This document shows positions 1 through 64,000 of a stretch of DNA of 64,000 nt, piece after piece. How positions within the stretch are numbered: the first letter of the stretch is position 1; each line of letters starts with the position of its first letter. This stretch comes from an uncultured bacterium. GTDB taxonomy: Bacteria > Krumholzibacteriota > Krumholzibacteriia > JACNKJ01. Under the pieces are notes generated by a model. It did not search any database. It was not told the DNA's origin and saw nothing but the letters and a program-made list of their open reading frames with translations. Where the stretch lies: NCBI GenBank assembly GCA_963695095.1, contig CAVOFT010000001.1, positions 256,001 through 320,000 of the forward strand. Reading direction: 5' to 3'. The position numbers were made by a program, and so were the translations under genes.

Positions 1-211
1 CGGCGACGAGATCTACGCCATCGAGAACCGCTGCCCGCACATGGGCGCCGAGCTGGCCGAAGGCGACATCATCGACCGCAGCGTCTGCTGCCACCAGCAC
101 GGCTGGATCGTCGACCTGGAGACGGGCAAGGTGATGGATCAGGAGGAGACGGCCGTCGCCACCTTCCCCGTGCAGCTGCGCGAGGACGAGATCTGGGTGC
201 TGATCGGCTAG
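1..211 (+). CDS. Rieske (2Fe-2S) ferredoxin, 5'-truncated by the window edge
   Basis: Frame from nt 2 reads GDEIYAIENRCPHMGAELAEG...SVCCHQHGWIVDLETGK...EIWVLIG*, with the CxH and CxxH Rieske ligand motifs; TAG at 209-211. Confidence 0.85.
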   Translation, partial: GDEIYAIENRCPHMGAELAEGDIIDRSVCCHQHGWIVDLETGKVMDQEETAVATFPVQLREDEIWVLIG

Positions 212-952
212 CTGCCGGCCGCGCCCCCGCCCGTGAGCGCCGCCAGCTCGGCGGCGTAGATGTCCACGCACAGATCGAAGAGCCGCTTGCCCTTCTCGGC
301 GCTGGCCAGGGAGGGGTCGCTGTACATGCGGCCGTCGGGGAAGAGGCGGCGGAAGGCGCGCGGCCCCAGCGGCCACTCGTGAGCGGGCTTCTCGGGATCG
401 ACTGGCGCGGCGGGCGCCACGGCGCCCGGGAACAGGTGCATCGTGATGCTGATCTCGGCGGCGGTGGCGTGGTCGCCGTTGCGCTCGCCGATGAGCTCGT
501 CCTCGAGGGCCTTCACCTCGGGCCGCTCCCACCAGCTCCGCCAGTACCAGGCGAGATCCTCGCGGCGGGCGAGCAGGTCGCTGGCCGCCGCCGAGGCCGC
601 CGGCGTGTTGCCGCCGTGCCCGTTGACGAAGTAGAAGCGGCGAAAGCCGTGGCGAGCGAGCGATTCCACCACCTCGGTGAGCAGGCCGGCGAAGCCGGCC
701 GCGCTCATGCTGGCCGTGCCGGGGAAGCCCAGGTGGTGCTGGCTCATGCCGACGGCGAGCACGGGATGCACGAGCACGCCGCAGCGCTCGCCGATGGCGA
801 GCGCCATTGCGTCGGCGATCAGGTGGTCCGTGCCGATCAGCCCGTTCGGGCCGTGCTGCTCGGTGGCGCCGGTGGGAATGACGATGGCGTCCTTCCCGCG
901 CAGGTAAGCTCTCGACCTGGGACCAGGTCATCATGGCAAGGGCGAGCCGCAT
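208..952 (-). CDS. Creatininase/MftE-family amidohydrolase (one apparent +1 indel near 909)
   Basis: MRLALAMMTWSQVES / YLRGKDAIVIPTGATEQHGP...GTD...FPGT...NGHGGN...DHATAAEIS. The family motifs EQHG, NGHGGN and HA-x-x-x-E are present; the N-terminus is in another frame. Confidence 0.85.
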
Positions 953-1048
953 GGCGAGCCTCCTCTGAAATTCCGAAGGAGGCTGCGCGAATCGCATCTC
1001 CGAGGCAAGCTGAGTTTGTGCGCGTCCCGGCCGGCGCCGGCAAGCGCC

Positions 1049-1366
1049 CTAGCGGGCCAGCTCGGCCATCTTGCGCAGGTTGCGCTTCTTGCGGTGGATG
1101 CTGCGCCGCAAGCGCTTGAGCTCGCCGTGATTCCCCGCCGCCAGCGCCGTCGCGCTCTCCGCCTTGAGGACCTTGATCTTGGCCTTCAGCTCCACCTTGG
1201 CGGTGGCATCGGTGACCACCAGATGCGGGCGCTCGATGCCCAGCTTGCCGGCCATGAGCTCCACCAGGGCGTCCTTCGACAGGCCGGTGGTGCCGGCCAC
1301 GCCCTGCTCCTGGGCCATGCCGCGCAACTGGGTGACTTTCATCTTCTGCAAACCATGCCAGTCCAT
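1049..1366 (-). CDS. Small basic protein with a Rho-N-terminal-like helical domain
   Basis: LQKMKVTQLRGMAQEQGVAGTTGLSKDALVE resembles the Rho_N/HeH pattern; RBS (GAGGAGG) upstream; Lys/Arg-rich C-terminus. Confidence 0.7.
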   Translation of the reverse strand: MDWHGLQKMKVTQLRGMAQEQGVAGTTGLSKDALVELMAGKLGIERPHLVVTDATAKVELKAKIKVLKAESATALAAGNHGELKRLRRSIHRKKRNLRKMAELAR

Positions 1367-1393
1367 GGGTTCCTCCTCTTCAGAGCCGCCCCC

Positions 1394-1421
1394 AGCGTAG
1401 CGAGCGCGCCGCCCATGTCAA
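1394..1421 (-). promoter_or_regulatory. Candidate sigma70 promoter for the Rho_N-like gene
   Basis: Minus strand TTGACA (1416-1421), 16 nt spacer, TACGCT (1394-1399). Confidence 0.5.
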
Positions 1422-1430
1422 GACCCCCAC

Positions 1431-1459
1431 TTGCGGTCCGGCGCGTGGATTGCTAGGAT
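1431..1459 (+). promoter_or_regulatory. Candidate sigma70 promoter for the czc operon
   Basis: TTGCGG (1431-1436), 17 nt spacer, TAGGAT (1454-1459) with an extended -10 TG. Confidence 0.45.
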
Positions 1460-1496
1460 TCTCGGGTCCCGGCGCCCGGCGCCGGGCGCCCAAACC

Positions 1497-1844
1497 ATGC
1501 CGAACACACTGCGCAGCCGCCCGCTCGCCCTCGCCGCCCTCCTGCTCCTGCTGGCGGCGGTCTCCGTCGATCTGTGTCGCCACGGGGTGGAGATTCCGAG
1601 CGGCGCCGCGGCGCGGGCTGTCGTCAGCGGCGGGGATTGCGGCGAGGGCTGTGATCCAGCCGCCGGGAGCGACGACGAGTCCCACTGCCACGCCTGCCTC
1701 TGCGCCTGCCATGCCCTGGGCGTCCTGACCCCGGCCGGCGGGGAGCGGCTCGCGTCCGCCGCGGGTTCACTGGTCGCCGCGCCCGTCGCCCGGCATGCCG
1801 CCGGCTTCCGCTCGACCCCCGAGCAGCCTCCCCAGTCCGCCTGA
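1497..1844 (+). CDS. CzcI/DUF2946-like exported Cys/His-rich leader protein
   Basis: Hydrophobic N-terminus, HCHACLCACH metal motif and a Pro-rich end (TPEQPPQSA), directly upstream of czcC. Confidence 0.65.
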   Translation: MPNTLRSRPLALAALLLLLAAVSVDLCRHGVEIPSGAAARAVVSGGDCGEGCDPAAGSDDESHCHACLCACHALGVLTPAGGERLASAAGSLVAAPVARHAAGFRSTPEQPPQSA

Positions 1845-1918
1845 TCGTTTCGCCGTCCTGAAGGCCGGGCTCTCCATGCGGAGAGCTGCACGATCCATTG
1901 CGGACAAAGGGGTTGGTC

Positions 1919-3157
1919 ATGGCTTCGTCCACCGCGCGCAGGCCGCGCGCCTTCCTTCTCGCGCTTTGCCTCCTGCTTGCGGCGCCCAGCGCGCGCGGCG
2001 AGGCGGGGCCGACGCTGAGCTGGCCGGATCTGCTCGCCCATCTCGATGAGCAGCCTGAGCTGCTCGCGGCCCAGGCCGATCGCGCGGCCGCGGCGGGCGC
2101 GCTGCGCGCTCTCGGTCTTCCCAATCCCGAGCTGGAACTCGCGCGCGGTCGCGCCGAGGCCATCGGGGCCGAGGCCGGCGAGAGCGCGGACACCTGGGAA
2201 GTCAGCCTGAGCCTGCCCCTGCGTCCCTGGGGACCCTGGCGGCACGAGCGCGCCGCGGCCCGAGCGGAACGCAAAGCCGCCGGCCACGATCTGCAAGGCG
2301 TGCGGCGAGACCTGGAGCGCCTGCTCGCCGCGCGCTTCTGGCAGGTGGCCCACGACCAGCGCCTGCGGCTCGTCCTCGCGGAACGGCATGCGCAGCTCTC
2401 CCGCCTCGTGGAGATCGCTCGCCTGCGCGCCGAGCTGGGCGAGGCCCGCCCCACCGAGCCCCTCCGCCTGGAGATCGAACTCGAGCTACTGGCCGCGGAC
2501 ATCCGCGTGGTGGAGGCCGCCGCCGCGCTCGCGCGCCTAGCCCTGGGCCGCCGGCTCGGCCTCGATCCGCCCGGAGACTTCAGTGTTGCCGCGGACTGGG
2601 ACAGCCTGCCGGCCCTTGCCGCCGGTGCCACGCTCGGCGGGCAGCCGGTTCTGGCCGCCGCCGCCGCTCGCAGCGAAAGCGCCGAGGCTGCGCTCGCCGC
2701 CGCCCGCGCCGACCGCTGGCCGGGGCTCAAGATCGGCGGCTTCCGCGCACGCGAGCTCGACGCCGAGAGCGAGGGCCTCGTCCTGGCCCTCGAACTGCCG
2801 CTCCTCGACCGCCGTGGCGGCGCCGTGGATCGCGCCCGGGCGGAGGCGGCGGCCGCCCGCCATCGTCGCCAGGCGCTGGCACAGGACCTGGCCGATACGC
2901 TGGCGGACGCCGAGGCCCGCCTGCAACTCGCCCACGCCCGCGTCCTGAGCCTGCGCGACGAGATCCTGCCGCGCGCGACCCGGTCGCTGGCCGCGCTCGA
3001 GGAGGAGTATCGCGTGGGCGAGGCCGGCCTCATCGAACTCCTCGACGCGCGCCGCGCGCGCTCGAGCACCGAATCGGAGCTGCTGGCCGCCCAGCTCGAC
3101 CTTCACCTGGCCCTTGCCGATCTCAAGGCCCTCGCCCCGGGAGACGACCATGATTAG
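1919..3157 (+). CDS. czcC: TolC-family outer-membrane efflux protein (CzcC-like)
   Basis: Signal peptide, PNPELEL motif, LELPLLDRRGG, YRVGEAGLIELLDARR; first gene of a CBA triad. Confidence 0.85.
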   Translation: MASSTARRPRAFLLALCLLLAAPSARGEAGPTLSWPDLLAHLDEQPELLAAQADRAAAAGALRALGLPNPELELARGRAEAIGAEAGESADTWEVSLSLPLRPWGPWRHERAAARAERKAAGHDLQGVRRDLERLLAARFWQVAHDQRLRLVLAERHAQLSRLVEIARLRAELGEARPTEPLRLEIELELLAADIRVVEAAAALARLALGRRLGLDPPGDFSVAADWDSLPALAAGATLGGQPVLAAAAARSESAEAALAAARADRWPGLKIGGFRARELDAESEGLVLALELPLLDRRGGAVDRARAEAAAARHRRQALAQDLADTLADAEARLQLAHARVLSLRDEILPRATRSLAALEEEYRVGEAGLIELLDARRARSSTESELLAAQLDLHLALADLKALAPGDDHD

Positions 3158-4523
3158 CGCAATCCTCTCCAGCCGCGCCGCTCTGGCGCCGTCCTTTTTG
3201 ATGCTCATCGCCCTGGCGGCCTGCGAGCCCTCCGGGGCCGGCAGCGGGGGGGGCGAGGCCCAGCCCTCCGCTCGAGCCGCGGAGCCGGTCGAGGACGGCC
3301 ACGACCACGGCGCCGACGAGGCGCACGATCACGGCGCCGAGGAGGGTTCCGACCTCGATCGCCCCATCGCCGAGCTCTTCGCGGCCCGTTGCGAGCACGA
3401 CATGGCCGCGCATCAGTGCGCCGAATGCCGCTACGAGGTCGGCGTGGCGCGGGTGCCGGCCAGCCTCCTCGCCGAGGGACTGATCGCCACGGCGATTGCG
3501 CGCGCGCAGGGGCTGCCCGAAGTGATCGAATTGCCCGGCGAGATCCGCTTCGACGAGCACCGCATCGCGCACCTGACGCCGCAGGTAACCGGCATCGTCG
3601 CCCGGGTGCACGTGGACCTGGGCAGCCGGGTGGCGGCGGGCGACTTGCTGCTCGAGCTGGAGAGCGCCGAGCTGGCCGCGGCCCAGGCCGACTACCTGGG
3701 GGCCCTGGCCGAAGAATCCCTGGCGGCGAAGGCAGGCGAGCGCCTGGCAACCTTGCGCGCGGCGAAGATCGCGAGCGAACGCGAGGCCCTGGAGACCGAG
3801 CAGCGCCTGGCCAGCGCCCGCATCAGGAGTGCCGCGAGCCGGCAGCGCCTGTCGACCCTGGGGCTGGCCGCCGATGAGATCGCGGCCCTGGCCGCGGGCG
3901 GCGCCGCCCGCGCGGATGGCCGCCTCGCCCTGCGCGCGCCCTTCGCGGGCGAGATCCTCGGCCTGCACGCCGTGCGCGGCGAGCAGGTGGAGACTGGCCG
4001 CGAGCTGGCCCTGCTCGGCGACACGGCGCGGCTCTGGGTCTGGGTGGACGTCTACGAGGCGCAACTCGCGCGGATCGAGACGCTCCACCGCGAAGGCTCC
4101 CTCGCGGTGGGCGTGCGGGTTGCCGCCTACCCGGAGCGGGAATTCGCCGGGCGCCTCGATCTGATCGGCCGCACGATGGACGAGGCGACACGCACGGTGA
4201 AGTCGCGCATCCTGCTCGAGAACCCGGAGGCCCTGCTGCGCCCCGGCATGTTCGCGAAGGTGCAGCTGTTCCTGCCAGGCGACCAGAGCGTCCTGGCCGT
4301 GCCCGCCGAAGCCCTGCTCGCCGACGAGGGACGGGAGTTCGTCTTCGTGCACCACGAGGGCGAGTACTTCGTGCGCCGCGCCGTGCAGGCCGGGCGCCGC
4401 TGGACGGGCAGCGTGGAGATCCTGGCGGGCCTCGCGGAAGGCCAGACCGTGGCCGCCACCGGCGCCTTCCTCCTCAAATCCGACGTCCTGCGCTCCAAGA
4501 TGGGCGCGGGCTGCGCGGATTAG
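3150..4523 (+). CDS. czcB: RND periplasmic adaptor (CzcB-like) with a His-rich N-terminus
   Basis: Lipoprotein-like LAAC, GHDHGADEAHDHG, CEH..HQC.EC, LRAPFAGEI, TRTVKSRI..ENPEALLRPGMF. Confidence 0.9.
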   Translation: MISAILSSRAALAPSFLMLIALAACEPSGAGSGGGEAQPSARAAEPVEDGHDHGADEAHDHGAEEGSDLDRPIAELFAARCEHDMAAHQCAECRYEVGVARVPASLLAEGLIATAIARAQGLPEVIELPGEIRFDEHRIAHLTPQVTGIVARVHVDLGSRVAAGDLLLELESAELAAAQADYLGALAEESLAAKAGERLATLRAAKIASEREALETEQRLASARIRSAASRQRLSTLGLAADEIAALAAGGAARADGRLALRAPFAGEILGLHAVRGEQVETGRELALLGDTARLWVWVDVYEAQLARIETLHREGSLAVGVRVAAYPEREFAGRLDLIGRTMDEATRTVKSRILLENPEALLRPGMFAKVQLFLPGDQSVLAVPAEALLADEGREFVFVHHEGEYFVRRAVQAGRRWTGSVEILAGLAEGQTVAATGAFLLKSDVLRSKMGAGCAD

Positions 4524-4531
4524 GGGGCGCA

Positions 4532-7500
4532 ATGGACTTCACGAAATGGCTCCTGCGCAACCGGTTCCTCGTCTTGATCGCGACGGGGGTGCTCGTCGTC
4601 GGCGGCGGGCTGGCCTGGATGAGCCTGCCGATCGACGCCTTCCCCGACGTCACCAATACCCAGGTGATGATCCTCAGCCAGGCGCCCGGCCTCGCCGCCG
4701 TCGACGTCGAACAGCGGGTCAGCTACCCGATCGAGCAGGTGATGCGCGGCCTGCCGCGGGTGACGCAGGTGCGTTCGCTCTCCAAGGCGGGGCTGTCGCA
4801 GGTCGTCATCATCTTCGAGGACGGCGTCGACACCTACTGGACGCGGCAGGTCGTCTTCGAGCGGCTGGCGCTGGCGCGCGAGCAGCTCCCCCCCGGCGTG
4901 GAGCCCGAGCTCGGGCCCATCGAGCACGGGCCTCGGCGAGATCTACCAGTACACGCTCGAGGGCGACGGCCTGAGCGCCATGGAGCTGCGCACGATGCAG
5001 GATTGGCTGGTCGCGCCGCAGCTCAAGCCCATCCCGGGCGTGAACGAGGTCAACAGCTTCGGCGGCGAGGTCAAGCAGTACCAGGTGCTGGTCGCGCCCG
5101 AGAAGCTGCTCAAGTACGGCCTGACGGTGAACGAGGTCGTCGACGCGGTGGAGGCGAACAACGCCAATGCCGGCGGCGGCGTGGTCGTGCAGAACTGGGA
5201 GCAGGTCTACCTGCGCGGCGTCGGCCTGCTCGGCGACATTCCCGACATCGAGCGCATCGTGCTCAAGGCCAAGGACGGCTCGCCGGTCCACCTGCGCGAC
5301 GTCGCCGAGGTCGTCATCGGCGCCGAGCCACGGCAGGGCGCGGTCACGCGCGACGGCAAGGGCGAGGTCGTCGCGGGCATGATCATCATGCTCAAGGGCG
5401 AGAACGCGCAGGACGTGGTCCACCGCGTCAAGGAGGCCGTCGAGAGGATCCAGACCTCCTTGCCCGCCGGCGCGCGCATCAACGTGTTCTACGACCGCAC
5501 CTCGCTGATCGAGGCCTGCATCGACACGGTCATGCACGCGCTGCTCGAGGGCGGCGTGCTCGTCATCCTGGTGCTGTTTCTCTTTCTGGCCGAGCTGCGG
5601 ACGGCCCTCATCGTGGTGTTCTCCCTGCCGCTCACCTTCCTCGTCAGCTTCATCGTGATGGGGCAGGTCGGCCTCTCGTCCAACCTGATGAGCCTGGGCG
5701 GCCTCGCCTTCTCCGTCGGCATGGTGGTGGACGCTTCGATCGTCGTGGTCGAGAACGTCCGGCGCCATCTCGCGCAGCGCCGGGCGCAGGAACACCGGCG
5801 GCAGATCGTCGCCGAGGCCATCGCCGAGGTGGCGCGGCCCGTGGCCTTCTCGGTCATCATCATCGCCATCATCCTCGTGCCCCTGTTCACCCTGCAGGGG
5901 ATCGAAGGCAAGATGTTCGCCCCCCTGGCGCTGACCATGCTGATCGCGCTGCTGGTCTCGCTGGTCGTTGCCCTCACCGTCGTCCCGGTGCTCGCGGAGA
6001 TGCTGCTCAAGCAGGCCCCGGAGCGCGAGTTCGGCTTCATCCGCCGCTTCCACGCGGGCTATCTGAAGCTGCTGGAGCGCGCCGTCCGCCGGCCGGGCAT
6101 CACGCTGGGCATCTCGCTGGCCGTCCTTGCCGGCGCGGGGGCGCTCGTCCCCTTGGTCGGCACGGAGTTCATGCCGCCGCTCGACGAGGGCTCCATCGCC
6201 GTCAACGTCGTGCGGCTGCCGAACGCCTCCCTCGACGGATCGGTGCGCGTGGCGGAGTTCATCGAGAAGCGCCTCCTGGCCTTTCCCGAGGTGGACACCG
6301 TCGTCAGCAAGACGGGGCGCGCCGAGATCTCTGAAGACCCGATGGGCCCCGAGCAGACGGACGTCTTCATCATGCTGAAGCCGAGGAAGGCCTGGGGCAC
6401 CGGGCGCGACAAGGGCGAGCTGGTCGAAGCCATCCAGGCAGACCTGGCCGCCATCCCGGGCCTGCGCTACTCCTTCTCGCAGCCGATCGCCCTGCGCGTC
6501 AACGAGCTGATCTCGGGCGTGAAGAGCGACCTCGCCGTGAAGGTCTTCGGGCCCGACCTGGCGGTGCTCAAGGACTTCGCGGACCGCGCGGCGGCGGCCA
6601 TGGGTGGCGTCGCCGGCGCCGAGGACGTGAAGGTCGAGCAGGTCTCGGGCATGAACCAGCTCGACGTCGTCATCGACCGCGAGGCGCTGGCCCGGCACGG
6701 CCTCAGCATCGCCGACGTGAACGCCACGATCGAGACGGCCATCGCCGGCAAGGCCGTGACGCGCCTCATCGAGGACCAGATGCGCTTCGCCGTGGTGGTG
6801 CGCTTCCCGGCCGGCGATCGCAGCGACGTCGCAGGCCTCCAGCGCTTGCTCGTCCTGGCCCCCGCCGGCGAGCGGGTGCCGCTCGGGCAGCTCGCTGATT
6901 TCCAGATCGTGGAGGCCCCCGCTCAGGTCAGCCGCGAGAACGGCGTCCGCCGAGTGGTCGCCGAGGTCAACGTGCGGGGCCGCGATCTCGGCGGCTTCGT
7001 CGCGGAGGTCCAGACCGCCCTGGCGCCCCTCATCGGCGGCCTGCCCACCGGCTACTACGTCGAGTACGGCGGCCAGTTCGAGAACCAGCAGCGGGCGATG
7101 CGCCAGCTCGCCATCGTCGTGCCGATCGCCCTGCTCCTCATCCTCGTGCTGCTCTTCATGGCGCTGGGCTCGGTGTGGAATGCACTGCTCGTCCTGCTCA
7201 ATCTGCCCTTTGCGCTCGTCGGCGGAGTGCTGGCCGTGATCGCCTTCCGCATGGCGCTCTCCGTGTCGGCGGCCGTGGCGTTCATCGTGCTGCTCGGCAT
7301 CGCCGTCCAGAACGGCGTCGTGCTGGTGGCCTTCTTCCGCCAGCTCCGCGAGCAGGGGGAGTCCGTGTTCGACACGGTGATGAAGGGCTGTGAGGTTCGC
7401 TTTCGACCGCTCTTCATGACGGCGCTGGTCAGCTTCATCGGCCACCTGCCGATGCTCTATGCCACCGGCTCGGGCGCGGACATCCAGAAACCGCTGGCGG

Positions 7501-7613
7501 TGGTGGTGATGGGTGGGCTGATCACGTCCACCCTGCTTACCCTGCTGGTGTTGCCCTCCCTGTATCATCTGCTCGCCAATCGCTTCGCGCGCCGGGTGGC
7601 GGGAATGCCCTGA
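4532..7613 (+). CDS. czcA: CusA/CzcA heavy-metal RND permease (+1 indel at ~4922)
   Basis: LPIDAFPDVTN, GPI[S]TGLGEIYQY restored by removing one G, GMVVDASIVVVEN, EFMPPLDEG, RFRPLFMTA. Confidence 0.93.
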
Positions 7614-7696
7614 ACGGGCCTCGGAGGTCCTGACGTCCTCGATGATTGCGGCACGCGGCTTGCTTTGTCCAAGAATTGAAGAAAGGAGCCCATCCG

Positions 7697-8065
7697 ATGC
7701 GAATCCCAGGACCCCCGCGCGCCTGGACGGGGCTCGCGCTGGCCTTGCTGCTCGTTGGCCTGCCTGCCGTCGCGCAGGAAGAGGCGAGCGGGGGGGCCAA
7801 TGCGGGGAGCGTCGAGGCGGGCGAGACCGCGGACGAAGCTGCCGCCAAGCCCGCGATCCACGGCAAGCACGGGCGTCGCGCCGAGCGACTCGGCCGGCTA
7901 ATCGAGGGCTTCAAGGCCGACCGGCGCGCGATCTACGAGGAGTACGGATTCCCCTCCTATCGCCACCTGGAGCTGGATTTCAACATCCGCACGGAGCACT
8001 GGTACTACCTGAGCGAGAACGTGGAGTTCGTCTTCGTCGGCGACCACCTCGTCAGCCGGCAGTAG
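7697..8065 (+). CDS. Secreted hypothetical protein (probable paralogue of 56423-56770)
   Basis: RBS GAAAGGAG, signal peptide ending AVA-Q, C-terminal EEYGFPSYR...EHWYY...EFVF. Confidence 0.7.
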   Translation: MRIPGPPRAWTGLALALLLVGLPAVAQEEASGGANAGSVEAGETADEAAAKPAIHGKHGRRAERLGRLIEGFKADRRAIYEEYGFPSYRHLELDFNIRTEHWYYLSENVEFVFVGDHLVSRQ

Positions 8066-8125
8066 CCGCGCCCGTCCCGCCGGCCGCACTCCTCCCCGCC
8101 GGCTCCCCAGCGCCCACGGGGCCGT

Positions 8126-8154
8126 TTGACGCCCGCCCGCGGCCCGGCTATGCT
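8126..8154 (+). promoter_or_regulatory. Candidate sigma70 promoter for the elbB operon
   Basis: TTGACG (8126-8131), 17 nt spacer, TATGCT (8149-8154). Confidence 0.6.
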
Positions 8155-8179
8155 GGGAGGACAACGCGGGAGGTGCAGC

Positions 8180-8845
8180 ATGGCCAAGGTGGGGGTCGTC
8201 CTTTCGGGCTGCGGCGTCTTCGATGGCAGCGAGATCTACGAGACTGTCGCCACCCTGCTCGCCCTCGACCGGGCCGGCGCGCAGGTGGTGGTGGCCGCCC
8301 CGGACCTTGACTTCGACGTCGTGGACCACTACACGGGCAAGGCCACGGGCGAGCGGCGCAACGTGCTGGTCGAGTCCGCGCGCATCGTGCGCGGCAAGAT
8401 CCAGCCCCTTTCGGAGCTGGGCGCCGGCGAGATCGACGCGCTCATCCTGCCGGGCGGCTTCGGCGCGGCCAAGAACCTCTCCAACTTCGCCAGCCAGGGC
8501 GCCCACGCGGCGGCCATTCCCGAAGTCGCGCGCATCCTGCGCGAGATGCACAGGGCCGGCAAGCCGATCGGGGCCATCTGCATTGCGCCGGCCGTGCTGG
8601 CGGCGGCTTTCGAGGAGGAGAAGCTGGCTCCGGCCCTCACCATCGGCAACGACAAGGGCACGGCGGCGGCCCTCGAGGCCAAGGGCGCCAAGCACGTGGC
8701 CTGCCCGGTGCGCGAGTTCGTCGTCGACGAGAAGAACAGGATCGTGACGACGCCGGCCTACATGCTCGCCGAGCGCGTGAGCGAGGCCGCCGAGGGCATC
8801 GAGAAGCTGGTGGCCGCGGTGCTGCGCCTGGCCGGACAGCGATGA
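8180..8845 (+). CDS. elbB: Glyoxalase ElbB (DJ-1/PfpI superfamily)
   Basis: VVLSGCGVFDGSEIYE, RNVLVESARIVRG, PGGFGAAKNL, GAICIAP, TTPAYM. Confidence 0.92.
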   Translation: MAKVGVVLSGCGVFDGSEIYETVATLLALDRAGAQVVVAAPDLDFDVVDHYTGKATGERRNVLVESARIVRGKIQPLSELGAGEIDALILPGGFGAAKNLSNFASQGAHAAAIPEVARILREMHRAGKPIGAICIAPAVLAAAFEEEKLAPALTIGNDKGTAAALEAKGAKHVACPVREFVVDEKNRIVTTPAYMLAERVSEAAEGIEKLVAAVLRLAGQR

Positions 8846-9477
8846 GCCTGCACGAGGAGGAGGTCGCCGCCTACCTGCGCGGCCTCGCGCTGCAGGACGA
8901 GGACGCGCTGCTGGCCGAGATGCACGGCCTGGCGCTGGAGCGCAGCTTTCCCATCGTCGGCCCCGAGGTGGGCCGCTTCCTCGGCCAGCTCGTGCGCTTG
9001 CTCGGCGCGCGGCGCATCTTCGAGCTGGGCTCGGGATTCGGCTACAGCGCCCTCTGGTTCGGCCGCGCCCTGCCCGAGGACGGCGAGCTCTTCTGCACGG
9101 ACGGCGACGCGGCCAACCTGGAACTCGCCCGGGGCTTCCATGGGCGCGCCGGCATCGCCGGCCTCGTGACCTACCTGCACGGCCATGCCCAGGACCTGCT
9201 CCAGGTCACGCCCGGGCTTTTCGACATCATCTTCTGCGACGTGGACAAGGAGCAGTACCCGGATATCCCCGATCTCCTGCGCGAGCACCTGCGCGTGGGC
9301 GGGGCGCTGGTCATCGACAACCTGCTCTGGGACGGCCGCGTGGCCGATCCCGAGGACGAGGAGCCGAGCACGGTGGGCGTGCGCGCCTTCACGCGGCGGA
9401 TGTGGGCGCATCCGGACTACTTCTGCAGCCTGCTGCCGGTCCGCGACGGCTTGGGACTCTGTCTGCGCCTGCGCTAG
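8842..9477 (+). CDS. SAM-dependent O-methyltransferase (Methyltransf_3-like)
   Basis: RIFELGSGFGYSALW, FDIIFCDVDKEQY, DNLLWDG, LLPVRDGL; ATGA overlap with elbB. Confidence 0.88.
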   Translation: MSLHEEEVAAYLRGLALQDEDALLAEMHGLALERSFPIVGPEVGRFLGQLVRLLGARRIFELGSGFGYSALWFGRALPEDGELFCTDGDAANLELARGFHGRAGIAGLVTYLHGHAQDLLQVTPGLFDIIFCDVDKEQYPDIPDLLREHLRVGGALVIDNLLWDGRVADPEDEEPSTVGVRAFTRRMWAHPDYFCSLLPVRDGLGLCLRLR

Positions 9478-9496
9478 CGGGCGGAAGGGGGTGGGG

Positions 9497-10180
9497 ATGC
9501 GCATCGCCATGGCGCTCCTGCTGGTGCTGGGACTCGCGCTGCCGGCCGCCGCCAACGGCGTGGAGGTCGATCCCGATCGCAACTCCATCCTGCTGATGCC
9601 CACGCCCGCGACCATCGGCAAGGGGGAAGTCTACTTCCGCAGCTTCGAGCTCTTCGTCCTCAACGGCGGCTACGGCATCACCGACAAGCTCGATCTGAGC
9701 GTGGCGGGCCTCTTTCCCATCAGCGCCGACTGGAACTTCATCGCCCTGGGCCTGAAGTACCGGCTTGTCGATCGTGAGGTGCACGGCTTCGGACTGGCCC
9801 TCACCGGCAGCCACATCATCGCGCCGGACGAGCAGCGCATCTCGACCTTCGGGGGCGTGGCGGGAATTGGCAACAGCCGGCGCTCGCTGAACCTTGCGAT
9901 CGACCACGGGGTGGACGAAGACGGCGACGGCGGTGAGCGGGTGATGCTCGGCGGCGACCTTCAGCTCACGAAGCGCAGCAAGGTCTTCCTGGAGTGGGCG
10001 GACAGCCAGCTCGTCTTCTCCGGCGGTGGCGATGACGATTTCAACGGCTTCCTCACCCTCGGCTTCCGCCTCTTCGGCGAGAGCATGGCCTTCACGCTGG
10101 GCGGCCTGCGCCCCCTGATCGCCGAGGATACAGGCAGCTTCATCGCCCTACCGCTGGTCATGTTCAGCGCGCACTGGTAA
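9497..10180 (+). CDS. Putative outer-membrane beta-barrel protein
   Basis: Signal peptide (AAA-N), PTPATIGKGE, YGITDKLDLS, alternating hydrophobic strands, terminal Trp. Confidence 0.6.
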   Translation: MRIAMALLLVLGLALPAAANGVEVDPDRNSILLMPTPATIGKGEVYFRSFELFVLNGGYGITDKLDLSVAGLFPISADWNFIALGLKYRLVDREVHGFGLALTGSHIIAPDEQRISTFGGVAGIGNSRRSLNLAIDHGVDEDGDGGERVMLGGDLQLTKRSKVFLEWADSQLVFSGGGDDDFNGFLTLGFRLFGESMAFTLGGLRPLIAEDTGSFIALPLVMFSAHW

Positions 10181-10194
10181 GGCGCGCGCAAGCC

Positions 10195-11466
10195 CTACTT
10201 CAGCAACACGAGCCGCTGCTGCACGCACGCCCCCGCCGCCGTCTCCAAGCGCACGAGATAGACGCCGCTGGCGAGGCGCTCCGGTCGCCAGGCGACGCGG
10301 GTCTCGCCCGCGGGCAGCTCGCCCGCGAGCAGCGTCTCGACGGCGCGACCGCGGGCATCGAAGATGCGCAAGGTGGCGCGGCCCGGCGCCGGCAGGCGCA
10401 GGCTCAGGGTCGTGCTCGGATTGAAGGGATTCGGGTGGGCGCTCAGGCGCAGGGCCGCGGCCGGGCTGGCGCCGGCGGCCGTGATCACGTCCTGGTGGCG
10501 ATAGAGCCCGTGCGCGGCGGTGAGCACGTAGAGGCCGTCGTCCCAGGGCGAGTAGGCGAGGTCGATGGGCGTGCCCGGCAGGGCGCCGGTCTCGTCCTCC
10601 CAGCTGTCGCCGAAGCTGCGCGAGAGCAGCACGCGGCCGTCCCAGGTGACCACGGCCAGTGCGTCCGGCGACTGCCACATGCCGCCCGGCACCGGAATGC
10701 CGATGGCGCGCCGGCAGGCGGAGGCGAGGAGCTGCGTCCACTGGCCGGGCACAGTGCTGTAGTAGAGGCCGGGATCGAGGCCGGCGAGCAGGCTCGTGGG
10801 CGGCATGGCGTCGCCGCCGGGATTGACGTAGCGCACGCAGTAGACGCCGTAGCCCGCGGGCAGATTGCCGTTGATGCTCTGCCAGCTGGCGCCTCCATCC
10901 AGGCTCCATTTCACGCCGGCATTGCCGGCGAGCAGCAGTTCGCCGGTCTCGCTTTGATCGAGATCGGTCATTGCGGTGAAGCCGTGGCCGGCCACGGGCG
11001 TCCAGCTCTCTCCGGCGTCGAGGGAGCGCAGCAGCTCGCCCGGCGCGACGTCGGACCAGGTGCAGGCCCAGTGCGCGCCGCCGTCTTGATGGATGAGGTC
11101 GGTCACGCGGCCGCCCGTGGACTCGTAGACCCAGGTCTCGGTGGCGCCGAGGTCGTCGCTGTACTCCAGGTAGCCCTTGAAGAAGGCGTTTTCGCGGCCC
11201 GTGATGACGCGCGAGGGGTTTGCATGGGCATAGTCGATGGCCCAGACCTGGCGGCCGATCCAGCCCTCCCAGTCGCGCTCCGTCCACTGGGCGCTCGCGG
11301 GGTCGTAGTAGTGGAAGCCCTCGTAGGTGCCCACGAACACCCGATCGTGTACTGGATCCACGACCAGGCGGGTGGCGTCGATGCCGGCCATGCCGAGATA
11401 CTCCCAGTCCAGGGCGGCGGCAGGCAGAGCGAGGGCGATGAGAAGGGCGGCGATGAGCGCGCGCAT
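10195..11466 (-). CDS. Secreted BNR/beta-propeller protein with a T9SS/FlgD-type C-terminal domain
   Basis: Repeated S-x-D-x-G-x-[ST]-W Asp-boxes (SDDLGATE, SLDAGESW, SLDGGASW, SRSFGDSW); CTD HPNPFNPSTT...IFDARGRAV...ASGVYLVRL...LVLLK. TATAAT on the minus strand at 11497-11502. Confidence 0.8.
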   Translation of the reverse strand: MRALIAALLIALALPAAALDWEYLGMAGIDATRLVVDPVHDRVFVGTYEGFHYYDPASAQWTERDWEGWIGRQVWAIDYAHANPSRVITGRENAFFKGYLEYSDDLGATETWVYESTGGRVTDLIHQDGGAHWACTWSDVAPGELLRSLDAGESWTPVAGHGFTAMTDLDQSETGELLLAGNAGVKWSLDGGASWQSINGNLPAGYGVYCVRYVNPGGDAMPPTSLLAGLDPGLYYSTVPGQWTQLLASACRRAIGIPVPGGMWQSPDALAVVTWDGRVLLSRSFGDSWEDETGALPGTPIDLAYSPWDDGLYVLTAAHGLYRHQDVITAAGASPAAALRLSAHPNPFNPSTTLSLRLPAPGRATLRIFDARGRAVETLLAGELPAGETRVAWRPERLASGVYLVRLETAAGACVQQRLVLLK

Positions 11467-11560
11467 GGCGGGCCTCCCGGTTGCGGGCCTGCCCTGATTA
11501 TAGCCGCTTTGGGCCTGCGCTGCAGCCCGAACCCGCCCTTGACGGCAGCCGCGTGTCGGG

Positions 11561-12331
11561 CTAGCGCAGCCTGAAGACCACGGGCATCAGCACCCAGACC
11601 TCGATCGGCCGGTTCTGCAGCAGGGCCGGCTGAAAGACGGCCGTGCGCGCGCAGACGAGCGCGGCCTCGTTGAGCATGGGGATGCCGTCCACGATGAGGG
11701 CGTCCTCGATGCGGCCGTCCTTGCCCACCAGCACGCGCACGATGACCGTGCCCTCGACGCCCGCGGAGCGGGCCACATCCGGGTAGATGGGCGCGTCGAT
11801 GCGAATGCGCACGGGATCCTTCTCGACGGCCACGAAGGCGTCGGGGGCCGGCCGCGTGTCGATGTCGACGTTGACGACCAGCGAATCGCCTCCGCCCAGG
11901 TTGAGATCGCTCATCGACACCGGGGCCAGCGCCTCGGACATCTCGCTCACGGTGGCGATGGTCTGCTGCGGCGCTTGCACGTCGGGCACGGGCTCGGGCA
12001 CCCCGATCGAGGGCGGCGGCGCGGCGGCCGCCACGGCCTTGGCGATGTTCAGCTGCGGCGCCGTGGGCCTGGCGATCGAGGGCGGCACGCCGAGATCGGT
12101 GTAGCGCACGATCCTGATCTCCCGCTGTGCGACAGGCGCCGGGCTGCGCCGGGACCAGAGCTGCCAGGCGGCGAAGAGCAGCAGTCCGCAGACGAGGCTG
12201 GCGGCGGCGGCCCAGCCCAGCCAGCGCGCCGCTTCCCGGCGCAGCGGATGGCCCTCGCCGCGGGCCGGCAGGGCCGGCGCGTCGAGCAGGGAGAAGGCCC
12301 AGGGAATGTGGAGCGGGTCCTTGGCGCTCAT
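11561..12331 (-). CDS. tonB: Energy transducer TonB
   Basis: Single TM segment, Pro-rich linker, C-terminal PIYPDVARSAGVEGTVIVRVLVGKDGRI...FQPA. Confidence 0.9.
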   Translation of the reverse strand: MSAKDPLHIPWAFSLLDAPALPARGEGHPLRREAARWLGWAAAASLVCGLLLFAAWQLWSRRSPAPVAQREIRIVRYTDLGVPPSIARPTAPQLNIAKAVAAAAPPPSIGVPEPVPDVQAPQQTIATVSEMSEALAPVSMSDLNLGGGDSLVVNVDIDTRPAPDAFVAVEKDPVRIRIDAPIYPDVARSAGVEGTVIVRVLVGKDGRIEDALIVDGIPMLNEAALVCARTAVFQPALLQNRPIEVWVLMPVVFRLR

Positions 12332-12333
12332 GG

Positions 12334-12834
12334 TCAGGGCCCCCCCTCGAGGAGGCGCATGTCCTCCGCCTGCATGGCGACCAGGCTGAAGCGCTGCATG
12401 TGGACATCCTCGAGCGTGTCCATCATCTCGACCATGCCCTCGTAGCGCGCCTCGCGGTGAATCTTGACGAGGACGATCAGATCGGCGTTCGCGCGCAGGC
12501 CCTCGCTGAAGCGCTCGCCGAGGCCCTCCCAGGCGATCGTCTGCAGGGCGCCCGTGCCCTGGCGAACGAACATGGCCTCGTCACGGTCGATGTAGACCGT
12601 CATCACGTTGGACTCGGGCACTTCGACCTTGGCGCCGGGCGCCGGCATGTTCACCTCCATCGCCAGCGGGCGACGGAACACGGTGGTCACCATGAAGAAG
12701 ATGAGCAGCAGGAAAGCCACATCGACCATGGGCGTCATGTCGATGCGAATCGCCACTCGCCGCCGCGGACGGCGCAGCGCGTACTCGTCCGCCGCGATCG
12801 GTTGATTTGCCTGCTTGGGCTGGATGTCGGCCAC
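12334..12834 (-). CDS. exbD: Biopolymer transporter ExbD (copy 2)
   Basis: IDMTPMVDVAFLLLIFFMVTT; ARYEGMVEMMD. Confidence 0.9.
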   Translation of the reverse strand: MADIQPKQANQPIAADEYALRRPRRRVAIRIDMTPMVDVAFLLLIFFMVTTVFRRPLAMEVNMPAPGAKVEVPESNVMTVYIDRDEAMFVRQGTGALQTIAWEGLGERFSEGLRANADLIVLVKIHREARYEGMVEMMDTLEDVHMQRFSLVAMQAEDMRLLEGGP

Positions 12835-12844
12835 AGCCGCTCCC

Positions 12845-13282
12845 TCAGTTCGTGGCGCCGCCGGGGCGGCGCTGTTTGAGGTCGGTCATCAGGTTGAAGC
12901 GCAGGGTTTTCGACGCCGCCAGGGTGTCCATGACGTCGACCATGGCGCCGAAGGCCGCGTCGCGGTCGCCCTTCACGATGACGACGGCGCTCGGATACTG
13001 GCTGCGCCAGCTGACGATGGCGTCCATCAGATCCGCGGGCGCCACGGCCTCGGCGTCCAGGCCCTGGGAGCTGGAAATGAAGATCTCGCCCGCCTGCGTC
13101 ACCGTGAGCACGATGGTGCCGGAATCGGGCACGTGGATCTCGGAGCTGGAGGCGGGCAGGTTCACCGCCACCGCCTCCGGTGGTTTGAACTGGGTCGTCG
13201 ACATGAAGAAGATGAGCAGCAGGAAAGCCACGTCCACCATGGGCGTCATGTCGATGCGAATGCGGATGCGGTGGGCGGCCAT
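12845..13282 (-). CDS. exbD: Biopolymer transporter ExbD (copy 1)
   Basis: IDMTPMVDVAFLLLIFFMSTT; IVKGDRDAAFGAMVDVMD. Confidence 0.9.
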   Translation of the reverse strand: MAAHRIRIRIDMTPMVDVAFLLLIFFMSTTQFKPPEAVAVNLPASSSEIHVPDSGTIVLTVTQAGEIFISSSQGLDAEAVAPADLMDAIVSWRSQYPSAVVIVKGDRDAAFGAMVDVMDTLAASKTLRFNLMTDLKQRRPGGATN

Positions 13283-13285
13283 CGT

Positions 13286-14011
13286 CTAGGCTCCCTTCCG
13301 GTTCTCCAGGAGCTGCAGCACCTCGTAGGCGGTCTCCTCGGTTTCGGTGTTGAAGCCGTCCACGCGCGTCGTGAAGTAGTTGTAGAGCACGGTGCCGACG
13401 ATGGCGGTGACCAGGCCGAGCGCCGTGTTCACGAGGGCCTCCGAGATGCCGAGGGCGAGCTGGGTGGCGTCCGGCGCGCCGGCGTGCGACATGGCGCGGA
13501 AGGAGCGGATCATGCCGATCGTCGTCCCCAGCAGGCCCACCAGGGTGGCGATGGAGGCCAGCGTGGACAGCGCCGTCAGGTTGCGCTCCAGGAGCGGGCT
13601 CTCCAGGGCACTGGCCTCGTGCAGCGCGCGCCGCGTCTCGCTGATCAGGGCCTCCTGGTCCTTGCTCTCGCCGCGAAAGGCGTGATAGCGCACCAGGCCG
13701 GCGCCGATGACGTTGGCCAGGCAGCCGCCCTGGCGCTTGCAGTTCTCCACGGCCTCCTCGAGGCGGCCGGCCTGCAGGCTCTCCTTGAGCTTGCGCACGA
13801 ACGCCGGGCTGCTGCCGCGGCCCCCGGCGCGCCAGAGCACGAGGAAGCGCTCGAAGGTGAAGGTGATGACCAGGAAGAGGCAGGTCAGGCCGACGATGAT
13901 CAGCGGTCCACCCTGCTTGATGTACTCGGGCGAGTTCATCCAGATGAGCCAGGATGCGAGCACGGAGAGGACGAAAACGGGGATGAGAACCATCTTGTTC
14001 ATGCCAGCCAT
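13286..14011 (-). CDS. exbB: MotA/TolQ/ExbB proton channel
   Basis: IATLVGLLGTTIGMIRSF, GISEALVNTALGL. Confidence 0.92.
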   Translation of the reverse strand: MAGMNKMVLIPVFVLSVLASWLIWMNSPEYIKQGGPLIIVGLTCLFLVITFTFERFLVLWRAGGRGSSPAFVRKLKESLQAGRLEEAVENCKRQGGCLANVIGAGLVRYHAFRGESKDQEALISETRRALHEASALESPLLERNLTALSTLASIATLVGLLGTTIGMIRSFRAMSHAGAPDATQLALGISEALVNTALGLVTAIVGTVLYNYFTTRVDGFNTETEETAYEVLQLLENRKGA

Positions 14012-14061
14012 TCTCCTATCGGGTCAGGACATTGCCTTCGCGGTCGGGCCCGCGCTCGCGC

Positions 14062-15915
14062 CTAGCCATCGGCCGGCCGCGCGTGCTCGGCTTGCTCGAG
14101 GAGCTCGAGCCCCCTCGTCACGGTTGCGTTCTGCGGATCCAGCGCTTGCGCCCGCTGGAAGACGGCCCGGGCGGCGGCGAAGTCCGCCCGGCCCAGGTGG
14201 GCGTTGCCGAGTCCGGCCCAGCCCTCCGCATCTTGCGGATCGATCTCCGTCGCGCGGCGATAGGCGGCGACGGCCGCCTCGTATTGCCCCTGGCGCACGT
14301 GGCAGAAGCCGAGCCCGCGCAGGGCCCTGGCATTGTCGGGCTCCGCGGCCAGGACCAGCCGGTACTGCGCCTCGGCGGCGGCGATGGAGTCGCTGACGGC
14401 ATAGGCCTGCGCGAGCAGCAGCCGGCCGACGCTGAGCTCGGGGTTCAGGGCCAGGGCGCGCTCGAACTCCGGGGCGGCGCCCAGGTAGTCACCCGCCTGG
14501 AAGCGGGCGATGCCGAGATTGATGCGGAAGACCGGGGACTCCGGGTTCATCGTCGCGGCCTCGGCCAGATGTGCGATCGCCTCCGGCAAGCGCTGCTGCT
14601 TCATCGCGGCCAGGCCGAGCTGATAGTGGAGGTCGGCGTTCTCGGAGTCGCGCGCCAGGGCGCGCTCCAGCGCCGCCGACGCCTCGCCGGGCCGGCCGCT
14701 CTCGTCGAGGTAGGCGGCCAGGGCGATGAAGTCCCGGCTCCGCCAGGCCAGGGTATCGGGCAGTGCGGCCATCAGCGCGGCCGCCTCGCGGCGGAGCTCC
14801 GGGTCGCCGGCGTGGATCCCGGAGCGAGCGAGGGCGAAGCTGGCCTCCACGCGCTCGGGCTCCAGATCGCGGGCGGCCCTGGCCGCGCTCACGCCCTGGG
14901 CGTACTGGCCGATCTCGTAGCAGGAGTCCGCCAGATCCAGCTGGGCGGCCACATCCGCCGGCGCGAGCGCCACGTAGCGCAGGTAGACGCGCGCCGCTTG
15001 CTCGTGCTGATCGGCCCGGCGGAGCAACTGGGCCAGATCCTTCAGCGCCGGGGCGTAGGTGGAGTCCGCGGCCGCCGAACGCAGGTAGTAGTCCCGGGCT
15101 TCGTTGAAGCGGCCGACCTGCTGGCAGAGCCGGCCGAGCGCGTGCAACTCGGGCGGCGCGGGCGCGCGGCCGGAGGCCGCCAGGGCCTTTTCGTAGGCGG
15201 CGATCGCCAGGGCGGGCTCGTTGCGCTCCTCGTAGATGCGGCCGACGAGCTCGCCGTGTTCGGGGTCGCCGGGATTCAAGTACAGGGCGAGCAGGGCCTC
15301 GCGCTCGGCCGGCTCCGGTTCCTCGAGGGCCAGATGGTAGAGCGCCATGCCGTGGTGGAAGAGATCCTCGCCGCCGGCAATTCCCTGGCGCCCCTTGCCC
15401 TGATCCAGATGCCGTTTCGCCTCCTGCGGCTTGCCCTGGCCGAGCAGCAGGCGCGCCCGGCCGTAGTTGGCCGTCCAGAGCCGCTCGTCGCCCGCCAGCG
15501 CCCGCGCGATCTCCGACTCGGCCTCCGCGCTGCGACCGAGGCGAAGCAAGAGCAGCCCCAGGCCCGCGCTGGCTTCGGGGTAGGCGCCCCGCGTTCCCTG
15601 CCGCGCCGCGGCCGCCTCGCGGTAGAAGGCCTCGGCCTCCGAGTAGCGCCCCTCGCGCAGGGCCAGCTCGGCGAGTCCGAAGCGGGCGCGATGGACCTGG
15701 TAGTCGTCGGCGATGGCCCGGAGGAACTCGCCGCGCGCGCCGGCCAGCTCGCCGGCCTCCAGGGCCTTGAAGCCGAGACGGATGGGATCCTCGTCGAGGG
15801 CATAGGCCTGACGCTCGGCAGCCCCTGCCGCCACGGCGAGCGCGAGCAGGAGGGCGAGCGCGAGCCAGGGGGCATGTAACCGGTTACCCAGGCGATGCGT
15901 GACTGCGGCCCTCAT
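14062..15915 (-). CDS. Secreted tetratricopeptide-repeat protein
   Basis: Signal peptide followed by many TPR-like repeats (A..NP....LG). The start is uncertain: it could be the ATG at 15875 if a C5 run is miscalled. Confidence 0.85.
   Translation of the reverse strand: MRAAVTHRLGNRLHAPWLALALLLALAVAAGAAERQAYALDEDPIRLGFKALEAGELAGARGEFLRAIADDYQVHRARFGLAELALREGRYSEAEAFYREAAAARQGTRGAYPEASAGLGLLLLRLGRSAEAESEIARALAGDERLWTANYGRARLLLGQGKPQEAKRHLDQGKGRQGIAGGEDLFHHGMALYHLALEEPEPAEREALLALYLNPGDPEHGELVGRIYEERNEPALAIAAYEKALAASGRAPAPPELHALGRLCQQVGRFNEARDYYLRSAAADSTYAPALKDLAQLLRRADQHEQAARVYLRYVALAPADVAAQLDLADSCYEIGQYAQGVSAARAARDLEPERVEASFALARSGIHAGDPELRREAAALMAALPDTLAWRSRDFIALAAYLDESGRPGEASAALERALARDSENADLHYQLGLAAMKQQRLPEAIAHLAEAATMNPESPVFRINLGIARFQAGDYLGAAPEFERALALNPELSVGRLLLAQAYAVSDSIAAAEAQYRLVLAAEPDNARALRGLGFCHVRQGQYEAAVAAYRRATEIDPQDAEGWAGLGNAHLGRADFAAARAVFQRAQALDPQNATVTRGLELLEQAEHARPADG
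15875..15888. promoter_or_regulatory. Candidate LacI-family operator 1
   Basis: TGTAACCGGTTACC, with a perfect 12-bp palindromic core GTAACCGGTTAC; matches the sites at 17030 and 30750. Confidence 0.55.
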
Positions 15916-15927
15916 TCTACTCCCTCG

Positions 15928-16874
15928 TCATCGGTCCGGGGATTCGCGCTCCAGGTGGACTTCCCGCAGGATCCGCCTTGCCGGCAGATAGCCGCTGCGT
16001 TCGATCTGGCGCTGTCCGCGCGCGCTGGTCAGATGCGTCACGAGCTTGGCCGCCTCCAACCTAGCATCCTCGCGATGGCAAATGTACAGGAAATACCAGA
16101 GCGGGTACTCGCCGCTCGCCACTGCGGCGGATTCGGGCAAGTGCGCCGGATCGGCGGCCGTGGCGGCGACGGCGAGCGGGCGCGCCGCCCCTCGGGCAGC
16201 GGGCGGCGGCATCGCCAGGCTCGCCAGGAGGCCGAGGGCCTGCGGCCGATCGGAGAGGCTGCTCAGCACCGCGCGCCGACATCGCCGGCGAAGAGCACCC
16301 GCGGCGAAGCGGCCGCGGCCAGCGGATCCAGGTCGAGGGCGCGCGCGAGGGCGTCCCAGCTGCCACTGGCCGGCGCTTCGGCCACGAGGAGGCCGGCGCC
16401 GAGCGAGTCGCTGTCGGTGAGCAGGGCGCGCAGGGCATCCGCATTCACGCGCGCCGCCGCGGGCGCTGCGCTCCAGAGCTCGAGGGCGCCCAGGGCGATG
16501 GGATGCCAGCTCAGGGTGTCGCCGAGGACCTCCCGGGCCAGAGCCTGGGCGCGGGCGGAAGGCGGCGTCGTCTGCAGGGCGAGGTCGCAGCGGTCGTTGA
16601 GGAGCAGCTCGAGCGCGTGATCGGCGCCGCCGGGCGGCAGGGAGACCGCGACGGCCGGATAGTCCCTCGCATAGAGGGCGAGCAGGGTGTCCACGAGCTG
16701 CGGCGCGAGCGCGCGACCGGCCAGGCGCAGCTCGCCCGCGGGCTCGCGCTGGCCCAGCAGATCGCCCAGGCGCCCCCAGTCCAGGCCGCCCCGCAGCAGA
16801 AAGAGGCCGCCGACGATCAGCAGGTAGATCGCCACGCGGATCAGCAGCCACTGGTTGCGCGTGAAGGCCCGCAT
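15928..16874 (-). CDS. Membrane-anchored PstS-like (PBP2) periplasmic protein (indel near 16272)
   Basis: N-terminal TM segment, GGADHALELLLNDRCDLAL, and in the second frame VASGEYPLWYFLYI...LTSARGQRQIERSGYLPA, a typical PstS-like C-terminus. Confidence 0.7.
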
Positions 16875-17027
16875 GCCTCGCTCGCTCGGTGAAGGCGCTC
16901 GCTTCGCGGTCGCCATCTTGGCCGGCGCGGATTATCCAGTTGATCGGGGAGGAGGCTTGGGTGATCCTGAACGCCTCCCGCATGTCCGCGCCGGAGCCAG
17001 GGATCGTCGAGTTGAGGCCAAGCTAGC

Positions 17028-18517
17028 ATGGAAAACGGTTACATTCCACCGCGAAGACCCGCGATCGGGGGCAGGTTCCCGCCGCGCTCCCTTGGCGCTC
17101 CGGCCCTGCTCTGCCTCGCCCTGCTGCTGGCCGGCGCCTGCTGGAGCGGAAGTTCCCCGGCGGAGCGGCCGGCGCCGAGCGCCGCGGAGAGCGCCTTCCT
17201 CGATACCCTGCAGGCCCGCACCTTTCGCTTCTTCTGGGAGCAGTGCGAGCCCGGCACGCGGCCTGGCGCCGGATCGCTACCCCACGCGGTCCTTCGCCAG
17301 CGTGGCCGCCACGGGCTTCGCGCTCACGGCCTATCCCATCGGCGTGGAGCGCGGCTACGTGGCCCGCGAAGCGGCCGCGGACCGCACGCTGCGGACCCTG
17401 CGCTTCCTCTGCGGCGCGCCGCAGGGGCCCGAGCCCACCGGCCGGGCCGGCCATCGCGGCTTCTTCTATCACTTCCTCGACCCCGCCGCGGGCACCCGCT
17501 TCGGCGGCGTGGAGCTGTCCACCGTCGACACGGCCCTGCTCATCTGGGCGCGCTGTTCTGCCAGTCCTACTTCGATGCCGGGTCGGCGGCGGAAGTGGAG
17601 ATCCGGGCTCTCGCCGATTCGCTCTACCTCCGGGCCGAGTGGGACTGGGCCTCCGTGCGGCCGCCGACCATCGGCCACGGCTGGACGCCGGAGGCCGGCC
17701 ACCTGCCCTACGACTGGCGCGGCTACAACGAGGCGATGCTCGTCTACCTCCTCGCCCTCGGGTCGCCGACGCCACCCCGTCGATCCCGCGGCCTGGCAGG
17801 CCTGGCTCGCCGGCTACCGCTGGGGCGAGTTCATGGGCCGCGAGCATCTCGGCTTCGCGCCGCTCTTCGGCCATCAGTACGCGCAGTCTGGATCGACTTC
17901 CGGGGCATCCGTCGACGCCGGGCTGGCCGCCCACGGCATCGACTACTTCGAGAACTCGCGCCGCGCGACCCTGGCCCAGCACGACTACGCGCTGGCGAAC
18001 CCCGGCGCCTGGCAGGGCTACGGCCCCCGCCTCTGGGGCCTGACCGCCTGCGACGGACCGGTCAACGGCGAGTTCGCGATCGAGGGGCGGCGGCGCCGCT
18101 TCGACACCTACTGGGCCCGGGGCGCCTCCTTCACCGAGGTGAACGACGACGGCACCGTCTGCCCCGCGGCCGCCGGCGGCTCCATCGCCTTCGCCCCGGA
18201 GATCGTCCTCCCGACGCTGATGGCCATGCGCGAGGATCACGGCGAGCATCTCTTCGGCGACTACGGCTTCCTCGATGCGCTCAATCCCAGCTTCCGGCTC
18301 GAGGTGCCCGTGCAGCACGGCCGCGTGGTGCCCGGGGCGGGGCTGGTTCGACACCGACTACCTCGGCATCGATCAGGGCCCGATCCTGGCGATGATCGAG
18401 AACTACCGCAGCGGGCTCGTCTGGGAGCGCATGCGCGGCAGCGCCCACCTGCAGCGCTGCCTGCGGGCGGCGGGCTTCAGCGGCGGCTGGCTGGACCGCG
18501 ACGCGGGCGGGCCCTGA
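17028..18517 (+). CDS. GH144 (glucoamylase-like DUF3131 family) endo-beta-1,2-glucanase-like lipoprotein; several indels
   Basis: Lipobox LLLAGAC. Stitched frames give TFRFFW, SVAATGF, GFFYHFLD, ELSTVDT, YNEAML.Y, LFGHQY, GIDYFENSRRAT, WGLTACDGP, DYLGIDQGPILAMIENYR. Start codon uncertain. Confidence 0.8.
17030..17043. promoter_or_regulatory. Candidate LacI-family operator 2
   Basis: GGAAAACGGTTACA (reverse complement TGTAACCGTTTTCC), 12/14 identical to the site in front of lacI; lies between divergent operons. Confidence 0.65.
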
Positions 18518-19808
18518 TGCGCCGCGGGCGGGCCCTCGCGCTGCTCTGCCTGCTGGCCGTCGGCCTGGCGGACTGCGGGCGGGGCCGCGATGAGGTCGTC
18601 CTCAACTTCTGGGCCATGGGTCGGGAAGGCGAGGTGCTCAGCGAACTCGTGCCCGACTTCGAGCGCGAGCAGCCCGGGCCTCCGCGTCCAGGTCCAGCAG
18701 ATCCCCTGGTCCGCGGCCCACGAGAAGCTGCTCACCGCCCATGTCGGGCGCGCCACCCCCGATCTCGCGCAGCTCGGCAACACCTGGATCGCCGAGTTCC
18801 ACGCCCTCGACGCGCTCGGCCGCCGGTGCCTGCGGATCGCCGAGGCCTTCGCGGCGGCCGGCTACTTCCCCGGCATCTGGGCGACGAACACGATCGCGGG
18901 CCGGCCCTACGGCGTGCCCTGGTACGTCGACACGCGGCTGCTCTTCTACCGCCGGGATCTGCTGGCGCAGGCCGGCTATCCGCAGATGCCCGGGGACTGG
19001 GAAGGCTGGCGGCAGGCCCTCGCGGCGATCACTGCCGGCGGCGGGGCGCGCTACGGCGTCCTGCTGCCGCTGAACGAGTGGGCGGTCCCCGCCGTGCTCG
19101 GGCTTGCAGGCGGGCTCGCCCTTGCTCGGGGAGCAGGGCTCGCGCGGCGCCTTCTCGGGCGCCGCCTTCCGGCGGGGCTTCGATTTCTACCTCGAGCTGT
19201 TCCGGGACGGGCTGGCCCCCCTCGCCGGCAGCCAGGAGATCGCCAACATCTACCAGGAGTTCGCGCGCGGCACCTTCGCGATGATCATCACCGGGCCCTG
19301 GAACCTCGGCGAGTTTCGCCGCCGCCTGCCGCCCGAGCTGCAGGACGCCTGGGCGACGGCGCCTCTGCCCGGACCCGAGGGGCCGGCCTCGGGGCTGTCC
19401 CTGGCCGGCGGCTCGAGCCTCGTGGTCTTCCGCGGCTCGCCCCATCAGGAGGCGGCCTGGCAGTTCGTCGAGTACCTCTCGCGGCCGGAAGTCCAGCAGC
19501 GCTTCTACCAGCTCACCGGGGATCTGCCCGCCCGCCGCGAGGCCTGGGCGGCGCCGGAGATCGCGGCCGACAGCAGCCTGGCCGCCTTCCGCGTCCAGCT
19601 CGAGCGCGTGGTCCCCACGCCCATGATCCCCGAGTGGGAGCAGATCGCCTCCCGCCTGCAGCAGCGCGCCGAGGCCGCCGTGCGCGGCACGCTCACGGCC
19701 GAGGCGGCGCTGGCCGCCCTCGATGCGGACGTGGACCGCCTGCTCGAGAAGCGGCGCTGGCTGATGGCGCGCGGGCTCACCCCCGAGGAGCGGGAGGCCG
19801 GGCCGTGA
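18517..19808 (+). CDS. Sugar ABC transporter substrate-binding lipoprotein (indels ~18675, ~19105)
   Basis: Lipobox GLADC, FWAMGREGE, QQIPWSAAHEKLLTA, PWYVDTRLLFYRRDLL, ITGPWN, LAGGSSL. Confidence 0.88.
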
Positions 19809-20698
19809 GCCGGCAGCCTGTTCGGGCGCCAGAAGAGCGCCGCCTGGATCTTCCTGGCGCCCGCGCTCATCCTGATCGCGGTCTTCTTCCTGCTGCCCAT
19901 CCTGGCCGGCCTGCTGCTCAGCTTCACCGACTTCGACATCTACTCCATCGGCGCGCCGCGGACGGCGCGCTTCGTCGGGCTGGGCAACTACCGGGCGCTG
20001 CTCGGCGGCGGCGAGTTCTGGCAGGCCCTGCGCAACACGCTCTACTTCGTGCTGGTCGGCGGGCCGCTGTCGGTGGCCGTCTCCCTGGGCGCGGCCCTCA
20101 TGCTCAGCGCGCCGCGCCTGCGCCTGCGCAGCCTGTTCCGCACCATCTACTTCGCGCCGGTGGTGACGACGCTGGTGGCCGTGGCCATCGTCTGGCGCTA
20201 TCTCTACCACCCGCACTACGGCCTGCTCAACTACCTGCTCGGCGGGCTGGGCCTGGGCGCCGATCGACTGGCTCGGCGATCCGCACTGGGCCATGCCCGC
20301 CATCATCCTGCTCGCGGTGTGGAAGAACTTCGGCTACAACATGCTCATCTTCGTGGCCGGCCTGCAGAGCATTCCCGAGGAGCTCTACGAGGCGGCCGCC
20401 GTCGACGGCGCCGGCGCCTGGCAGCGCTTTCGCGCACGTCACCCTGCCGGGGCTCGGCCCGGTCTTCCTCTTCGTGGCCGTGACGACGATGATCGGCTAC
20501 TTCCAGCTCTTCGCCGAGCCCTACGTGATGACGCAGGGCGGCCCGCTCGGCGCCACGCGCAGCCTCGTGCTCTTCATGTACGAGGAGGGCTTCCGCTGGT
20601 GGCGGCTGGGCACCGCCGCGGCGATCGCCGTCCTGCTGCTGCTGATCACCCTGGCGGCCACCCTGATCCAGCTTCGCCTGCAGCGAGGGCAGCGATGA
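19805..20698 (+). CDS. Carbohydrate ABC permease 1 (MalF-like; indels ~19830, ~20260, ~20430)
   Basis: AWIFLAPALI, FVGLGNY, WKNFGYNMLIFVAGLQSIPEELYEAAAVDGAG (EAA motif), MTQGGP. Confidence 0.88.
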   Translation: MSRQPVRAPEERRLDLPGARAHPDRGLLPAAHPGRPAAQLHRLRHLLHRRAADGALRRAGQLPGAARRRRVLAGPAQHALLRAGRRAAVGGRLPGRGPHAQRAAPAPAQPVPHHLLRAGGDDAGGRGHRLALSLPPALRPAQLPARRAGPGRRSTGSAIRTGPCPPSSCSRCGRTSATTCSSSWPACRAFPRSSTRRPPSTAPAPGSAFAHVTLPGLGPVFLFVAVTTMIGYFQLFAEPYVMTQGGPLGATRSLVLFMYEEGFRWWRLGTAAAIAVLLLLITLAATLIQLRLQRGQR

Positions 20699-21519
20699 AC
20701 GGGCGGCGCGCGCGCACGCTCTTCCTCCACCTGGCGATGGCGCTGGGCGCGCTGCTCACGCTCACCCCGCTCTTGTGGATGGTCTCCGCCTCCTTCATGC
20801 CCGACGGCGAGGCCAACAGCTTCCCGCCGCGGCTCCTGCCCAGCGACCCGACGCTCGACCACTACCGCGACCTCTTCACCCGCCTCGATCTCGCGCGCAA
20901 CTTCCTCAACAGCGCGGCGATCACGGTGCTGGCCACGGTGCTCTCGGTGCTCGTCAACTCGCTGGCCGGCTACGGCTTCGCCAAGCTGCCCCTTCCCGGC
21001 CGCGAGCCGCTCTTCCGCGGCCTGAGCGTGGCCCTGGTGATCCCCGCCCAGGTGGGCATGCTGCCGCTCTTCCTGCTGCTGCGGGAGCTGGGCCTGATCA
21101 ATACCTACGCCGGGGTGCTGGTGCCCTACGCGGCCAGCGTCTACGGCATCTTCCTGGTGCGGCAGTACGCGCTGGGCCTGCCGGACGCCCTGCTCGACGC
21201 CGCGCGCGTCGACGGCGCGGGCGAGCTGCGCATCTTCGCCACCGTCGCGCTGCCGGTGATCCGGCCCATCCTCGTCACGCTGGCGGCCTTCACCTTCCTC
21301 AGCGCCTGGAACGACTTCATGTGGCCGCTGATCATCCTCAGCGACAGCGCGCTCTACACCCTGCCCGTGGCGCTGGCCAGCCTCGTTGGCGAGCACGTGC
21401 AGGACACGGAGCTGATGATGGCCGGCTCGGTGATCACGACCCTGCCCGCCCTCCTGGTCTTCCTGCTCTTCCAGCGCACCTATGTTCGCGGCATCACCGC
21501 GGGCAGCATCAAGGAGTGA
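20695..21519 (+). CDS. Carbohydrate ABC permease 2 (MalG-like)
   Basis: LLDAARVDGAGELRIF EAA loop, AWNDFMWPLI, YVRGITAGSIKE. Confidence 0.92.
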   Translation: MNGRRARTLFLHLAMALGALLTLTPLLWMVSASFMPDGEANSFPPRLLPSDPTLDHYRDLFTRLDLARNFLNSAAITVLATVLSVLVNSLAGYGFAKLPLPGREPLFRGLSVALVIPAQVGMLPLFLLLRELGLINTYAGVLVPYAASVYGIFLVRQYALGLPDALLDAARVDGAGELRIFATVALPVIRPILVTLAAFTFLSAWNDFMWPLIILSDSALYTLPVALASLVGEHVQDTELMMAGSVITTLPALLVFLLFQRTYVRGITAGSIKE

Positions 21520-21524
21520 ACGCG

Positions 21525-24500
21525 ATGGGATTCCGGCGCGGCGTCCTTGCGGCTCTGCTGCTGCTGCCGGCGGTGTCGGCGGTGGCGAGCCAGGATTTCC
21601 GCCTGCGCATCGACGACTTCACCACGATCGACGCCTGGAGCGCCCACCCCGCCGATGGCGTGGCGCTCGCGCTCGCGGCGGACGCGGGCGCGCTGCGGAT
21701 GGACTTCGACATCCCCGGCGGCGGCTGGGCCATCGCGCGGCGCGAACTGAAGCTGCCCCTGCCCGACGACTACGTCTTCAGCTTTCGCATCCGCGGCGAC
21801 GCGCGGCCCAACCACCTGGAGTTCAAGCTCGTCGACGCGAGCGGCGAGAACGTCTGGTGGCACGTGAAGCGCGATCTCGTCTTCACGGCGGACTGGCAGA
21901 CGGTGCGCATCAAGAAGCGGCAGCTCGGCTTCGCCTGGGGGCCGCAGGGCGGGGGAGAGATCCAGCAGGTAGCGGCCATCGAGTTCGCCATCACCGCGGG
22001 TCAGGGCGGCGCCGGCAGCGTCTGGATCGACGATCTTGCGCTCGAGACCATTCTGCCCGGGCGCGGACCGGCGCCGCCGACCGTCGCGAGCGCATCCTCG
22101 GGCGAAGCGCCGGCGCGAGTGCTGGACGGCGATCCGGCCACGGCCTGGACGCCCGCGCCCGCGGATAGCGCAGCCTGGCTGCGCGTGGACCTCGGCCGCA
22201 TCGCCGAGTTCAGCGGCCTCGCGCTGGACTGGCTCCCCGACCAGGCGCCCGCGGACTACCAGCTGGAGGCGAGCCTGGACGGCGAGCGCTGGGATTCGCT
22301 CGCCGCCTCCCGCGCGCGCCAGGGCCGCCGCGACCTGCTCTTTGCGCCCGAGGCCGAGGCCCGCTACCTGCGCCTGCGCGCCGCCGGCGATCCGCCTGCG
22401 ACGGGCCGACGCCCGCCCTCGCCGAGCTCGCCCTGCAACCCCTGAGCTGGGCGAGCACGCGCAATGACGTCGTCCGTGCACTGGCTGCCGCGGCTCCCCG
22501 CGGCAGCTATCCGCGCGGCATGCGCGGCGAGCAGTCCTTCTGGACCGTCGTCGGCGCCGACGCCGATCCGCGCGAGTGCCTCATCAGCGAGGACGGCGCC
22601 GTGGAGATCGTGCCCGGCGGCGTCTCGCTCGAGCCCTTCCTCTGGACGGGCGAGCGCCTGCTCACCTGGGCCGATGTGAGGCTCGAGCAAAGCCTTGCCG
22701 AGGGCGGGCTGCCCATCCCCAGCGTGACCTGGACCGCCGCCGACCCGGCCCTCGAACTGGCGATCACCGCCTTCGCCGTGGGTGAGCCGCGCGCCTCGGG
22801 AGTCCTTGTCCGCTATCGGATCACGAACCGCAGCGATCGCCCCCGCGCGCCGACGCTCTTCCTCGCCCTGCGCTCTTTCCAGGTGAATCCGCCCACGCAG
22901 TTCCTCAACCGCCCGGGCGGTTTCGCGCCGCTCACGCGGCTGGCGCTGGTGGGAACGCGTGTGCTCATCGAGGATGAGCTGCGCGTGCTCCTCCTGATCC
23001 CGCCGACCGAAGTGGGCGCCCTCGCGAGCGCGCAGGGCGCGCTGGTGGAGGACTACCTGCGCCAGGGTCGCCTGCCGGGGGCGAACGCCGTCGAGGACCC
23101 GAGCGCTGCTGCGGCGGGGGCGCTGGCCTACGCGATGCAGCTCGCGCCGGGCGCGGCGGCCGAGTTCGTGCTGGCCCTGCCCCTCCACGCGGGCATGCCC
23201 CTGCCGCCGCCGGGGACGGATCCTTTGGCCTGGGCGGCGGGCGCCGAGGACGAGGCCCGCGCGCGCTGGCGCGCCCGCCTCGCCGCGCCGGCGCTCGACC
23301 TGCCGCCCACGGCAGCGCGAGTGGTCGAGACCTTCCGCGCGCAGCTCGGCTACATCCTCGTCAATCGGGCGGGCCCTGCGATCCAGCCGGGCGCCCGGGC
23401 CTACGCGCGATCCTGGATTCGCGACGGCGCGCTCACCGCCTCGGCCCTGCTGCGAGTCGGGTTGCCTGATGTCGCCCGGGACTTCTGCGACTGGTACGCG
23501 CCCTACCAGTACGCCAACGGCAAGATCCCCTGCGTGGTGGACCGGCGCGGCGCCGATCCCGTGCCCGAGCACGACAGCAGCGGCGAGTTCATCTTTCTCG
23601 TCGCGGAGTGCCTGCGCTACGGCGCCGACGAGGCCTTCGCGCAGCGGCACTGGCCCCGCGTGGCGGCGGCGGCCGCCTACCTGGATTCCCTCCGTCACGA
23701 GCGCCTGGGCGACTACTGGCTGGCCCCGGAGCGACGGGAGTTCCACGGCCTGCTGCCGCCCTCGATCAGCCACGAGGGCTACTCGGCCAAGCCCATGCAT
23801 TCCTACTGGGACGATCTCTGGGCCCTGCGCGGCTTCCGCGATGCCGCCTGGCTCGCCGAGCGGCTCGGCGAGGCGGAGTCAGCGCGCCGCTGGCGGCAGG
23901 TCGCCGCCGAGTTCGCCGCCGACCTGCATGCATCGGTGCTGGCGGTGCAGGCGCGTCACGGCATCGACTACGTGCCCGGCTGCGCCGATCTCGGCGACTT
24001 CGACGCCACCTCCACCACCATCGCGCTGACGCCCGTGCAGGCCGGCGAGGCGCTGCCGGCGCCGGCCCTCACGCGCACCTTCGAGCGCTTCCTGAGCTTC
24101 TTCCGCGATCGACGCGAGGGCCGCGCCGACTGGGAGGCCTACACGCCCTACGAGCTGCGCAACGTGGGCGCCTGCGTGCAGCTCGGCTGGCGCGAGGACG
24201 CCCACGAACTGCTGGACTACTACTTCGCCGACCAGCGGCCGGCGGGCTGGCGGCACTGGGCCGAAGTGGTCGCCCGCGAGGCGCGCTTGCCGCGCTTCCT
24301 CGGCGACATGCCCCACACCTGGGTGGGCTCGGACTTCCTGCGCAGCGTGCTGGACATGCTGCTCTACTACGACGAGGGCCGCGAGGCCCTGGTCATCGGT
24401 GCCGGCGTGCCTGCAACCTGGCTGGCCGAGGGCCCCGTCGGTGCCGGGCCCCTGCCCGTGCCCGGTGGCGGCGCGCTGAGCTTCCGCATGGAGGCGCAGG

Positions 24501-24679
24501 GCGGCGATCTGACGATCGCGGTTGCGGGCGACTGCCGGGTCCCGCCCGGTGGGATCCTGCTCTCGCCACCCGCCGCGGGCGAGTATCGCGAGGCCAGCGC
24601 CGACGGGGTCGCGCTCGAGCGCCTGCCGGGCGGCGAGATCATCCTGCGCGCGCTGCCGGCGCGGCTGCGCCTGCGCTAG
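21525..24679 (+). CDS. Secreted multi-domain protein: galactose-binding-like domain, F5/8C (discoidin) domain and six-hairpin glycosidase-like domain; indels at ~22380-22500
   Basis: Signal peptide; LEFKLVD..GENVWW; VLDGDPATAW...WLRVDLG...SLDGERW (discoidin); YARSWIRDGAL, PSISHEGY, YTPYELRN, GDMPHTWV. Confidence 0.75.
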
Positions 24680-25416
24680 CGCGGCTCCGCGGCGGCGGCG
24701 GGGACTTCCCACTCCAGCTCGGCGGCGAGCAGCGGCGGCCGCAGGATGGCCGTCCACAGGTCATAGCCGGCGGCATTCAGATGCAGGCGATCGGGAAGGT
24801 AGAGCTCGGCCCGCGGCTCGCCCCGGGCGTCGAGCATGGGGCCGGCCACGTCGATGAAGCTGAGCAGGGAGTCCGCGGCGCAGGCCGCCGCCACCAGCGC
24901 GTTCGCCCGCTGCATCGCCGGCCAGTGTTGCCAGCGGGCCGGGCTCGGCTTGATGGCGAGCGCGTAGACGCGCAGCCCGGGCAGCTCCGCCCGCAGCGTG
25001 TCCACGAGCGCGCGGAAGCTTGCCGCCACGGCTTCGGGCTCGGCGCCGAAGTCGATGTCGTTGTCCCCCTCGTAGAGCAGCAGCGCGCGCGGCCGGTAGG
25101 GCAGGATGAGGCGGTAGGCGTAGGCGAGCGCGTCGAGGTAGGTGCTGCCGCCGAAGCCGCGCGGCAGCAGGGTGAGCGGCGCGAGATCCGTGCGCATACG
25201 CTCATGCCAGAGGCGCAGGCTCGAGCTGCCCACGCAGACGATGGCGCCCGGCGCCGGCGGCGCCAGGCTGTCCGCATGCAGGAAGGCGGCGATCTCGCCC
25301 GCGAGGCGGGCGGGGTCGGGCAGGGTTTCGATCTCACTGGCGCGGGCGGCCGCCGCGCTGCCGGCGGTGAGAGCGACGGCGAGCAACCAGGTCGCGCGTA
25401 TCAAGGCGCCGCGCAT
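24676..25416 (-). CDS. Secreted SGNH/GDSL esterase
   Basis: VGSSS (block I), RGFGGS (II), YEGDND (III), DRLHLN (V); signal peptide. Confidence 0.88.
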   Translation of the reverse strand: MRGALIRATWLLAVALTAGSAAAARASEIETLPDPARLAGEIAAFLHADSLAPPAPGAIVCVGSSSLRLWHERMRTDLAPLTLLPRGFGGSTYLDALAYAYRLILPYRPRALLLYEGDNDIDFGAEPEAVAASFRALVDTLRAELPGLRVYALAIKPSPARWQHWPAMQRANALVAAACAADSLLSFIDVAGPMLDARGEPRAELYLPDRLHLNAAGYDLWTAILRPPLLAAELEWEVPAAAAEPR

Positions 25417-25423
25417 GCTCTGC

Positions 25424-26782
25424 TCACCCCTTTTCCATCCGGCCGCCGGCGCGGATGATCTCCGCGTAGAGGCGGCCGCTGTCCTTGATCCGGCGCTGCC
25501 GGCTCACCGGATCCACGCCGACGATGCCGAAGCGCTTGCTCAGGCCCTCGGCCCACTCGAGGTTGTCCAGCAGGGACCAGGCGAAGTAGCCGCGCAGGTC
25601 CACGCCGCGCGCCAGGGCCGCCTGCGCCTCGCGCAGATGTGCCTGCAGGTAGGCGCCGCGCAGGGGATCGGCGATGCGGCCGTCGGCCGCCGGCGGGGGA
25701 TCGGCGAAGGCGGCGCCGTTCTCGGTGACGTAGATGGGCAGCGGCCGCGCCGCCTGCCAGACCCGATCGAGCACCTCGCCGAGGCCGGCGGGATAGACCT
25801 CCCAGTCGGTCTCGGTGTGCAGGGCGGCCGACTGGCGGACGCTGGCCGCGGCGAGGAAGCCGGCCTGCGCATCGTGACGCACCACGCTGCGCGTGTAGTA
25901 GTTGACGCCGATCCAGTCCAGCGGCTGCTGGATGCGTTCGAGATCGGCGGCCGGGATCGCGGGCCAGTCGGCGCCGAAGCGCTCGGCGAGCAGCGCCGGA
26001 TAGGCGCCCGTCATCAGGGCGTCGAGGAAGAAGCCGTTCATGTAGGCGTCGGCGCGGCGGACGGCGGCCCGGTCGGCGGCGCTCTCGCTCGCCGCGTGCT
26101 TGGGCTCCAGGTTGAGGACGATGCCGAGCTCGCCGGCGCCGGCGGCGCGCAGGGCGGCCAGGCCGGCGGCATGCGCGCGCAGCAGGTTGTGCGCGACCCG
26201 CGCGGCCTCGGCGAGGCTGCGATGCCCAGGCGCGTGGCAGCCGTGGACATAGCCGGCGTCCATGACGACCCAGGGCTCGTTGAGGGTGGCCCACATCGCC
26301 ACCCGGTCGCCGAGCGCGGCGTGGACGATCGCCGCGTAGTCGGCGAACCAGCCCGCGCAATCGGGGTTCAGCCAGCCGCCGCGATCCTCGAGAGCGGCGG
26401 GCAGATCCCAGTGGTAGAGCGTGAGGCAGGGGCGGATGCCCGCGGCCAGCAGACCGTCGACGAGGCGGCGGTAGAAGTCCAGGCCGGCCCGGTTGACCTC
26501 GCCCGTGCCGGCGGGCAGCACCCGCGCCCAGGACAGGCTGAAGCGATAGGCGTTCAGGCCGAGGGTCTGCATCAGCTGCAGGTCCTCGGGCCAGCGGCGA
26601 TAGTGGTCGCTGGCGATGGCCACCGCTTCCGGGTCGCGCACGCGCCCGGGCTCGCGGGCGAAGCGATGCCAGATGCTCTCGCCGCCGCCGTCGGCCAGCG
26701 GCGAGCCCTCGATCTGGTAGGCGCTGGTCGCGGCGCCCCAGAGGAAGCCGGGGGGGAAGGCGCGGCTGGGCTCGTCCGTCAT
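25424..26782 (-). CDS. bglA: GH1 beta-glucosidase
   Basis: FLWGAATSAYQIEG, TLYHWDLP, TLNEPW (acid/base), YVTENG (nucleophile), WSLLDNLEWAEG; no signal peptide. Confidence 0.95.
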   Translation of the reverse strand: MTDEPSRAFPPGFLWGAATSAYQIEGSPLADGGGESIWHRFAREPGRVRDPEAVAIASDHYRRWPEDLQLMQTLGLNAYRFSLSWARVLPAGTGEVNRAGLDFYRRLVDGLLAAGIRPCLTLYHWDLPAALEDRGGWLNPDCAGWFADYAAIVHAALGDRVAMWATLNEPWVVMDAGYVHGCHAPGHRSLAEAARVAHNLLRAHAAGLAALRAAGAGELGIVLNLEPKHAASESAADRAAVRRADAYMNGFFLDALMTGAYPALLAERFGADWPAIPAADLERIQQPLDWIGVNYYTRSVVRHDAQAGFLAAASVRQSAALHTETDWEVYPAGLGEVLDRVWQAARPLPIYVTENGAAFADPPPAADGRIADPLRGAYLQAHLREAQAALARGVDLRGYFAWSLLDNLEWAEGLSKRFGIVGVDPVSRQRRIKDSGRLYAEIIRAGGRMEKG

Positions 26783-29700
26783 TGCGCAGCTCCCGCGTCG
26801 GGACCCAGGGTGACGGCCACACGGTGTTCACGGCCGTCGCGCAGGAGGGGAAGGCGGCACTGCCCGCGCTCGACGGGCAGGCTCTGGCCGTCGACGGCGC
26901 AGGCGACCACGGCCTCGGCGCAGCCCTGGGGATTGCCGACCGCGATGTGATAGAGGGTGCCCGCGACCTCCCCCGGCGGCCGATAGCGGATCTCGAAGCC
27001 CGGCCAGTCGTCGGGAATGGCCGGCGCGAGGCGCAGCCACAGGCCGCCCTCGAGGCGCAGGCCCAGCAGCGACTCCAGGGCGACGCGCAGCATCCAGCCC
27101 GAGGAGCCCGTGTACCAGGTCCAGCCGCCGCGGCCCACGTGGGGCGCCACGCCGTAGATGTCGGCGGCCATCACGTAGGGCTCCACCTGGTAGCGCGCCA
27201 CGTCCGCCGGCGTGGCGCTGCGATTGATGGGATTGAGGAGCGCCAGCAGGGGAGCGACGCGATCGCGCCGGCCCAGCATGGCGAAGGCGCGCACGAGCCA
27301 GAGGGCGGCATGGGTGTACTGGCCGCCGTTCTCGCGCACGCCGGGCAGGTAGCCCTTGATGTAGCCCGGGTCCTGCGCCGTGCGGTCGAAGGGCGGCGCG
27401 AGCAGGCGGATCAGGCCCTCGGGCTCGGAGACGAGCTGCTCCTCGGCGGCGGCCATGGCGCGCCGCGCCCGCTCGGGCGGGGCCGCGCCGGAGAGCACGG
27501 ACCAGGCCTGCACGAGCGCGTCGATGCGGCACTCGTCGCTCTCGCGCGAGCCGAGGGGCGCGCCGCTGTCATAGTAGCCGCGGCGATACCAGTCGCCGTC
27601 CCAGCCGGCCGCCTCCAGGGCGAGGAGCAGCGCGTCGCGGTGCTGCGCATAGCGAAGGCGGCGCTCCTCGTCGGCCCGGGCGGCGACGAGGGGCAGGAAG
27701 GCGTCGATCACCGTGACCAGGAAGAAGCCCATCCAGACGCTCTCGCCGCGACCCTCGCGGCCGACCCGGTTCATGCCGTCGTTCCAGTCCCCGCCGCCGA
27801 AGAGCGGCAGGCCGTGCGCGCCGCTCGTCAGGGAGCGGTCGAGGGCGCGGCAGCAGTGCTCGTAGAGGCTGGCCGGCCGGCCGGCCGGAACGAGGGGGAG
27901 CAGGGCCTCGTCTTCGCCCGGCGCCAGGGGCCGCGCGCGCAGGAAGTCGATCGACTCGCCGAGCAGGCCCGCGTCCCCCGTGGCGGCCAGGTACTCGGCG
28001 GCCAGCAGGGGCAGCCAGAGCAGGTCGTCGGCGAAGCGCGTGCGCAGACCCAGCTCGAGCAGGGGATGCCACCAGTGCATCACGTCGCCCGCCTCCAGCT
28101 GATGGGCGGCGTGAAGCAGGATCTGGCGCCGGGTCAGCTCGGGCTCGTGCAGCAGCAGGGCCCCGGCATCCTGGAGCTGATCGCGAAAGCCGAAGGCGCC
28201 GCCGGATTGATAGCCGGCGCTGCGGCCCAGGATGCGACAGCTGAGGGTCTGGTAGGGCAGCCAGGCATTGACCAGCAGGTCCAGCTCCGGCGCCGGCGTG
28301 CTCACCTGCAGGCGATCGCAGAGGCCGCGCCAGCTGGCGTTGACTGCGCTGAAGGCGCGGCGCCAGGCCGCGGGCTCTTCATGGCGACGGCAGATGTCGA
28401 GGATCTCGTCTTCGCTGTCGGCCTCGCCGAAGAGGAAGCAGAGCTCCGTGCTCGCGCCGGGCTCCAGCTCGAGCTGCAGCCGCTGGGTGAAGCAGGGATC
28501 GCCCGCGGCGCTCGCCTCCAGGCGGCCGCTCCGCAGCGCGGCCGGCGAGGCGAGGTCCAGCCCGTCGCCGAGAAAGGCCGCGCGGTCGCCGCCCGCCTGC
28601 GCCTCGCCCGCGGCACCCGGCGTCCGCAGGGCGGCGAAGGCGATCGGCGAGGCGAGGCCGCGGCGCCGCGCCCGCAGGTCGCCCGCTCGCTCCCCCGCGC
28701 TCACGAGGAGATGGCGCCGGCTCTCGCCGACCGGGGCGCCCAGACTGAGCAGCGTGTGCGCCCAGAGGGACAGGCGCCGGCGGCCGCTGCCCAGGTTGCG
28801 CAGGCGGATGTGCGTCAGGCGCAGGGGGTCGCTCTGGGCGGCGAAGAGGAGGGTGGCCTGCTCGAGCCCGCCATGGACCAGCAGGCAGCGGCTGTAGCCG
28901 ATGCCGTGGCGCAGCTCGTAGTCCGCGGCCGCGGGCGCCGGGCCCGGCAGCAGGGACCAGAAGTCGCCGCTGTCCTCGTCGCGCAGATAGAAGGCCTCGC
29001 TGTGGGGATCGAGAAGGGGATCGTTGGCCCAGGGGCTGAGGCGATGCTCGCGGCTGTTGCCCCGCCAGGTCGAGCCGGCCCCCGTCTCGCTGATCAGGAA
29101 GCCGAAGCTCTCGTTGGCGATCACGTTGATCCAGGGCCGCGGCGGCAGCCGGAGGCCGCCCGGCCGCTGGGGCAGGCGGAGGACGTACTCCCGCCCATCC
29201 TCGCTGAAGCCGCCGTAGCCGTTGAAGCAGCGCAGGTCTGCCGATTCCGGCGGGTCGGCCATGGCGCTCTGCGCACTCTCGTCCACGGGGCCCGCTGCCG
29301 CTGCGGGCCATGGCGCTGCCTGGCCGTGCACTGGACTCAGGACGGGCAGGCGATCCCGGGGCGCGCAGCAGGCGGCGGCTTCCAGCGCCTGCAGTTCCGC
29401 CGCGCTCCACTCGGCCGCCGCCAGGCGCCGGCGGCCATCGATCGCGCTGCCTGGCCGCGCGTCCCGGCCGTCCCCGCCCTCCTCGCCGACGGTGAAGAGA
29501 TCGAGGGGCAGAGCAAGTGCGTGCCAGTAGAGCTGCCCACGGCCGAGGAGCTCGAGATCCGCAGCCGCCAGCCGGCGCTCGTCGGCGAGCAGGAAGGCGC
29601 GGTCGGGGCCGAGGCCCAGGCGCTCCTGGAGGAGGGCGCGGGGCATTGGCGCCACGGACTGGGCGGCCGCCGGCCAGAGCGCCGGGTGGTCGAGCATCAG

Positions 29701-30618
29701 GCCGGCCGCGAGCTGCTCGAAGTAGGCGGCGTCTTCACCGCTCAGCCCCAGCTCGGCGAGCATGTGCAGCTGGGAGGTCCGCGCCCCTTCGAGCACGCTG
29801 GCGAGGTGCCCCGGCGCGCTGAGGCGCTCGAGCATCGCGAACGCGGAGTTCTCATCCCGAACGGCGCTGAGCACCACCACGAGCTCGGCGATCTCGCCGG
29901 CGGCCAGGACCAGCTCCCGCCGCAGGCAGAGGCCTGGGTCCAGCACGCTGCCCGTGCGGCCGCCGAGCTCGGCCAGGGCGGGCGCGATGCTCGCCAGGCG
30001 GGCGCTCGCGGCGCGGGGCAGCAGCCGGCTCCGGTCGCTCTCGTGGGCGATCGGCGCGCTGCCCGGCATGGCCAGGACCAGGGGCGGCGTCTCCTCCTCG
30101 GGCTGCCGCGGCCGGCGCCGGACGACGAGCGCCCTGGCATCGGGCAGCCACTCGGTCTGCAGGAAGAGCTTGGAGAAGACCGGATGGGCGGCGTGGGCCG
30201 CCGCCGGGAGCAGGACGGGTTCCAGGTAGGCGCTCAGCTCCAGGCGGCGGCTGCGGCCCCCTTGGTTTGTGACCCGGACCCGGCGCACTTCGAGGTCGAG
30301 ATCCGGATGGACGAGGACCTCCAGCTCCGTGTCGATCTCGCCCTGGCGGCCCGCCAGACGGGCGCTGCCCGCGCGCCAGCTCGCCGTGTAATCGGTTTCA
30401 GGCTCGCCGTCGCCCACGCCCAGGGGCCAGGCTCTCCGCTGTTCGACATCGCGCAGCAGGAGCTGCAAGCCGCCCCGCAGGTCCCAGCGGCCCCCATGGC
30501 AGTCGCTGAGGGAGAGCGCTCCCAGACGGGAAAATCCCGTGCCCATTGAAGTTAGGGCAACGGTGTAGCGCCCATTCGAGAGCAGGCGCGTGAGGGGAAG
30601 CCGCCCTGGACCCATCAT
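26779..30618 (-). CDS. GH94 glycoside phosphorylase (NdvB/Cgs C-terminal type, 1,2-beta-oligoglucan phosphorylase-like)
   Basis: LLSNGRY, HPVFSKLFLQTE, FNGYGGFSEDGREY, PWINVIAN, YQSGGAFGFRDQLQD, GDWNDGMN, GVRENGGQYTH, WTWYTGSSGW; no TM or GT84 domain. Confidence 0.9.
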   Translation of the reverse strand: MMGPGRLPLTRLLSNGRYTVALTSMGTGFSRLGALSLSDCHGGRWDLRGGLQLLLRDVEQRRAWPLGVGDGEPETDYTASWRAGSARLAGRQGEIDTELEVLVHPDLDLEVRRVRVTNQGGRSRRLELSAYLEPVLLPAAAHAAHPVFSKLFLQTEWLPDARALVVRRRPRQPEEETPPLVLAMPGSAPIAHESDRSRLLPRAASARLASIAPALAELGGRTGSVLDPGLCLRRELVLAAGEIAELVVVLSAVRDENSAFAMLERLSAPGHLASVLEGARTSQLHMLAELGLSGEDAAYFEQLAAGLMLDHPALWPAAAQSVAPMPRALLQERLGLGPDRAFLLADERRLAAADLELLGRGQLYWHALALPLDLFTVGEEGGDGRDARPGSAIDGRRRLAAAEWSAAELQALEAAACCAPRDRLPVLSPVHGQAAPWPAAAAGPVDESAQSAMADPPESADLRCFNGYGGFSEDGREYVLRLPQRPGGLRLPPRPWINVIANESFGFLISETGAGSTWRGNSREHRLSPWANDPLLDPHSEAFYLRDEDSGDFWSLLPGPAPAAADYELRHGIGYSRCLLVHGGLEQATLLFAAQSDPLRLTHIRLRNLGSGRRRLSLWAHTLLSLGAPVGESRRHLLVSAGERAGDLRARRRGLASPIAFAALRTPGAAGEAQAGGDRAAFLGDGLDLASPAALRSGRLEASAAGDPCFTQRLQLELEPGASTELCFLFGEADSEDEILDICRRHEEPAAWRRAFSAVNASWRGLCDRLQVSTPAPELDLLVNAWLPYQTLSCRILGRSAGYQSGGAFGFRDQLQDAGALLLHEPELTRRQILLHAAHQLEAGDVMHWWHPLLELGLRTRFADDLLWLPLLAAEYLAATGDAGLLGESIDFLRARPLAPGEDEALLPLVPAGRPASLYEHCCRALDRSLTSGAHGLPLFGGGDWNDGMNRVGREGRGESVWMGFFLVTVIDAFLPLVAARADEERRLRYAQHRDALLLALEAAGWDGDWYRRGYYDSGAPLGSRESDECRIDALVQAWSVLSGAAPPERARRAMAAAEEQLVSEPEGLIRLLAPPFDRTAQDPGYIKGYLPGVRENGGQYTHAALWLVRAFAMLGRRDRVAPLLALLNPINRSATPADVARYQVEPYVMAADIYGVAPHVGRGGWTWYTGSSGWMLRVALESLLGLRLEGGLWLRLAPAIPDDWPGFEIRYRPPGEVAGTLYHIAVGNPQGCAEAVVACAVDGQSLPVERGQCRLPLLRDGREHRVAVTLGPDAGAAQ

Positions 30619-30749
30619 TCTCTCCGATCCGCGTCCCGCCGGTCTTGGCACCGCGATTTCCGGGGTCCCACCCTGACTTCTTACTACTGAGAGTCTCGGC
30701 GGCGCAAGCGCCGCCACAGCACCGAGGTGTTGACTTTCTTACCAGTTTA

Positions 30750-30763
30750 TGTAACCGTTTACA
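30750..30763. promoter_or_regulatory. Candidate LacI-family operator 3
   Basis: Near-palindrome TGTAACCGTTTACA with the central CG typical of LacI operators, in the AT-rich gap between the GH94 gene and lacI; TTGACT at 30730-30735. Confidence 0.75.
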
Positions 30764-30821
30764 AGGGTGCTTCGCAGCTTGTCTACCCTTGCCTTCCTGG
30801 CGCCAGCGTCGAGGATTGCCC

Positions 30822-31919
30822 GTGGCTACCATTCGTGATGTCGCCGAGGCGGCCAGCGTTTCCATCGCCACCGTTTCCCGAGTCCTGAACAACAAGGCGA
30901 GGGTCAACGAGGAGACGGCGCGGCGCGTCTGGACGGCGGCCGCCGATCTTGACTACTCGCCCAACGAGGCCGCGCGCACGCTGACCACGAATCGCACGCG
31001 CGTCATCGGCGTCCTCCTGCCCGACCTGCACGGGGAGTTCTTCTCCGAGGTCATTCGCGGCATCGATCAGGCCGCGCGGGAGGCCAAGTATCAGATCCTC
31101 GTCTCCAGTTCACATGCGGATCACCAGGAGGTGATGACGGCGGCCAGGTCCATGCAGGGCCGCATCGACGGCCTCATCTTCATGGCCTCGGACAACGGAC
31201 TCGCGGAGGCCGTGGATCGCATCCAGGGCCGCATGCCGCTGGTGCTCATCAACCCGCGGCGCGTCGTCAAGGGCATGGCCTCCCTGCGCATCGGCAACTT
31301 CATGGGTGCGCGCGAGGCCGTGAGCCATCTCCTGCGGCTGGGCCACGAGGACATCGCCATCCTGAAGGGCCCCAGCGGCAACATCGACGCCGAGGAGCGC
31401 CTGCGGGGCTATCGCCATGCCCTGGCGGCGGCGGGCCGGGATCTGGGGGCTTCGCGGGAATTCCAGGGCGACTTCCGGGAGCCCTCGGGCTACCGCGCCG
31501 CCGCCGAAATCCTGGGCGGCCGCCAGCGGCCCTCGGCGGTCTTCGCCTGCAACGACATGATGGCGATCGCCCTCATCAGCGCCTTCGGCGGCGCCGGCCT
31601 GAAGGTGCCCGAGGACATCGCGGTCGTCGGCTTCGACGACATCGCCATCGCCCGGTTCATCCACCCGCCCCTGACGACCGTGCGCGTGGAGGCCCATCAG
31701 CTGGGCCAGCGCGCCCTGCGGCGCTTGATTGCCTCCCTGGGCGGAGACGAGACGGACGGCGCCGCGGAAGAGGTGCTCTCCGCCACGCTCGTCGTCCGCG
31801 AATCCTGCGGCGCCTATCTGGCCCGCCACAGCTCAACCACTTCCCGACGGGAAGAGCCCCTGGTGATGCACGGCTCGCCAGCCGCCGAGGGCTCGGCCCC
31901 TGACGCAAAGGGAGACTGA
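30822..31919 (+). CDS. LacI-family transcriptional regulator
   Basis: GTG start; ATIRDVAEAASVSIATVSRVLN HTH; FACNDMMA, VPEDIAVVGFDD, PPLTTV. Confidence 0.95.
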   Translation: MATIRDVAEAASVSIATVSRVLNNKARVNEETARRVWTAAADLDYSPNEAARTLTTNRTRVIGVLLPDLHGEFFSEVIRGIDQAAREAKYQILVSSSHADHQEVMTAARSMQGRIDGLIFMASDNGLAEAVDRIQGRMPLVLINPRRVVKGMASLRIGNFMGAREAVSHLLRLGHEDIAILKGPSGNIDAEERLRGYRHALAAAGRDLGASREFQGDFREPSGYRAAAEILGGRQRPSAVFACNDMMAIALISAFGGAGLKVPEDIAVVGFDDIAIARFIHPPLTTVRVEAHQLGQRALRRLIASLGGDETDGAAEEVLSATLVVRESCGAYLARHSSTTSRREEPLVMHGSPAAEGSAPDAKGD

Positions 31920-31920
31920 G

Positions 31921-33811
31921 ATGAGAACGTCGGCAGTCACACTGATCGTCGCAGCGCTGCTCTGCGGGCTGGTGCTGCCCGCGGTCGGCCAGATCGAGGG
32001 CCGCGAGGACGCGATCTGGGCGAAGCGCGCTCTGAACCCGATCCAGCTCGACGGCATTCTGAACGAGGCGGACTGGGCGCTGGCCGAAACCCACGTCATC
32101 CGCTGGGCGGAGAGCGCGGGGCTGCCCGGCAGCGGCTGGAAGCTGGAGAACGGCAATCCCAACGATCCCACCGAGGCCACGCTGCGCCTGCTCGTCCACG
32201 GCAACCAGCTCTACCTGGCGATGGAAGTGCCGGACGCCTCGATCGGCGGCTCCCGCGACTTCAATCGTCATGACGGCTTCCTGATGTCGCTCAAGGACCA
32301 TTCGGTGGCGGGCTATCCCAAGCCGATGACCGAGTACTTCTACGCCTGGTGGTACCCGACGGGCACCGATCCCCAGCCGCCGGGCAGGGAGCCCGCCTTC
32401 ATCGGCCGCTGGGCGACCTGGCCGCCCGGCACGCCGCGCACGGCCGAGCAGATTGCCGCCTGGGACGCCGTGACCATCGTGGATGGCCTGTCCAACAACG
32501 ACAGCGTGGCGGACACGGGCTACACGGTGGAGATGCGCTTCGACCTGACGGTGATGGGCTACGACGTCACCCGCCCCGAGGGCGACATCGTCGAGTGGAA
32601 CATCTCCGTCTACGACTGCGACTGGCTGTGGCCCCTCAACGCCGCGCAGCTGAACTACTATCACGTCTGGTGGCAGTGCCCCTGGGGCTACGACGACTGG
32701 TACAACGAAGTGCGCATCTATGCGCGGCCCGACGTGACGACGGCCGTGCCGACGCCTCCCCTCGAGCCCGAGTTGATGCTGCCCGTGATCGAGGCGCAGC
32801 CCGTCATCGACGGCGAGCTGAGCGAGGCCGTCTGGAGCGATCCCAACGTCTACAGCTTCGACATCCGCTACGGCGACGATGCCCTGCGCGAGACCTATCC
32901 CGGCGTCGGCGCCGCCCGCGCCGGCCAGTACCAGCCCATCGTCAACGGGGGCGAGGCCTTCGTCTTCGATCCCGGCGAGGCCACGGTCAAGATCTTCGTC
33001 AGCGGCGACACGATGTACTTCGGCTTCGACGTCAACGACGGCTATGTCCAGTACGTCGCGAACTTCGACCGCTGGGACGGCTTCCTGCTGAACTTCAATG
33101 ACCGCGCCGCCACCGGTCCCGACCACCAGTTGCTGGGCCGGCGCCTGTCCTTCCAGGTGGGCGCCGACGGCGCGGCGGTGCCGCGGGACTACCTGGTGGG
33201 CCTGGTGGACGCGGGGGACGCCCAGGTCGCCATCGACCTGAAGGCCGGCACGAGCGTGGACACGCTCGGCGTGGCGACCGACACCGGCTACACGGCCGAG
33301 CTGGCCCTCGATCTGAAGGCGCTGGGCTACCCCAGCGGCCTGGGCGACCGGGTGGTCTTCTTCGGCGTCAACCTGCTCGATGGCGATTCGTTCACGCCCT
33401 ACACCTTCAGCTATGGCACGCGCACCTGGTGGTTCCGCCAGTACGAGGGCAACTGCTGCGCCGCCTGGGCGGAGATCGAGCGGGACACCGGCGTGGACGA
33501 GGGCGTCACCGATTGGGCGAGCGACAACGGCGGCTACCTGCTGCTCCCCAGCTACCCGAATCCGTCCGCGCAACCCTCCGTGCGCTTCCAGATGCCCGCC
33601 TACGGCGAGGTGACCCTGGAGGTCTTCGACCTGCTGGGTCGCCGGCTGCTGCGCCGGCCGATGGGGCTGCGCGGGCTCGGCGTCCACTCCGAGTTCCTGG
33701 ACCTGACCGAGCAGAGCGCGGGCGTCTACCTGTATCGCATCACCATCGAGGACCCGAGCACCGGCCAGAAGCGCGCCGAATTGACGGGCAAGACGGTGCT
33801 TGATCAAGTGA
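31921..33811 (+). CDS. Secreted protein with two CBM9/DOMON-like repeats and a T9SS-type CTD
   Basis: Repeats IQLDGILNEADW...GYTVEMRF and PVIDGELSEAVW...GYTAELAL; CTD SYPNPS...VFDLLGRR...AGVYLYRI. The likely true end is TVLIK* (TGA 33809-33811) after a 1-nt indel; the as-read ORF runs to 33867. Confidence 0.7.
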
Positions 33812-33874
33812 AGGCCGCCGGGCGCGGGGGCTCACCCGCGCCCGGGGTCGCAACGCAAGGGGGATGAGGCCATC

Positions 33875-36551
33875 GTGATCGGCAAGGAGGCTGTCCTCAG
33901 GCGCCTGACTGCGCGCCTGCTCGTTGCCGCTCTGCTCGGGAGCCTGGCGGCGTCTGCGCTGGCCGGCACGACGGGCAAGCTGGCGGGACAGGTCCGCGAC
34001 GACCAGGGCGCCCCCATCGTCGCCGCGACGGTGCTCGTCGCCGGCACCGCCCTGGGCGCCTACTCCGACGCCGGGGGGCAGTTCACGATCCTCAACGTGC
34101 CGCCCGGGCTGTACGAAGTCACGGTCAAGCGCCTCGGCTTCCAGGATCTGCGCATGAAGGCGATCTCCGTCTCCGCCGACGAGACCACGCGGCTCGACTT
34201 CGTGCTCCGGGCGGAGGACCTGGTCATGGACGAGGTGGTGGTCACGGCCGAGCGGCCCCCCGTCGAGCTGGACCTGACCAGCTCCAAGGCGACGCTCTCC
34301 AGGGAGGACATCGCCGCGCTGCCCGTGCAGGATCTGGACGACGTCGTCAGCCTGCAGGCGGGCGTGGTCGAGGGGCACTTCCGGGGCGGCCGCAAGGGCG
34401 AGGTGCAGTACCAGGTGGATGGCGTGAGCGTGAACAACGTCTTCGACAATTCCACCAGCATCAATGTCGACCGCTCGCTGCTGCAGGAGGTGCAGGTGAT
34501 CAGCGGCACCTTCGACGCGGAGTACGGCCAGGCGATGAGCGGCGTCGTCAATGCCGTGCTCAAGGAGGGCGGCCAGACGCTCGCCTGGAATGTCGAAGGC
34601 TACACCGGCGGCTTCGTCTTCCCGGGCCGCGCGGACCTGCGCAAGACCTCGGCCACGCTGCGCCCCGTCTCGACGCGCTACATCCAGGCCTCGGCCAGCG
34701 GCCCGCTGCCTTTTCCGGACACGGTGTACCTGGTCAGCGGCCGCTACGCCTACTTCGACGACTACGTCTACGCCGAGCGGCGCTTCGCCCCCACGGACAC
34801 CCTCGACTACCTGGCGGGAACGCACAGCCAGAGCGGCGACGGCAAGGAAGTGCCGCTGGGCTACAACCGGGACTGGGGCGGCCTCTTCAAGGTCAGCAAC
34901 CGCAGCCTGGACAGCGACAAGATCAGCTACCAGGCCATCGCGGACTTCAACCGGGGCCGGCGGGGCGACTTCGCCTTCCGCTACAACCCGGACGGCCTGT
35001 CCACGCAGCGGACCTTCGCCATCTCGCACGGCGGCGACTGGACGCACACCCTGGGCGCGACCAGCTACTTCGACGTCAACGTGCGCCAGAACTACTTCGA
35101 CTACCGCGACTACCGCTACGAGGACGTCAAGGACCGGGGCTATGACGCGGCGGGTCCGGCGACCGGCTACGTGAACTACGAGGACGGCGCCATCATCGAG
35201 GGCGTCAGCTTCACCCGCTACCTGCAGAAGACCAACACCTTCATGAGCAAGGGCGTCTTCGTCAGCCAGCTGACGCCGGCGAGCCAGATCAAGATCGGCG
35301 GCGAGCTGCAGATGGCGCGGGTGACCTTCGGCACGCCCGGCCACCTCTCCTTCGTCATCGATCCCGAGACGAACACGGAGGTGCTGATCCGGCACGTCGA
35401 CGACCCGCCCAGCTTCCCGGGACCGCGCACCTACCATCCGATCATCGCCGCGAGCTTCGTCCAGAATCAACTGGAATGGGCCGACCTGATCGTGCGCGCC
35501 GGGCTGCGCCTGGACTACTTCAATGCGCGCTCCTCCCTGCCCGGCGACCTCGCCAATCCCGCCAACGCCATCGCCGGCGCGCCGGCGCCGCCGCCCATGC
35601 GCACGTCGGCGAAGGTCGCGCTCTCGCCGCGCCTGGGTATCGCCTATCCGATCGAGGACAAGGCCGCCATCCACTTCGCCTACGGCCACTTCCGCCAGTT
35701 CCCGGCCATCGGCGACATGTTCAGCAACGCCGACTACTCGGTGCTGGAGAACCTGCAGGCGGGGGGCATCAGCTACGGCGTCCTGGGCAACCCGGACGTG
35801 GAGCCCGAGAAGACGATCCAGTACGAGGTGGGCTACCGTCAGGCGCTCAGCGACGATCTGGGCTTCGAGCTCACGACCTACTACAAGGACATCCGCGACC
35901 TGCTCGGCGTCGAGTTCGTCTCCACCTACAACGGCGCCGAGTACGCGCGCCTGACGAACGTCGACTTCGGCAACGTGTTCGGCACCACGGTGGCCATGGA
36001 CCATCGCCATCTGGGACCGGCGAGCGTGGGCCTCGACTACACCTGGCAGCGGGCGCTGGGCAACGCCAGCGATCCCCGGGAGACCGCGGTGCGGGCGGAG
36101 AACGGCGAGGATCCGCGGCCGCGGGTGATTCCCTTCAACTGGGATCAGCGCCATTCTTTGAACCTGACCGTTGCCGTGGGCACGCCCGGCGTGAACAGCG
36201 CGAGCATGGTGATGCGCGTCGCCAGCGGCCAGCCCTACACGCCCTATCCTGGAATCCGGCTTCGGCTACGGGCTGGACGCCAATTCCGGCCGCAAGCCGG
36301 CCGGCTTCAGCCTGGATCTGCGCAGCGAGCGCGGGGTGCAGGTCGGCCGCCTGCGTCCGCTGGTGTTCCTGCGCGTCTTCAATGTCCTGGACACCCGCTT
36401 CTTCAACGGCGACGTGTTCGCCACCACGGGCAGCCCCTACTACTCGCGCAATCCCGAGGGAGACAAGTACGCCCTCATGAATCCCTTCCGCTACTTTCCA
36501 CCGCGCCGCATCGAGCTGGGTGTGCGCTTCGAGTCCGGGGGTGGGCAATGA
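33875..36551 (+). CDS. TonB-dependent receptor with an N-terminal carboxypeptidase-regulatory-like domain (indel ~36247)
   Basis: GTTGKLAGQV..., plug HFRGGRKGEVQYQVDGVSV...SGTFDAEYGQAMSGVVN, SPRLGIAYP, GNPDVEPEKTIQYEVG. The C-terminal strand PRRIELGVRFE lies in the shifted frame ending at TGA 36551. Confidence 0.88.
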
Positions 36552-39500
36552 GGAACACGCACGCCCTGCGCCTGGCGGCCCTGCTTGCCCTCGCATTGCT
36601 CGTGCCCGCCCGCCCTGCGGGCGCGGACGTGGACACGCCGGTGCCGCCCTCCGAGCGCGGGCGCAGCGATGCCGAGCGGCGCGGCTTCCACGACGCCAAC
36701 AACCTGCGCACGGAGTTCTGGAACTTCGGCATGGTGGGCAACTACCCGCCCGATCCCGGCAACGTCGACCTGAGCACCTTCCACTCGGTCGAAGTGCCCA
36801 AGGGCAGCGGCATGAACTACAGCGACGGCATCACGCCCTTCGTGCTCGCCAAGATCCGCACCACCGGCGGCAACGACGCCTACATCATGGAGACGGGCTT
36901 CCGGGAGCGCCAGGGCATCAGTCCCTACTACAACCGCGTGATGCGCTTCGAGCCGCGCCCGGGCTACTTCGAGGCGGACCCCGCCATCAATGTCGGCCGC
37001 GCCTGCGCCGTCAGCAACGACTCGCGCACCTGGCCCGGCTTCTGGCCCGATCGCCTCGACGAGAGCGATGATCCGGGCTGGCCGGGCAGCTGGAACGGCT
37101 ACTTCGGCAAGCAGGTCGTCGCCGACCAGGAGAGCTACACGGTCCTGGACGACGACTACTACGACGCCTGGCAATTCTATCCGGACGCCCGCGACTCCAC
37201 CCGCCGCGGCCTGGGCCTGCGCATCGAGGTGCGCGGCTTCCAGTGGGCGAATCCGCAGGCGCGCAACGTCATCTTCTGGCACTACGACATCACCAACGAG
37301 AGCACGACGGACTACGACGACAACATCCTCTTCGGCGTCTACATGGACTCCGGCGTCGGCGGCTCCGCGCTCTCCTGCGACGGCATCTTCGAGTCCGACG
37401 ACGACAACGCCTTCTTCGACCGCGCCTTCAACGAGGACATCCTGAATCTCGTCTACACCTGGGATCGCTTCGGCCACGGCCGCGATCTCGCCAGCTCCTG
37501 CGGCCGCACCGGCTATCTCGGCTACGCCTACCTGGAGACGCCCGGCAACTCCACCGACGGCATCGACAATGACGAGGACGGCGTCACGGACGAGCTGCGC
37601 GAAGGGGGCCCGGGCAGCCTGCTCATCGGTCAAGCGGCGATCGACGGCTACCTGGCGGCGAACTACGACCTGGTCCGCTTCGAGGCCACCTACGGTCCCC
37701 TGGCGGACCTGCCCGCCTATCGCGAGGAGTACTGGTGGACCGGTGACGAGGACATGGACTGGACGCGGGAGAATCACGACACCGGCGCCGACGGCGTCTT
37801 CGATACCGGCGACGTCGGCGAGGAGGACGGCGTGCCGACCGCCGGGGAGCCGAACTTCGACCGCACGGACCTGAACGAGTCCGACCAGATCGGCCTGACC
37901 GGATTCAAGATCAACCGCATTCGCGCGGGCCAGGGCAATCCGAGCCAGGACGTGGACGGCATCGTCTTCTACACCGACGAGGCGAACTGGCCGCAGCGCC
38001 TCTACGAGCAGTTCACGGACCCGGATCCGGAGGCGCGCTTCGATCCGCCGCTGGCTTCCAACTACAACATCGGCTTCCTGTTCGCCTCCGGACCCTTCCG
38101 CCTGGCGGCGGGTCAGCGCGAGCGCTTCAGCCTCGCCCTGGCCTACGGCGCCGATCTGGACGAGCTGCGGCGCACCGTGAAGACCGTGCAGCAGATCTAC
38201 GACGCCAACTACCGCTTCGCCGTGCCCCCGGCGCTGCCGACCGTGACCGCCGAGGCGGGCGACGGCTACGTGCGCCTGTCCTGGGACGACGTCGCCGAGT
38301 TCAGCGCCGATCCGGTGACCGGGGTCTTCGACTTCGAGGGCTACCGTGTCTATCGCTCCACCGATCCCGAATTCCGCGATCCGCAGGTGATCTCCACGGG
38401 CACGGGCAGCGGGCCGCTGGGCAACGGCAAGCCGATCGCGCAGTTCGATCTCGTCGACGGCCGCAGCGGCTTCTCCGCGCAGGTGGTGGAGGGCGTCGCC
38501 TACTACCTGGGCACGGAGAGCGGGATCACCCACACCTGGACCGACCACAGCGTGACCAACGGCCAGCAGTACTACTATGCGGTCACGGCCTACGACTTCG
38601 GATCGGATCCCGGCGACCGCTTCGACTTCTACCCTTCCGAGAACGCGATCACGCCCAGCCGCACGCCGCGGGGTGGCCTGATCCTGCCGACCAATGTCGT
38701 CGCCGTGCGGCCCAATCTCCGCGCGGCCGGCTACGTGCCCGCGCAGGCGGAGGCCGCGGCGCAGGTCAGCGGCCGCGGCCTCGGCGAGGTGCTCGTCGAG
38801 ATCGTCAACTCGGGGCTCGTGCCCGATGAACACCTGTTCAAGATCGACTTCAGCGCGCCGTCCGCCGACAGCCTGCGGGCTACGCACTACGCGCTGCGCG
38901 ACAGCACGACGGGCCTGCTCCTCTTCGAGACGGGCAGGGATCTGGCGGGCGCCGGCGTGGGGCCCGTCGGTCAGGGCCTGCTGCCCGTGATCCGGACGCA
39001 GACGGAAGTCGCTGTCGACTCCAGCTCCGGCTTCGCCGCGGGCAGCGCCACGGATGCCCGACTGGCCGTGAGCTACTCGCCCGGCCTGCCCATCAATCGC
39101 CTGCGGCCGGGCTTCCCGGACGACATCAGCATCATCTTCGCGGACGCCGTGCAGGACACCGGCCTCGGCGGCGCGCCCTTCCTGCCGACGCCGGCCAAGT
39201 TCCGTGTCATCGCCCACAGCGCCGGCGGCGACCGGCAGCTGGATTTCCGCTTCCGGGACGCCAACGGCGACGGCACGCTCAGCCATCGCGACGACGCCAT
39301 CGACATCGTCACCTACCTGCCCACGTCGCCGGGCACGATCAACAGCACCTGGTACCTCACGCTGCCGCTGGGTACGGCCTTGCCGCAGAACCCGCCGCGC
39401 GAAGGGGACCGCTACGAGCTGAAGCTGACGCGGCCCTTCGCCGAGGACGACAGCTTCGTCTTCCTCTGTTCGGGCGAGCGGATCGACGGTGCGCGCGTGG

Positions 39501-39817
39501 GGGCGGAGTTCACGCCCTACGTCGTGCCCAACCCCTACGTGGGCTCGGCGAGCTTCGAACCGGAGCGATTCGCGGTCTCGGGGCGCGGCGAGCGCCGGCT
39601 GGAGTTCCGCGGGCTGCCGAGCCGGTGCCAGATTCTCATCTACAACGTCAAGGGCGAGCGCATCCAGACGCTTCGCCACGACGGCTCTCTCGAAGGCTAC
39701 GTCGCCTGGGACCTGCGGACGAAGGAGGGCCTCGATGTCGCACCGGGGCTCTACATCTTCCAGGTCGACGGCGGCGCCGCGGGTAGCAAGACGGGCAAAT
39801 TCGCCATCATCAAGTAG
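36548..39817 (+). CDS. Large secreted receptor-partner protein with Asp/Gly Ca-binding-like repeats, an Fn3-like domain and a variant CTD
   Basis: ATGA overlap with the receptor stop; own signal peptide MRNTHALRLAALLALALLVPARPAGA; DGIDNDEDG, DTGADGVFDTGD; VRLSWD..FEGYRVYRS..YYYAVTAYD; C-terminal YVVPNPY...IYNVKGERI...WDLRT...PGLYIF...KFAIIK. Confidence 0.85.
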   Translation: MRNTHALRLAALLALALLVPARPAGADVDTPVPPSERGRSDAERRGFHDANNLRTEFWNFGMVGNYPPDPGNVDLSTFHSVEVPKGSGMNYSDGITPFVLAKIRTTGGNDAYIMETGFRERQGISPYYNRVMRFEPRPGYFEADPAINVGRACAVSNDSRTWPGFWPDRLDESDDPGWPGSWNGYFGKQVVADQESYTVLDDDYYDAWQFYPDARDSTRRGLGLRIEVRGFQWANPQARNVIFWHYDITNESTTDYDDNILFGVYMDSGVGGSALSCDGIFESDDDNAFFDRAFNEDILNLVYTWDRFGHGRDLASSCGRTGYLGYAYLETPGNSTDGIDNDEDGVTDELREGGPGSLLIGQAAIDGYLAANYDLVRFEATYGPLADLPAYREEYWWTGDEDMDWTRENHDTGADGVFDTGDVGEEDGVPTAGEPNFDRTDLNESDQIGLTGFKINRIRAGQGNPSQDVDGIVFYTDEANWPQRLYEQFTDPDPEARFDPPLASNYNIGFLFASGPFRLAAGQRERFSLALAYGADLDELRRTVKTVQQIYDANYRFAVPPALPTVTAEAGDGYVRLSWDDVAEFSADPVTGVFDFEGYRVYRSTDPEFRDPQVISTGTGSGPLGNGKPIAQFDLVDGRSGFSAQVVEGVAYYLGTESGITHTWTDHSVTNGQQYYYAVTAYDFGSDPGDRFDFYPSENAITPSRTPRGGLILPTNVVAVRPNLRAAGYVPAQAEAAAQVSGRGLGEVLVEIVNSGLVPDEHLFKIDFSAPSADSLRATHYALRDSTTGLLLFETGRDLAGAGVGPVGQGLLPVIRTQTEVAVDSSSGFAAGSATDARLAVSYSPGLPINRLRPGFPDDISIIFADAVQDTGLGGAPFLPTPAKFRVIAHSAGGDRQLDFRFRDANGDGTLSHRDDAIDIVTYLPTSPGTINSTWYLTLPLGTALPQNPPREGDRYELKLTRPFAEDDSFVFLCSGERIDGARVGAEFTPYVVPNPYVGSASFEPERFAVSGRGERRLEFRGLPSRCQILIYNVKGERIQTLRHDGSLEGYVAWDLRTKEGLDVAPGLYIFQVDGGAAGSKTGKFAIIK

Positions 39818-39832
39818 CGCGAAAGGACGACG

Positions 39833-40849
39833 ATGGCACTGCCGAGACGACTGCTGATCTGCCTCCTCTGCTTGCTGGGCTCAGCGGGGCCCGCGGCTGC
39901 CCAGACCAAGGCGGGCACCACGATCGCCCAGTTCATGGGCATCGAGCCGAGCGCCCGCCACGCGGGCTTCGGCAATGCCGGCATCGCGCTGGCGGAGGGG
40001 ATCGAGTCGGTCTACTTCAATCCCGGCGTCATCGGACTGCTGTGGGACACGGAGATCCAGTTCACCCACAGCTACTGGTACGCGGACATCGGCTACGACT
40101 ACGCGGCGATCTGCGTGCCCGCCCGCCGCTGGGGCACGCTCTTCGCCAGCGTCACCGCGCTCAACTCGGGGGACATCGCCGTCCGCACGGTCGAGTCCCC
40201 GCTGGGCACGGGCGAGAATTTCACGGTGGGCAACACGGCGATCGGCCTCGGCTTCGGCCGGCAGGTGACGAGCCGCTTCGCGGCGGGCCTGCGCTTCAAC
40301 TACATCAGCGAGCGGATCTGGCACACCTACCAGAACACGATGACGCTGGATGTCGGCACCGTCTACGCGATCCGCGAGAATGGCCTCCAGATGGCCTTCA
40401 GCCTCAGCAACGTCGGCACCGGCTCGCGCTATACCGGGCGCGACCTCGCCATCCAGTACGACAACACCGACGACATCTACGGCGACAACAGCGCCCTGCC
40501 CGGCGAGCAGCTCACGGACAGCTATCCGGTGCCGATCCTGTTCCGGGTCGGCCTGAGCTATCCCTACCAGGTCAGCGCCGATTCGCGCGTGCTCCTGCTG
40601 GCGGACGCCCTGCATCCCAACGACAACGCCGAAAGCGTGAACCTGGGCGCCGAGCTGGGCTGGCGCGGCAGCTTCGCCCTGCGGATCGGCTATCAGACCC
40701 TCTTCCAGACGGATTCGGAGCACGGCCTGACGATGGGCATGGGCATCCGGACCGAGTTCAGCGAGAGACGACTGCGCTTCGACTACGGCTGGGCCAATCA
40801 CGATCACCTCGAGGCGACGCATCGCCTGACGATTGCGGTCGGCCTCTAG
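39833..40849 (+). CDS. PorV/PorQ-family (FadL-like) outer-membrane barrel
   Basis: AQFMGIEPSARHAGFGNA...SVYFNPG N-terminal signature, barrel strands, FDYGW...HRLTIAVGL. Confidence 0.82.
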   Translation: MALPRRLLICLLCLLGSAGPAAAQTKAGTTIAQFMGIEPSARHAGFGNAGIALAEGIESVYFNPGVIGLLWDTEIQFTHSYWYADIGYDYAAICVPARRWGTLFASVTALNSGDIAVRTVESPLGTGENFTVGNTAIGLGFGRQVTSRFAAGLRFNYISERIWHTYQNTMTLDVGTVYAIRENGLQMAFSLSNVGTGSRYTGRDLAIQYDNTDDIYGDNSALPGEQLTDSYPVPILFRVGLSYPYQVSADSRVLLLADALHPNDNAESVNLGAELGWRGSFALRIGYQTLFQTDSEHGLTMGMGIRTEFSERRLRFDYGWANHDHLEATHRLTIAVGL

Positions 40850-40866
40850 CGCTCAAGGAGAATGGC

Positions 40867-42479
40867 ATGCTGGCGAGACATTGGCATCGGGCCCACCCCT
40901 GGCGGCAGCTGCTCGCGACCGCGCTGCTGGGAGTGGCGCTGCTGGGCGCACTGGCGACGACGGCGCCGGCCATCCCCACCGCGGAGCTGCTGGAGTCCAT
41001 CCAGGAGGGCGCCTTCGCCTACTTCTGGAACGAGGCGAATCCCGCCAACGGCCTGATCAAGGACCGCAGCACGGGCAGCTCGCCCTGCAGCATCGCCGCC
41101 GTCGGCTTCGGGCTGTCGGCCATCTGCATCGGTGTCGACCACGGCTGGATCACGCGCGCGCAGGGCCGCGAGCGCGTGCTGACGACCCTGACGACCTTCT
41201 GGAACGGCCCCCAGGGCAGCGAGGTCTCCGGCAACATGGGCTACCGGGGCCTCTTCTACCACTTCCTGGACATGAACAGCGGCACCCGCGTCTGGAACTG
41301 CGAGCTGTCGACCATCGACACCGCGCTGCTCCTGGCGGGCGTTCTCGACGCGGCGCAGTACTTCCAGGGCGGCGATGCGGAGGAGACGGAGATCCGCGCC
41401 CTGGCGGACTGCGCTCTACCGGCGGGTGGACTGGGAGTTCATGCGCAACTCGGGCGTCGGCATCCGCATGGGCTGGAAGCCGGAGGGCGGCTTCTCCGGC
41501 TTCGGCACCTGGGTCGGCTACAACGAGGCGATGATCCTCTACATCCTCGCCCTCGGCTCGCCGACGCATCCGGTGCCCGCGAGCACCTGGTTCACCTGGA
41601 CCAGCGGCTACCAGTGGTCGACCCAGTACGGCCAGACCTACCTCATCTTCCCGCCGCTCTTCGGCCACCAGTACTCGCACTGCTGGATCGATTTCCGCAA
41701 TCGCCAGGATGTCTACATGGCCAGCAAGGGCATCGACTACTTCGAGAACTCGCGACGGGCCACCCTCGCCGCCCAGGCCTACTGCATCGGCGAACCCGCT
41801 CGGCCATGCCGGCTACAGCGAGCTCGGCTGGGGGCTCACGGCCTCGGACGACCCCTGGGGCTACAGCGCCCACGGCGCGCCGCCCGCCCAGAACGACAAC
41901 GGCACGATCACGCCCACGGCGGCGGCCAGCTCCATTCCCTTCGCGCCGGAGATCGTCATTCCGACGCTGCACCACTTCTACGACAGCTATCAGAGCCAGC
42001 TCTGGGGCCCCTACGGCTTCAAGGACGCCTTCAATCTCGATCAGAACTGGTGGGCGACCGACTACATCGGCATCGACCAGGGCCCGATCATCATCATGAT
42101 CGAGAACTACCTGAACGAGTCCATCTGGCGGCGCTTCATGCAGAACGCCCACGTGCAGGCCGGCCTGGCCGCGGCGACCTTCTCGCCGATCACCGCCGGC
42201 GCCCCTCTGGCCCCGGATGGCCTGACCCTCGCGCAGAACACGCCCAATCCCTTCCTGGACAGGAGCGTCATCCGCTTCACGCTCGCCCAGGCCGGCGAGG
42301 TGTCGCTGCGTCTCTACGATATCACGGGTCGGCGCGCGGCCACGCTCGCAGAGGGCTGGCGCGGGGCCGGCGCCCACAGCGTACCGCTGGAGGCGAGCGC
42401 GCTGCCCAGCGGCGTCTACTTCTATGTCTTGGAGAGCAACGGCGTCACCGCGATGCGCCGTTGTGTTGTCCTGAGGTAG
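40867..42479 (+). CDS. Secreted GH144-type glucanase with a T9SS-type CTD (indels ~41410, ~41790)
   Basis: AFAYFWNE, SIAAVGFGL, GLFYHFLD, ELSTIDT, YNEAMILY, LFGHQYSH, GIDYFENSRRAT, WGLTASD, DYIGIDQGPI; CTD QNTPNPF...LYDITGRR...PSGVYFY...VVLR. Confidence 0.85.
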
Positions 42480-42591
42480 TCATGGATGACGATGCATGAA
42501 GGAGGCTAACCCCGTAACAAGGAGATCGCGTGAAGTGCAACTCGTGTCAACGCAACAGAACCTTAGTCTTGTATCCAGGAGGATCACTACC

Positions 42592-43374
42592 ATGAGACCG
42601 CTAATCAAGTCCCTGCTCGCCGCCACGCTCTTGCTGGCGCTGGTGGGTTCGATGGCCCTGGCGACGCCGGCAATCGACAGCGCCGTCTTCAATCTGCGCG
42701 TCTTCAACGACTGCCCGACGTCGATGCTGACGACGGTGAACAACTACGCGAGCCTGATCAGCATCAACGATGCGCAGCTCGATTGCGCCGGCTGGGCGAA
42801 CCTGCACAACTGGCATCTCGCCACCGGCGGCGTCGCCGGCGTGTTCATGAACGGCGATGCCTTCATCCTCAGCTTCGATCTGCGCATCACGGGCACCGCC
42901 GATGGCGAAGCGGGCGTGCTCGTCGCGCCCTGGTGGAGCCAGAATGTCGACGGCCGCTTCAACGTGCGCAGCACGGATGGCGAAATCGCCTGCTTCGGCG
43001 GCCGGCTGCCCTTCTACAGCTTCACGGGCAGCCACGGGCTGGCCTACACGAAGGGCGATCTGATCACCCTGACGGTGGCCTACTCGCCCAACGATCTGAG
43101 CGAGGCGAGCCCCGCCACGATCGAGTACATCGTGGACTACAACGGCGGCAACTACAGCTCCGGCCCGCTGCCCTTCGACGAGGGCAATCCCACGGAGCCC
43201 TACGGCAACTGGGGCATGCTCGACGACGCGCGCGTCGGCGGCTACGTGCAGGCCTTCCTGCAGAACGGCAACCCCGAGGCCGAACTGACCGCCGAATGGA
43301 CCAACATCGAGTTCCTGGACACTTCGGTGGCCACGGAGGACACGAACTGGAGCCGGGTGAAGTCCCTGTACTAG
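42592..43374 (+). CDS. Secreted beta-rich hypothetical protein with the C-terminal tail NWSRVKSLY
   Basis: RBS CAGGAGG, signal peptide (ALA-T), aromatic/Asn-rich body, ends VATEDTNWSRVKSLY. Confidence 0.8.
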   Translation: MRPLIKSLLAATLLLALVGSMALATPAIDSAVFNLRVFNDCPTSMLTTVNNYASLISINDAQLDCAGWANLHNWHLATGGVAGVFMNGDAFILSFDLRITGTADGEAGVLVAPWWSQNVDGRFNVRSTDGEIACFGGRLPFYSFTGSHGLAYTKGDLITLTVAYSPNDLSEASPATIEYIVDYNGGNYSSGPLPFDEGNPTEPYGNWGMLDDARVGGYVQAFLQNGNPEAELTAEWTNIEFLDTSVATEDTNWSRVKSLY

Positions 43375-43401
43375 GCGATTATCGAGCGCAAAGCGAACCT
43401 G

Positions 43402-43439
43402 GATAGCCCCGGAGCCGATGCTTCGGGGCTATCGCTTTG
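43402..43439. terminator. Intrinsic terminator, probably bidirectional
   Basis: GATAGCCCCGGAGC-CGAT-GCTTCGGGGCTATC stem followed by GCTTTG, between convergent genes. Confidence 0.7.
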
Positions 43440-43444
43440 TCGGC

Positions 43445-44269
43445 TCACGCGCGACGGAGCGCGCGGCCGGCCAGGGTGCTGAGCAGGTAGACGCCGCCGG
43501 CCAGCAGGATGATCGTCGCCCCGGCCGGCAGATCCGGTCCGTAGCTGAGGGCGAGTCCGCCCGTGCAGATCAGCGCGCCGAGCAGGACGGCGATCAGCAT
43601 CATGCGGCTGAGCGAGTTCACGTACTGGGCGGCCACGGCCGCCGGCAGCGTGAGCAGGGCGATGACGAGGATGAGCCCGACCACCTGGATCAGCAGCACC
43701 ACGGTGATGGCGATCAGGCAGAGCAGGAGCAGGTAGAAGCCCGTGACGTGCACGCCGCGCAGGCGGGCGAACTCCTCGTCGAAGGCGACGGCGACGAGCT
43801 GCTTGTAGAAGGCGGCCACGGTGAGGAGGAGCAGCAGGTCGAGGGCGATCATCAGGCGCAGGTGGCCGTCGGTCACCATGAGGATGTTGCCGAACAGGGC
43901 GCTCATGAGGTCCACGTTGTAGCCGGGCGTGCGCGCGATGAAGAGGATGCCCACCGCCATGCCCACGGACCAGAGGGCGCCGATCAGGGTGTCCTCGCGC
44001 TCGCGGGCCTTCAGGCGCACCGCGCCGATGAGCAAGGCGGCGGCGAGGGCGGCGATCAGGGCGCCGGCGAGGGGCGGGGCCCCGAAGTAGGCCGCGGCGC
44101 CCATGCCGCCGAGCACCGCGTGCGCGATGCCGCCGGCCAGGAAGGTGATGCGCTTGACGACGACGAAGGGGCCCATCACGCCGCAGCCCACGCTGGCCAG
44201 GAGCCCCGCCGCGAGGGCGTGCTGCAGGAAGCCCTGGGCGGCGAGGGCGGCGAAGAACTCCGGCATCAT
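43445..44269 (-). CDS. znuB: Zn/Mn ABC permease
   Basis: GIAHAVLGG, ALFGNIL, FDEEFARLRG, VVGLILVIALLTLPA. Confidence 0.9.
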   Translation of the reverse strand: MMPEFFAALAAQGFLQHALAAGLLASVGCGVMGPFVVVKRITFLAGGIAHAVLGGMGAAAYFGAPPLAGALIAALAAALLIGAVRLKAREREDTLIGALWSVGMAVGILFIARTPGYNVDLMSALFGNILMVTDGHLRLMIALDLLLLLTVAAFYKQLVAVAFDEEFARLRGVHVTGFYLLLLCLIAITVVLLIQVVGLILVIALLTLPAAVAAQYVNSLSRMMLIAVLLGALICTGGLALSYGPDLPAGATIILLAGGVYLLSTLAGRALRRA

Positions 44270-45081
44270 GGCCGCCCTCCGGCGCCAGCGCCGGGCGGCC
44301 GCGTATCGCCGGGATCCAGGTGCGTGTGGTGATGGATGATCTGCGCCGGGCCGCCGTACATCTCGGCGATGATCTCCCCGCTCAGCGCGCTGGTCTCATG
44401 GCAGACGAGCCGCCGGTTGAGGCAGGCCACGCGGCCCACGTAGCCCGAGATGAAGCCGACGTCGTGGGAGACCACGACGATGGTCAGCTCGCGGTTCAGG
44501 TCGCGCAGCAGATCGAAGAGACTGGACTCCACCCGGGCGTCCACGTTGGCCGTGGGCTCGTCGAGCAGGAGCACGCGCGGCGCGCAGGCCAGGGCCCGGG
44601 CGATGAGCACGCGCTGGAGCTGGCCGCCGGAGAGCGTGGCCAGCGGGCGCTCGGCGAGATCGGCCATCGACACGGCGGCGAGGGCGCGGAGAGCGACGGC
44701 GTGGTCCTCGCGGCGCCAGCCGAAGAGCCGGCGCGTCTGGCCGAGGCGGCCTTGCATCACCGCACGCTGTACCGAGATGGGAAAGTCGCTGGCGAAGCTG
44801 CGGAACTGGGGCACGTAGCCGAGCAGGGCGCGGGCCTCGCGCGGCCGGCGCCCGAAGACGCGCACGCTGCCGCGCTCGGGTTCGAGCAGGCCGAGCACGA
44901 GCTTGAGCAGGGTGCTCTTGCCGCCGCCGTTGGGCCCCACCAGGCCCAGGAACTCACCCGCGGCCACCTCGAGGTTCACGTCCTCCAGCACGGCGGGTCG
45001 CCGCGCGTCGCCGCCGTAGCGGAACTGCACCTGGCGCAGCGCGATGGCAGGCGTCGCGGCGGCGGCCATGGCCCCGCTCAC
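44266..45081 (-). CDS. znuC: Zn/Mn ABC ATP-binding protein
   Basis: [24 protein letters not shown], His-rich tail. Confidence 0.9.
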
Positions 45082-45971
45082 GGCCGGCTCCGGAGCGCCT
45101 CGGCGATGAGCCGCGCCGAGCGGCGCAGGTTCTCCACGTAGTCCGGCGCCAGGGGGTCGAGCGCGATCACGCGCCCGCCCACCGCCTCGGCCACCGCCTG
45201 GGCGCTGGCCGTGGCCGCCTGCTGCTGCACGAAGACCACGCGAATTCCCTCCGCCTTGGCCCGTGCGATGATGCCGGCCAGGGAGCGAGCGCCGGGCTCC
45301 TTGCCCTCGTGCTCGATGGCCACCTGCTCGAGCCCGTAGGCGGCGGCGAAGTAGCCCCAGGAGGGGTGAAAGACCAGGAAGCGCCGGCCCTCGAGGCCCG
45401 CGAGGAGGCCTCTGATCTCCGCATCGAGCGCGGCCAGCTCGGCGGCGAAGCGCGCGGCGCCGGCCTGGTAGTCGGCGGCGTGGGGGGGATCCGCCGCCGC
45501 CAGCGCCGCCGCCAGGGGCGGCAGCAGGCGGGCGACGAGCAGGGGATCCGTCCAGACGTGCGGATCGAGCTCGCCAGTGGGCTCCGGAGCGCGGGGCTCC
45601 GCGTGCGCATGGCCGATCAGGGGCAGCGGGGCGATGCCGGCCGCGGCCAGCAAGTCCAGCACCGGCAGACCCGGATGCGCGGCCTCGAGACGCGGCAACC
45701 AGGCTCGCTCGAAGGGCACGCCGATGGGCAGGATGAGGTCCGCCTCGGCCAGGGCCGCCATTTGCCGCGGGGTGGGCTCGTAGGTGTGGATGTTGCGGCC
45801 CGGGCCGACGAGCACCGCCACCGTCACGAGCTCGCCGCCCACCGCCTCGACGATGGCCCGCTGAGGCAGCAGGCTCACGACCACGCGCAGGGGAGCTGCC
45901 GCCACCCGCTCCGCGGGGAGCCCGAGCGCCAGGACGACCAGCGCGCAGCCGGCGGCGCGGCGCGGGCTCAT
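45078..45971 (-). CDS. znuA: Zn ABC substrate-binding protein
   Basis: HTYEPTP, DPHVWTDP, FHPSWGYF, EGKEP, LDPL; start ATG at 45971. Confidence 0.9.
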   Translation of the reverse strand: MSPRRAAGCALVVLALGLPAERVAAAPLRVVVSLLPQRAIVEAVGGELVTVAVLVGPGRNIHTYEPTPRQMAALAEADLILPIGVPFERAWLPRLEAAHPGLPVLDLLAAAGIAPLPLIGHAHAEPRAPEPTGELDPHVWTDPLLVARLLPPLAAALAAADPPHAADYQAGAARFAAELAALDAEIRGLLAGLEGRRFLVFHPSWGYFAAAYGLEQVAIEHEGKEPGARSLAGIIARAKAEGIRVVFVQQQAATASAQAVAEAVGGRVIALDPLAPDYVENLRRSARLIAEALRSRP

Positions 45972-46348
45972 CGTGCCCCTCCCTGACAGCCTGCGCACAG
46001 GCCCATCAAGTAGAACTCGTGCTCCTCGACGAGAAACCCCGCCGGCGCCAGGCGCTCGAAATCCCCCGGACAGGCGGCCAGCTCGTAGACCGCCGCGCAG
46101 CGCCGGCAGCGGAAGTGGTGGTGATGCGCCTTGCCGGCCAGCTCGTAGCGGCTGGGCTCGCCGGGCAGGGCGACTTCCCGCAGGGCCCCGTCGGCCAGCA
46201 GACCGGCCAGGTGCCGGTAGACCGTGGCGATGCCCAGGGCCGGCAGCGCTTGCCCGGCCTCGCTGAGGATCTCGCGCGGGGACAGGGGCCGATCGGCCTG
46301 CTCGAGCGCGGCCAGGACGGCATCTCGCTGGCGGGTACGGCGCTGCAG
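45968..46348 (-). CDS. Fur/Zur-family regulator
   Basis: RTRQRDAV, LGIATVYRHL, HHHHFRCRRC, and a terminal CAGC; probable start is the CTG at 46348 after RBS GGAGGT. Confidence 0.85.
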   Translation of the reverse strand: MQRRTRQRDAVLAALEQADRPLSPREILSEAGQALPALGIATVYRHLAGLLADGALREVALPGEPSRYELAGKAHHHHFRCRRCAAVYELAACPGDFERLAPAGFLVEEHEFYLMGLCAGCQGGAR

Positions 46349-46374
46349 GGTCCACCTCCAGGGTCTGGAGCGTC

Positions 46375-46398
46375 CTATTGATAGCGAGATCTCATTAG
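46375..46398. promoter_or_regulatory. Candidate Fur/Zur box
   Basis: AT-rich imperfect inverted repeat CTATTGATA-GCGAGA-TCTCATTAG just upstream of the fur/zur-znu operon. Confidence 0.5.
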
Positions 46399-46803
46399 AA
46401 ATCAAGGGCGTGGCCAAAGAAAATGCCCGGGCCAGGGGGCTCGGGCATCGTCAGGGCCGCCCGGAGAAGTAGTGGTGGCGTTCCGGGGGCGTGTCGACGC
46501 CGCGAGTCTGGCCAAGGGAGACAAGATATGCAAGAAATAAACAGCGTTAACTGAATTTCAGGCCCGCCCTGCGGCTTCGGTCCCCCAGGCTCCATCGCCA
46601 GGCAGATCGTCTCAGGCCGTCCATGGCAGGGTTCATGCAATCGATGCGCCTTGCGCAGCCTCCCCGGGTTCGCAGGCGCCCCAGGCTGCCCGGCAGCGGT
46701 TCCAGGCCCCAGGCGGAAGGCCGCCGCATGCCGCATTACAGCGTGAAATGGTTCAAGCGGGCGCAAATTGCGCCCGACTACTGGACTAGCAATAGGAGAG
46801 CGC

Positions 46804-48000
46804 ATGGAGCTGGCTGTCCTTCTCGCCCTGGGCCTGCTGCTGCTCATCCTGCTCGCCGTCGCTCTGGCGTCAGCGTTCCAGGAGGCGGCGAGGGCCCGGT
46901 CCGCGCCGGCGCGCAGGCCGGTGGCCGAGCGAGCGCCCGCCGGGCGCAAGCCGACCGCCGCCGTCGAGAGCGCTCCCCGCGAGGAGCGGCCCAGCCCGCC
47001 CGAGGCCCCGCCCAGCCTCATCGATAGCTGGCGCTTCCAGCCCGCCCCGGCCGACTTCCGCTGCTTCGACGACGAGGCCCCGGACGCCGACGACATGAGC
47101 GACATCATGGCCCAGGCGGACAGCATCGCCGGCCGGCTCAAGGCGCGCCAGCAGATCATGTCGGGGGTGGCCGGCTCGGAGTTCAATCCCAAGCAGGTGA
47201 CCGAGCTCGTACTGAGCGACCCGGCCCTGGCCGGCCTGGTGCTGCGCATCGTGAACTCGGCCTACTACGGGCTGGGGCAGAAGATCGGTTCCGTCTTCAG
47301 GGCCGTCGTCTACCTGGGCCATGTCGAGGTGCGCAACATCATCTGGCGCGCCTGCGTGAACGAAGGGCTCGGCAGCGGGGACCGCGCGGTGCAGGCGCTG
47401 CTGGACGGCCTCTGGCAGCACTCCTTCGCCTCCAGCAAGGTGGCCTTCGCCATCGCGAAGAACCGCGGCATGGCCGAACCCGACAAGGTCTCCACGATGG
47501 CCCTGCTGCACGACATCGGCAAGCTGATCTGTCTCAACGTGTGGCCGGACCGCGCCAAGCGGCTCTACTACCCGGTGCAGTTCAGCGACCGCAGCGTGCT
47601 GGAGGAGGAGATGCGCCTGGGCGCGCGGCACGCGCGACTGGGCGCCGCGGTGGCCGAGGCCTGGGGCCTGCCGAACGAAAGCCTGCAGGTGATCCGCAAC
47701 CACCATGCGCCGAGCTACGTCTCGATCAGCCAGGTGGATCCTGGCCACCGCCGCCCCTTGGCCGTGGTTCACATGGCCGATCTCTTCGTGCATGCGGTCA
47801 CGCCTGCGCCCGTGGACCAGGAGTTCGCGCCGATCTACCAGCCGCAGGAGAGCTGGCTGCAGCTCCTGGGCGTCGATACCGTCGAGCAGCTCTGCACGAA
47901 CGAGGTCGAGGCGGCCCTGCCGCGCCTGCGCCTGGTCCACCTGCCGCAGATGGCCCCCGAGGGTCTCGGTGAGCGGCAGGAGCAATCCACGGTGGACTGA
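46804..48000 (+). CDS. Membrane-anchored HDOD-domain protein
   Basis: N-terminal TM segment; SDPALAGLVLRIVNSAYYG, LWQHS, LLHDIGKL, WGLP...IRNHH. Confidence 0.88.
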   Translation: MELAVLLALGLLLLILLAVALASAFQEAARARSAPARRPVAERAPAGRKPTAAVESAPREERPSPPEAPPSLIDSWRFQPAPADFRCFDDEAPDADDMSDIMAQADSIAGRLKARQQIMSGVAGSEFNPKQVTELVLSDPALAGLVLRIVNSAYYGLGQKIGSVFRAVVYLGHVEVRNIIWRACVNEGLGSGDRAVQALLDGLWQHSFASSKVAFAIAKNRGMAEPDKVSTMALLHDIGKLICLNVWPDRAKRLYYPVQFSDRSVLEEEMRLGARHARLGAAVAEAWGLPNESLQVIRNHHAPSYVSISQVDPGHRRPLAVVHMADLFVHAVTPAPVDQEFAPIYQPQESWLQLLGVDTVEQLCTNEVEAALPRLRLVHLPQMAPEGLGERQEQSTVD

Positions 48001-48065
48001 GCAGCCCCCTTCGCCTACCTTGACCTGCGCCCCCTCGCTGCCACCCCCCCCGCGGGAGTGACTGC

Positions 48066-48689
48066 ATGCCCGACTCTGCGCCGCCGCCCGGCTGGCAAGC
48101 GGCCCTCGGCCGCCTGCACGCAGGCAACCAGCGCTACCAGGCCTTTCGTCAAGCCCACCCGCGGCTCGACCCCGAATGGCGGGCCGAGCTGCAGGGCGGG
48201 CAGCGCCCCTTCGCCGCTATCCTCGGCTGTGCGGATTCACGGGTGCCGCCCGAGCACGTCTTCGACCAGGGCCTGGGCGACCTCTTCGTCGTGCGCGTGG
48301 CCGGCCACGTGCTCGACGGTGCGGTGCTGGGCAGCATCGAGTTCGCGGTGCTGCAGCTCGGCGTGCGCCTCGTCCTGGTGCTGGGTCACGAGAACTGTGG
48401 AGCCATCGAGGCCACCCTGGCCGGGGCAAAGCTCTCCGGCCATCTGGCCCAGATCACGCGGGGTATCGAGCCGGCCCTGGCGGCGCTCGTCGCCCGCGGC
48501 GAGCTGCCCGCGGAGCGGGGCGCGCGCATGAACGCGGTCGCCCGCGCCAACGCCCGGCAGGTGGCCGCCACGCTGCGCGCATCCTGGCCGCAATTGAGCC
48601 GCCCCAAGGACGAGGGACTCCTCAAAGTGCTGCCCGCCTTCTATCATCTGAGCACGGGCGCCGTGGAGTTCATGGACCCGGAGCCCTGA
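48066..48689 (+). CDS. Beta-class carbonic anhydrase
   Basis: GCADSRV, DLFVVRVAG, LGHENCGA zinc ligands. Confidence 0.92.
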   Translation: MPDSAPPPGWQAALGRLHAGNQRYQAFRQAHPRLDPEWRAELQGGQRPFAAILGCADSRVPPEHVFDQGLGDLFVVRVAGHVLDGAVLGSIEFAVLQLGVRLVLVLGHENCGAIEATLAGAKLSGHLAQITRGIEPALAALVARGELPAERGARMNAVARANARQVAATLRASWPQLSRPKDEGLLKVLPAFYHLSTGAVEFMDPEP

Positions 48690-48903
48690 GCCCGCGTCGG
48701 GTCATCGACCCGTCACAGCGATGCCGGGATCCCGGGCAAAGCTGCCCGCTTTCTGCATTCTCGGCGAAATACAGGCCGGTAATGCCTGGGCAGCGAAACC
48801 TCCCCGCGCTATCCTCGCTAGGTTCCGGGCTGGGCCGACAGGGGTCGGCCCAGCCCGCGCGTCGGGGCGCAGCCAAAGCCCCGATTACCCGATCGACGAG
48901 GAG

Positions 48904-50841
48904 ATGACGATGACCAGGCAGCTCGTGTCCGCCTGCCTGCTCGCACTGTCGGTGGCGATGGTGACGGGCTGCGGCGGCAAGAAGGAGGAGCAGGCCCCCT
49001 TGATCGCCATGCAGGACTTCTTCCGCAACCCGGAGCAGACCTCCTACCAGCTCTCCCCCGACGGCCGGCACCTGGCCTGGCTGCAGCCCTGGCAGGGGCG
49101 CCTCAACGTCCACGTGCGGGCGATCGGCAGCGACGAGGTGACCCGGGTGACCGCCGCCACGGCGCGGGACATCTTCGGCTACGGCTGGGCGAACAACAGC
49201 CGCATCGTCTACATCCAGGATACCGGCGGCGATGAGAACCACCACGCCTACGCCGCCAACCTGGACGGCAGCAACTTCCTCGACCTGACGCCCTTCGCGG
49301 CCGTGCAGACGCGCTTCGTCGACATCCTCGAGGACGATGACGAGCACATGCTGATCGGGCTCAACCGGCGCGACGCGCGAATCCACGACGTCTATCGCGT
49401 GAACGTGAACACGGGCGAGCTGGTGATGGTGGCCGAGAACCCGGGCAACATCATGGGGTGGAACACGGACAACGCCGGCCGCATCCGTGTCGCCAGCACC
49501 ACCGACGGCGTAAACAGCAGCCTTCTCTATCGCGAGAACGAGAACGAGCCCTTCCGCACGGTGATCACCACGAACTTCAAGGAGACGCTGGCGCCGCTCT
49601 ACTTCACCTTCGACGACCAGCTGCTCTACGTGGCCTCCAACATCGGGCGCGACAAGACGGCCATCTTCACCTACGACCCGCGCACGGCCGAGCAGAAGGA
49701 GCTGATCTACGAGCATCCCGAGGTGGACGTGGAGAACCTGATGCGCTCGCGGCACCGCAAGGTGATCACCGGCGTCGCCTTCTTCACGGACAAGCGCGGC
49801 TACAAGTTCTTCGACCAGGACCGCGAGCAGCTTCAGGCGCGGCTGGAGCGCGAGCTGACGGGCGTGGAGGTCTCGGTGGCGAGCATGAGCAAGGACGAAC
49901 GCCGCGTTCTCGTGCGCACCTTCAGCGACAAGACCCGCGGCGCCTACTACTACCTCGATCGCGACACGGACAAGCTCGAGAAGCTGGTGGACGTGAGTCC
50001 CTGGCTGGACCCGACCGCGATGGCGGACATGAAGCCCATCCAGTACACCAGCCGCGACGGCCTCACCATTCACGGCTATCTGACCCTGCCCCGCGGCATC
50101 GCCGCCAAGAATCTGCCCGTCGTGGTGAACCCGCACGGCGGCCCCTGGGCGCGCGACTACTGGGGCTTCAACCCCGAGATCCAGTTCCTGGCCAACCGCG
50201 GCTATGCGGTGCTGCAGATGAACTTCCGCGGCTCCACCGGCTACGGCAAGGAGTTCTGGACGAAGAGCTTCAAGCAGTGGGGCGGCACGATGCAGGACGA
50301 CGTCACCGACGGCGTCAAGTGGCTGATCAGCCAGGGCATCGCCGATCCGGACCGCATCGGCATCTACGGCGGCTCCTACGGCGGCTATGCGACCCTGGCC
50401 GGCGTCACCTTCACGCCGGATCTCTACGCCTGCGCCGTCGACTACGTGGGCGTCTCGAACATCTTCACCTGGATGGAGGCCTTCCCGCCCTACTGGGAAC
50501 CCTTCATCGCCATGGTCAAGGAGATGGTGGGCGACCCGGCGACGGAGCCGGACTTCATCCGCTCCATCTCGCCCTTCTTCCACGTGGACAAGATCGAGGT
50601 GCCCATGCTCGTGGCCCAGGGCGCCAACGATCCCCGCGTGAAGAAGGAGGAGAGCGACCAGATCGTCGCGGCGCTCCGGGCGCGCGGCATCGAGGTGGAG
50701 TACATCGTCAAGGACAACGAGGGCCACGGCTTCGCGAACGAGGAGAACCGCTTCGAGTTCTACGGCGCGATGGAGAAGTTCCTCGGCCAGCACCTGGGCG
50801 GTTCGGTGGCCAAGGTGCCGCCGCCCGGCGACGAGAGCTGA
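48904..50841 (+). CDS. S9-family serine peptidase lipoprotein
   Basis: Lipobox MVTGC; PHGGP, NFRGSTGYG, GGSYGG (Ser), NDPRV (Asp), EGHGF (His). Confidence 0.93.
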   Translation: MTMTRQLVSACLLALSVAMVTGCGGKKEEQAPLIAMQDFFRNPEQTSYQLSPDGRHLAWLQPWQGRLNVHVRAIGSDEVTRVTAATARDIFGYGWANNSRIVYIQDTGGDENHHAYAANLDGSNFLDLTPFAAVQTRFVDILEDDDEHMLIGLNRRDARIHDVYRVNVNTGELVMVAENPGNIMGWNTDNAGRIRVASTTDGVNSSLLYRENENEPFRTVITTNFKETLAPLYFTFDDQLLYVASNIGRDKTAIFTYDPRTAEQKELIYEHPEVDVENLMRSRHRKVITGVAFFTDKRGYKFFDQDREQLQARLERELTGVEVSVASMSKDERRVLVRTFSDKTRGAYYYLDRDTDKLEKLVDVSPWLDPTAMADMKPIQYTSRDGLTIHGYLTLPRGIAAKNLPVVVNPHGGPWARDYWGFNPEIQFLANRGYAVLQMNFRGSTGYGKEFWTKSFKQWGGTMQDDVTDGVKWLISQGIADPDRIGIYGGSYGGYATLAGVTFTPDLYACAVDYVGVSNIFTWMEAFPPYWEPFIAMVKEMVGDPATEPDFIRSISPFFHVDKIEVPMLVAQGANDPRVKKEESDQIVAALRARGIEVEYIVKDNEGHGFANEENRFEFYGAMEKFLGQHLGGSVAKVPPPGDES

Positions 50842-50897
50842 GCGCGCCTGCGGCCCGCCCGCGGCCTGCCCATGGCGAGGATGACGGCTATCGCCAG

Positions 50898-50925
50898 GCC
50901 CCCGCCCTTCGGCGGGGGCTTTTTT
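50898..50925 (+). terminator. Rho-independent terminator
   Basis: GCCCCCGCC-CTTC-GGCGGGGGC followed by T6. Confidence 0.85.
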
Positions 50926-51085
50926 CAGGGGCCTGAGCTGTTGCCTCGGTCCGCGGAGCTGCGAAGGCACACAATCCTGCATGGTGCTAATAGGGAGCAG
51001 TACGCTCTCTACTGCCACAGTCTTGACACCCTATCATGTGCGGCAACTCCGGCATCCTGCCTCCATGCTTGGACTGCCGGCGATC

Positions 51086-51568
51086 TCAACCGGCGCCAGG
51101 GTGCGCCGGGGACTTCTTCTGGAGGAAGTAGACGATCGTTTGGATAGGGATCATCAGGATCGCAAAGGGTAGCCGAAGGAGAAGGCCGAAGACGAAGCCG
51201 AAGATAGTGCTTAGGAACCCGCCCTTGCCCTTCTTCTCGTCGTCTTCCGCCATTCCGAAACCCATCTCCAGTCCCCTGTGAAAGCAGGCCTTGAACTGGA
51301 TTCCCGCATAGACAAGCGGAGACACATGCCAGGATCGTCCGCATCCCGGGCGATGCACGACCCGCCCGAGGAAATGGGGCTTGAAGCGCCCGGCCTCGGA
51401 GCACTGCGGGCAGCTGGAGCCGACAAAATCACGGGTGGCAAAGATGAGGGCTCCCGAGTCCCCCTCCGCCTCAAGCGCAAGTCTAAATTCACGATGGCGT
51501 TCCATAGAAATGAAGTCACTCTGTTCCAAATACTCATAAACCTGGGACTCTTTAGCTGTCATGGCCAT
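51086..51568 (-). CDS. Hypothetical protein with a Zn-ribbon-like motif and a C-terminal TM segment (atypical composition)
   Basis: RBS AGGAGG; CPQC...HRPGC; hydrophobic tail; visibly more A/T than flanking genes. Confidence 0.6.
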   Translation of the reverse strand: MAMTAKESQVYEYLEQSDFISMERHREFRLALEAEGDSGALIFATRDFVGSSCPQCSEAGRFKPHFLGRVVHRPGCGRSWHVSPLVYAGIQFKACFHRGLEMGFGMAEDDEKKGKGGFLSTIFGFVFGLLLRLPFAILMIPIQTIVYFLQKKSPAHPGAG

Positions 51569-51826
51569 GTACACCCTCCTTCACCTATACTGTCCAGCCA
51601 CCTGGGACCACCACTGATCCAGCCTGGGGCGCCTCGGACAGTACGAGCGCGCGCGCTAAACATCAAGCTGTTGCTAGCAAGTCGCGAGTAGTGTTGCTTC
51701 ACGAGCGTGAGAGATAGTGCACGCATTGACGAATGAGAGGCTGATCGACGATTGCACGCGCGTGCAGCTTGTTGCCAGCAGTGCCGCGCCGCCACACAAA
51801 GGCCCGTACCTACCACCCGGCTGGCA

Positions 51827-54800
51827 TCACGGGGGCGGCTTCCTGAGCGGCAGCACGAGCGCCGCATCCGTCGGCGCGCCGATCTTGCCGGCGTAACCCC
51901 GCTTCGCTTCGATGTCCGCATCGGTGACGAAGCGCACGTCCAGCAGGCTCTCCTTCTCGACGCCGGTGCGCAGGGCATTCATCTCGGCCAGGGCCTGGTT
52001 CCAGGCGGCCAGCCAGAAGTCCAGCTCGTCGCGCGCCGGTCGGCCGGCGTCCACATGCACGAGCAGGTCGATGTCGCTGTCCGCCCGCGCGACGCCGTTC
52101 TTCACGCTGCCGTAGAGGTAAAGGCCCTTCACGCCGAAACGCTCGGCGTCCAGGCTGGCGGCAAGGCGCTCGGCCATGCGCCGGCGCCACTGCCAGTGGT
52201 CCTCGGCGTGCGGCAGCACGGGCGTCTCCGGCTCGGACTCGGCCTTGGGGCCGCTGCCGGGTTCGCAGAGGAAGCCGAGCGCCTCGTCGAGATCCGCGTT
52301 CAGGTGCACGCGCAGGATGCGTCCGTCCGCGGCGGCGGCGACGTCGATCACGCGCAGCACGCCAGCCAGGCGGGCGTGCTCGGGCGCCAGCGCCTCGAGC
52401 AGGTTGGGCGCTCCGAGCAGGAAGTCCTCGTCGAAGTGAACGGCGGTCTCGTCGGGGTAGAGCGGCAGGTAGCGGATGCGCGACTCGACGAGGTCCTGGA
52501 AAAAGTGCGTGCCGAAGGAAAGATCGGGCAGGTACTCGCCCTGGCGGCGGGCGATTTCTACCAGCATCGCGCAGTTGGAGATGTCCGCATAGGTCACGGG
52601 CACGCCGAGCTTGATGTCGCCGCGGCTGCCCCAGCGCCCCGGGCCCATCAGCACGAACTGCCGCCTGGGCAGCACCTTGTTGAGCCGGCCGACGGCGCGG
52701 CCCACGGCGAGCATGCTCTCGCGGTCGGGCAGCTCGGCGTAGGCCGCCGGATCCACGTAGACGATGTGCGAGAGATCCGGCATCCAGCCGTTGGACACGT
52801 AGCGCCGCGCGCTGAAGATGCGGTCAGCGGCCGGCAGCTCACGCGGGATGGGCGCCGGGCCGTCTTCAGCGACATGGCTCTGCGGCCGGCACTGCAGCAG
52901 GTAGAAGCGCTCGCCGTCATGGGCGAACTCCATGTCGATCGGCGTTCCCAGCTTCTCGGCCAGGATCTCGAGCATGTTCTTGATGTGGGTGAGAAAGGGC
53001 GTGCCCTCGAGCAGTCCCGCGAAGGTGGGCACGACGTCCTGGGTGCTGGCATCGAAGAGCAGGGGCACCAGGCGCTGCAGCCGCTCTCCTTTATATAGCG
53101 AGTAGATCAGCTCAAGCCCGGGCATCTCGTCGCCCAGCTCGCGCAGGAGCGCGTCGATGGAGTGCGTTTCGAAGCGGTTCGACTCCAGGTTGATCAGGTC
53201 GATCTTGCGCGGCGCGTAGCGGAGCTGCTCGTCGACGGCCGGGTTCGCGCGGAGCTGGGGGCGCCCCGGCACGGCGAGCACGGGATAGTCGTCGCCGATG
53301 CGGTCCACGGCCCGCGTGCCCAGGCCGGGCACCAGCCGCACGATGCCGTCCTCGCGCATGATGCGGGGCGACCAGCGGAACTCGTTGTTGCTGAAGGCCA
53401 CCCCGGCGAAGGCCGGCAGCCAGTACTTGCCCACCCGCCGACCCACCACGGCCTGGATGAGGATGCCCATCTCCTCGCTGAACTCGAGCAGGCCGCGGTC
53501 GCGGCGATAGGCGATGGGATCGGGCCCGAAGGTGGAGGCATAGACCTCGGCGATGGCGTCCAGGGTCGCGGCCACGCGCTCCTGCTTCGTGCCCTGATTG
53601 GGCAGGAAGAGGCTCTTGTACTTGCCGCTGAAGGCGGTGCCCAGGCGGTCCTCGAGCAGGCTCGAGCTGCGCACGATCAGCGGCGTCTCGCCCATCTCGT
53701 CGAGGGCGGCGCTGAGGCCGCGCACGAAGTCCGGCGGAAAGAGGCTGTCCTTGAACAGCTGCACGAGGTGGGGATACTCCTGCCGGATCTGCTCGACGTC
53801 CTTGAACTTCTGCTCGATGACGTCCTCGAGGTCGTTGTAGGCGATGAAGTCCATGACGGCGTCTGAGGCCACGTACCAGGTCTTGGGCACGTGGATCTCG
53901 CCGACGGGTCGCTCTGCGGCTGGAGCACTCGGTGAGCAGGCGATGGGCCAGGAGCAGCCCCGCGCTCTTGCCGCCCAGCTTACCCTGGCTGTCGGCGGGC
54001 AAGATCATGTGGTCGATCAGGGCGGCCATGTCGGTGATCTTGATGTAGTCCTTGGCCACCTTGAGAAAGTCGAGCTGCTCGGTGAGGAAGCGCCGCGCCA
54101 GCGTGACCCGCAGGCCGCGCAGCACGGACTGCGGCAGGCCGGCCCCGTCGGCCACCACGTGCTGGTAGCGGCGGACGGCCTCGGCGATCTCGTTGAGCGA
54201 GGAGCGGGGGCTGGCCAGGATGTTGATGAAGAAGCCGGCCCGGTCCTCCACCAGCCACTTCTCGACGAGCTTCAGGATCTGCTCGCCGCCCAGGTGAGCG
54301 GCGGCCAGCTCGAAGGGACGATCGCTGAGCAGCAGGTTGCGGTCCGCGTGGCGCCGCTCGCCGGCCACGTTGCTCTCGCCGGCGACGGCATCGGGGTCCG
54401 CCCAGGCGCGCGCCTCCAGCAGCATGCTGCGGGCCGCTTCGACGCCCACGCCGTAGAGGTGGTTGAGCATCTTGCGGGCGATGCGCAGGTAGAGCTCGGG
54501 ATCCGAGGTGCGCAGCATCTGCAGCGTGGCTTTCCATGTGCTGCGTCGGCCCTCGCGACGGCTCTGTTCCCAGCGTTCGCGCAGGCTGTCGATGCGCTTG
54601 TGCAGGATGTAGTGCGCCAGGCGATCGGCGATGGTGGTCGAGCAGCCTGCGCTCGCGCGCGGTGAAGGTCTCACCCTCGGGGCCCGTGCGCTCCTCGAGG
54701 TAGTAGACCTCCAGGGTGCCGAAGTTGCGGTCGAGAATGCGAATCGGCGCTGCCAACCGCCAGGATGTGGGCTCGAAGTCCTGGGCGCGATAGATCTCGT

Positions 54801-54999
54801 CCTCGAACTGGATGCGCGCCTGGCAGACATCGGAGAAGCGCCAGCCCTGTGGCAGCTCGGCGAGAACGAGGGCGAAGATCTCGGCCAGGCTGCTGTCCAT
54901 GTCCAGCAGCCGGTCCTCGATGTTGAAGAGGCAGTCGAGTTCCTTGGCCCGATCGCTGAGAGGCAGGAGCATGCCCGCCTGGCCCTGGGTGTCTGACAT
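51827..54999 (-). CDS. GAF-like + PEP/pyruvate-binding (PPDK_N) + nucleotidyltransferase multidomain protein (indels ~54635, ~53910)
   Basis: DRAKELDCLF...PQGWRF...LEVYY; GKLGGKSAGL; IVRSSSLLED...FSGKY; GLGTRAV; LLQCRP; C-terminal YLYGSVKNGVARADSDIDLLV. Confidence 0.8.
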
Positions 55000-55107
55000 C
55001 GCGCACCGCCGGCTGGGGTTCCCTGCAGCTTGCGCCTTGAGGGCGGTGGGCGTCAAGCCAGCCGCCGCGCTCCGCTTCGCGCCCCCGTTGCGCTCGGCGA
55101 AGGGGGG

Positions 55108-56091
55108 CTAGTACCAGTGCTCGCGGTCCACGGCGCGAGGCGGACTGCCGCGGGCGATGTTCCGGAGCAGGGCGGCCACGGCGTCCAGGCGCGCCTCCTC
55201 CCGCCCCTGGACATGACTGGCCCGGTGGGGGCTGAGGACCAGGTTCTCCCGACCGCTCGGATCGATCGCGCCCGGCTGGGTGGCGCCGGCCGCCGAGGGG
55301 CTCTCCGGGTAGCGCCACCAGGTGTCGATGCCCGCCGCGCCCAGCGGGCCCTGGTCGAGCGCTGCGTAGAAGGCCGCCTCGTCGATGGCCGGCCCGCGGC
55401 CCACGTTGACCAGCAGGGCGCCCGGTTTCATCAGCGCGAACTCGGCCGCGCCGAGCACGCCCGTGCAGGCCTCCGTATCCGGCAGGCTGCAGATGATGGC
55501 GTCGGCGGCGGGCAGCAACGCCGGCAGGTCGGCCAGCGTGCCCAGGCGGTCCAGCTCGCGTGCCGCGCCCGGACTGCGCCTCACGGCGCTCACCCGCATG
55601 CCGAAGGCGCGGCCGTAGGCGGCCAGGCGGCGGCCGATGGCCCCGTAGCCGAGCAGCAGCAGCTCACCGCCCTCGAGTCGCGCCGACCAGGGGCCCTCGT
55701 AGCGCGGGCACCAGTCGCCGCGAGCCAGGCGCTCGCTCATCGGCAGGAGTCGCTTGGCCGCGGCGAGCAGCAGGGCCCAGGCGTGCTCGGCCGTCGGGCC
55801 GGCATTGAAGTGCGAGCAGTAGAGCGCCACCTCGGAGCGCGCGGCGAGTTGAAGACGGTCCTGCCGCGGCACACCGGCCCAGGGAATGAGCTGGAAGCGC
55901 AGGCCGGTGGCGGCCGCCAGCAGCGCGGGAGGAATCTGGCCGGCGACGATGCCGTCGAGCTGCGGGGCCAGCGCCAGCGCCTGGTCGAGCTGCTCGCGCG
56001 CAAGCAGGTGCAAGCGCAGCTCCGGCGGCAGGGCCGCGCGCAGGCGCTCCGCTCGCGCGGGCGGCAATTCACCGAGGTAGAGGACGTCCAT
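55108..56091 (-). CDS. D-isomer-specific 2-hydroxyacid dehydrogenase
   Basis: TAEHA, LGYGAIG, LVNVGRG, SPHRA. Confidence 0.88.
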   Translation of the reverse strand: MDVLYLGELPPARAERLRAALPPELRLHLLAREQLDQALALAPQLDGIVAGQIPPALLAAATGLRFQLIPWAGVPRQDRLQLAARSEVALYCSHFNAGPTAEHAWALLLAAAKRLLPMSERLARGDWCPRYEGPWSARLEGGELLLLGYGAIGRRLAAYGRAFGMRVSAVRRSPGAARELDRLGTLADLPALLPAADAIICSLPDTEACTGVLGAAEFALMKPGALLVNVGRGPAIDEAAFYAALDQGPLGAAGIDTWWRYPESPSAAGATQPGAIDPSGRENLVLSPHRASHVQGREEARLDAVAALLRNIARGSPPRAVDREHWY

Positions 56092-56237
56092 GGCGGGTCA
56101 GTCTAGCTCAGCGGCGCTGCGGAAAGAAGCGGAGGGACTGCTCCACGCGACGCAAGAAATAGCGCTTCAGCGCCGGCCGGGCCGGGCCGAAGCCCTGGGT
56201 AAGCCTCTGACCTCTGGGAATCCCCTTCCCGGAACGG

Positions 56238-56272
56238 ACCGGCCGCTCTTCCCGGAGCGGCCGGTTTTTTTT
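56238..56272 (+). terminator. Strong intrinsic terminator with no + strand CDS upstream
   Basis: ACCGGCCGCTC-TTCCCG-GAGCGGCCGGT followed by a T run ending at 56272. Confidence 0.75.
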
Positions 56273-56422
56273 GCGGCCGGCCGCCGTTTTCCGCCGCCCG
56301 CCGGGGCCTGCCACCGCTCGCGCTTCCGCCCACCCCTTTCCTTTCCCGGCCCACATGCGCTATACTTGTGTCTTCCGAGCCCTCGCCACACAGCATGTGA
56401 CACGACACCGGAGGGAGAGGCC

Positions 56423-56770
56423 ATGCGGAAGCTCATCATCCCCATGCTTGCCCTGATCGCCCTGGGCGCCCCCTACACGCCACCTGCCGCCGCCGAGACC
56501 TGCGTCTGCCCGCCGCGGGCGCACGTGAGCGGCGTCAAGAACCGGCGCGACCTGCGCCACACGCTCTACGCCAAGCGCCTCGTCGGCGACAAGCTCGCCG
56601 TCTTCGAGGAGCACGGCTTCACGCCCTACCGCCTGCGCGAGGACAGGGGCGGCGGTGAAGTCATCGAGCGCTGGCGCTATCCCGAACTCGGTCTCGAGTA
56701 TCGCTTCGATGCGGCCAGCCGCCTCGTCGCCGTGCGCGAGACGGAGCCGGGCGACCGCGTCTTCAACTGA
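56423..56770 (+). CDS. Secreted hypothetical protein (probable paralogue of 7697-8065)
   Basis: RBS GGAGGGAG, TATACT at 56361, signal peptide, FEEHGFTPYR...ERWRY...EYRF. Confidence 0.7.
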   Translation: MRKLIIPMLALIALGAPYTPPAAAETCVCPPRAHVSGVKNRRDLRHTLYAKRLVGDKLAVFEEHGFTPYRLREDRGGGEVIERWRYPELGLEYRFDAASRLVAVRETEPGDRVFN

Positions 56771-56832
56771 GCCGGGCCCGGCACGCCGCGACTTACCTGG
56801 CGTCTTCGGGCGGCTGCCGGTAGCCTGGTGGC

Positions 56833-57135
56833 ATGCACTACCTGCTGTTCTACGAGGCCGCCGCCGACTACGTCGAGCGGCGGGGCGCGCTGCGCGAGGC
56901 GCATCTCGCCCTGGCGCGCCCGGCCGTGGCGCGCGGCGAGCTGCTGCTGGGGGGCGCCTTCGCTGATCCCGTGGACGGGGCCGTCCTGCTCTTCCAGGGC
57001 GAGAGCCCGGCCGTGGCCGAAGCCTTCGCCAGGGCCGATCCCTACCTGCAGCAGGGACTCGTCACGCGCTGGTACGTCCGCGAGTGGACCACGGTGGTGG
57101 GCCCCGGCGCGGCGGTGCGCCTGCCGGGCAGCTAG
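56833..57135 (+). CDS. YciI-family protein
   Basis: MHYLLFY...REAHL...GGAFADP...DPYLQQGLV..WYVREW. Confidence 0.85.
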   Translation: MHYLLFYEAAADYVERRGALREAHLALARPAVARGELLLGGAFADPVDGAVLLFQGESPAVAEAFARADPYLQQGLVTRWYVREWTTVVGPGAAVRLPGS

Positions 57136-57242
57136 CCTCACCGGTGGCCGCGTGCGCGCCGGCCGCACTGGTCCCGGCCGAGTGTACACGTGTACAAACC
57201 GCGCCGTTCGATAGGCGATCCCTGGTGTCGGCGGGACAGTGG

Positions 57243-58448
57243 CTAGTAGAGCGCCTTGATGGCGCCCCAGCTCGTCTCCTTGGTGCCCGTGCTCCCGCAG
57301 GCCACAGGGAATGCACCCATGAGGAGGCCGCAGTCGTTGTTCTCGGGTGCGCAGGGGGAGTCCGCATGCAGGCCGTAGAGGTTGCCGCCGCGACCGCAGA
57401 AGAGCGGATCCGTCGAGATGTTGCCGTACTGCCCGGTCAGATTCGGCAGATTGACGTAGTCCGCGTAAGTGTTGCCGAAGACGTTGTTGCAGTCGATGGG
57501 CCCGTGCAAGGTTTCCCACCAACTGATCCCAGAGCCGTGGTTGAAGGCCACGATGCACTGGGTGATCCGCGGCTGCATGGGATGGTCCCAGGTCGAGCCA
57601 CAGTGGATCGCCCCTACCCAGGTGCCCGCGGGGCCGTTGCCGACAAAGGTGCAGTTGCGCAGTACGATTCCGGCATCGAAGGCGAGCCCTGAGCCGGCAT
57701 TGTTCAAGAAGAGGGAGTTCTCGATCGTCGGCCCGATGCCGTCGACCTCGCCGTTGTAGACGACCATGCCGCTGCCGAGGTTGTCGTGAACGTAGAGGTC
57801 CGCGAGATGGCCGATGAAGTCGTTGTAGTAGATGCCGCTGCCGGAACTGGCTAGGTTACCGTATGCCTCGAGCCTCTGAACCATCGGTGCATGCGCGTAG
57901 CCGGCACTCTGGAAGAAGGCTCCGCCACCGTCGATGTAGGTATGCGTCGAGCGGTTATTCCGAACTACGCAATCAGAGACAGTCGCTCCACCCCAGACAA
58001 AGAGACCGATGCCGTATCCTCCATGCTCCATTGTGCAGTCCTCGATGGTGAGATCAATCAGAGTCGCATCACCCCTAACCATCAGACCTCCGCCGTATCG
58101 CCCGCCAGCAGGATTCCCGCCGCGCAAGGTGATGCACTGCAGGACATTCTCCGCACTGAGGTTCTCGCCCCCCAGGACTCGCCCCTGAAGCTGGGCATCA
58201 ATGACGGTTGCTTCCGGACTGGATGTACGACCGAGAATCGAGACGCCCGGCGGCCAGACGAGATCGTGCTCATAGTAGGTCCCCGGTGCGATGCTGACCG
58301 TATCGCCCGAGCTCGCCGCCGCAAGCGCTGCGGCGATCGTGGCATGCCCTTCTGGCACCTGGAGGAGCGCCGCGGCCGCTGGCCTCGCTTGAAGCGAGGC
58401 CAGCACCGCAACAACAGCGATTGAGCCGATGCAGAATCGTGAGCTCAT
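57243..58448 (-). CDS. Secreted right-handed beta-helix protein with the C-terminal tail SWGAIKALY
   Basis: VPEGHATIAAAL...GDTVSIAPGTY, GGG/N-C repeats, GNISTDPLFC...SPC, ends TGTKETSWGAIKALY. Confidence 0.8.
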   Translation of the reverse strand: MSSRFCIGSIAVVAVLASLQARPAAAALLQVPEGHATIAAALAAASSGDTVSIAPGTYYEHDLVWPPGVSILGRTSSPEATVIDAQLQGRVLGGENLSAENVLQCITLRGGNPAGGRYGGGLMVRGDATLIDLTIEDCTMEHGGYGIGLFVWGGATVSDCVVRNNRSTHTYIDGGGAFFQSAGYAHAPMVQRLEAYGNLASSGSGIYYNDFIGHLADLYVHDNLGSGMVVYNGEVDGIGPTIENSLFLNNAGSGLAFDAGIVLRNCTFVGNGPAGTWVGAIHCGSTWDHPMQPRITQCIVAFNHGSGISWWETLHGPIDCNNVFGNTYADYVNLPNLTGQYGNISTDPLFCGRGGNLYGLHADSPCAPENNDCGLLMGAFPVACGSTGTKETSWGAIKALY

Positions 58449-58936
58449 TGTCCTTCTGCCGCAAGTGATGAGAGTCGAAGCTGCCCAGCCGTGATCAGCG
58501 GCGAGCATTCGCAGTCGATGTCTCCGCACTCGAAGGCGAGTACGAGGATTGCGCTCTGCGGGCCCGTCCAGTCCATCAGCAGCTTTCCAATCTCGGCATG
58601 GAAGGCGCTCTGTCCCTCGGCAGGGAAGAAGAGCCCGGTCATGCCGTTTGCCGGATCCAATGCCGGCTCCCAGTCACCGGGCAGCTCGGCCCAGAGGCTG
58701 GCCGCCGCCAGAGTCAGCTTCCCGAGCGCTGTTGGGCAGTTCGCCGTGAACTGAATGTCGGCGCCCTTGAGCACTCCGGCGGCTCCTTCCGGTACCTCAA
58801 TTGTCGCATAGGCGATCCGGTGGCCGCTAGTCGCCACCTCGGTGAATGTCAGCGGCTGCTCCGTGACCAGCAGCTCCGCCTGGGCAGCCCCCGCCAGCAG
58901 CAGAAGCAGCGCCCCGATGGTCAATCCTTTGCTCAT
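58445..58936 (-). CDS. Secreted hypothetical protein
   Basis: RBS GGAGGAG, signal peptide (AQA-E), ATGA overlap with the next gene. Confidence 0.7.
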   Translation of the reverse strand: MSKGLTIGALLLLLAGAAQAELLVTEQPLTFTEVATSGHRIAYATIEVPEGAAGVLKGADIQFTANCPTALGKLTLAAASLWAELPGDWEPALDPANGMTGLFFPAEGQSAFHAEIGKLLMDWTGPQSAILVLAFECGDIDCECSPLITAGQLRLSSLAAEGQ

Positions 58937-58964
58937 GGCTCCTCCCTACTCCTGGTAGTGGGTT

Positions 58965-61900
58965 CTACTTGACGAGGGTGGCCTTCACCACTTCCTCGCG
59001 GTCCCGGAAGTTGAACTGGCAGAGGTACATGCCCGAGGGCAGGGCTTCGCCGGCGTCGTTCTTGCCGTTGAACTCGATCCGGTGCTCGCCGCTCGGGAGC
59101 GCCTTGTCCAGGAGCCGGCGAACGGCCCGGCCGCGGATGTCGTAGACTGTAGCCCGGACGAGCCCGCCCCCGCGGGGGACCGTGACCGTGAACTCGGTGA
59201 TCGGATTGAAGGGATTGGGGTAGTTGCGGCCTACCGTGAAGGGCGGGCTGGGCTCCTCCACCAGGACCATGAAGTCCGGCGGCGGCGGTAGGTTGGGATC
59301 CACGAGGAGGGGGAAGAGCGCATCCACGCGGCCCTTGTTGCTCTTGGCTGGCGGCCCCGAGGGGCTGCCCCACCAGTTCTGTCGGGCTGAGATCGTGCCT
59401 GTCGGGTGGATGTTGACGATGTTGAACTTCTCATTGTCCACGAAGACGTTGTAGCCGCCCTTGTTCAGAGGATTGTTCGGCGGCTCCTGGTAGTAGCCGA
59501 AGAACATGAGGTTGTCGCCGGGGTTGTTCAGGGCGGCCTGGTAGCAGTCGGTGAAGCTCGAGTACTCGGCGCTGAAGCGGCCAGAACCCTGGAGGCTGAC
59601 ACCCACCGTGTAGCCGCGCACCGTCAGTCCCGTCGCCTGAACCACGCCGCCCTGGACGTCCACGCCCAGTTCACCGCGATCGATCCCCTGCGGATCGTAG
59701 GCGTGCTCGACGAGGACGTTGCTCAGGAAGAGCGTGTCCGCAGTGCCAGCGACCGCGCGGATGGCGACCTCTGCATCGCGGAAGATGCTGTGTTCAACGA
59801 ACACGCGGCTCCCGCCCTCGAATTGAACCGGTGGCAAGGGCGGCGCCGTCCCCGGGACGTGCTCGAACTTGCACCACTCCAGGTGGACATTGTCCCCAGG
59901 GACCACCGTCCAGCCCGACTCGAAGGTGCAGCCCCGCAGCCAGGCCTGCTCGACTTCGAGAAGCACCGACTCCCCGTTGCCTGGATCCGCGAAGCTGCAA
60001 CTGCTAACGATCGTCGAATCGGCATTGGCGCTTCCCGAACCGATGACGCTGAGCGTCGGGAGGCCGATGAAGTCGCAGTGCTCCAGGCGACCGCCTTCCC
60101 CCAGGTTCAAGGTGCAGTTCGAGTCGAAGGTGCAGAACCGGAACCAAGCATGATCGACAGCGAGGCGCACCGGTCCCCCGTTGACGGGATCCGTGAATGA
60201 GCAGTTCAGGACGAGAGTTGAATCTTCGCTCGCTGCGCCGCTGATGCTGAGGGTTGAGAAACCGGTGAAGTTGCAGTGCTGCAGCCTCACCGGCTGCGAA
60301 TCATCGGGCCCAATCTGGCGGAACACAAGCTCGGCCGCCCCTTCGGCATCCGGGCCGAAGGAGACGAAATCGACGGGCGCCGCTGCCGTGCCCGCTACGC
60401 GGATTCGCCGGCCCGCTATCTCGATGTGCTGCGGGTCGGTGCCAGTGGCCTCGTTGTCGAAGTTGGCGATGTAGACCGTCGTGCCGGGTGCGATGGTCAG
60501 CACGGCGTTCGCGGGCACGGTGTAGTCACCGGATACCCAAACCTCGCCGCTCCACGTGACAGCGGGCAGCTCGCTATCGCGAGGGCCGCCCCATTCCGTT
60601 AGAGAGCGGTAGGGGTTGATCAGGCCGGAGCCGAGCTTCCCTTGGTGGATCGGCTCCTGGATTGCGTCGACATCAACAGCCCCGCGGACCATCTCATCGA
60701 TCAAGTCTTGCCGGCTGTGCTCGGGGTAATGGGCCTTCAGCAGGGCGAAAGCGCCAGAGAGCTGAGCCGCTCCGCCCGAGGTATCGCCATCGAGCTGCTT
60801 ATAGGTGTGGATGTCTCCCGTATCGTGCTCGGCGTCATGCGGGGGGATCGTCCCTGGCACGTCCACCCAGTAGGGGTCTGGCGGTCCCCAGACTACAGCG
60901 GCCATGTACTCGTCCGACTCCCAGTCGTCGTCCCATGCGGGATCGCTCTGGTTCACCTTCTTCTCGCCGGAGGGGGCGCAGAAATCCACGTAGGAGGCGA
61001 AGCAACTCTGGTGGGCCTTTATCATGTCAGGTCCCACCACAGCGGTCGCTAGTACCGCGTCCCAGGCCGCGGGCCAGCGAGTGACCTCGTTGTTTAGGTT
61101 GCCCGCCGAGCAACAGATGATGATTCCCGCTTCTGCAGCATCATCGAGTGCATCGCGAAGGTCGGTGGATTCCTCATGCACGGACGAGCTGTAGGAAAGG
61201 CTGATGTTGATGATGTCGACGTCGAGTAGGATCGCGTAGTCGATAGCCTCGAGCATCTCGTCGATTGCAATCGCATGCGCATCAACGTCCCCATACTCGA
61301 TGGGTGCCCCGGCGTTGATGGGAACGATCGTCACTCGTGGGCAGACACCGATACAGCCGAACCCATTGTGGACAGCGCCAATGATGCTTGCCATCTGGGT
61401 GCCATGAGCGCCCTGCTTTCCGTACATTCCGTTATGATAGAGATCGATGTCGGAACCGCATTGCGCGTTGCCCGGATCCCAGAGGGGCAGGGTCGGCGGG
61501 CCTCCCCAGCGGAGGATGTCGTGAATGCGAAGGCCCATGAGATCATCGACCTTCCCGTTTTCATCGTCATCGACACCGTTCACGTCAGGGGCGTCGACGG
61601 TCCAGGGGGAGTAGATGTCCCCAGGAATCTCGCGCACCATGACGGAGGGCTCTCCGCCAACGTTCTCGCCAAGATTCTGCCAGATGTTCTCTGCAAGGTC
61701 AGGGTGGCGCCAGTCCACGCCCGAGTCGATGATCGCTACCTTCACCGCGGGATCGCCATCTTCGACCAGCCAAGCGAGGTTTGTTTGCGTCATCCGTAAG
61801 TTCCACTGGTCTCGAAGGTTCGTGAAATCCTCGAAAGTGCCGATCAGGTTGCCGTTGTAGGCGACGACCGAGCAATTCGGCCAGTCGAGCTGTGGGTAGC

Positions 61901-62321
61901 GCAGGTCATTCGCCTCGCTGAACGGCGGGTAGGGCCAGTAGTCCTCCTGGAAGTAGAAATCGTCCGGCTCGGACGAAATCGTATCCGAGAGGAGGAGCGC
62001 ATTGGGCTCGGCGTGGACGACGCCCGAGAGGGCTCTCAGGCTGCCCATGATCGCGGAGCGATCGCCCGGGTTCGTGGGAACGAAGACGAAGGTGTTGCCG
62101 GCTCCCGGACGAAACTCGCGAACCCATCGCAGCTTCCCTTCGGCGGCGACGATGGCGGCTAGAGCCGGGTCTTGAACGATGCAGGAGTCGGCGGGCCCCA
62201 GGGCGATGGCCCCGGGCAGCACCTTGAAGATGATCTCCCCGGTGTCGGGAGGCGCCTGCGCGAAGGCCGAGTCGGCGAACAGGACGATAGCCATCACAGC
62301 AAAAAGCATGGTTCTCGACAT
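58965..62321 (-). CDS. S8 subtilisin-like protease with a beta-helix region and a FlgD/T9SS-type CTD
   Basis: AIIDSGVDWRHPDL (Asp), HGTQMASII (His), SAGN, GDTSGGAA (Ser); CTD NYPNPFNP...VYDIRGRAV...PSGMY...TLVK. Confidence 0.88.
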   Translation of the reverse strand: MSRTMLFAVMAIVLFADSAFAQAPPDTGEIIFKVLPGAIALGPADSCIVQDPALAAIVAAEGKLRWVREFRPGAGNTFVFVPTNPGDRSAIMGSLRALSGVVHAEPNALLLSDTISSEPDDFYFQEDYWPYPPFSEANDLRYPQLDWPNCSVVAYNGNLIGTFEDFTNLRDQWNLRMTQTNLAWLVEDGDPAVKVAIIDSGVDWRHPDLAENIWQNLGENVGGEPSVMVREIPGDIYSPWTVDAPDVNGVDDDENGKVDDLMGLRIHDILRWGGPPTLPLWDPGNAQCGSDIDLYHNGMYGKQGAHGTQMASIIGAVHNGFGCIGVCPRVTIVPINAGAPIEYGDVDAHAIAIDEMLEAIDYAILLDVDIINISLSYSSSVHEESTDLRDALDDAAEAGIIICCSAGNLNNEVTRWPAAWDAVLATAVVGPDMIKAHQSCFASYVDFCAPSGEKKVNQSDPAWDDDWESDEYMAAVVWGPPDPYWVDVPGTIPPHDAEHDTGDIHTYKQLDGDTSGGAAQLSGAFALLKAHYPEHSRQDLIDEMVRGAVDVDAIQEPIHQGKLGSGLINPYRSLTEWGGPRDSELPAVTWSGEVWVSGDYTVPANAVLTIAPGTTVYIANFDNEATGTDPQHIEIAGRRIRVAGTAAAPVDFVSFGPDAEGAAELVFRQIGPDDSQPVRLQHCNFTGFSTLSISGAASEDSTLVLNCSFTDPVNGGPVRLAVDHAWFRFCTFDSNCTLNLGEGGRLEHCDFIGLPTLSVIGSGSANADSTIVSSCSFADPGNGESVLLEVEQAWLRGCTFESGWTVVPGDNVHLEWCKFEHVPGTAPPLPPVQFEGGSRVFVEHSIFRDAEVAIRAVAGTADTLFLSNVLVEHAYDPQGIDRGELGVDVQGGVVQATGLTVRGYTVGVSLQGSGRFSAEYSSFTDCYQAALNNPGDNLMFFGYYQEPPNNPLNKGGYNVFVDNEKFNIVNIHPTGTISARQNWWGSPSGPPAKSNKGRVDALFPLLVDPNLPPPPDFMVLVEEPSPPFTVGRNYPNPFNPITEFTVTVPRGGGLVRATVYDIRGRAVRRLLDKALPSGEHRIEFNGKNDAGEALPSGMYLCQFNFRDREEVVKATLVK

Positions 62322-62639
62322 TGCAGACCTCCTGGTCTGCCGCCACTATATCCAAGTTTCTGAGGGGGGGGGGGGCAATGGAATTCTGCAGAATTTACAA
62401 TCGCAACCATTGTCAGCGGCAGATTACGGTTTCGGCGAATGATTTGAATGGAGGCCTAGTGCTGTGCGGCTAGTCCTGCATTGGCGCCCTCCTCCGGGGA
62501 TTCACGCACTCGCGACGGGAAATTGCTGAGCCCCTGCATCTGGGGAAGCCCCCGTATGGCTGCCGGGGCAATATCGGGATGGAAGCGGATTGGGGTTGGC
62601 TTGGGGCCATCGCGCGCGGCGCCAAATCCCCAGGTGCGG

Positions 62640-62765
62640 CCGGGCTGCCGGGCCAGATGCTTCTTCGAAGTCCACTGCCGCGAGCCGCGGCGGCGGGGTG
62701 GGCGCGACAGTGCGGCGAACCTGATCACCCTCTGCGCGGCCTGCCGCCGGCTGCTGCACGAAAGC
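62640..62765 (+). pseudogene. Degenerate HNH endonuclease fragment
   Basis: PGCRARCFFEVHCREPRRRGGRDSAANLITLCAACRRLLHE follows the HNH template but lacks key His residues, and no credible N-terminus or RBS is present. Confidence 0.55.
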
Positions 62766-62780
62766 GGCCTGGGGCTTGCC

Positions 62781-62822
62781 GCCGCGCTGCCGGTAGCGGC
62801 ATTGCCGGTAGCGGCCTTGCCG
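62781..62822 (+). repeat. Imperfect 15-bp tandem repeat, ~2.8 copies
   Basis: GCCGCGCTGCCGGTA GCGGCATTGCCGGTA GCGGCCTTGCCG. Confidence 0.7.
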
Positions 62823-62969
62823 AGCACCGGCTGATCGACGCGGGGGCCTGGTGCCGGCGGCGGCCCTCCGCAGCGGCAATTGCCCGCCCGCAAATCGGTG
62901 GCGGCGCCCCCGCGCGCCTGACTAGAATCAGGCAGGCGCGGCGGCCCTCCCGCCGCGCGGGAGTGCGCG

Positions 62970-63515
62970 ATGACCCTCAGCCAACGCCGCATGTACGCCG
63001 CCCTGCTCGCCAGCGACGCCGCCTACGACGGCCGCTTCTGGGTGGGCGTGCGCACGACGGGCATCTACTGCCGGCCCTCCTGCCATGCGCGGAAGCCCCG
63101 CTTCGAGAACCTGCGCTTCTCAGGCAGCCGCGAGGAGCTGGCCGCCGCGGGCTTCCGGCCCTGCAAGAAGTGCCATCCCGAGGCCTGGCCCGAGACGGCG
63201 CCCGCCTGGCTGCCGCCCCTGCTCGAGCACATGCGCGCGCGGGCGCCCGAGCCCGTGCACGAAGGCCGCCTCGCCGCGCTGGCCGGCCGGGACATCTCGA
63301 GCGTGCGGCGGGCCTTCCGCCGCCACGTCGGGGCGAGCCCGATGGCCTACCAGCGGCGCTTGCGCCTTCTCGTCGCGCGCGAGCGCCTGGCCGCCGGCGA
63401 GGACGCGCTCGCCGTGGGCCTGGCCTGCGGCTTCGATTCCGACAGCGGCTTTCGCGCCGCCTTCCGGCGCGAGTTCGGCCTCACGCCCGGCGCCGTGCGC
63501 CGAGGAGGTGCCTGA
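62970..63515 (+). CDS. adaA: AdaA-type methylphosphotriester methyltransferase / AraC activator
   Basis: YDGRFWVGVRTTGIYCRPSC...GFRPCKKC Zn site plus an AraC HTH. Confidence 0.9.
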   Translation: MTLSQRRMYAALLASDAAYDGRFWVGVRTTGIYCRPSCHARKPRFENLRFSGSREELAAAGFRPCKKCHPEAWPETAPAWLPPLLEHMRARAPEPVHEGRLAALAGRDISSVRRAFRRHVGASPMAYQRRLRLLVARERLAAGEDALAVGLACGFDSDSGFRAAFRREFGLTPGAVRRGGA

Positions 63516-64000
63516 TGGAGCTCTATCCCATCGTCGTGAAGACCCTGGACTCGCCCCTGGGTCCGCTGCTGCTCGGCGCCACCGAGCGGGGCGTGTGCCT
63601 CTGCGAGTTCGCCGACCGTGGCGGCCGCGCACGCATCGAGAAGCGCTTACTCGAGCGGCACAAGCGCAGCGTGGTGGACGGTGACTCGCCGCACATCGCC
63701 GCGCTCGCGCGCCAGCTTGCCGAGTACTTCGCCGGCCGGCGGCGCAGCTTCGACCTGCCGCTGGACCTGGCCGGCAGCCCCTGGCAGCGCCGCGTCTGGG
63801 ACGGGCTGCTCAGCATCCCCTTCGGCGAGACGCGCGGCTACGGCGAGCTGGCTGGGCTGCTGGGCAAGCCGGGCGGCGCCCGCGCGGTGGGCCGGGCGAA
63901 TGGCGAGAACTACGTGGCGATCGTCGTGCCCTGCCACCGCGTCGTCGAGGCGGGCGGCGGCCTGCGCGGCTACGGCGGTGGCCTCGAGCGCAAGCGCTGG
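63515..64000 (+). CDS. ogt: Methylated-DNA-protein-cysteine methyltransferase, 3'-truncated
   Basis: SPLGPL, IPFGETRGY, ARAVGRANGEN, VPCHRVV active site, GYGGGLERK. Confidence 0.92.
   Translation, partial: MELYPIVVKTLDSPLGPLLLGATERGVCLCEFADRGGRARIEKRLLERHKRSVVDGDSPHIAALARQLAEYFAGRRRSFDLPLDLAGSPWQRRVWDGLLSIPFGETRGYGELAGLLGKPGGARAVGRANGENYVAIVVPCHRVVEAGGGLRGYGGGLERKRW

Follow-up and report, generated by a model that had tools for sequence, protein, structure and literature searches.

In the T9SS attachment complex of P. gingivalis, PorZ and PorU keep their CTDs on the barrels PorQ and PorV, according to the published model (PMC10202324). For type B CTD proteins and PorP/SprF barrels (SprB-SprF, PG1035-PorP), the secreted protein and its anchoring barrel are encoded by adjacent genes (PMC9143113). 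Two published loci of cultured relatives carry a TonB-dependent receptor, the Ignavibacterium album beta-1,2-glucan cluster (PMC8861115) and the Rhodothermus marinus xylan locus Rmar_1067-1081 (PMC6987092); the table of the latter paper lists Rmar_1070-1072 as a receptor, a hypothetical CTD protein and a hypothetical exported protein, with a SusC/SusD pair further on. In the accessible sections of both papers, the genes after the receptor are given no role. The literature searched, in which subscription papers were largely absent, gave no description of the cassette analysed here and no experiment on any of its members.

A first-pass annotation of the window (the whole stretch of 64,000 nucleotides analysed here) had described a tight, translationally coupled triplet of a TonB-dependent receptor, a partner of about 1090 aa lacking a lipobox and a PorV/PorQ-like barrel. 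This arrangement was found as described. The receptor gene (33875..36551, + strand, GTG start, about 890 aa in relatives) encodes a CarboxypepD_reg-like extension, a Plug and a TonB barrel (Pfam PF13715/PF13620, PF07715 and PF00593). Its frame shifts near 36245, the C-terminus being read in another frame up to a TGA at 36551, and this stop overlaps the partner ATG at 36548 (ATGA). The partner (36548..39817, + strand, 1089 aa) is followed after 15 bp by the barrel gene (39833..40849, + strand, 338 aa).

The frameshift suspected in the receptor was traced to one extra base at 36246, which is missing from contigs about 94% identical obtained in two runs of one study. Since, in addition, an intact relative aligns to both reading frames, the shift is most likely an assembly indel. 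A real pseudogene or a programmed frameshift was rejected, relatives being intact and a second gene of the locus also carrying indels; so was a true receptor-partner fusion, since it is the extra base that creates the 1980-aa open reading frame. With the SusC/RagA family model TIGR04056 (cut-off 368.25), the part of the receptor that precedes the frameshift (790 aa) scored 71 bits, the best stretch being N-terminal (35-157).

Receptor, partner and barrel form the core of a LacI-type GH94/GH144/GH1 beta-1,2-glucan locus. Upstream lie a LacI-family regulator (30822..31919, + strand, PF00356 and PF13377, start from the gene call) and a secreted protein with a CBM9-like region and an ordinary type A CTD (31921..33867, + strand; PF06452 24.4 bits, cut-off 23.4; TIGR04183 27.5 bits, cut-off 23). 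In most close loci whose flank is long enough, the latter immediately precedes the receptor, and it is a candidate for the true glycan-binding protein of the locus. Downstream lies a candidate GH144-type endo-beta-1,2-glucanase with a type A CTD (40867..42479, + strand; PF10091 matched in two frames, TIGR04183 32.7 bits), read in three frames owing to two frameshifts in the assembly, with one extra base at 41409 relative to its relatives. The divergent arm carries a GH94 phosphorylase (26779..30717, - strand, PF17167 and PF06165) and a GH1 beta-glucosidase (25424..26782, - strand, PF00232). Between the divergent GH94 and lacI genes lies a near-palindromic LacI-type operator candidate (30750..30763, + strand); its pattern, designed for the present analysis and used without a shuffle control, matched once in positions 20001-44000 of the window and, for 40 of the 61 related loci longer than 14 kb, within their first 10 kb. 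Clustering of regulator and CAZymes (LacI, GH94, GH1, PF10091) around the receptor is conserved in relatives.

The partner belongs to a large family (3135 clusters at 50% identity, E<=0.001), and no named family emerged when its sequence was searched against Pfam, NCBIfam, PDB and the ESM Atlas. No Pfam match was obtained at E<=0.01, and none to a GH family; the best PDB sequence reached only E 0.77, and NCBIfam returned a weak FlgD match alone (E 0.025). As judged by eye, its N-terminus resembles a signal peptide (basic, hydrophobic, A-G-A pattern) without any cysteine, and a lipobox-like pattern occurred in 2 of 120 relatives. The predicted structure (pLDDT 87.2, pTM 0.77) comprises, after the signal peptide, a beta-supersandwich with an Asp/Gly insertion, a linker helix, an Fn3-like domain, a variable beta stalk and a PorZ-like CTD. 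The Fn3-like and CTD regions proposed from the sequence are thus both seen in the model, and the Asp/Gly Ca-type motif occurs at three sites (mature residues 311-314, 385 and 878).

Foldseek with the whole model retrieved Fn3/Ig repeats with TM under 0.1. The supersandwich domain (36653..38155, + strand, about mature residues 10-510) best matched dextran dextrinase 9ju0 (Z 19.8, rmsd 3.0, 260 aligned) and glucoamylase 1lf6 (Z 19.5), then GH94 6ggy (Z 17.5), GH174 9k1g (Z 14.5) and the mutarotase-like 3os7 (Z 14.1). The modelled head of the partner thus looks like the non-catalytic N-domain type of GH15/GH94 carbohydrate enzymes. No (alpha/alpha)6 catalytic barrel was present in the model, which has only nine short scattered helices, the longest of 16 residues. 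By sequence, too, the partner is no known enzyme, which supports the earlier interpretation. Residues D167, E169, D176, R203 and Q206 are conserved in at least 90% of 149 partner sequences, and no histidine of the head is conserved in over half of the distant members. W32, Y179, W182 and Y480 are fixed among the close family and variable in distant members, as would be expected of a substrate-specific surface.

The CTD (39503..39814, + strand) has seven strands and is closest to that of PorZ (5m11, Z 12.8, rmsd 2.3, 101 aligned; Foldseek E 2.6e-6), PorU reaching Z 9.5; the CTDs of PorZ, PorU, mirolase and NucA were among the top four to five VIA matches. The PorZ model NF052228 matched 90 of 91 family CTDs at E<=0.1; in the partner this match covers the CTD only, at 16 bits against a cut-off of 260, and does not denote a full-length PorZ orthologue. 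Scoring the CTD with the type A and type B models had been suggested, and neither fits: the isolated domain reached 13.6 bits with TIGR04183 (cut-off 23) and gave no match to TIGR04131 at E<=0.1, where 3 of 91 family members matched weakly. At the profile level, the partner CTD is distinct from the ordinary CTDs of the genome, as the first-pass annotation had remarked, since the partner-CTD profile gave 50-149 bits with five proteins and at most 29 with the other 65 matches.

The barrel is a PorV/PorQ-family protein (NF033709 164 bits, cut-off 90) that falls below the cut-offs of both specific models, with 84.7 bits for PorQ (NF033711, cut-off 220) and 51.1 for PorV; its profile matches F. johnsoniae PorV (6h3i) at E 1e-15. 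A canonical porU-porV pair lies elsewhere in the genome (PorU 438 bits, cut-off 420, with an adjacent barrel that scores nearest PorV), which excludes the cassette as that pair and upholds the proposal of a dedicated barrel. In a FastTree phylogeny, 62 cassette barrels stood apart from six other paralogues of the genome (support 94, long branches), hinting at a separate group. The PorP/SprF family (TIGR03519) was absent from the NCBIfam matches of the barrel at E<=0.1; a genome-wide search for this family returned nothing, its control being equally silent. The type B precedent that had been invoked, with its PorP/SprF barrel, was therefore rejected, the CTD lacking a TIGR04131 match and the barrel a PorP match. 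What stands of it is a CTD protein with its own barrel alongside. Because the CTD is PorZ-like and the barrel nearer PorQ than PorV, the appropriate precedent is PorZ-PorQ.

We surveyed the neighbourhoods of partner homologues for the constant receptor and PorV-like neighbours and varying CAZymes that had been anticipated, and found them. Leaving out contig-edge loci (5 + 15 on the receptor side, 2 + 10 on the barrel side), the receptor lies upstream of the partner in 75/75 close and 64/65 distant loci, and the barrel downstream in 78/78 and 67/70. Intergenic gaps are below 50 bp in 73/74 and 72/74 close loci, and even a minimal partner homologue of 621 aa (hhalign probability 99.7) occurs in the same gene order. 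This association is far beyond chance. The enzymes beside the constant triplet include GH16/GH3, GH13/CBM20, GH94/GH144, GH92/GH43/GH130, GH9, GH5, GH18, GH2, GH38, GH10/GH67, an amidase and peptidases; four cassettes had no glycan enzyme among the scanned neighbours. An orthologue of the partner is present in 30 of 101 genomes of the phylum. Genomes contain many diverged copies of the cassette, each in a catabolic locus of its own, and one paralogue in the source genome, read by eye, adjoins exbB/exbD/tonB-like genes.

Departures from the triplet were also observed. One locus (L213/L214) has the order barrel-receptor-barrel-partner-partner-partner, with three partners for one receptor. One partner has neither receptor nor barrel nearby, two others lack the barrel, and the one solo copy of the minimal family open to inspection carries an ordinary type A CTD with neither gene within about 8 kb. 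In the source genome, two of the five variant-CTD proteins are separated by 36 and 76 kb from the nearest PorV-family gene, and no receptor directly adjoins six other CTD-protein/PorV-family pairs. Across 41 distant cassettes, the identities of the receptor and of the partner are correlated (Spearman 0.58), reflecting co-inheritance, not contact. Co-variation over 104 paired triplets (effective number 93), too shallow a set, placed inter-chain pairs at noise frequency. A complex prediction for one cassette (L193; receptor barrel of 640 aa without plug and head of 350 aa without Fn3) scored 0.00 in two runs and, the controls not having folded, is evidence neither way.

As had been noted, no SusD-like lipoprotein accompanies the triplet: none was found among the 15 locus proteins scanned, nor was SusD (PF07980) in the genome, which is 93.5% complete, a control being detected. 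Among 151 genomes, the partner occurred in 0/27 SusD-rich genomes vs 62/124 others, counts in which related genomes are not independent. Strict mutual exclusion was nevertheless rejected, cassette and SusD being found together in 31 of the 62 partner-bearing genomes and once inside a single locus, the xylan locus L223/L224. The cassette is thus more than a substitute in places that lack SusD; calling it an alternative to SusCD is right for single loci, that xylan locus excepted, but not for whole genomes (31/151 have both).

SprA, which the first-pass annotation had proposed to look for, scored over cut-off in the source genome. At E<=1e-60 it was detected in 46 of the 52 genomes that carry the partner; the six misses had candidates under this strict threshold and do not prove absence. 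GldM was detected in 0/52 partner-bearing genomes, the source genome included, vs 12/12 controls, though diverged forms may escape the search, and in the source genome GldK gave nothing beyond weak matches below cut-off.

Taken together, we lean towards a reading in which the triplet forms the core, at the outer membrane, of a locus for the use of beta-1,2-glucan and is one copy of a cassette that serves again and again for many glycans. The signal peptide would take the partner across the inner membrane, and the CTD would direct its export through the SprA translocon; with a CTD fold in the model and SprA in the genome, this export is very probable. The PorZ-like CTD would then escape PorU cleavage and stay bound to the co-encoded PorQ-like barrel, as PorZ on PorQ, leaving the partner on the cell surface without a lipid anchor. 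By this analogy, anchoring on its own barrel is probable. The barrel would hold the partner beside the receptor, where the supersandwich/Fn3 head may capture the oligosaccharide released by the GH144 enzyme, or dock the CBM-bearing proteins of the locus, and pass the oligosaccharide to the TonB-energised receptor. Genomic context and fold speak slightly in favour of the partner being the capture subunit, contacting the receptor and binding glycan; it would then work like SusD and surface glycan-binding proteins together, though unrelated to SusD. Of the lid or binding subunit proposed earlier, the binding role is the part retained, as context and fold suggest. A SusD-like closing lid, one version of the capture step, is rather doubtful, and a lid paired one-to-one with its receptor agrees poorly with a locus of one receptor followed by three partners and with solo partners. 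Against the reading as a whole, besides these departures, the co-occurrence with SusD, the cassettes without a glycan enzyme among the scanned neighbours and the failure to detect GldM, there are two further points: mutarotases use the supersandwich fold, assigned here from the model, for catalysis, and GH174 was among its matches; and the sugar could be bound, instead, by the CBM9-like CTD protein next to the receptor.

That protein also bears on a different role for the partner, as a barrel-anchored scaffold or cap that stabilises the receptor or docks CBM-bearing or enzymatic CTD proteins and binds no sugar. Its place before the receptor in most close loci, the CBM9, CBM4 and CBM20 proteins beside many distant cassettes, and the conservation of the partner core residues across cassettes for unrelated substrates would suit such a role, and there is a precedent in a PorV-related barrel packed against BamA, to which a surface protein is attached (10.1101/2025.01.31.636011). 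We consider it unlikely, in view of the carbohydrate-enzyme fold of the head, the subfamily specificity of some surface-type aromatics and the existence of solo copies with an ordinary CTD. The same solo copies suggest stand-alone use and, with the GH174 endo-fucanase and mutarotase-like matches and the five highly conserved polar residues, could indicate an unrecognised surface enzyme of the supersandwich type, be it a hydrolase, a lyase or a mutarotase, that is held by its own barrel and trims the substrate for the receptor. The supersandwich domain of the best-matched enzymes, however, is their non-catalytic part, and the helical barrel of these enzymes is absent from the partner model. Mutarotases use two histidines, and no head histidine is widely conserved here. 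One family would also need activity on alpha- and beta-glucans, mannans, xylan, chitin and peptidoglycan, so that an enzymatic role seems quite improbable.

A function in secretion instead of uptake, in which, without a GldLM motor, the TonB-coupled barrel would aid the locus's CTD enzymes in their release or display, draws on the presence of SprA in genomes where GldM went undetected, on the paralogue next to exbB/exbD/tonB-like genes and on PPIase genes beside several cassettes. It is very unlikely given the many diverged copies, each in its own catabolic locus, the restriction of the orthologue to under a third of the phylum genomes, and the ABC and solute-symporter genes that follow many cassettes, as in uptake loci. 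Finally, partner and barrel may be an anchored pair merely sharing an operon with the receptor, as the six receptor-less pairs and the solo partners might suggest; with the receptor directly upstream in 139/140 assessable loci, across phyla and at 35-40% identity, and with the identities of the two proteins correlated through co-inheritance, this is scarcely credible.

Extended beyond this locus, the preferred reading of the partner as capture subunit suggests, tentatively, a three-part, T9SS-built glycan import complex of receptor, PorQ-like barrel and exchangeable supersandwich capture proteins. In Ignavibacteria, Rhodothermia, Calditrichota, Krumholzibacteriota and Eisenbacteria, polysaccharide loci might have this complex as their main core, put together by a T9SS with SprA, PorU and PorV but no recognisable GldLM motor; the lack of detectable GldM in these genomes raises the question of how the T9SS is powered. 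Polysaccharide loci are found via SusC/SusD, so lineages using the cassette seem to have few. The partner family, large and without a Pfam name, marks catabolic loci of sediment, soil, sludge and hot-spring bacteria and is a possible substrate marker. The hypothesis, put forward in PMC10202324, that cognate PorV-like barrels protect and display CTD proteins would then apply beyond two subunits of the T9SS, to an entire family for nutrient uptake.

Compared with PorZ-PorQ and PorU-PorV, the cassette shares a CTD nearest PorZ, a barrel nearer PorQ and adjacent genes. It differs in that the CTD alone matches PorZ, the rest of the partner being supersandwich and Fn3, and in that it occurs in many copies per genome, tied to a TonB receptor and catabolic genes and not to cargo processing. 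Unlike type B/PorP systems, its CTD has no TIGR04131 match and its barrel lies outside the PorP family. The partner head shares the fold of the N-terminal beta-supersandwich of GH15/GH94/GH65/GH116 enzymes and of galactose mutarotases (Z 13-19.8), at 6-13% identity, whereas its model lacks the helical catalytic barrel and adds a large Asp/Gly insertion, a stalk and a CTD. The R. marinus layout is that of L223/L224, and from gene order we infer that the genes after the receptor in R. marinus and I. album are the same cassette; a matching layout in cultured Rhodothermus marinus makes the claim testable. Like SusC/SusD (RagA/RagB), the cassette has a receptor with a CarboxypepD_reg-like N-terminal extension followed by a surface partner, and many paralogous sets in one genome, each accompanied by CAZymes and a regulator of its own. 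In contrast to SusC/SusD, its receptor is far below the SusC cut-off (71 vs 368 bits), its partner is a 1089-aa beta protein without a lipobox where SusD is a helical lipoprotein, and the barrel is a third gene; both systems can share one locus. Found in nearly all related loci, next to many different sugar-degrading enzymes, the triplet suggests that a glycan-uptake machine can be built in another way than as a SusC/SusD pair.

The three plus-strand genes of the cassette had been placed correctly by the first-pass annotation, as judged by ORF calls and domain search. A Pfam search of the receptor (start 33875) found CarboxypepD_reg-like, Plug and TonB barrel domains. Its reading frame is broken near 36245; the genuine C-terminus is encoded in a different frame, whose stop at 36551 overlaps the partner start at 36548 (ATGA). 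Alignment to an intact relative covers both frames. In contigs obtained from two sequencing runs of a single study, one base is missing at position 36246 and another at position 41409, within the GH144 gene. We read both frameshifts as assembly indels. A 1980-aa ORF spanning receptor and partner was rejected as an artefact of such indels. Three frameshifts fall inside 6 kb (36246 and 40867-42479), and any gene that is broken in this assembly is best treated as a possible indel error.

The triplet is conserved, as had been proposed. With loci ending at contig edges left out, the receptor was found directly upstream of the partner in 75/75 and the barrel downstream in 78/78 assessable loci of the close set (the top 80 among 318 confirmed genome loci). 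The distant set (the top 80 among 507 metagenome loci; identity to their query 34-45%) gave 64/65 and 67/70. Exceptions are L105 and L137, where the partner lacks a barrel, and L156, a lone partner among mannan-type enzymes. Neighbours of the latter include GH130, GH2 and rhamnosidase-like genes, and neither receptor nor barrel occurs within 10 kb on each side. Among 101 genomes from the phylum, 30 encode an orthologue of the window partner, and one Caldithrix-labelled genome gave 19 matches across nine contigs. A partner 85% identical to that of the window carries a Krumholzibacteriota label, a hint at the lineage. A minimal family has a partner of 621 aa, which can be aligned with the main family along the second half of the head and the helix, Fn3 and CTD (probability 99.7); the gene order is kept in L191-L193 and L212. 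Related short partners of other genomes (L194-L210) are arranged differently or have no barrel in the sequence fetched around them.

The predicted variation of neighbouring CAZymes was also observed. We scanned 138 ORFs flanking distant cassettes (136 out of 234 picked, and 2 more) and found GH16/GH3, GH13/CBM20, GH94/GH144, GH92/GH43/GH130, GH9, GH5, GH18, GH2 and GH38, together with peptidases, sugar transporters and unrelated genes; none of the 138 matched SusD. Many cassettes adjoin the gene for a protein of 540-610 aa bearing PPIC-type PPIase domains (L093, L128, L146, L147, L152, L155, L160, L223:16042-17823, L227:1271-3091 and L232:9364-11103), possibly a dedicated periplasmic chaperone.

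The third gene (39833-40849) encodes a PorV-like barrel, as had been suggested: it passed the PorV/PorQ family cut-off (164 versus 90 bits) while staying under the individual PorQ (84.7 bits) and PorV (51.1 bits) cut-offs (NCBIfam). The genome containing the window (G000; 3.64 Mb, 93.5% complete) has ten PorV-family genes (11 matches, profile search). Eight lie directly 3' of a gene with a CTD-like C-terminal region, read by eye, and two belong to further receptor-partner-barrel cassettes. On contig C1 (L235-L243), the CTD-ending genes before PorV-family genes include two giant proteins of 2236 and 2863 aa, and the set also takes in an M6-like protease and a barrel fused to an OmpA-like domain.

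The partner CTD does differ from ordinary CTDs: a variant-CTD profile scored five G000 proteins at 50-149 bits and the other 65 at no more than 29. Cassettes account for three of these; the remaining two are encoded 36 and 76 kb away from the nearest barrel. Folded alone, the window CTD was nearest to that of PorZ (Z 12.8, rmsd 2.3, 101 aligned; Foldseek E 2.6e-6), followed by PorU (Z 9.5), and it scored 13.6 bits on the type A model, below the cut-off of 23. Among 91 family CTDs, 90 matched the PorZ, 83 the PorU, 67 the type A and three the type B model at E<=0.1. A review states that the CTDs of PorU and PorZ are retained, that of PorU on PorV and that of PorZ on PorQ, and proposes that cognate barrels shield CTDs against cleavage (PMC10202324). 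PorP-like barrels anchor type B CTD proteins (PMC9143113). The nearer precedent is PorZ-PorQ and not the type B/PorP system invoked earlier, neither the window CTD nor its barrel being of that type. In many minimal-family members (among P0322-P0359) an ordinary type A CTD replaces the variant one, which offers a natural test of the CTD-barrel link; in the one such locus fetched (L211, 7799-9640) neither receptor nor barrel lies within about 8 kb.

SprA was found in G000; at E<=1e-60, 46 of the 52 genomes that carry a partner had it. A porU gene (438 bits, cut-off 420) adjoins a barrel scoring nearest PorV. GldK gave weak matches alone and GldM was not found in G000; no GldM match was obtained in any of the 52 partner-bearing genomes, G000 included, versus 12/12 positive SusD-rich controls. 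By these profiles, partner-bearing genomes appear to have a T9SS with translocon, sortase and PorV and no recognisable motor.

The partner itself (36548-39817, 1089 aa) had no Pfam or PDB sequence match, and NCBIfam returned a weak FlgD match alone. In its model (pLDDT 87.2, pTM 0.77, 71 sequences), the N-terminal part is a predicted beta-supersandwich resembling the N-domains of dextran dextrinase (Z 19.8, rmsd 3.0, 260 aligned) and glucoamylase (Z 19.5), GH94 phosphorylases (Z 17.5), GH174 (Z 14.5) and mutarotase-like proteins (Z 14.1), at 6-13% identity. An Asp/Gly-rich insertion, a helix, an Fn3-like domain, a stalk and the CTD follow; the stalk is poorly conserved (24-25% identity in distant members versus 34-51% in other regions).

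Gene linkage, folds, family scores and the presence of SprA, PorU and PorV are demonstrated. Beyond these, the partner is very probably exported through SprA, its CTD is probably held on the cognate barrel, and it may well serve the receptor as a subunit for capture or docking. A scaffold without sugar binding, set against a head resembling a glucoamylase N-domain at low identity, is unlikely. The matches to GH174 and mutarotase-like proteins could suggest a surface enzyme; the helical catalytic barrel is absent from the model, and this reading is less likely still. That the cassette is a secretion aid, as the lack of a GldM match might suggest, is very improbable beside the varied CAZymes, and a partner making no receptor contact, as lone L156 might indicate, is slightly more remote again beside the near-constant upstream receptor. 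For the favoured capture subunit, a lid or binding role had been envisaged. Exchangeable partners fit better than a fixed lid, since L213/L214 (G102:C154) has the order barrel-receptor-barrel-partner-partner-partner, with three tandem partner paralogues.

No SusD was found anywhere in G000 (profile search, positive control detected), nor in five partner-bearing genomes of named loci. Across 151 genomes from the phylum to which G101 belongs, 31 had partner and SusD, 31 partner alone, 41 SusD alone and 48 neither, and none of the 27 with at least six SusD matches had a partner. Since related genomes are not independent, these figures describe a pattern among lineages and do not amount to a test. 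L223/L224 carry the cassette and a SusC/SusD pair in one xylan locus. The gene table published for the R. marinus xylan locus shows this layout too, with Rmar_1070 as receptor and Rmar_1071-1072 as hypothetical, the first with a CTD (PMC6987092). The cassette, earlier seen as a functional alternative to SusCD, is therefore a parallel system and not merely a replacement.

In the window, LacI, a CBM9-like CTD protein, the triplet and a GH144-type CTD protein follow one another on the plus strand, with GH94 and GH1 on the opposite strand. Beta-1,2-glucan would be the substrate, as inferred from enzyme family membership. A near-palindrome (30750-30763) recurs in 40/61 related loci by an ad hoc pattern without shuffle control. 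A secreted-looking protein without family match (42496-43374), kept in many close loci, ends in residues like a short C-terminal tag on other G000 proteins. An F5/8-domain protein and a weakly GH15-like protein (20775-24679) accompany the locus in several relatives. Metal ABC transporter-like genes and a Fur-type regulator (43445-46417, other strand, by eye) follow it and are apparently unrelated.

Each cassette part has known kin, and the partner family is unnamed; no description of the combination was found in the literature, including the accessible parts of PMC11285876 and PMC5317091, subscription journals being mostly outside this coverage. The window locus has the same make-up as the Ignavibacterium album beta-1,2-glucan cluster, where GH144, GH94 and a TonB-dependent transporter occur together and whose authors note that biochemical evidence is absent for close homologues of the transporter (PMC8861115). 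A structural precedent for the cassette barrel beside a larger barrel is BamF of the Bacteroidetes BAM complex, a PorV-related barrel packed on a larger barrel and holding a surface protein (10.1101/2025.01.31.636011).
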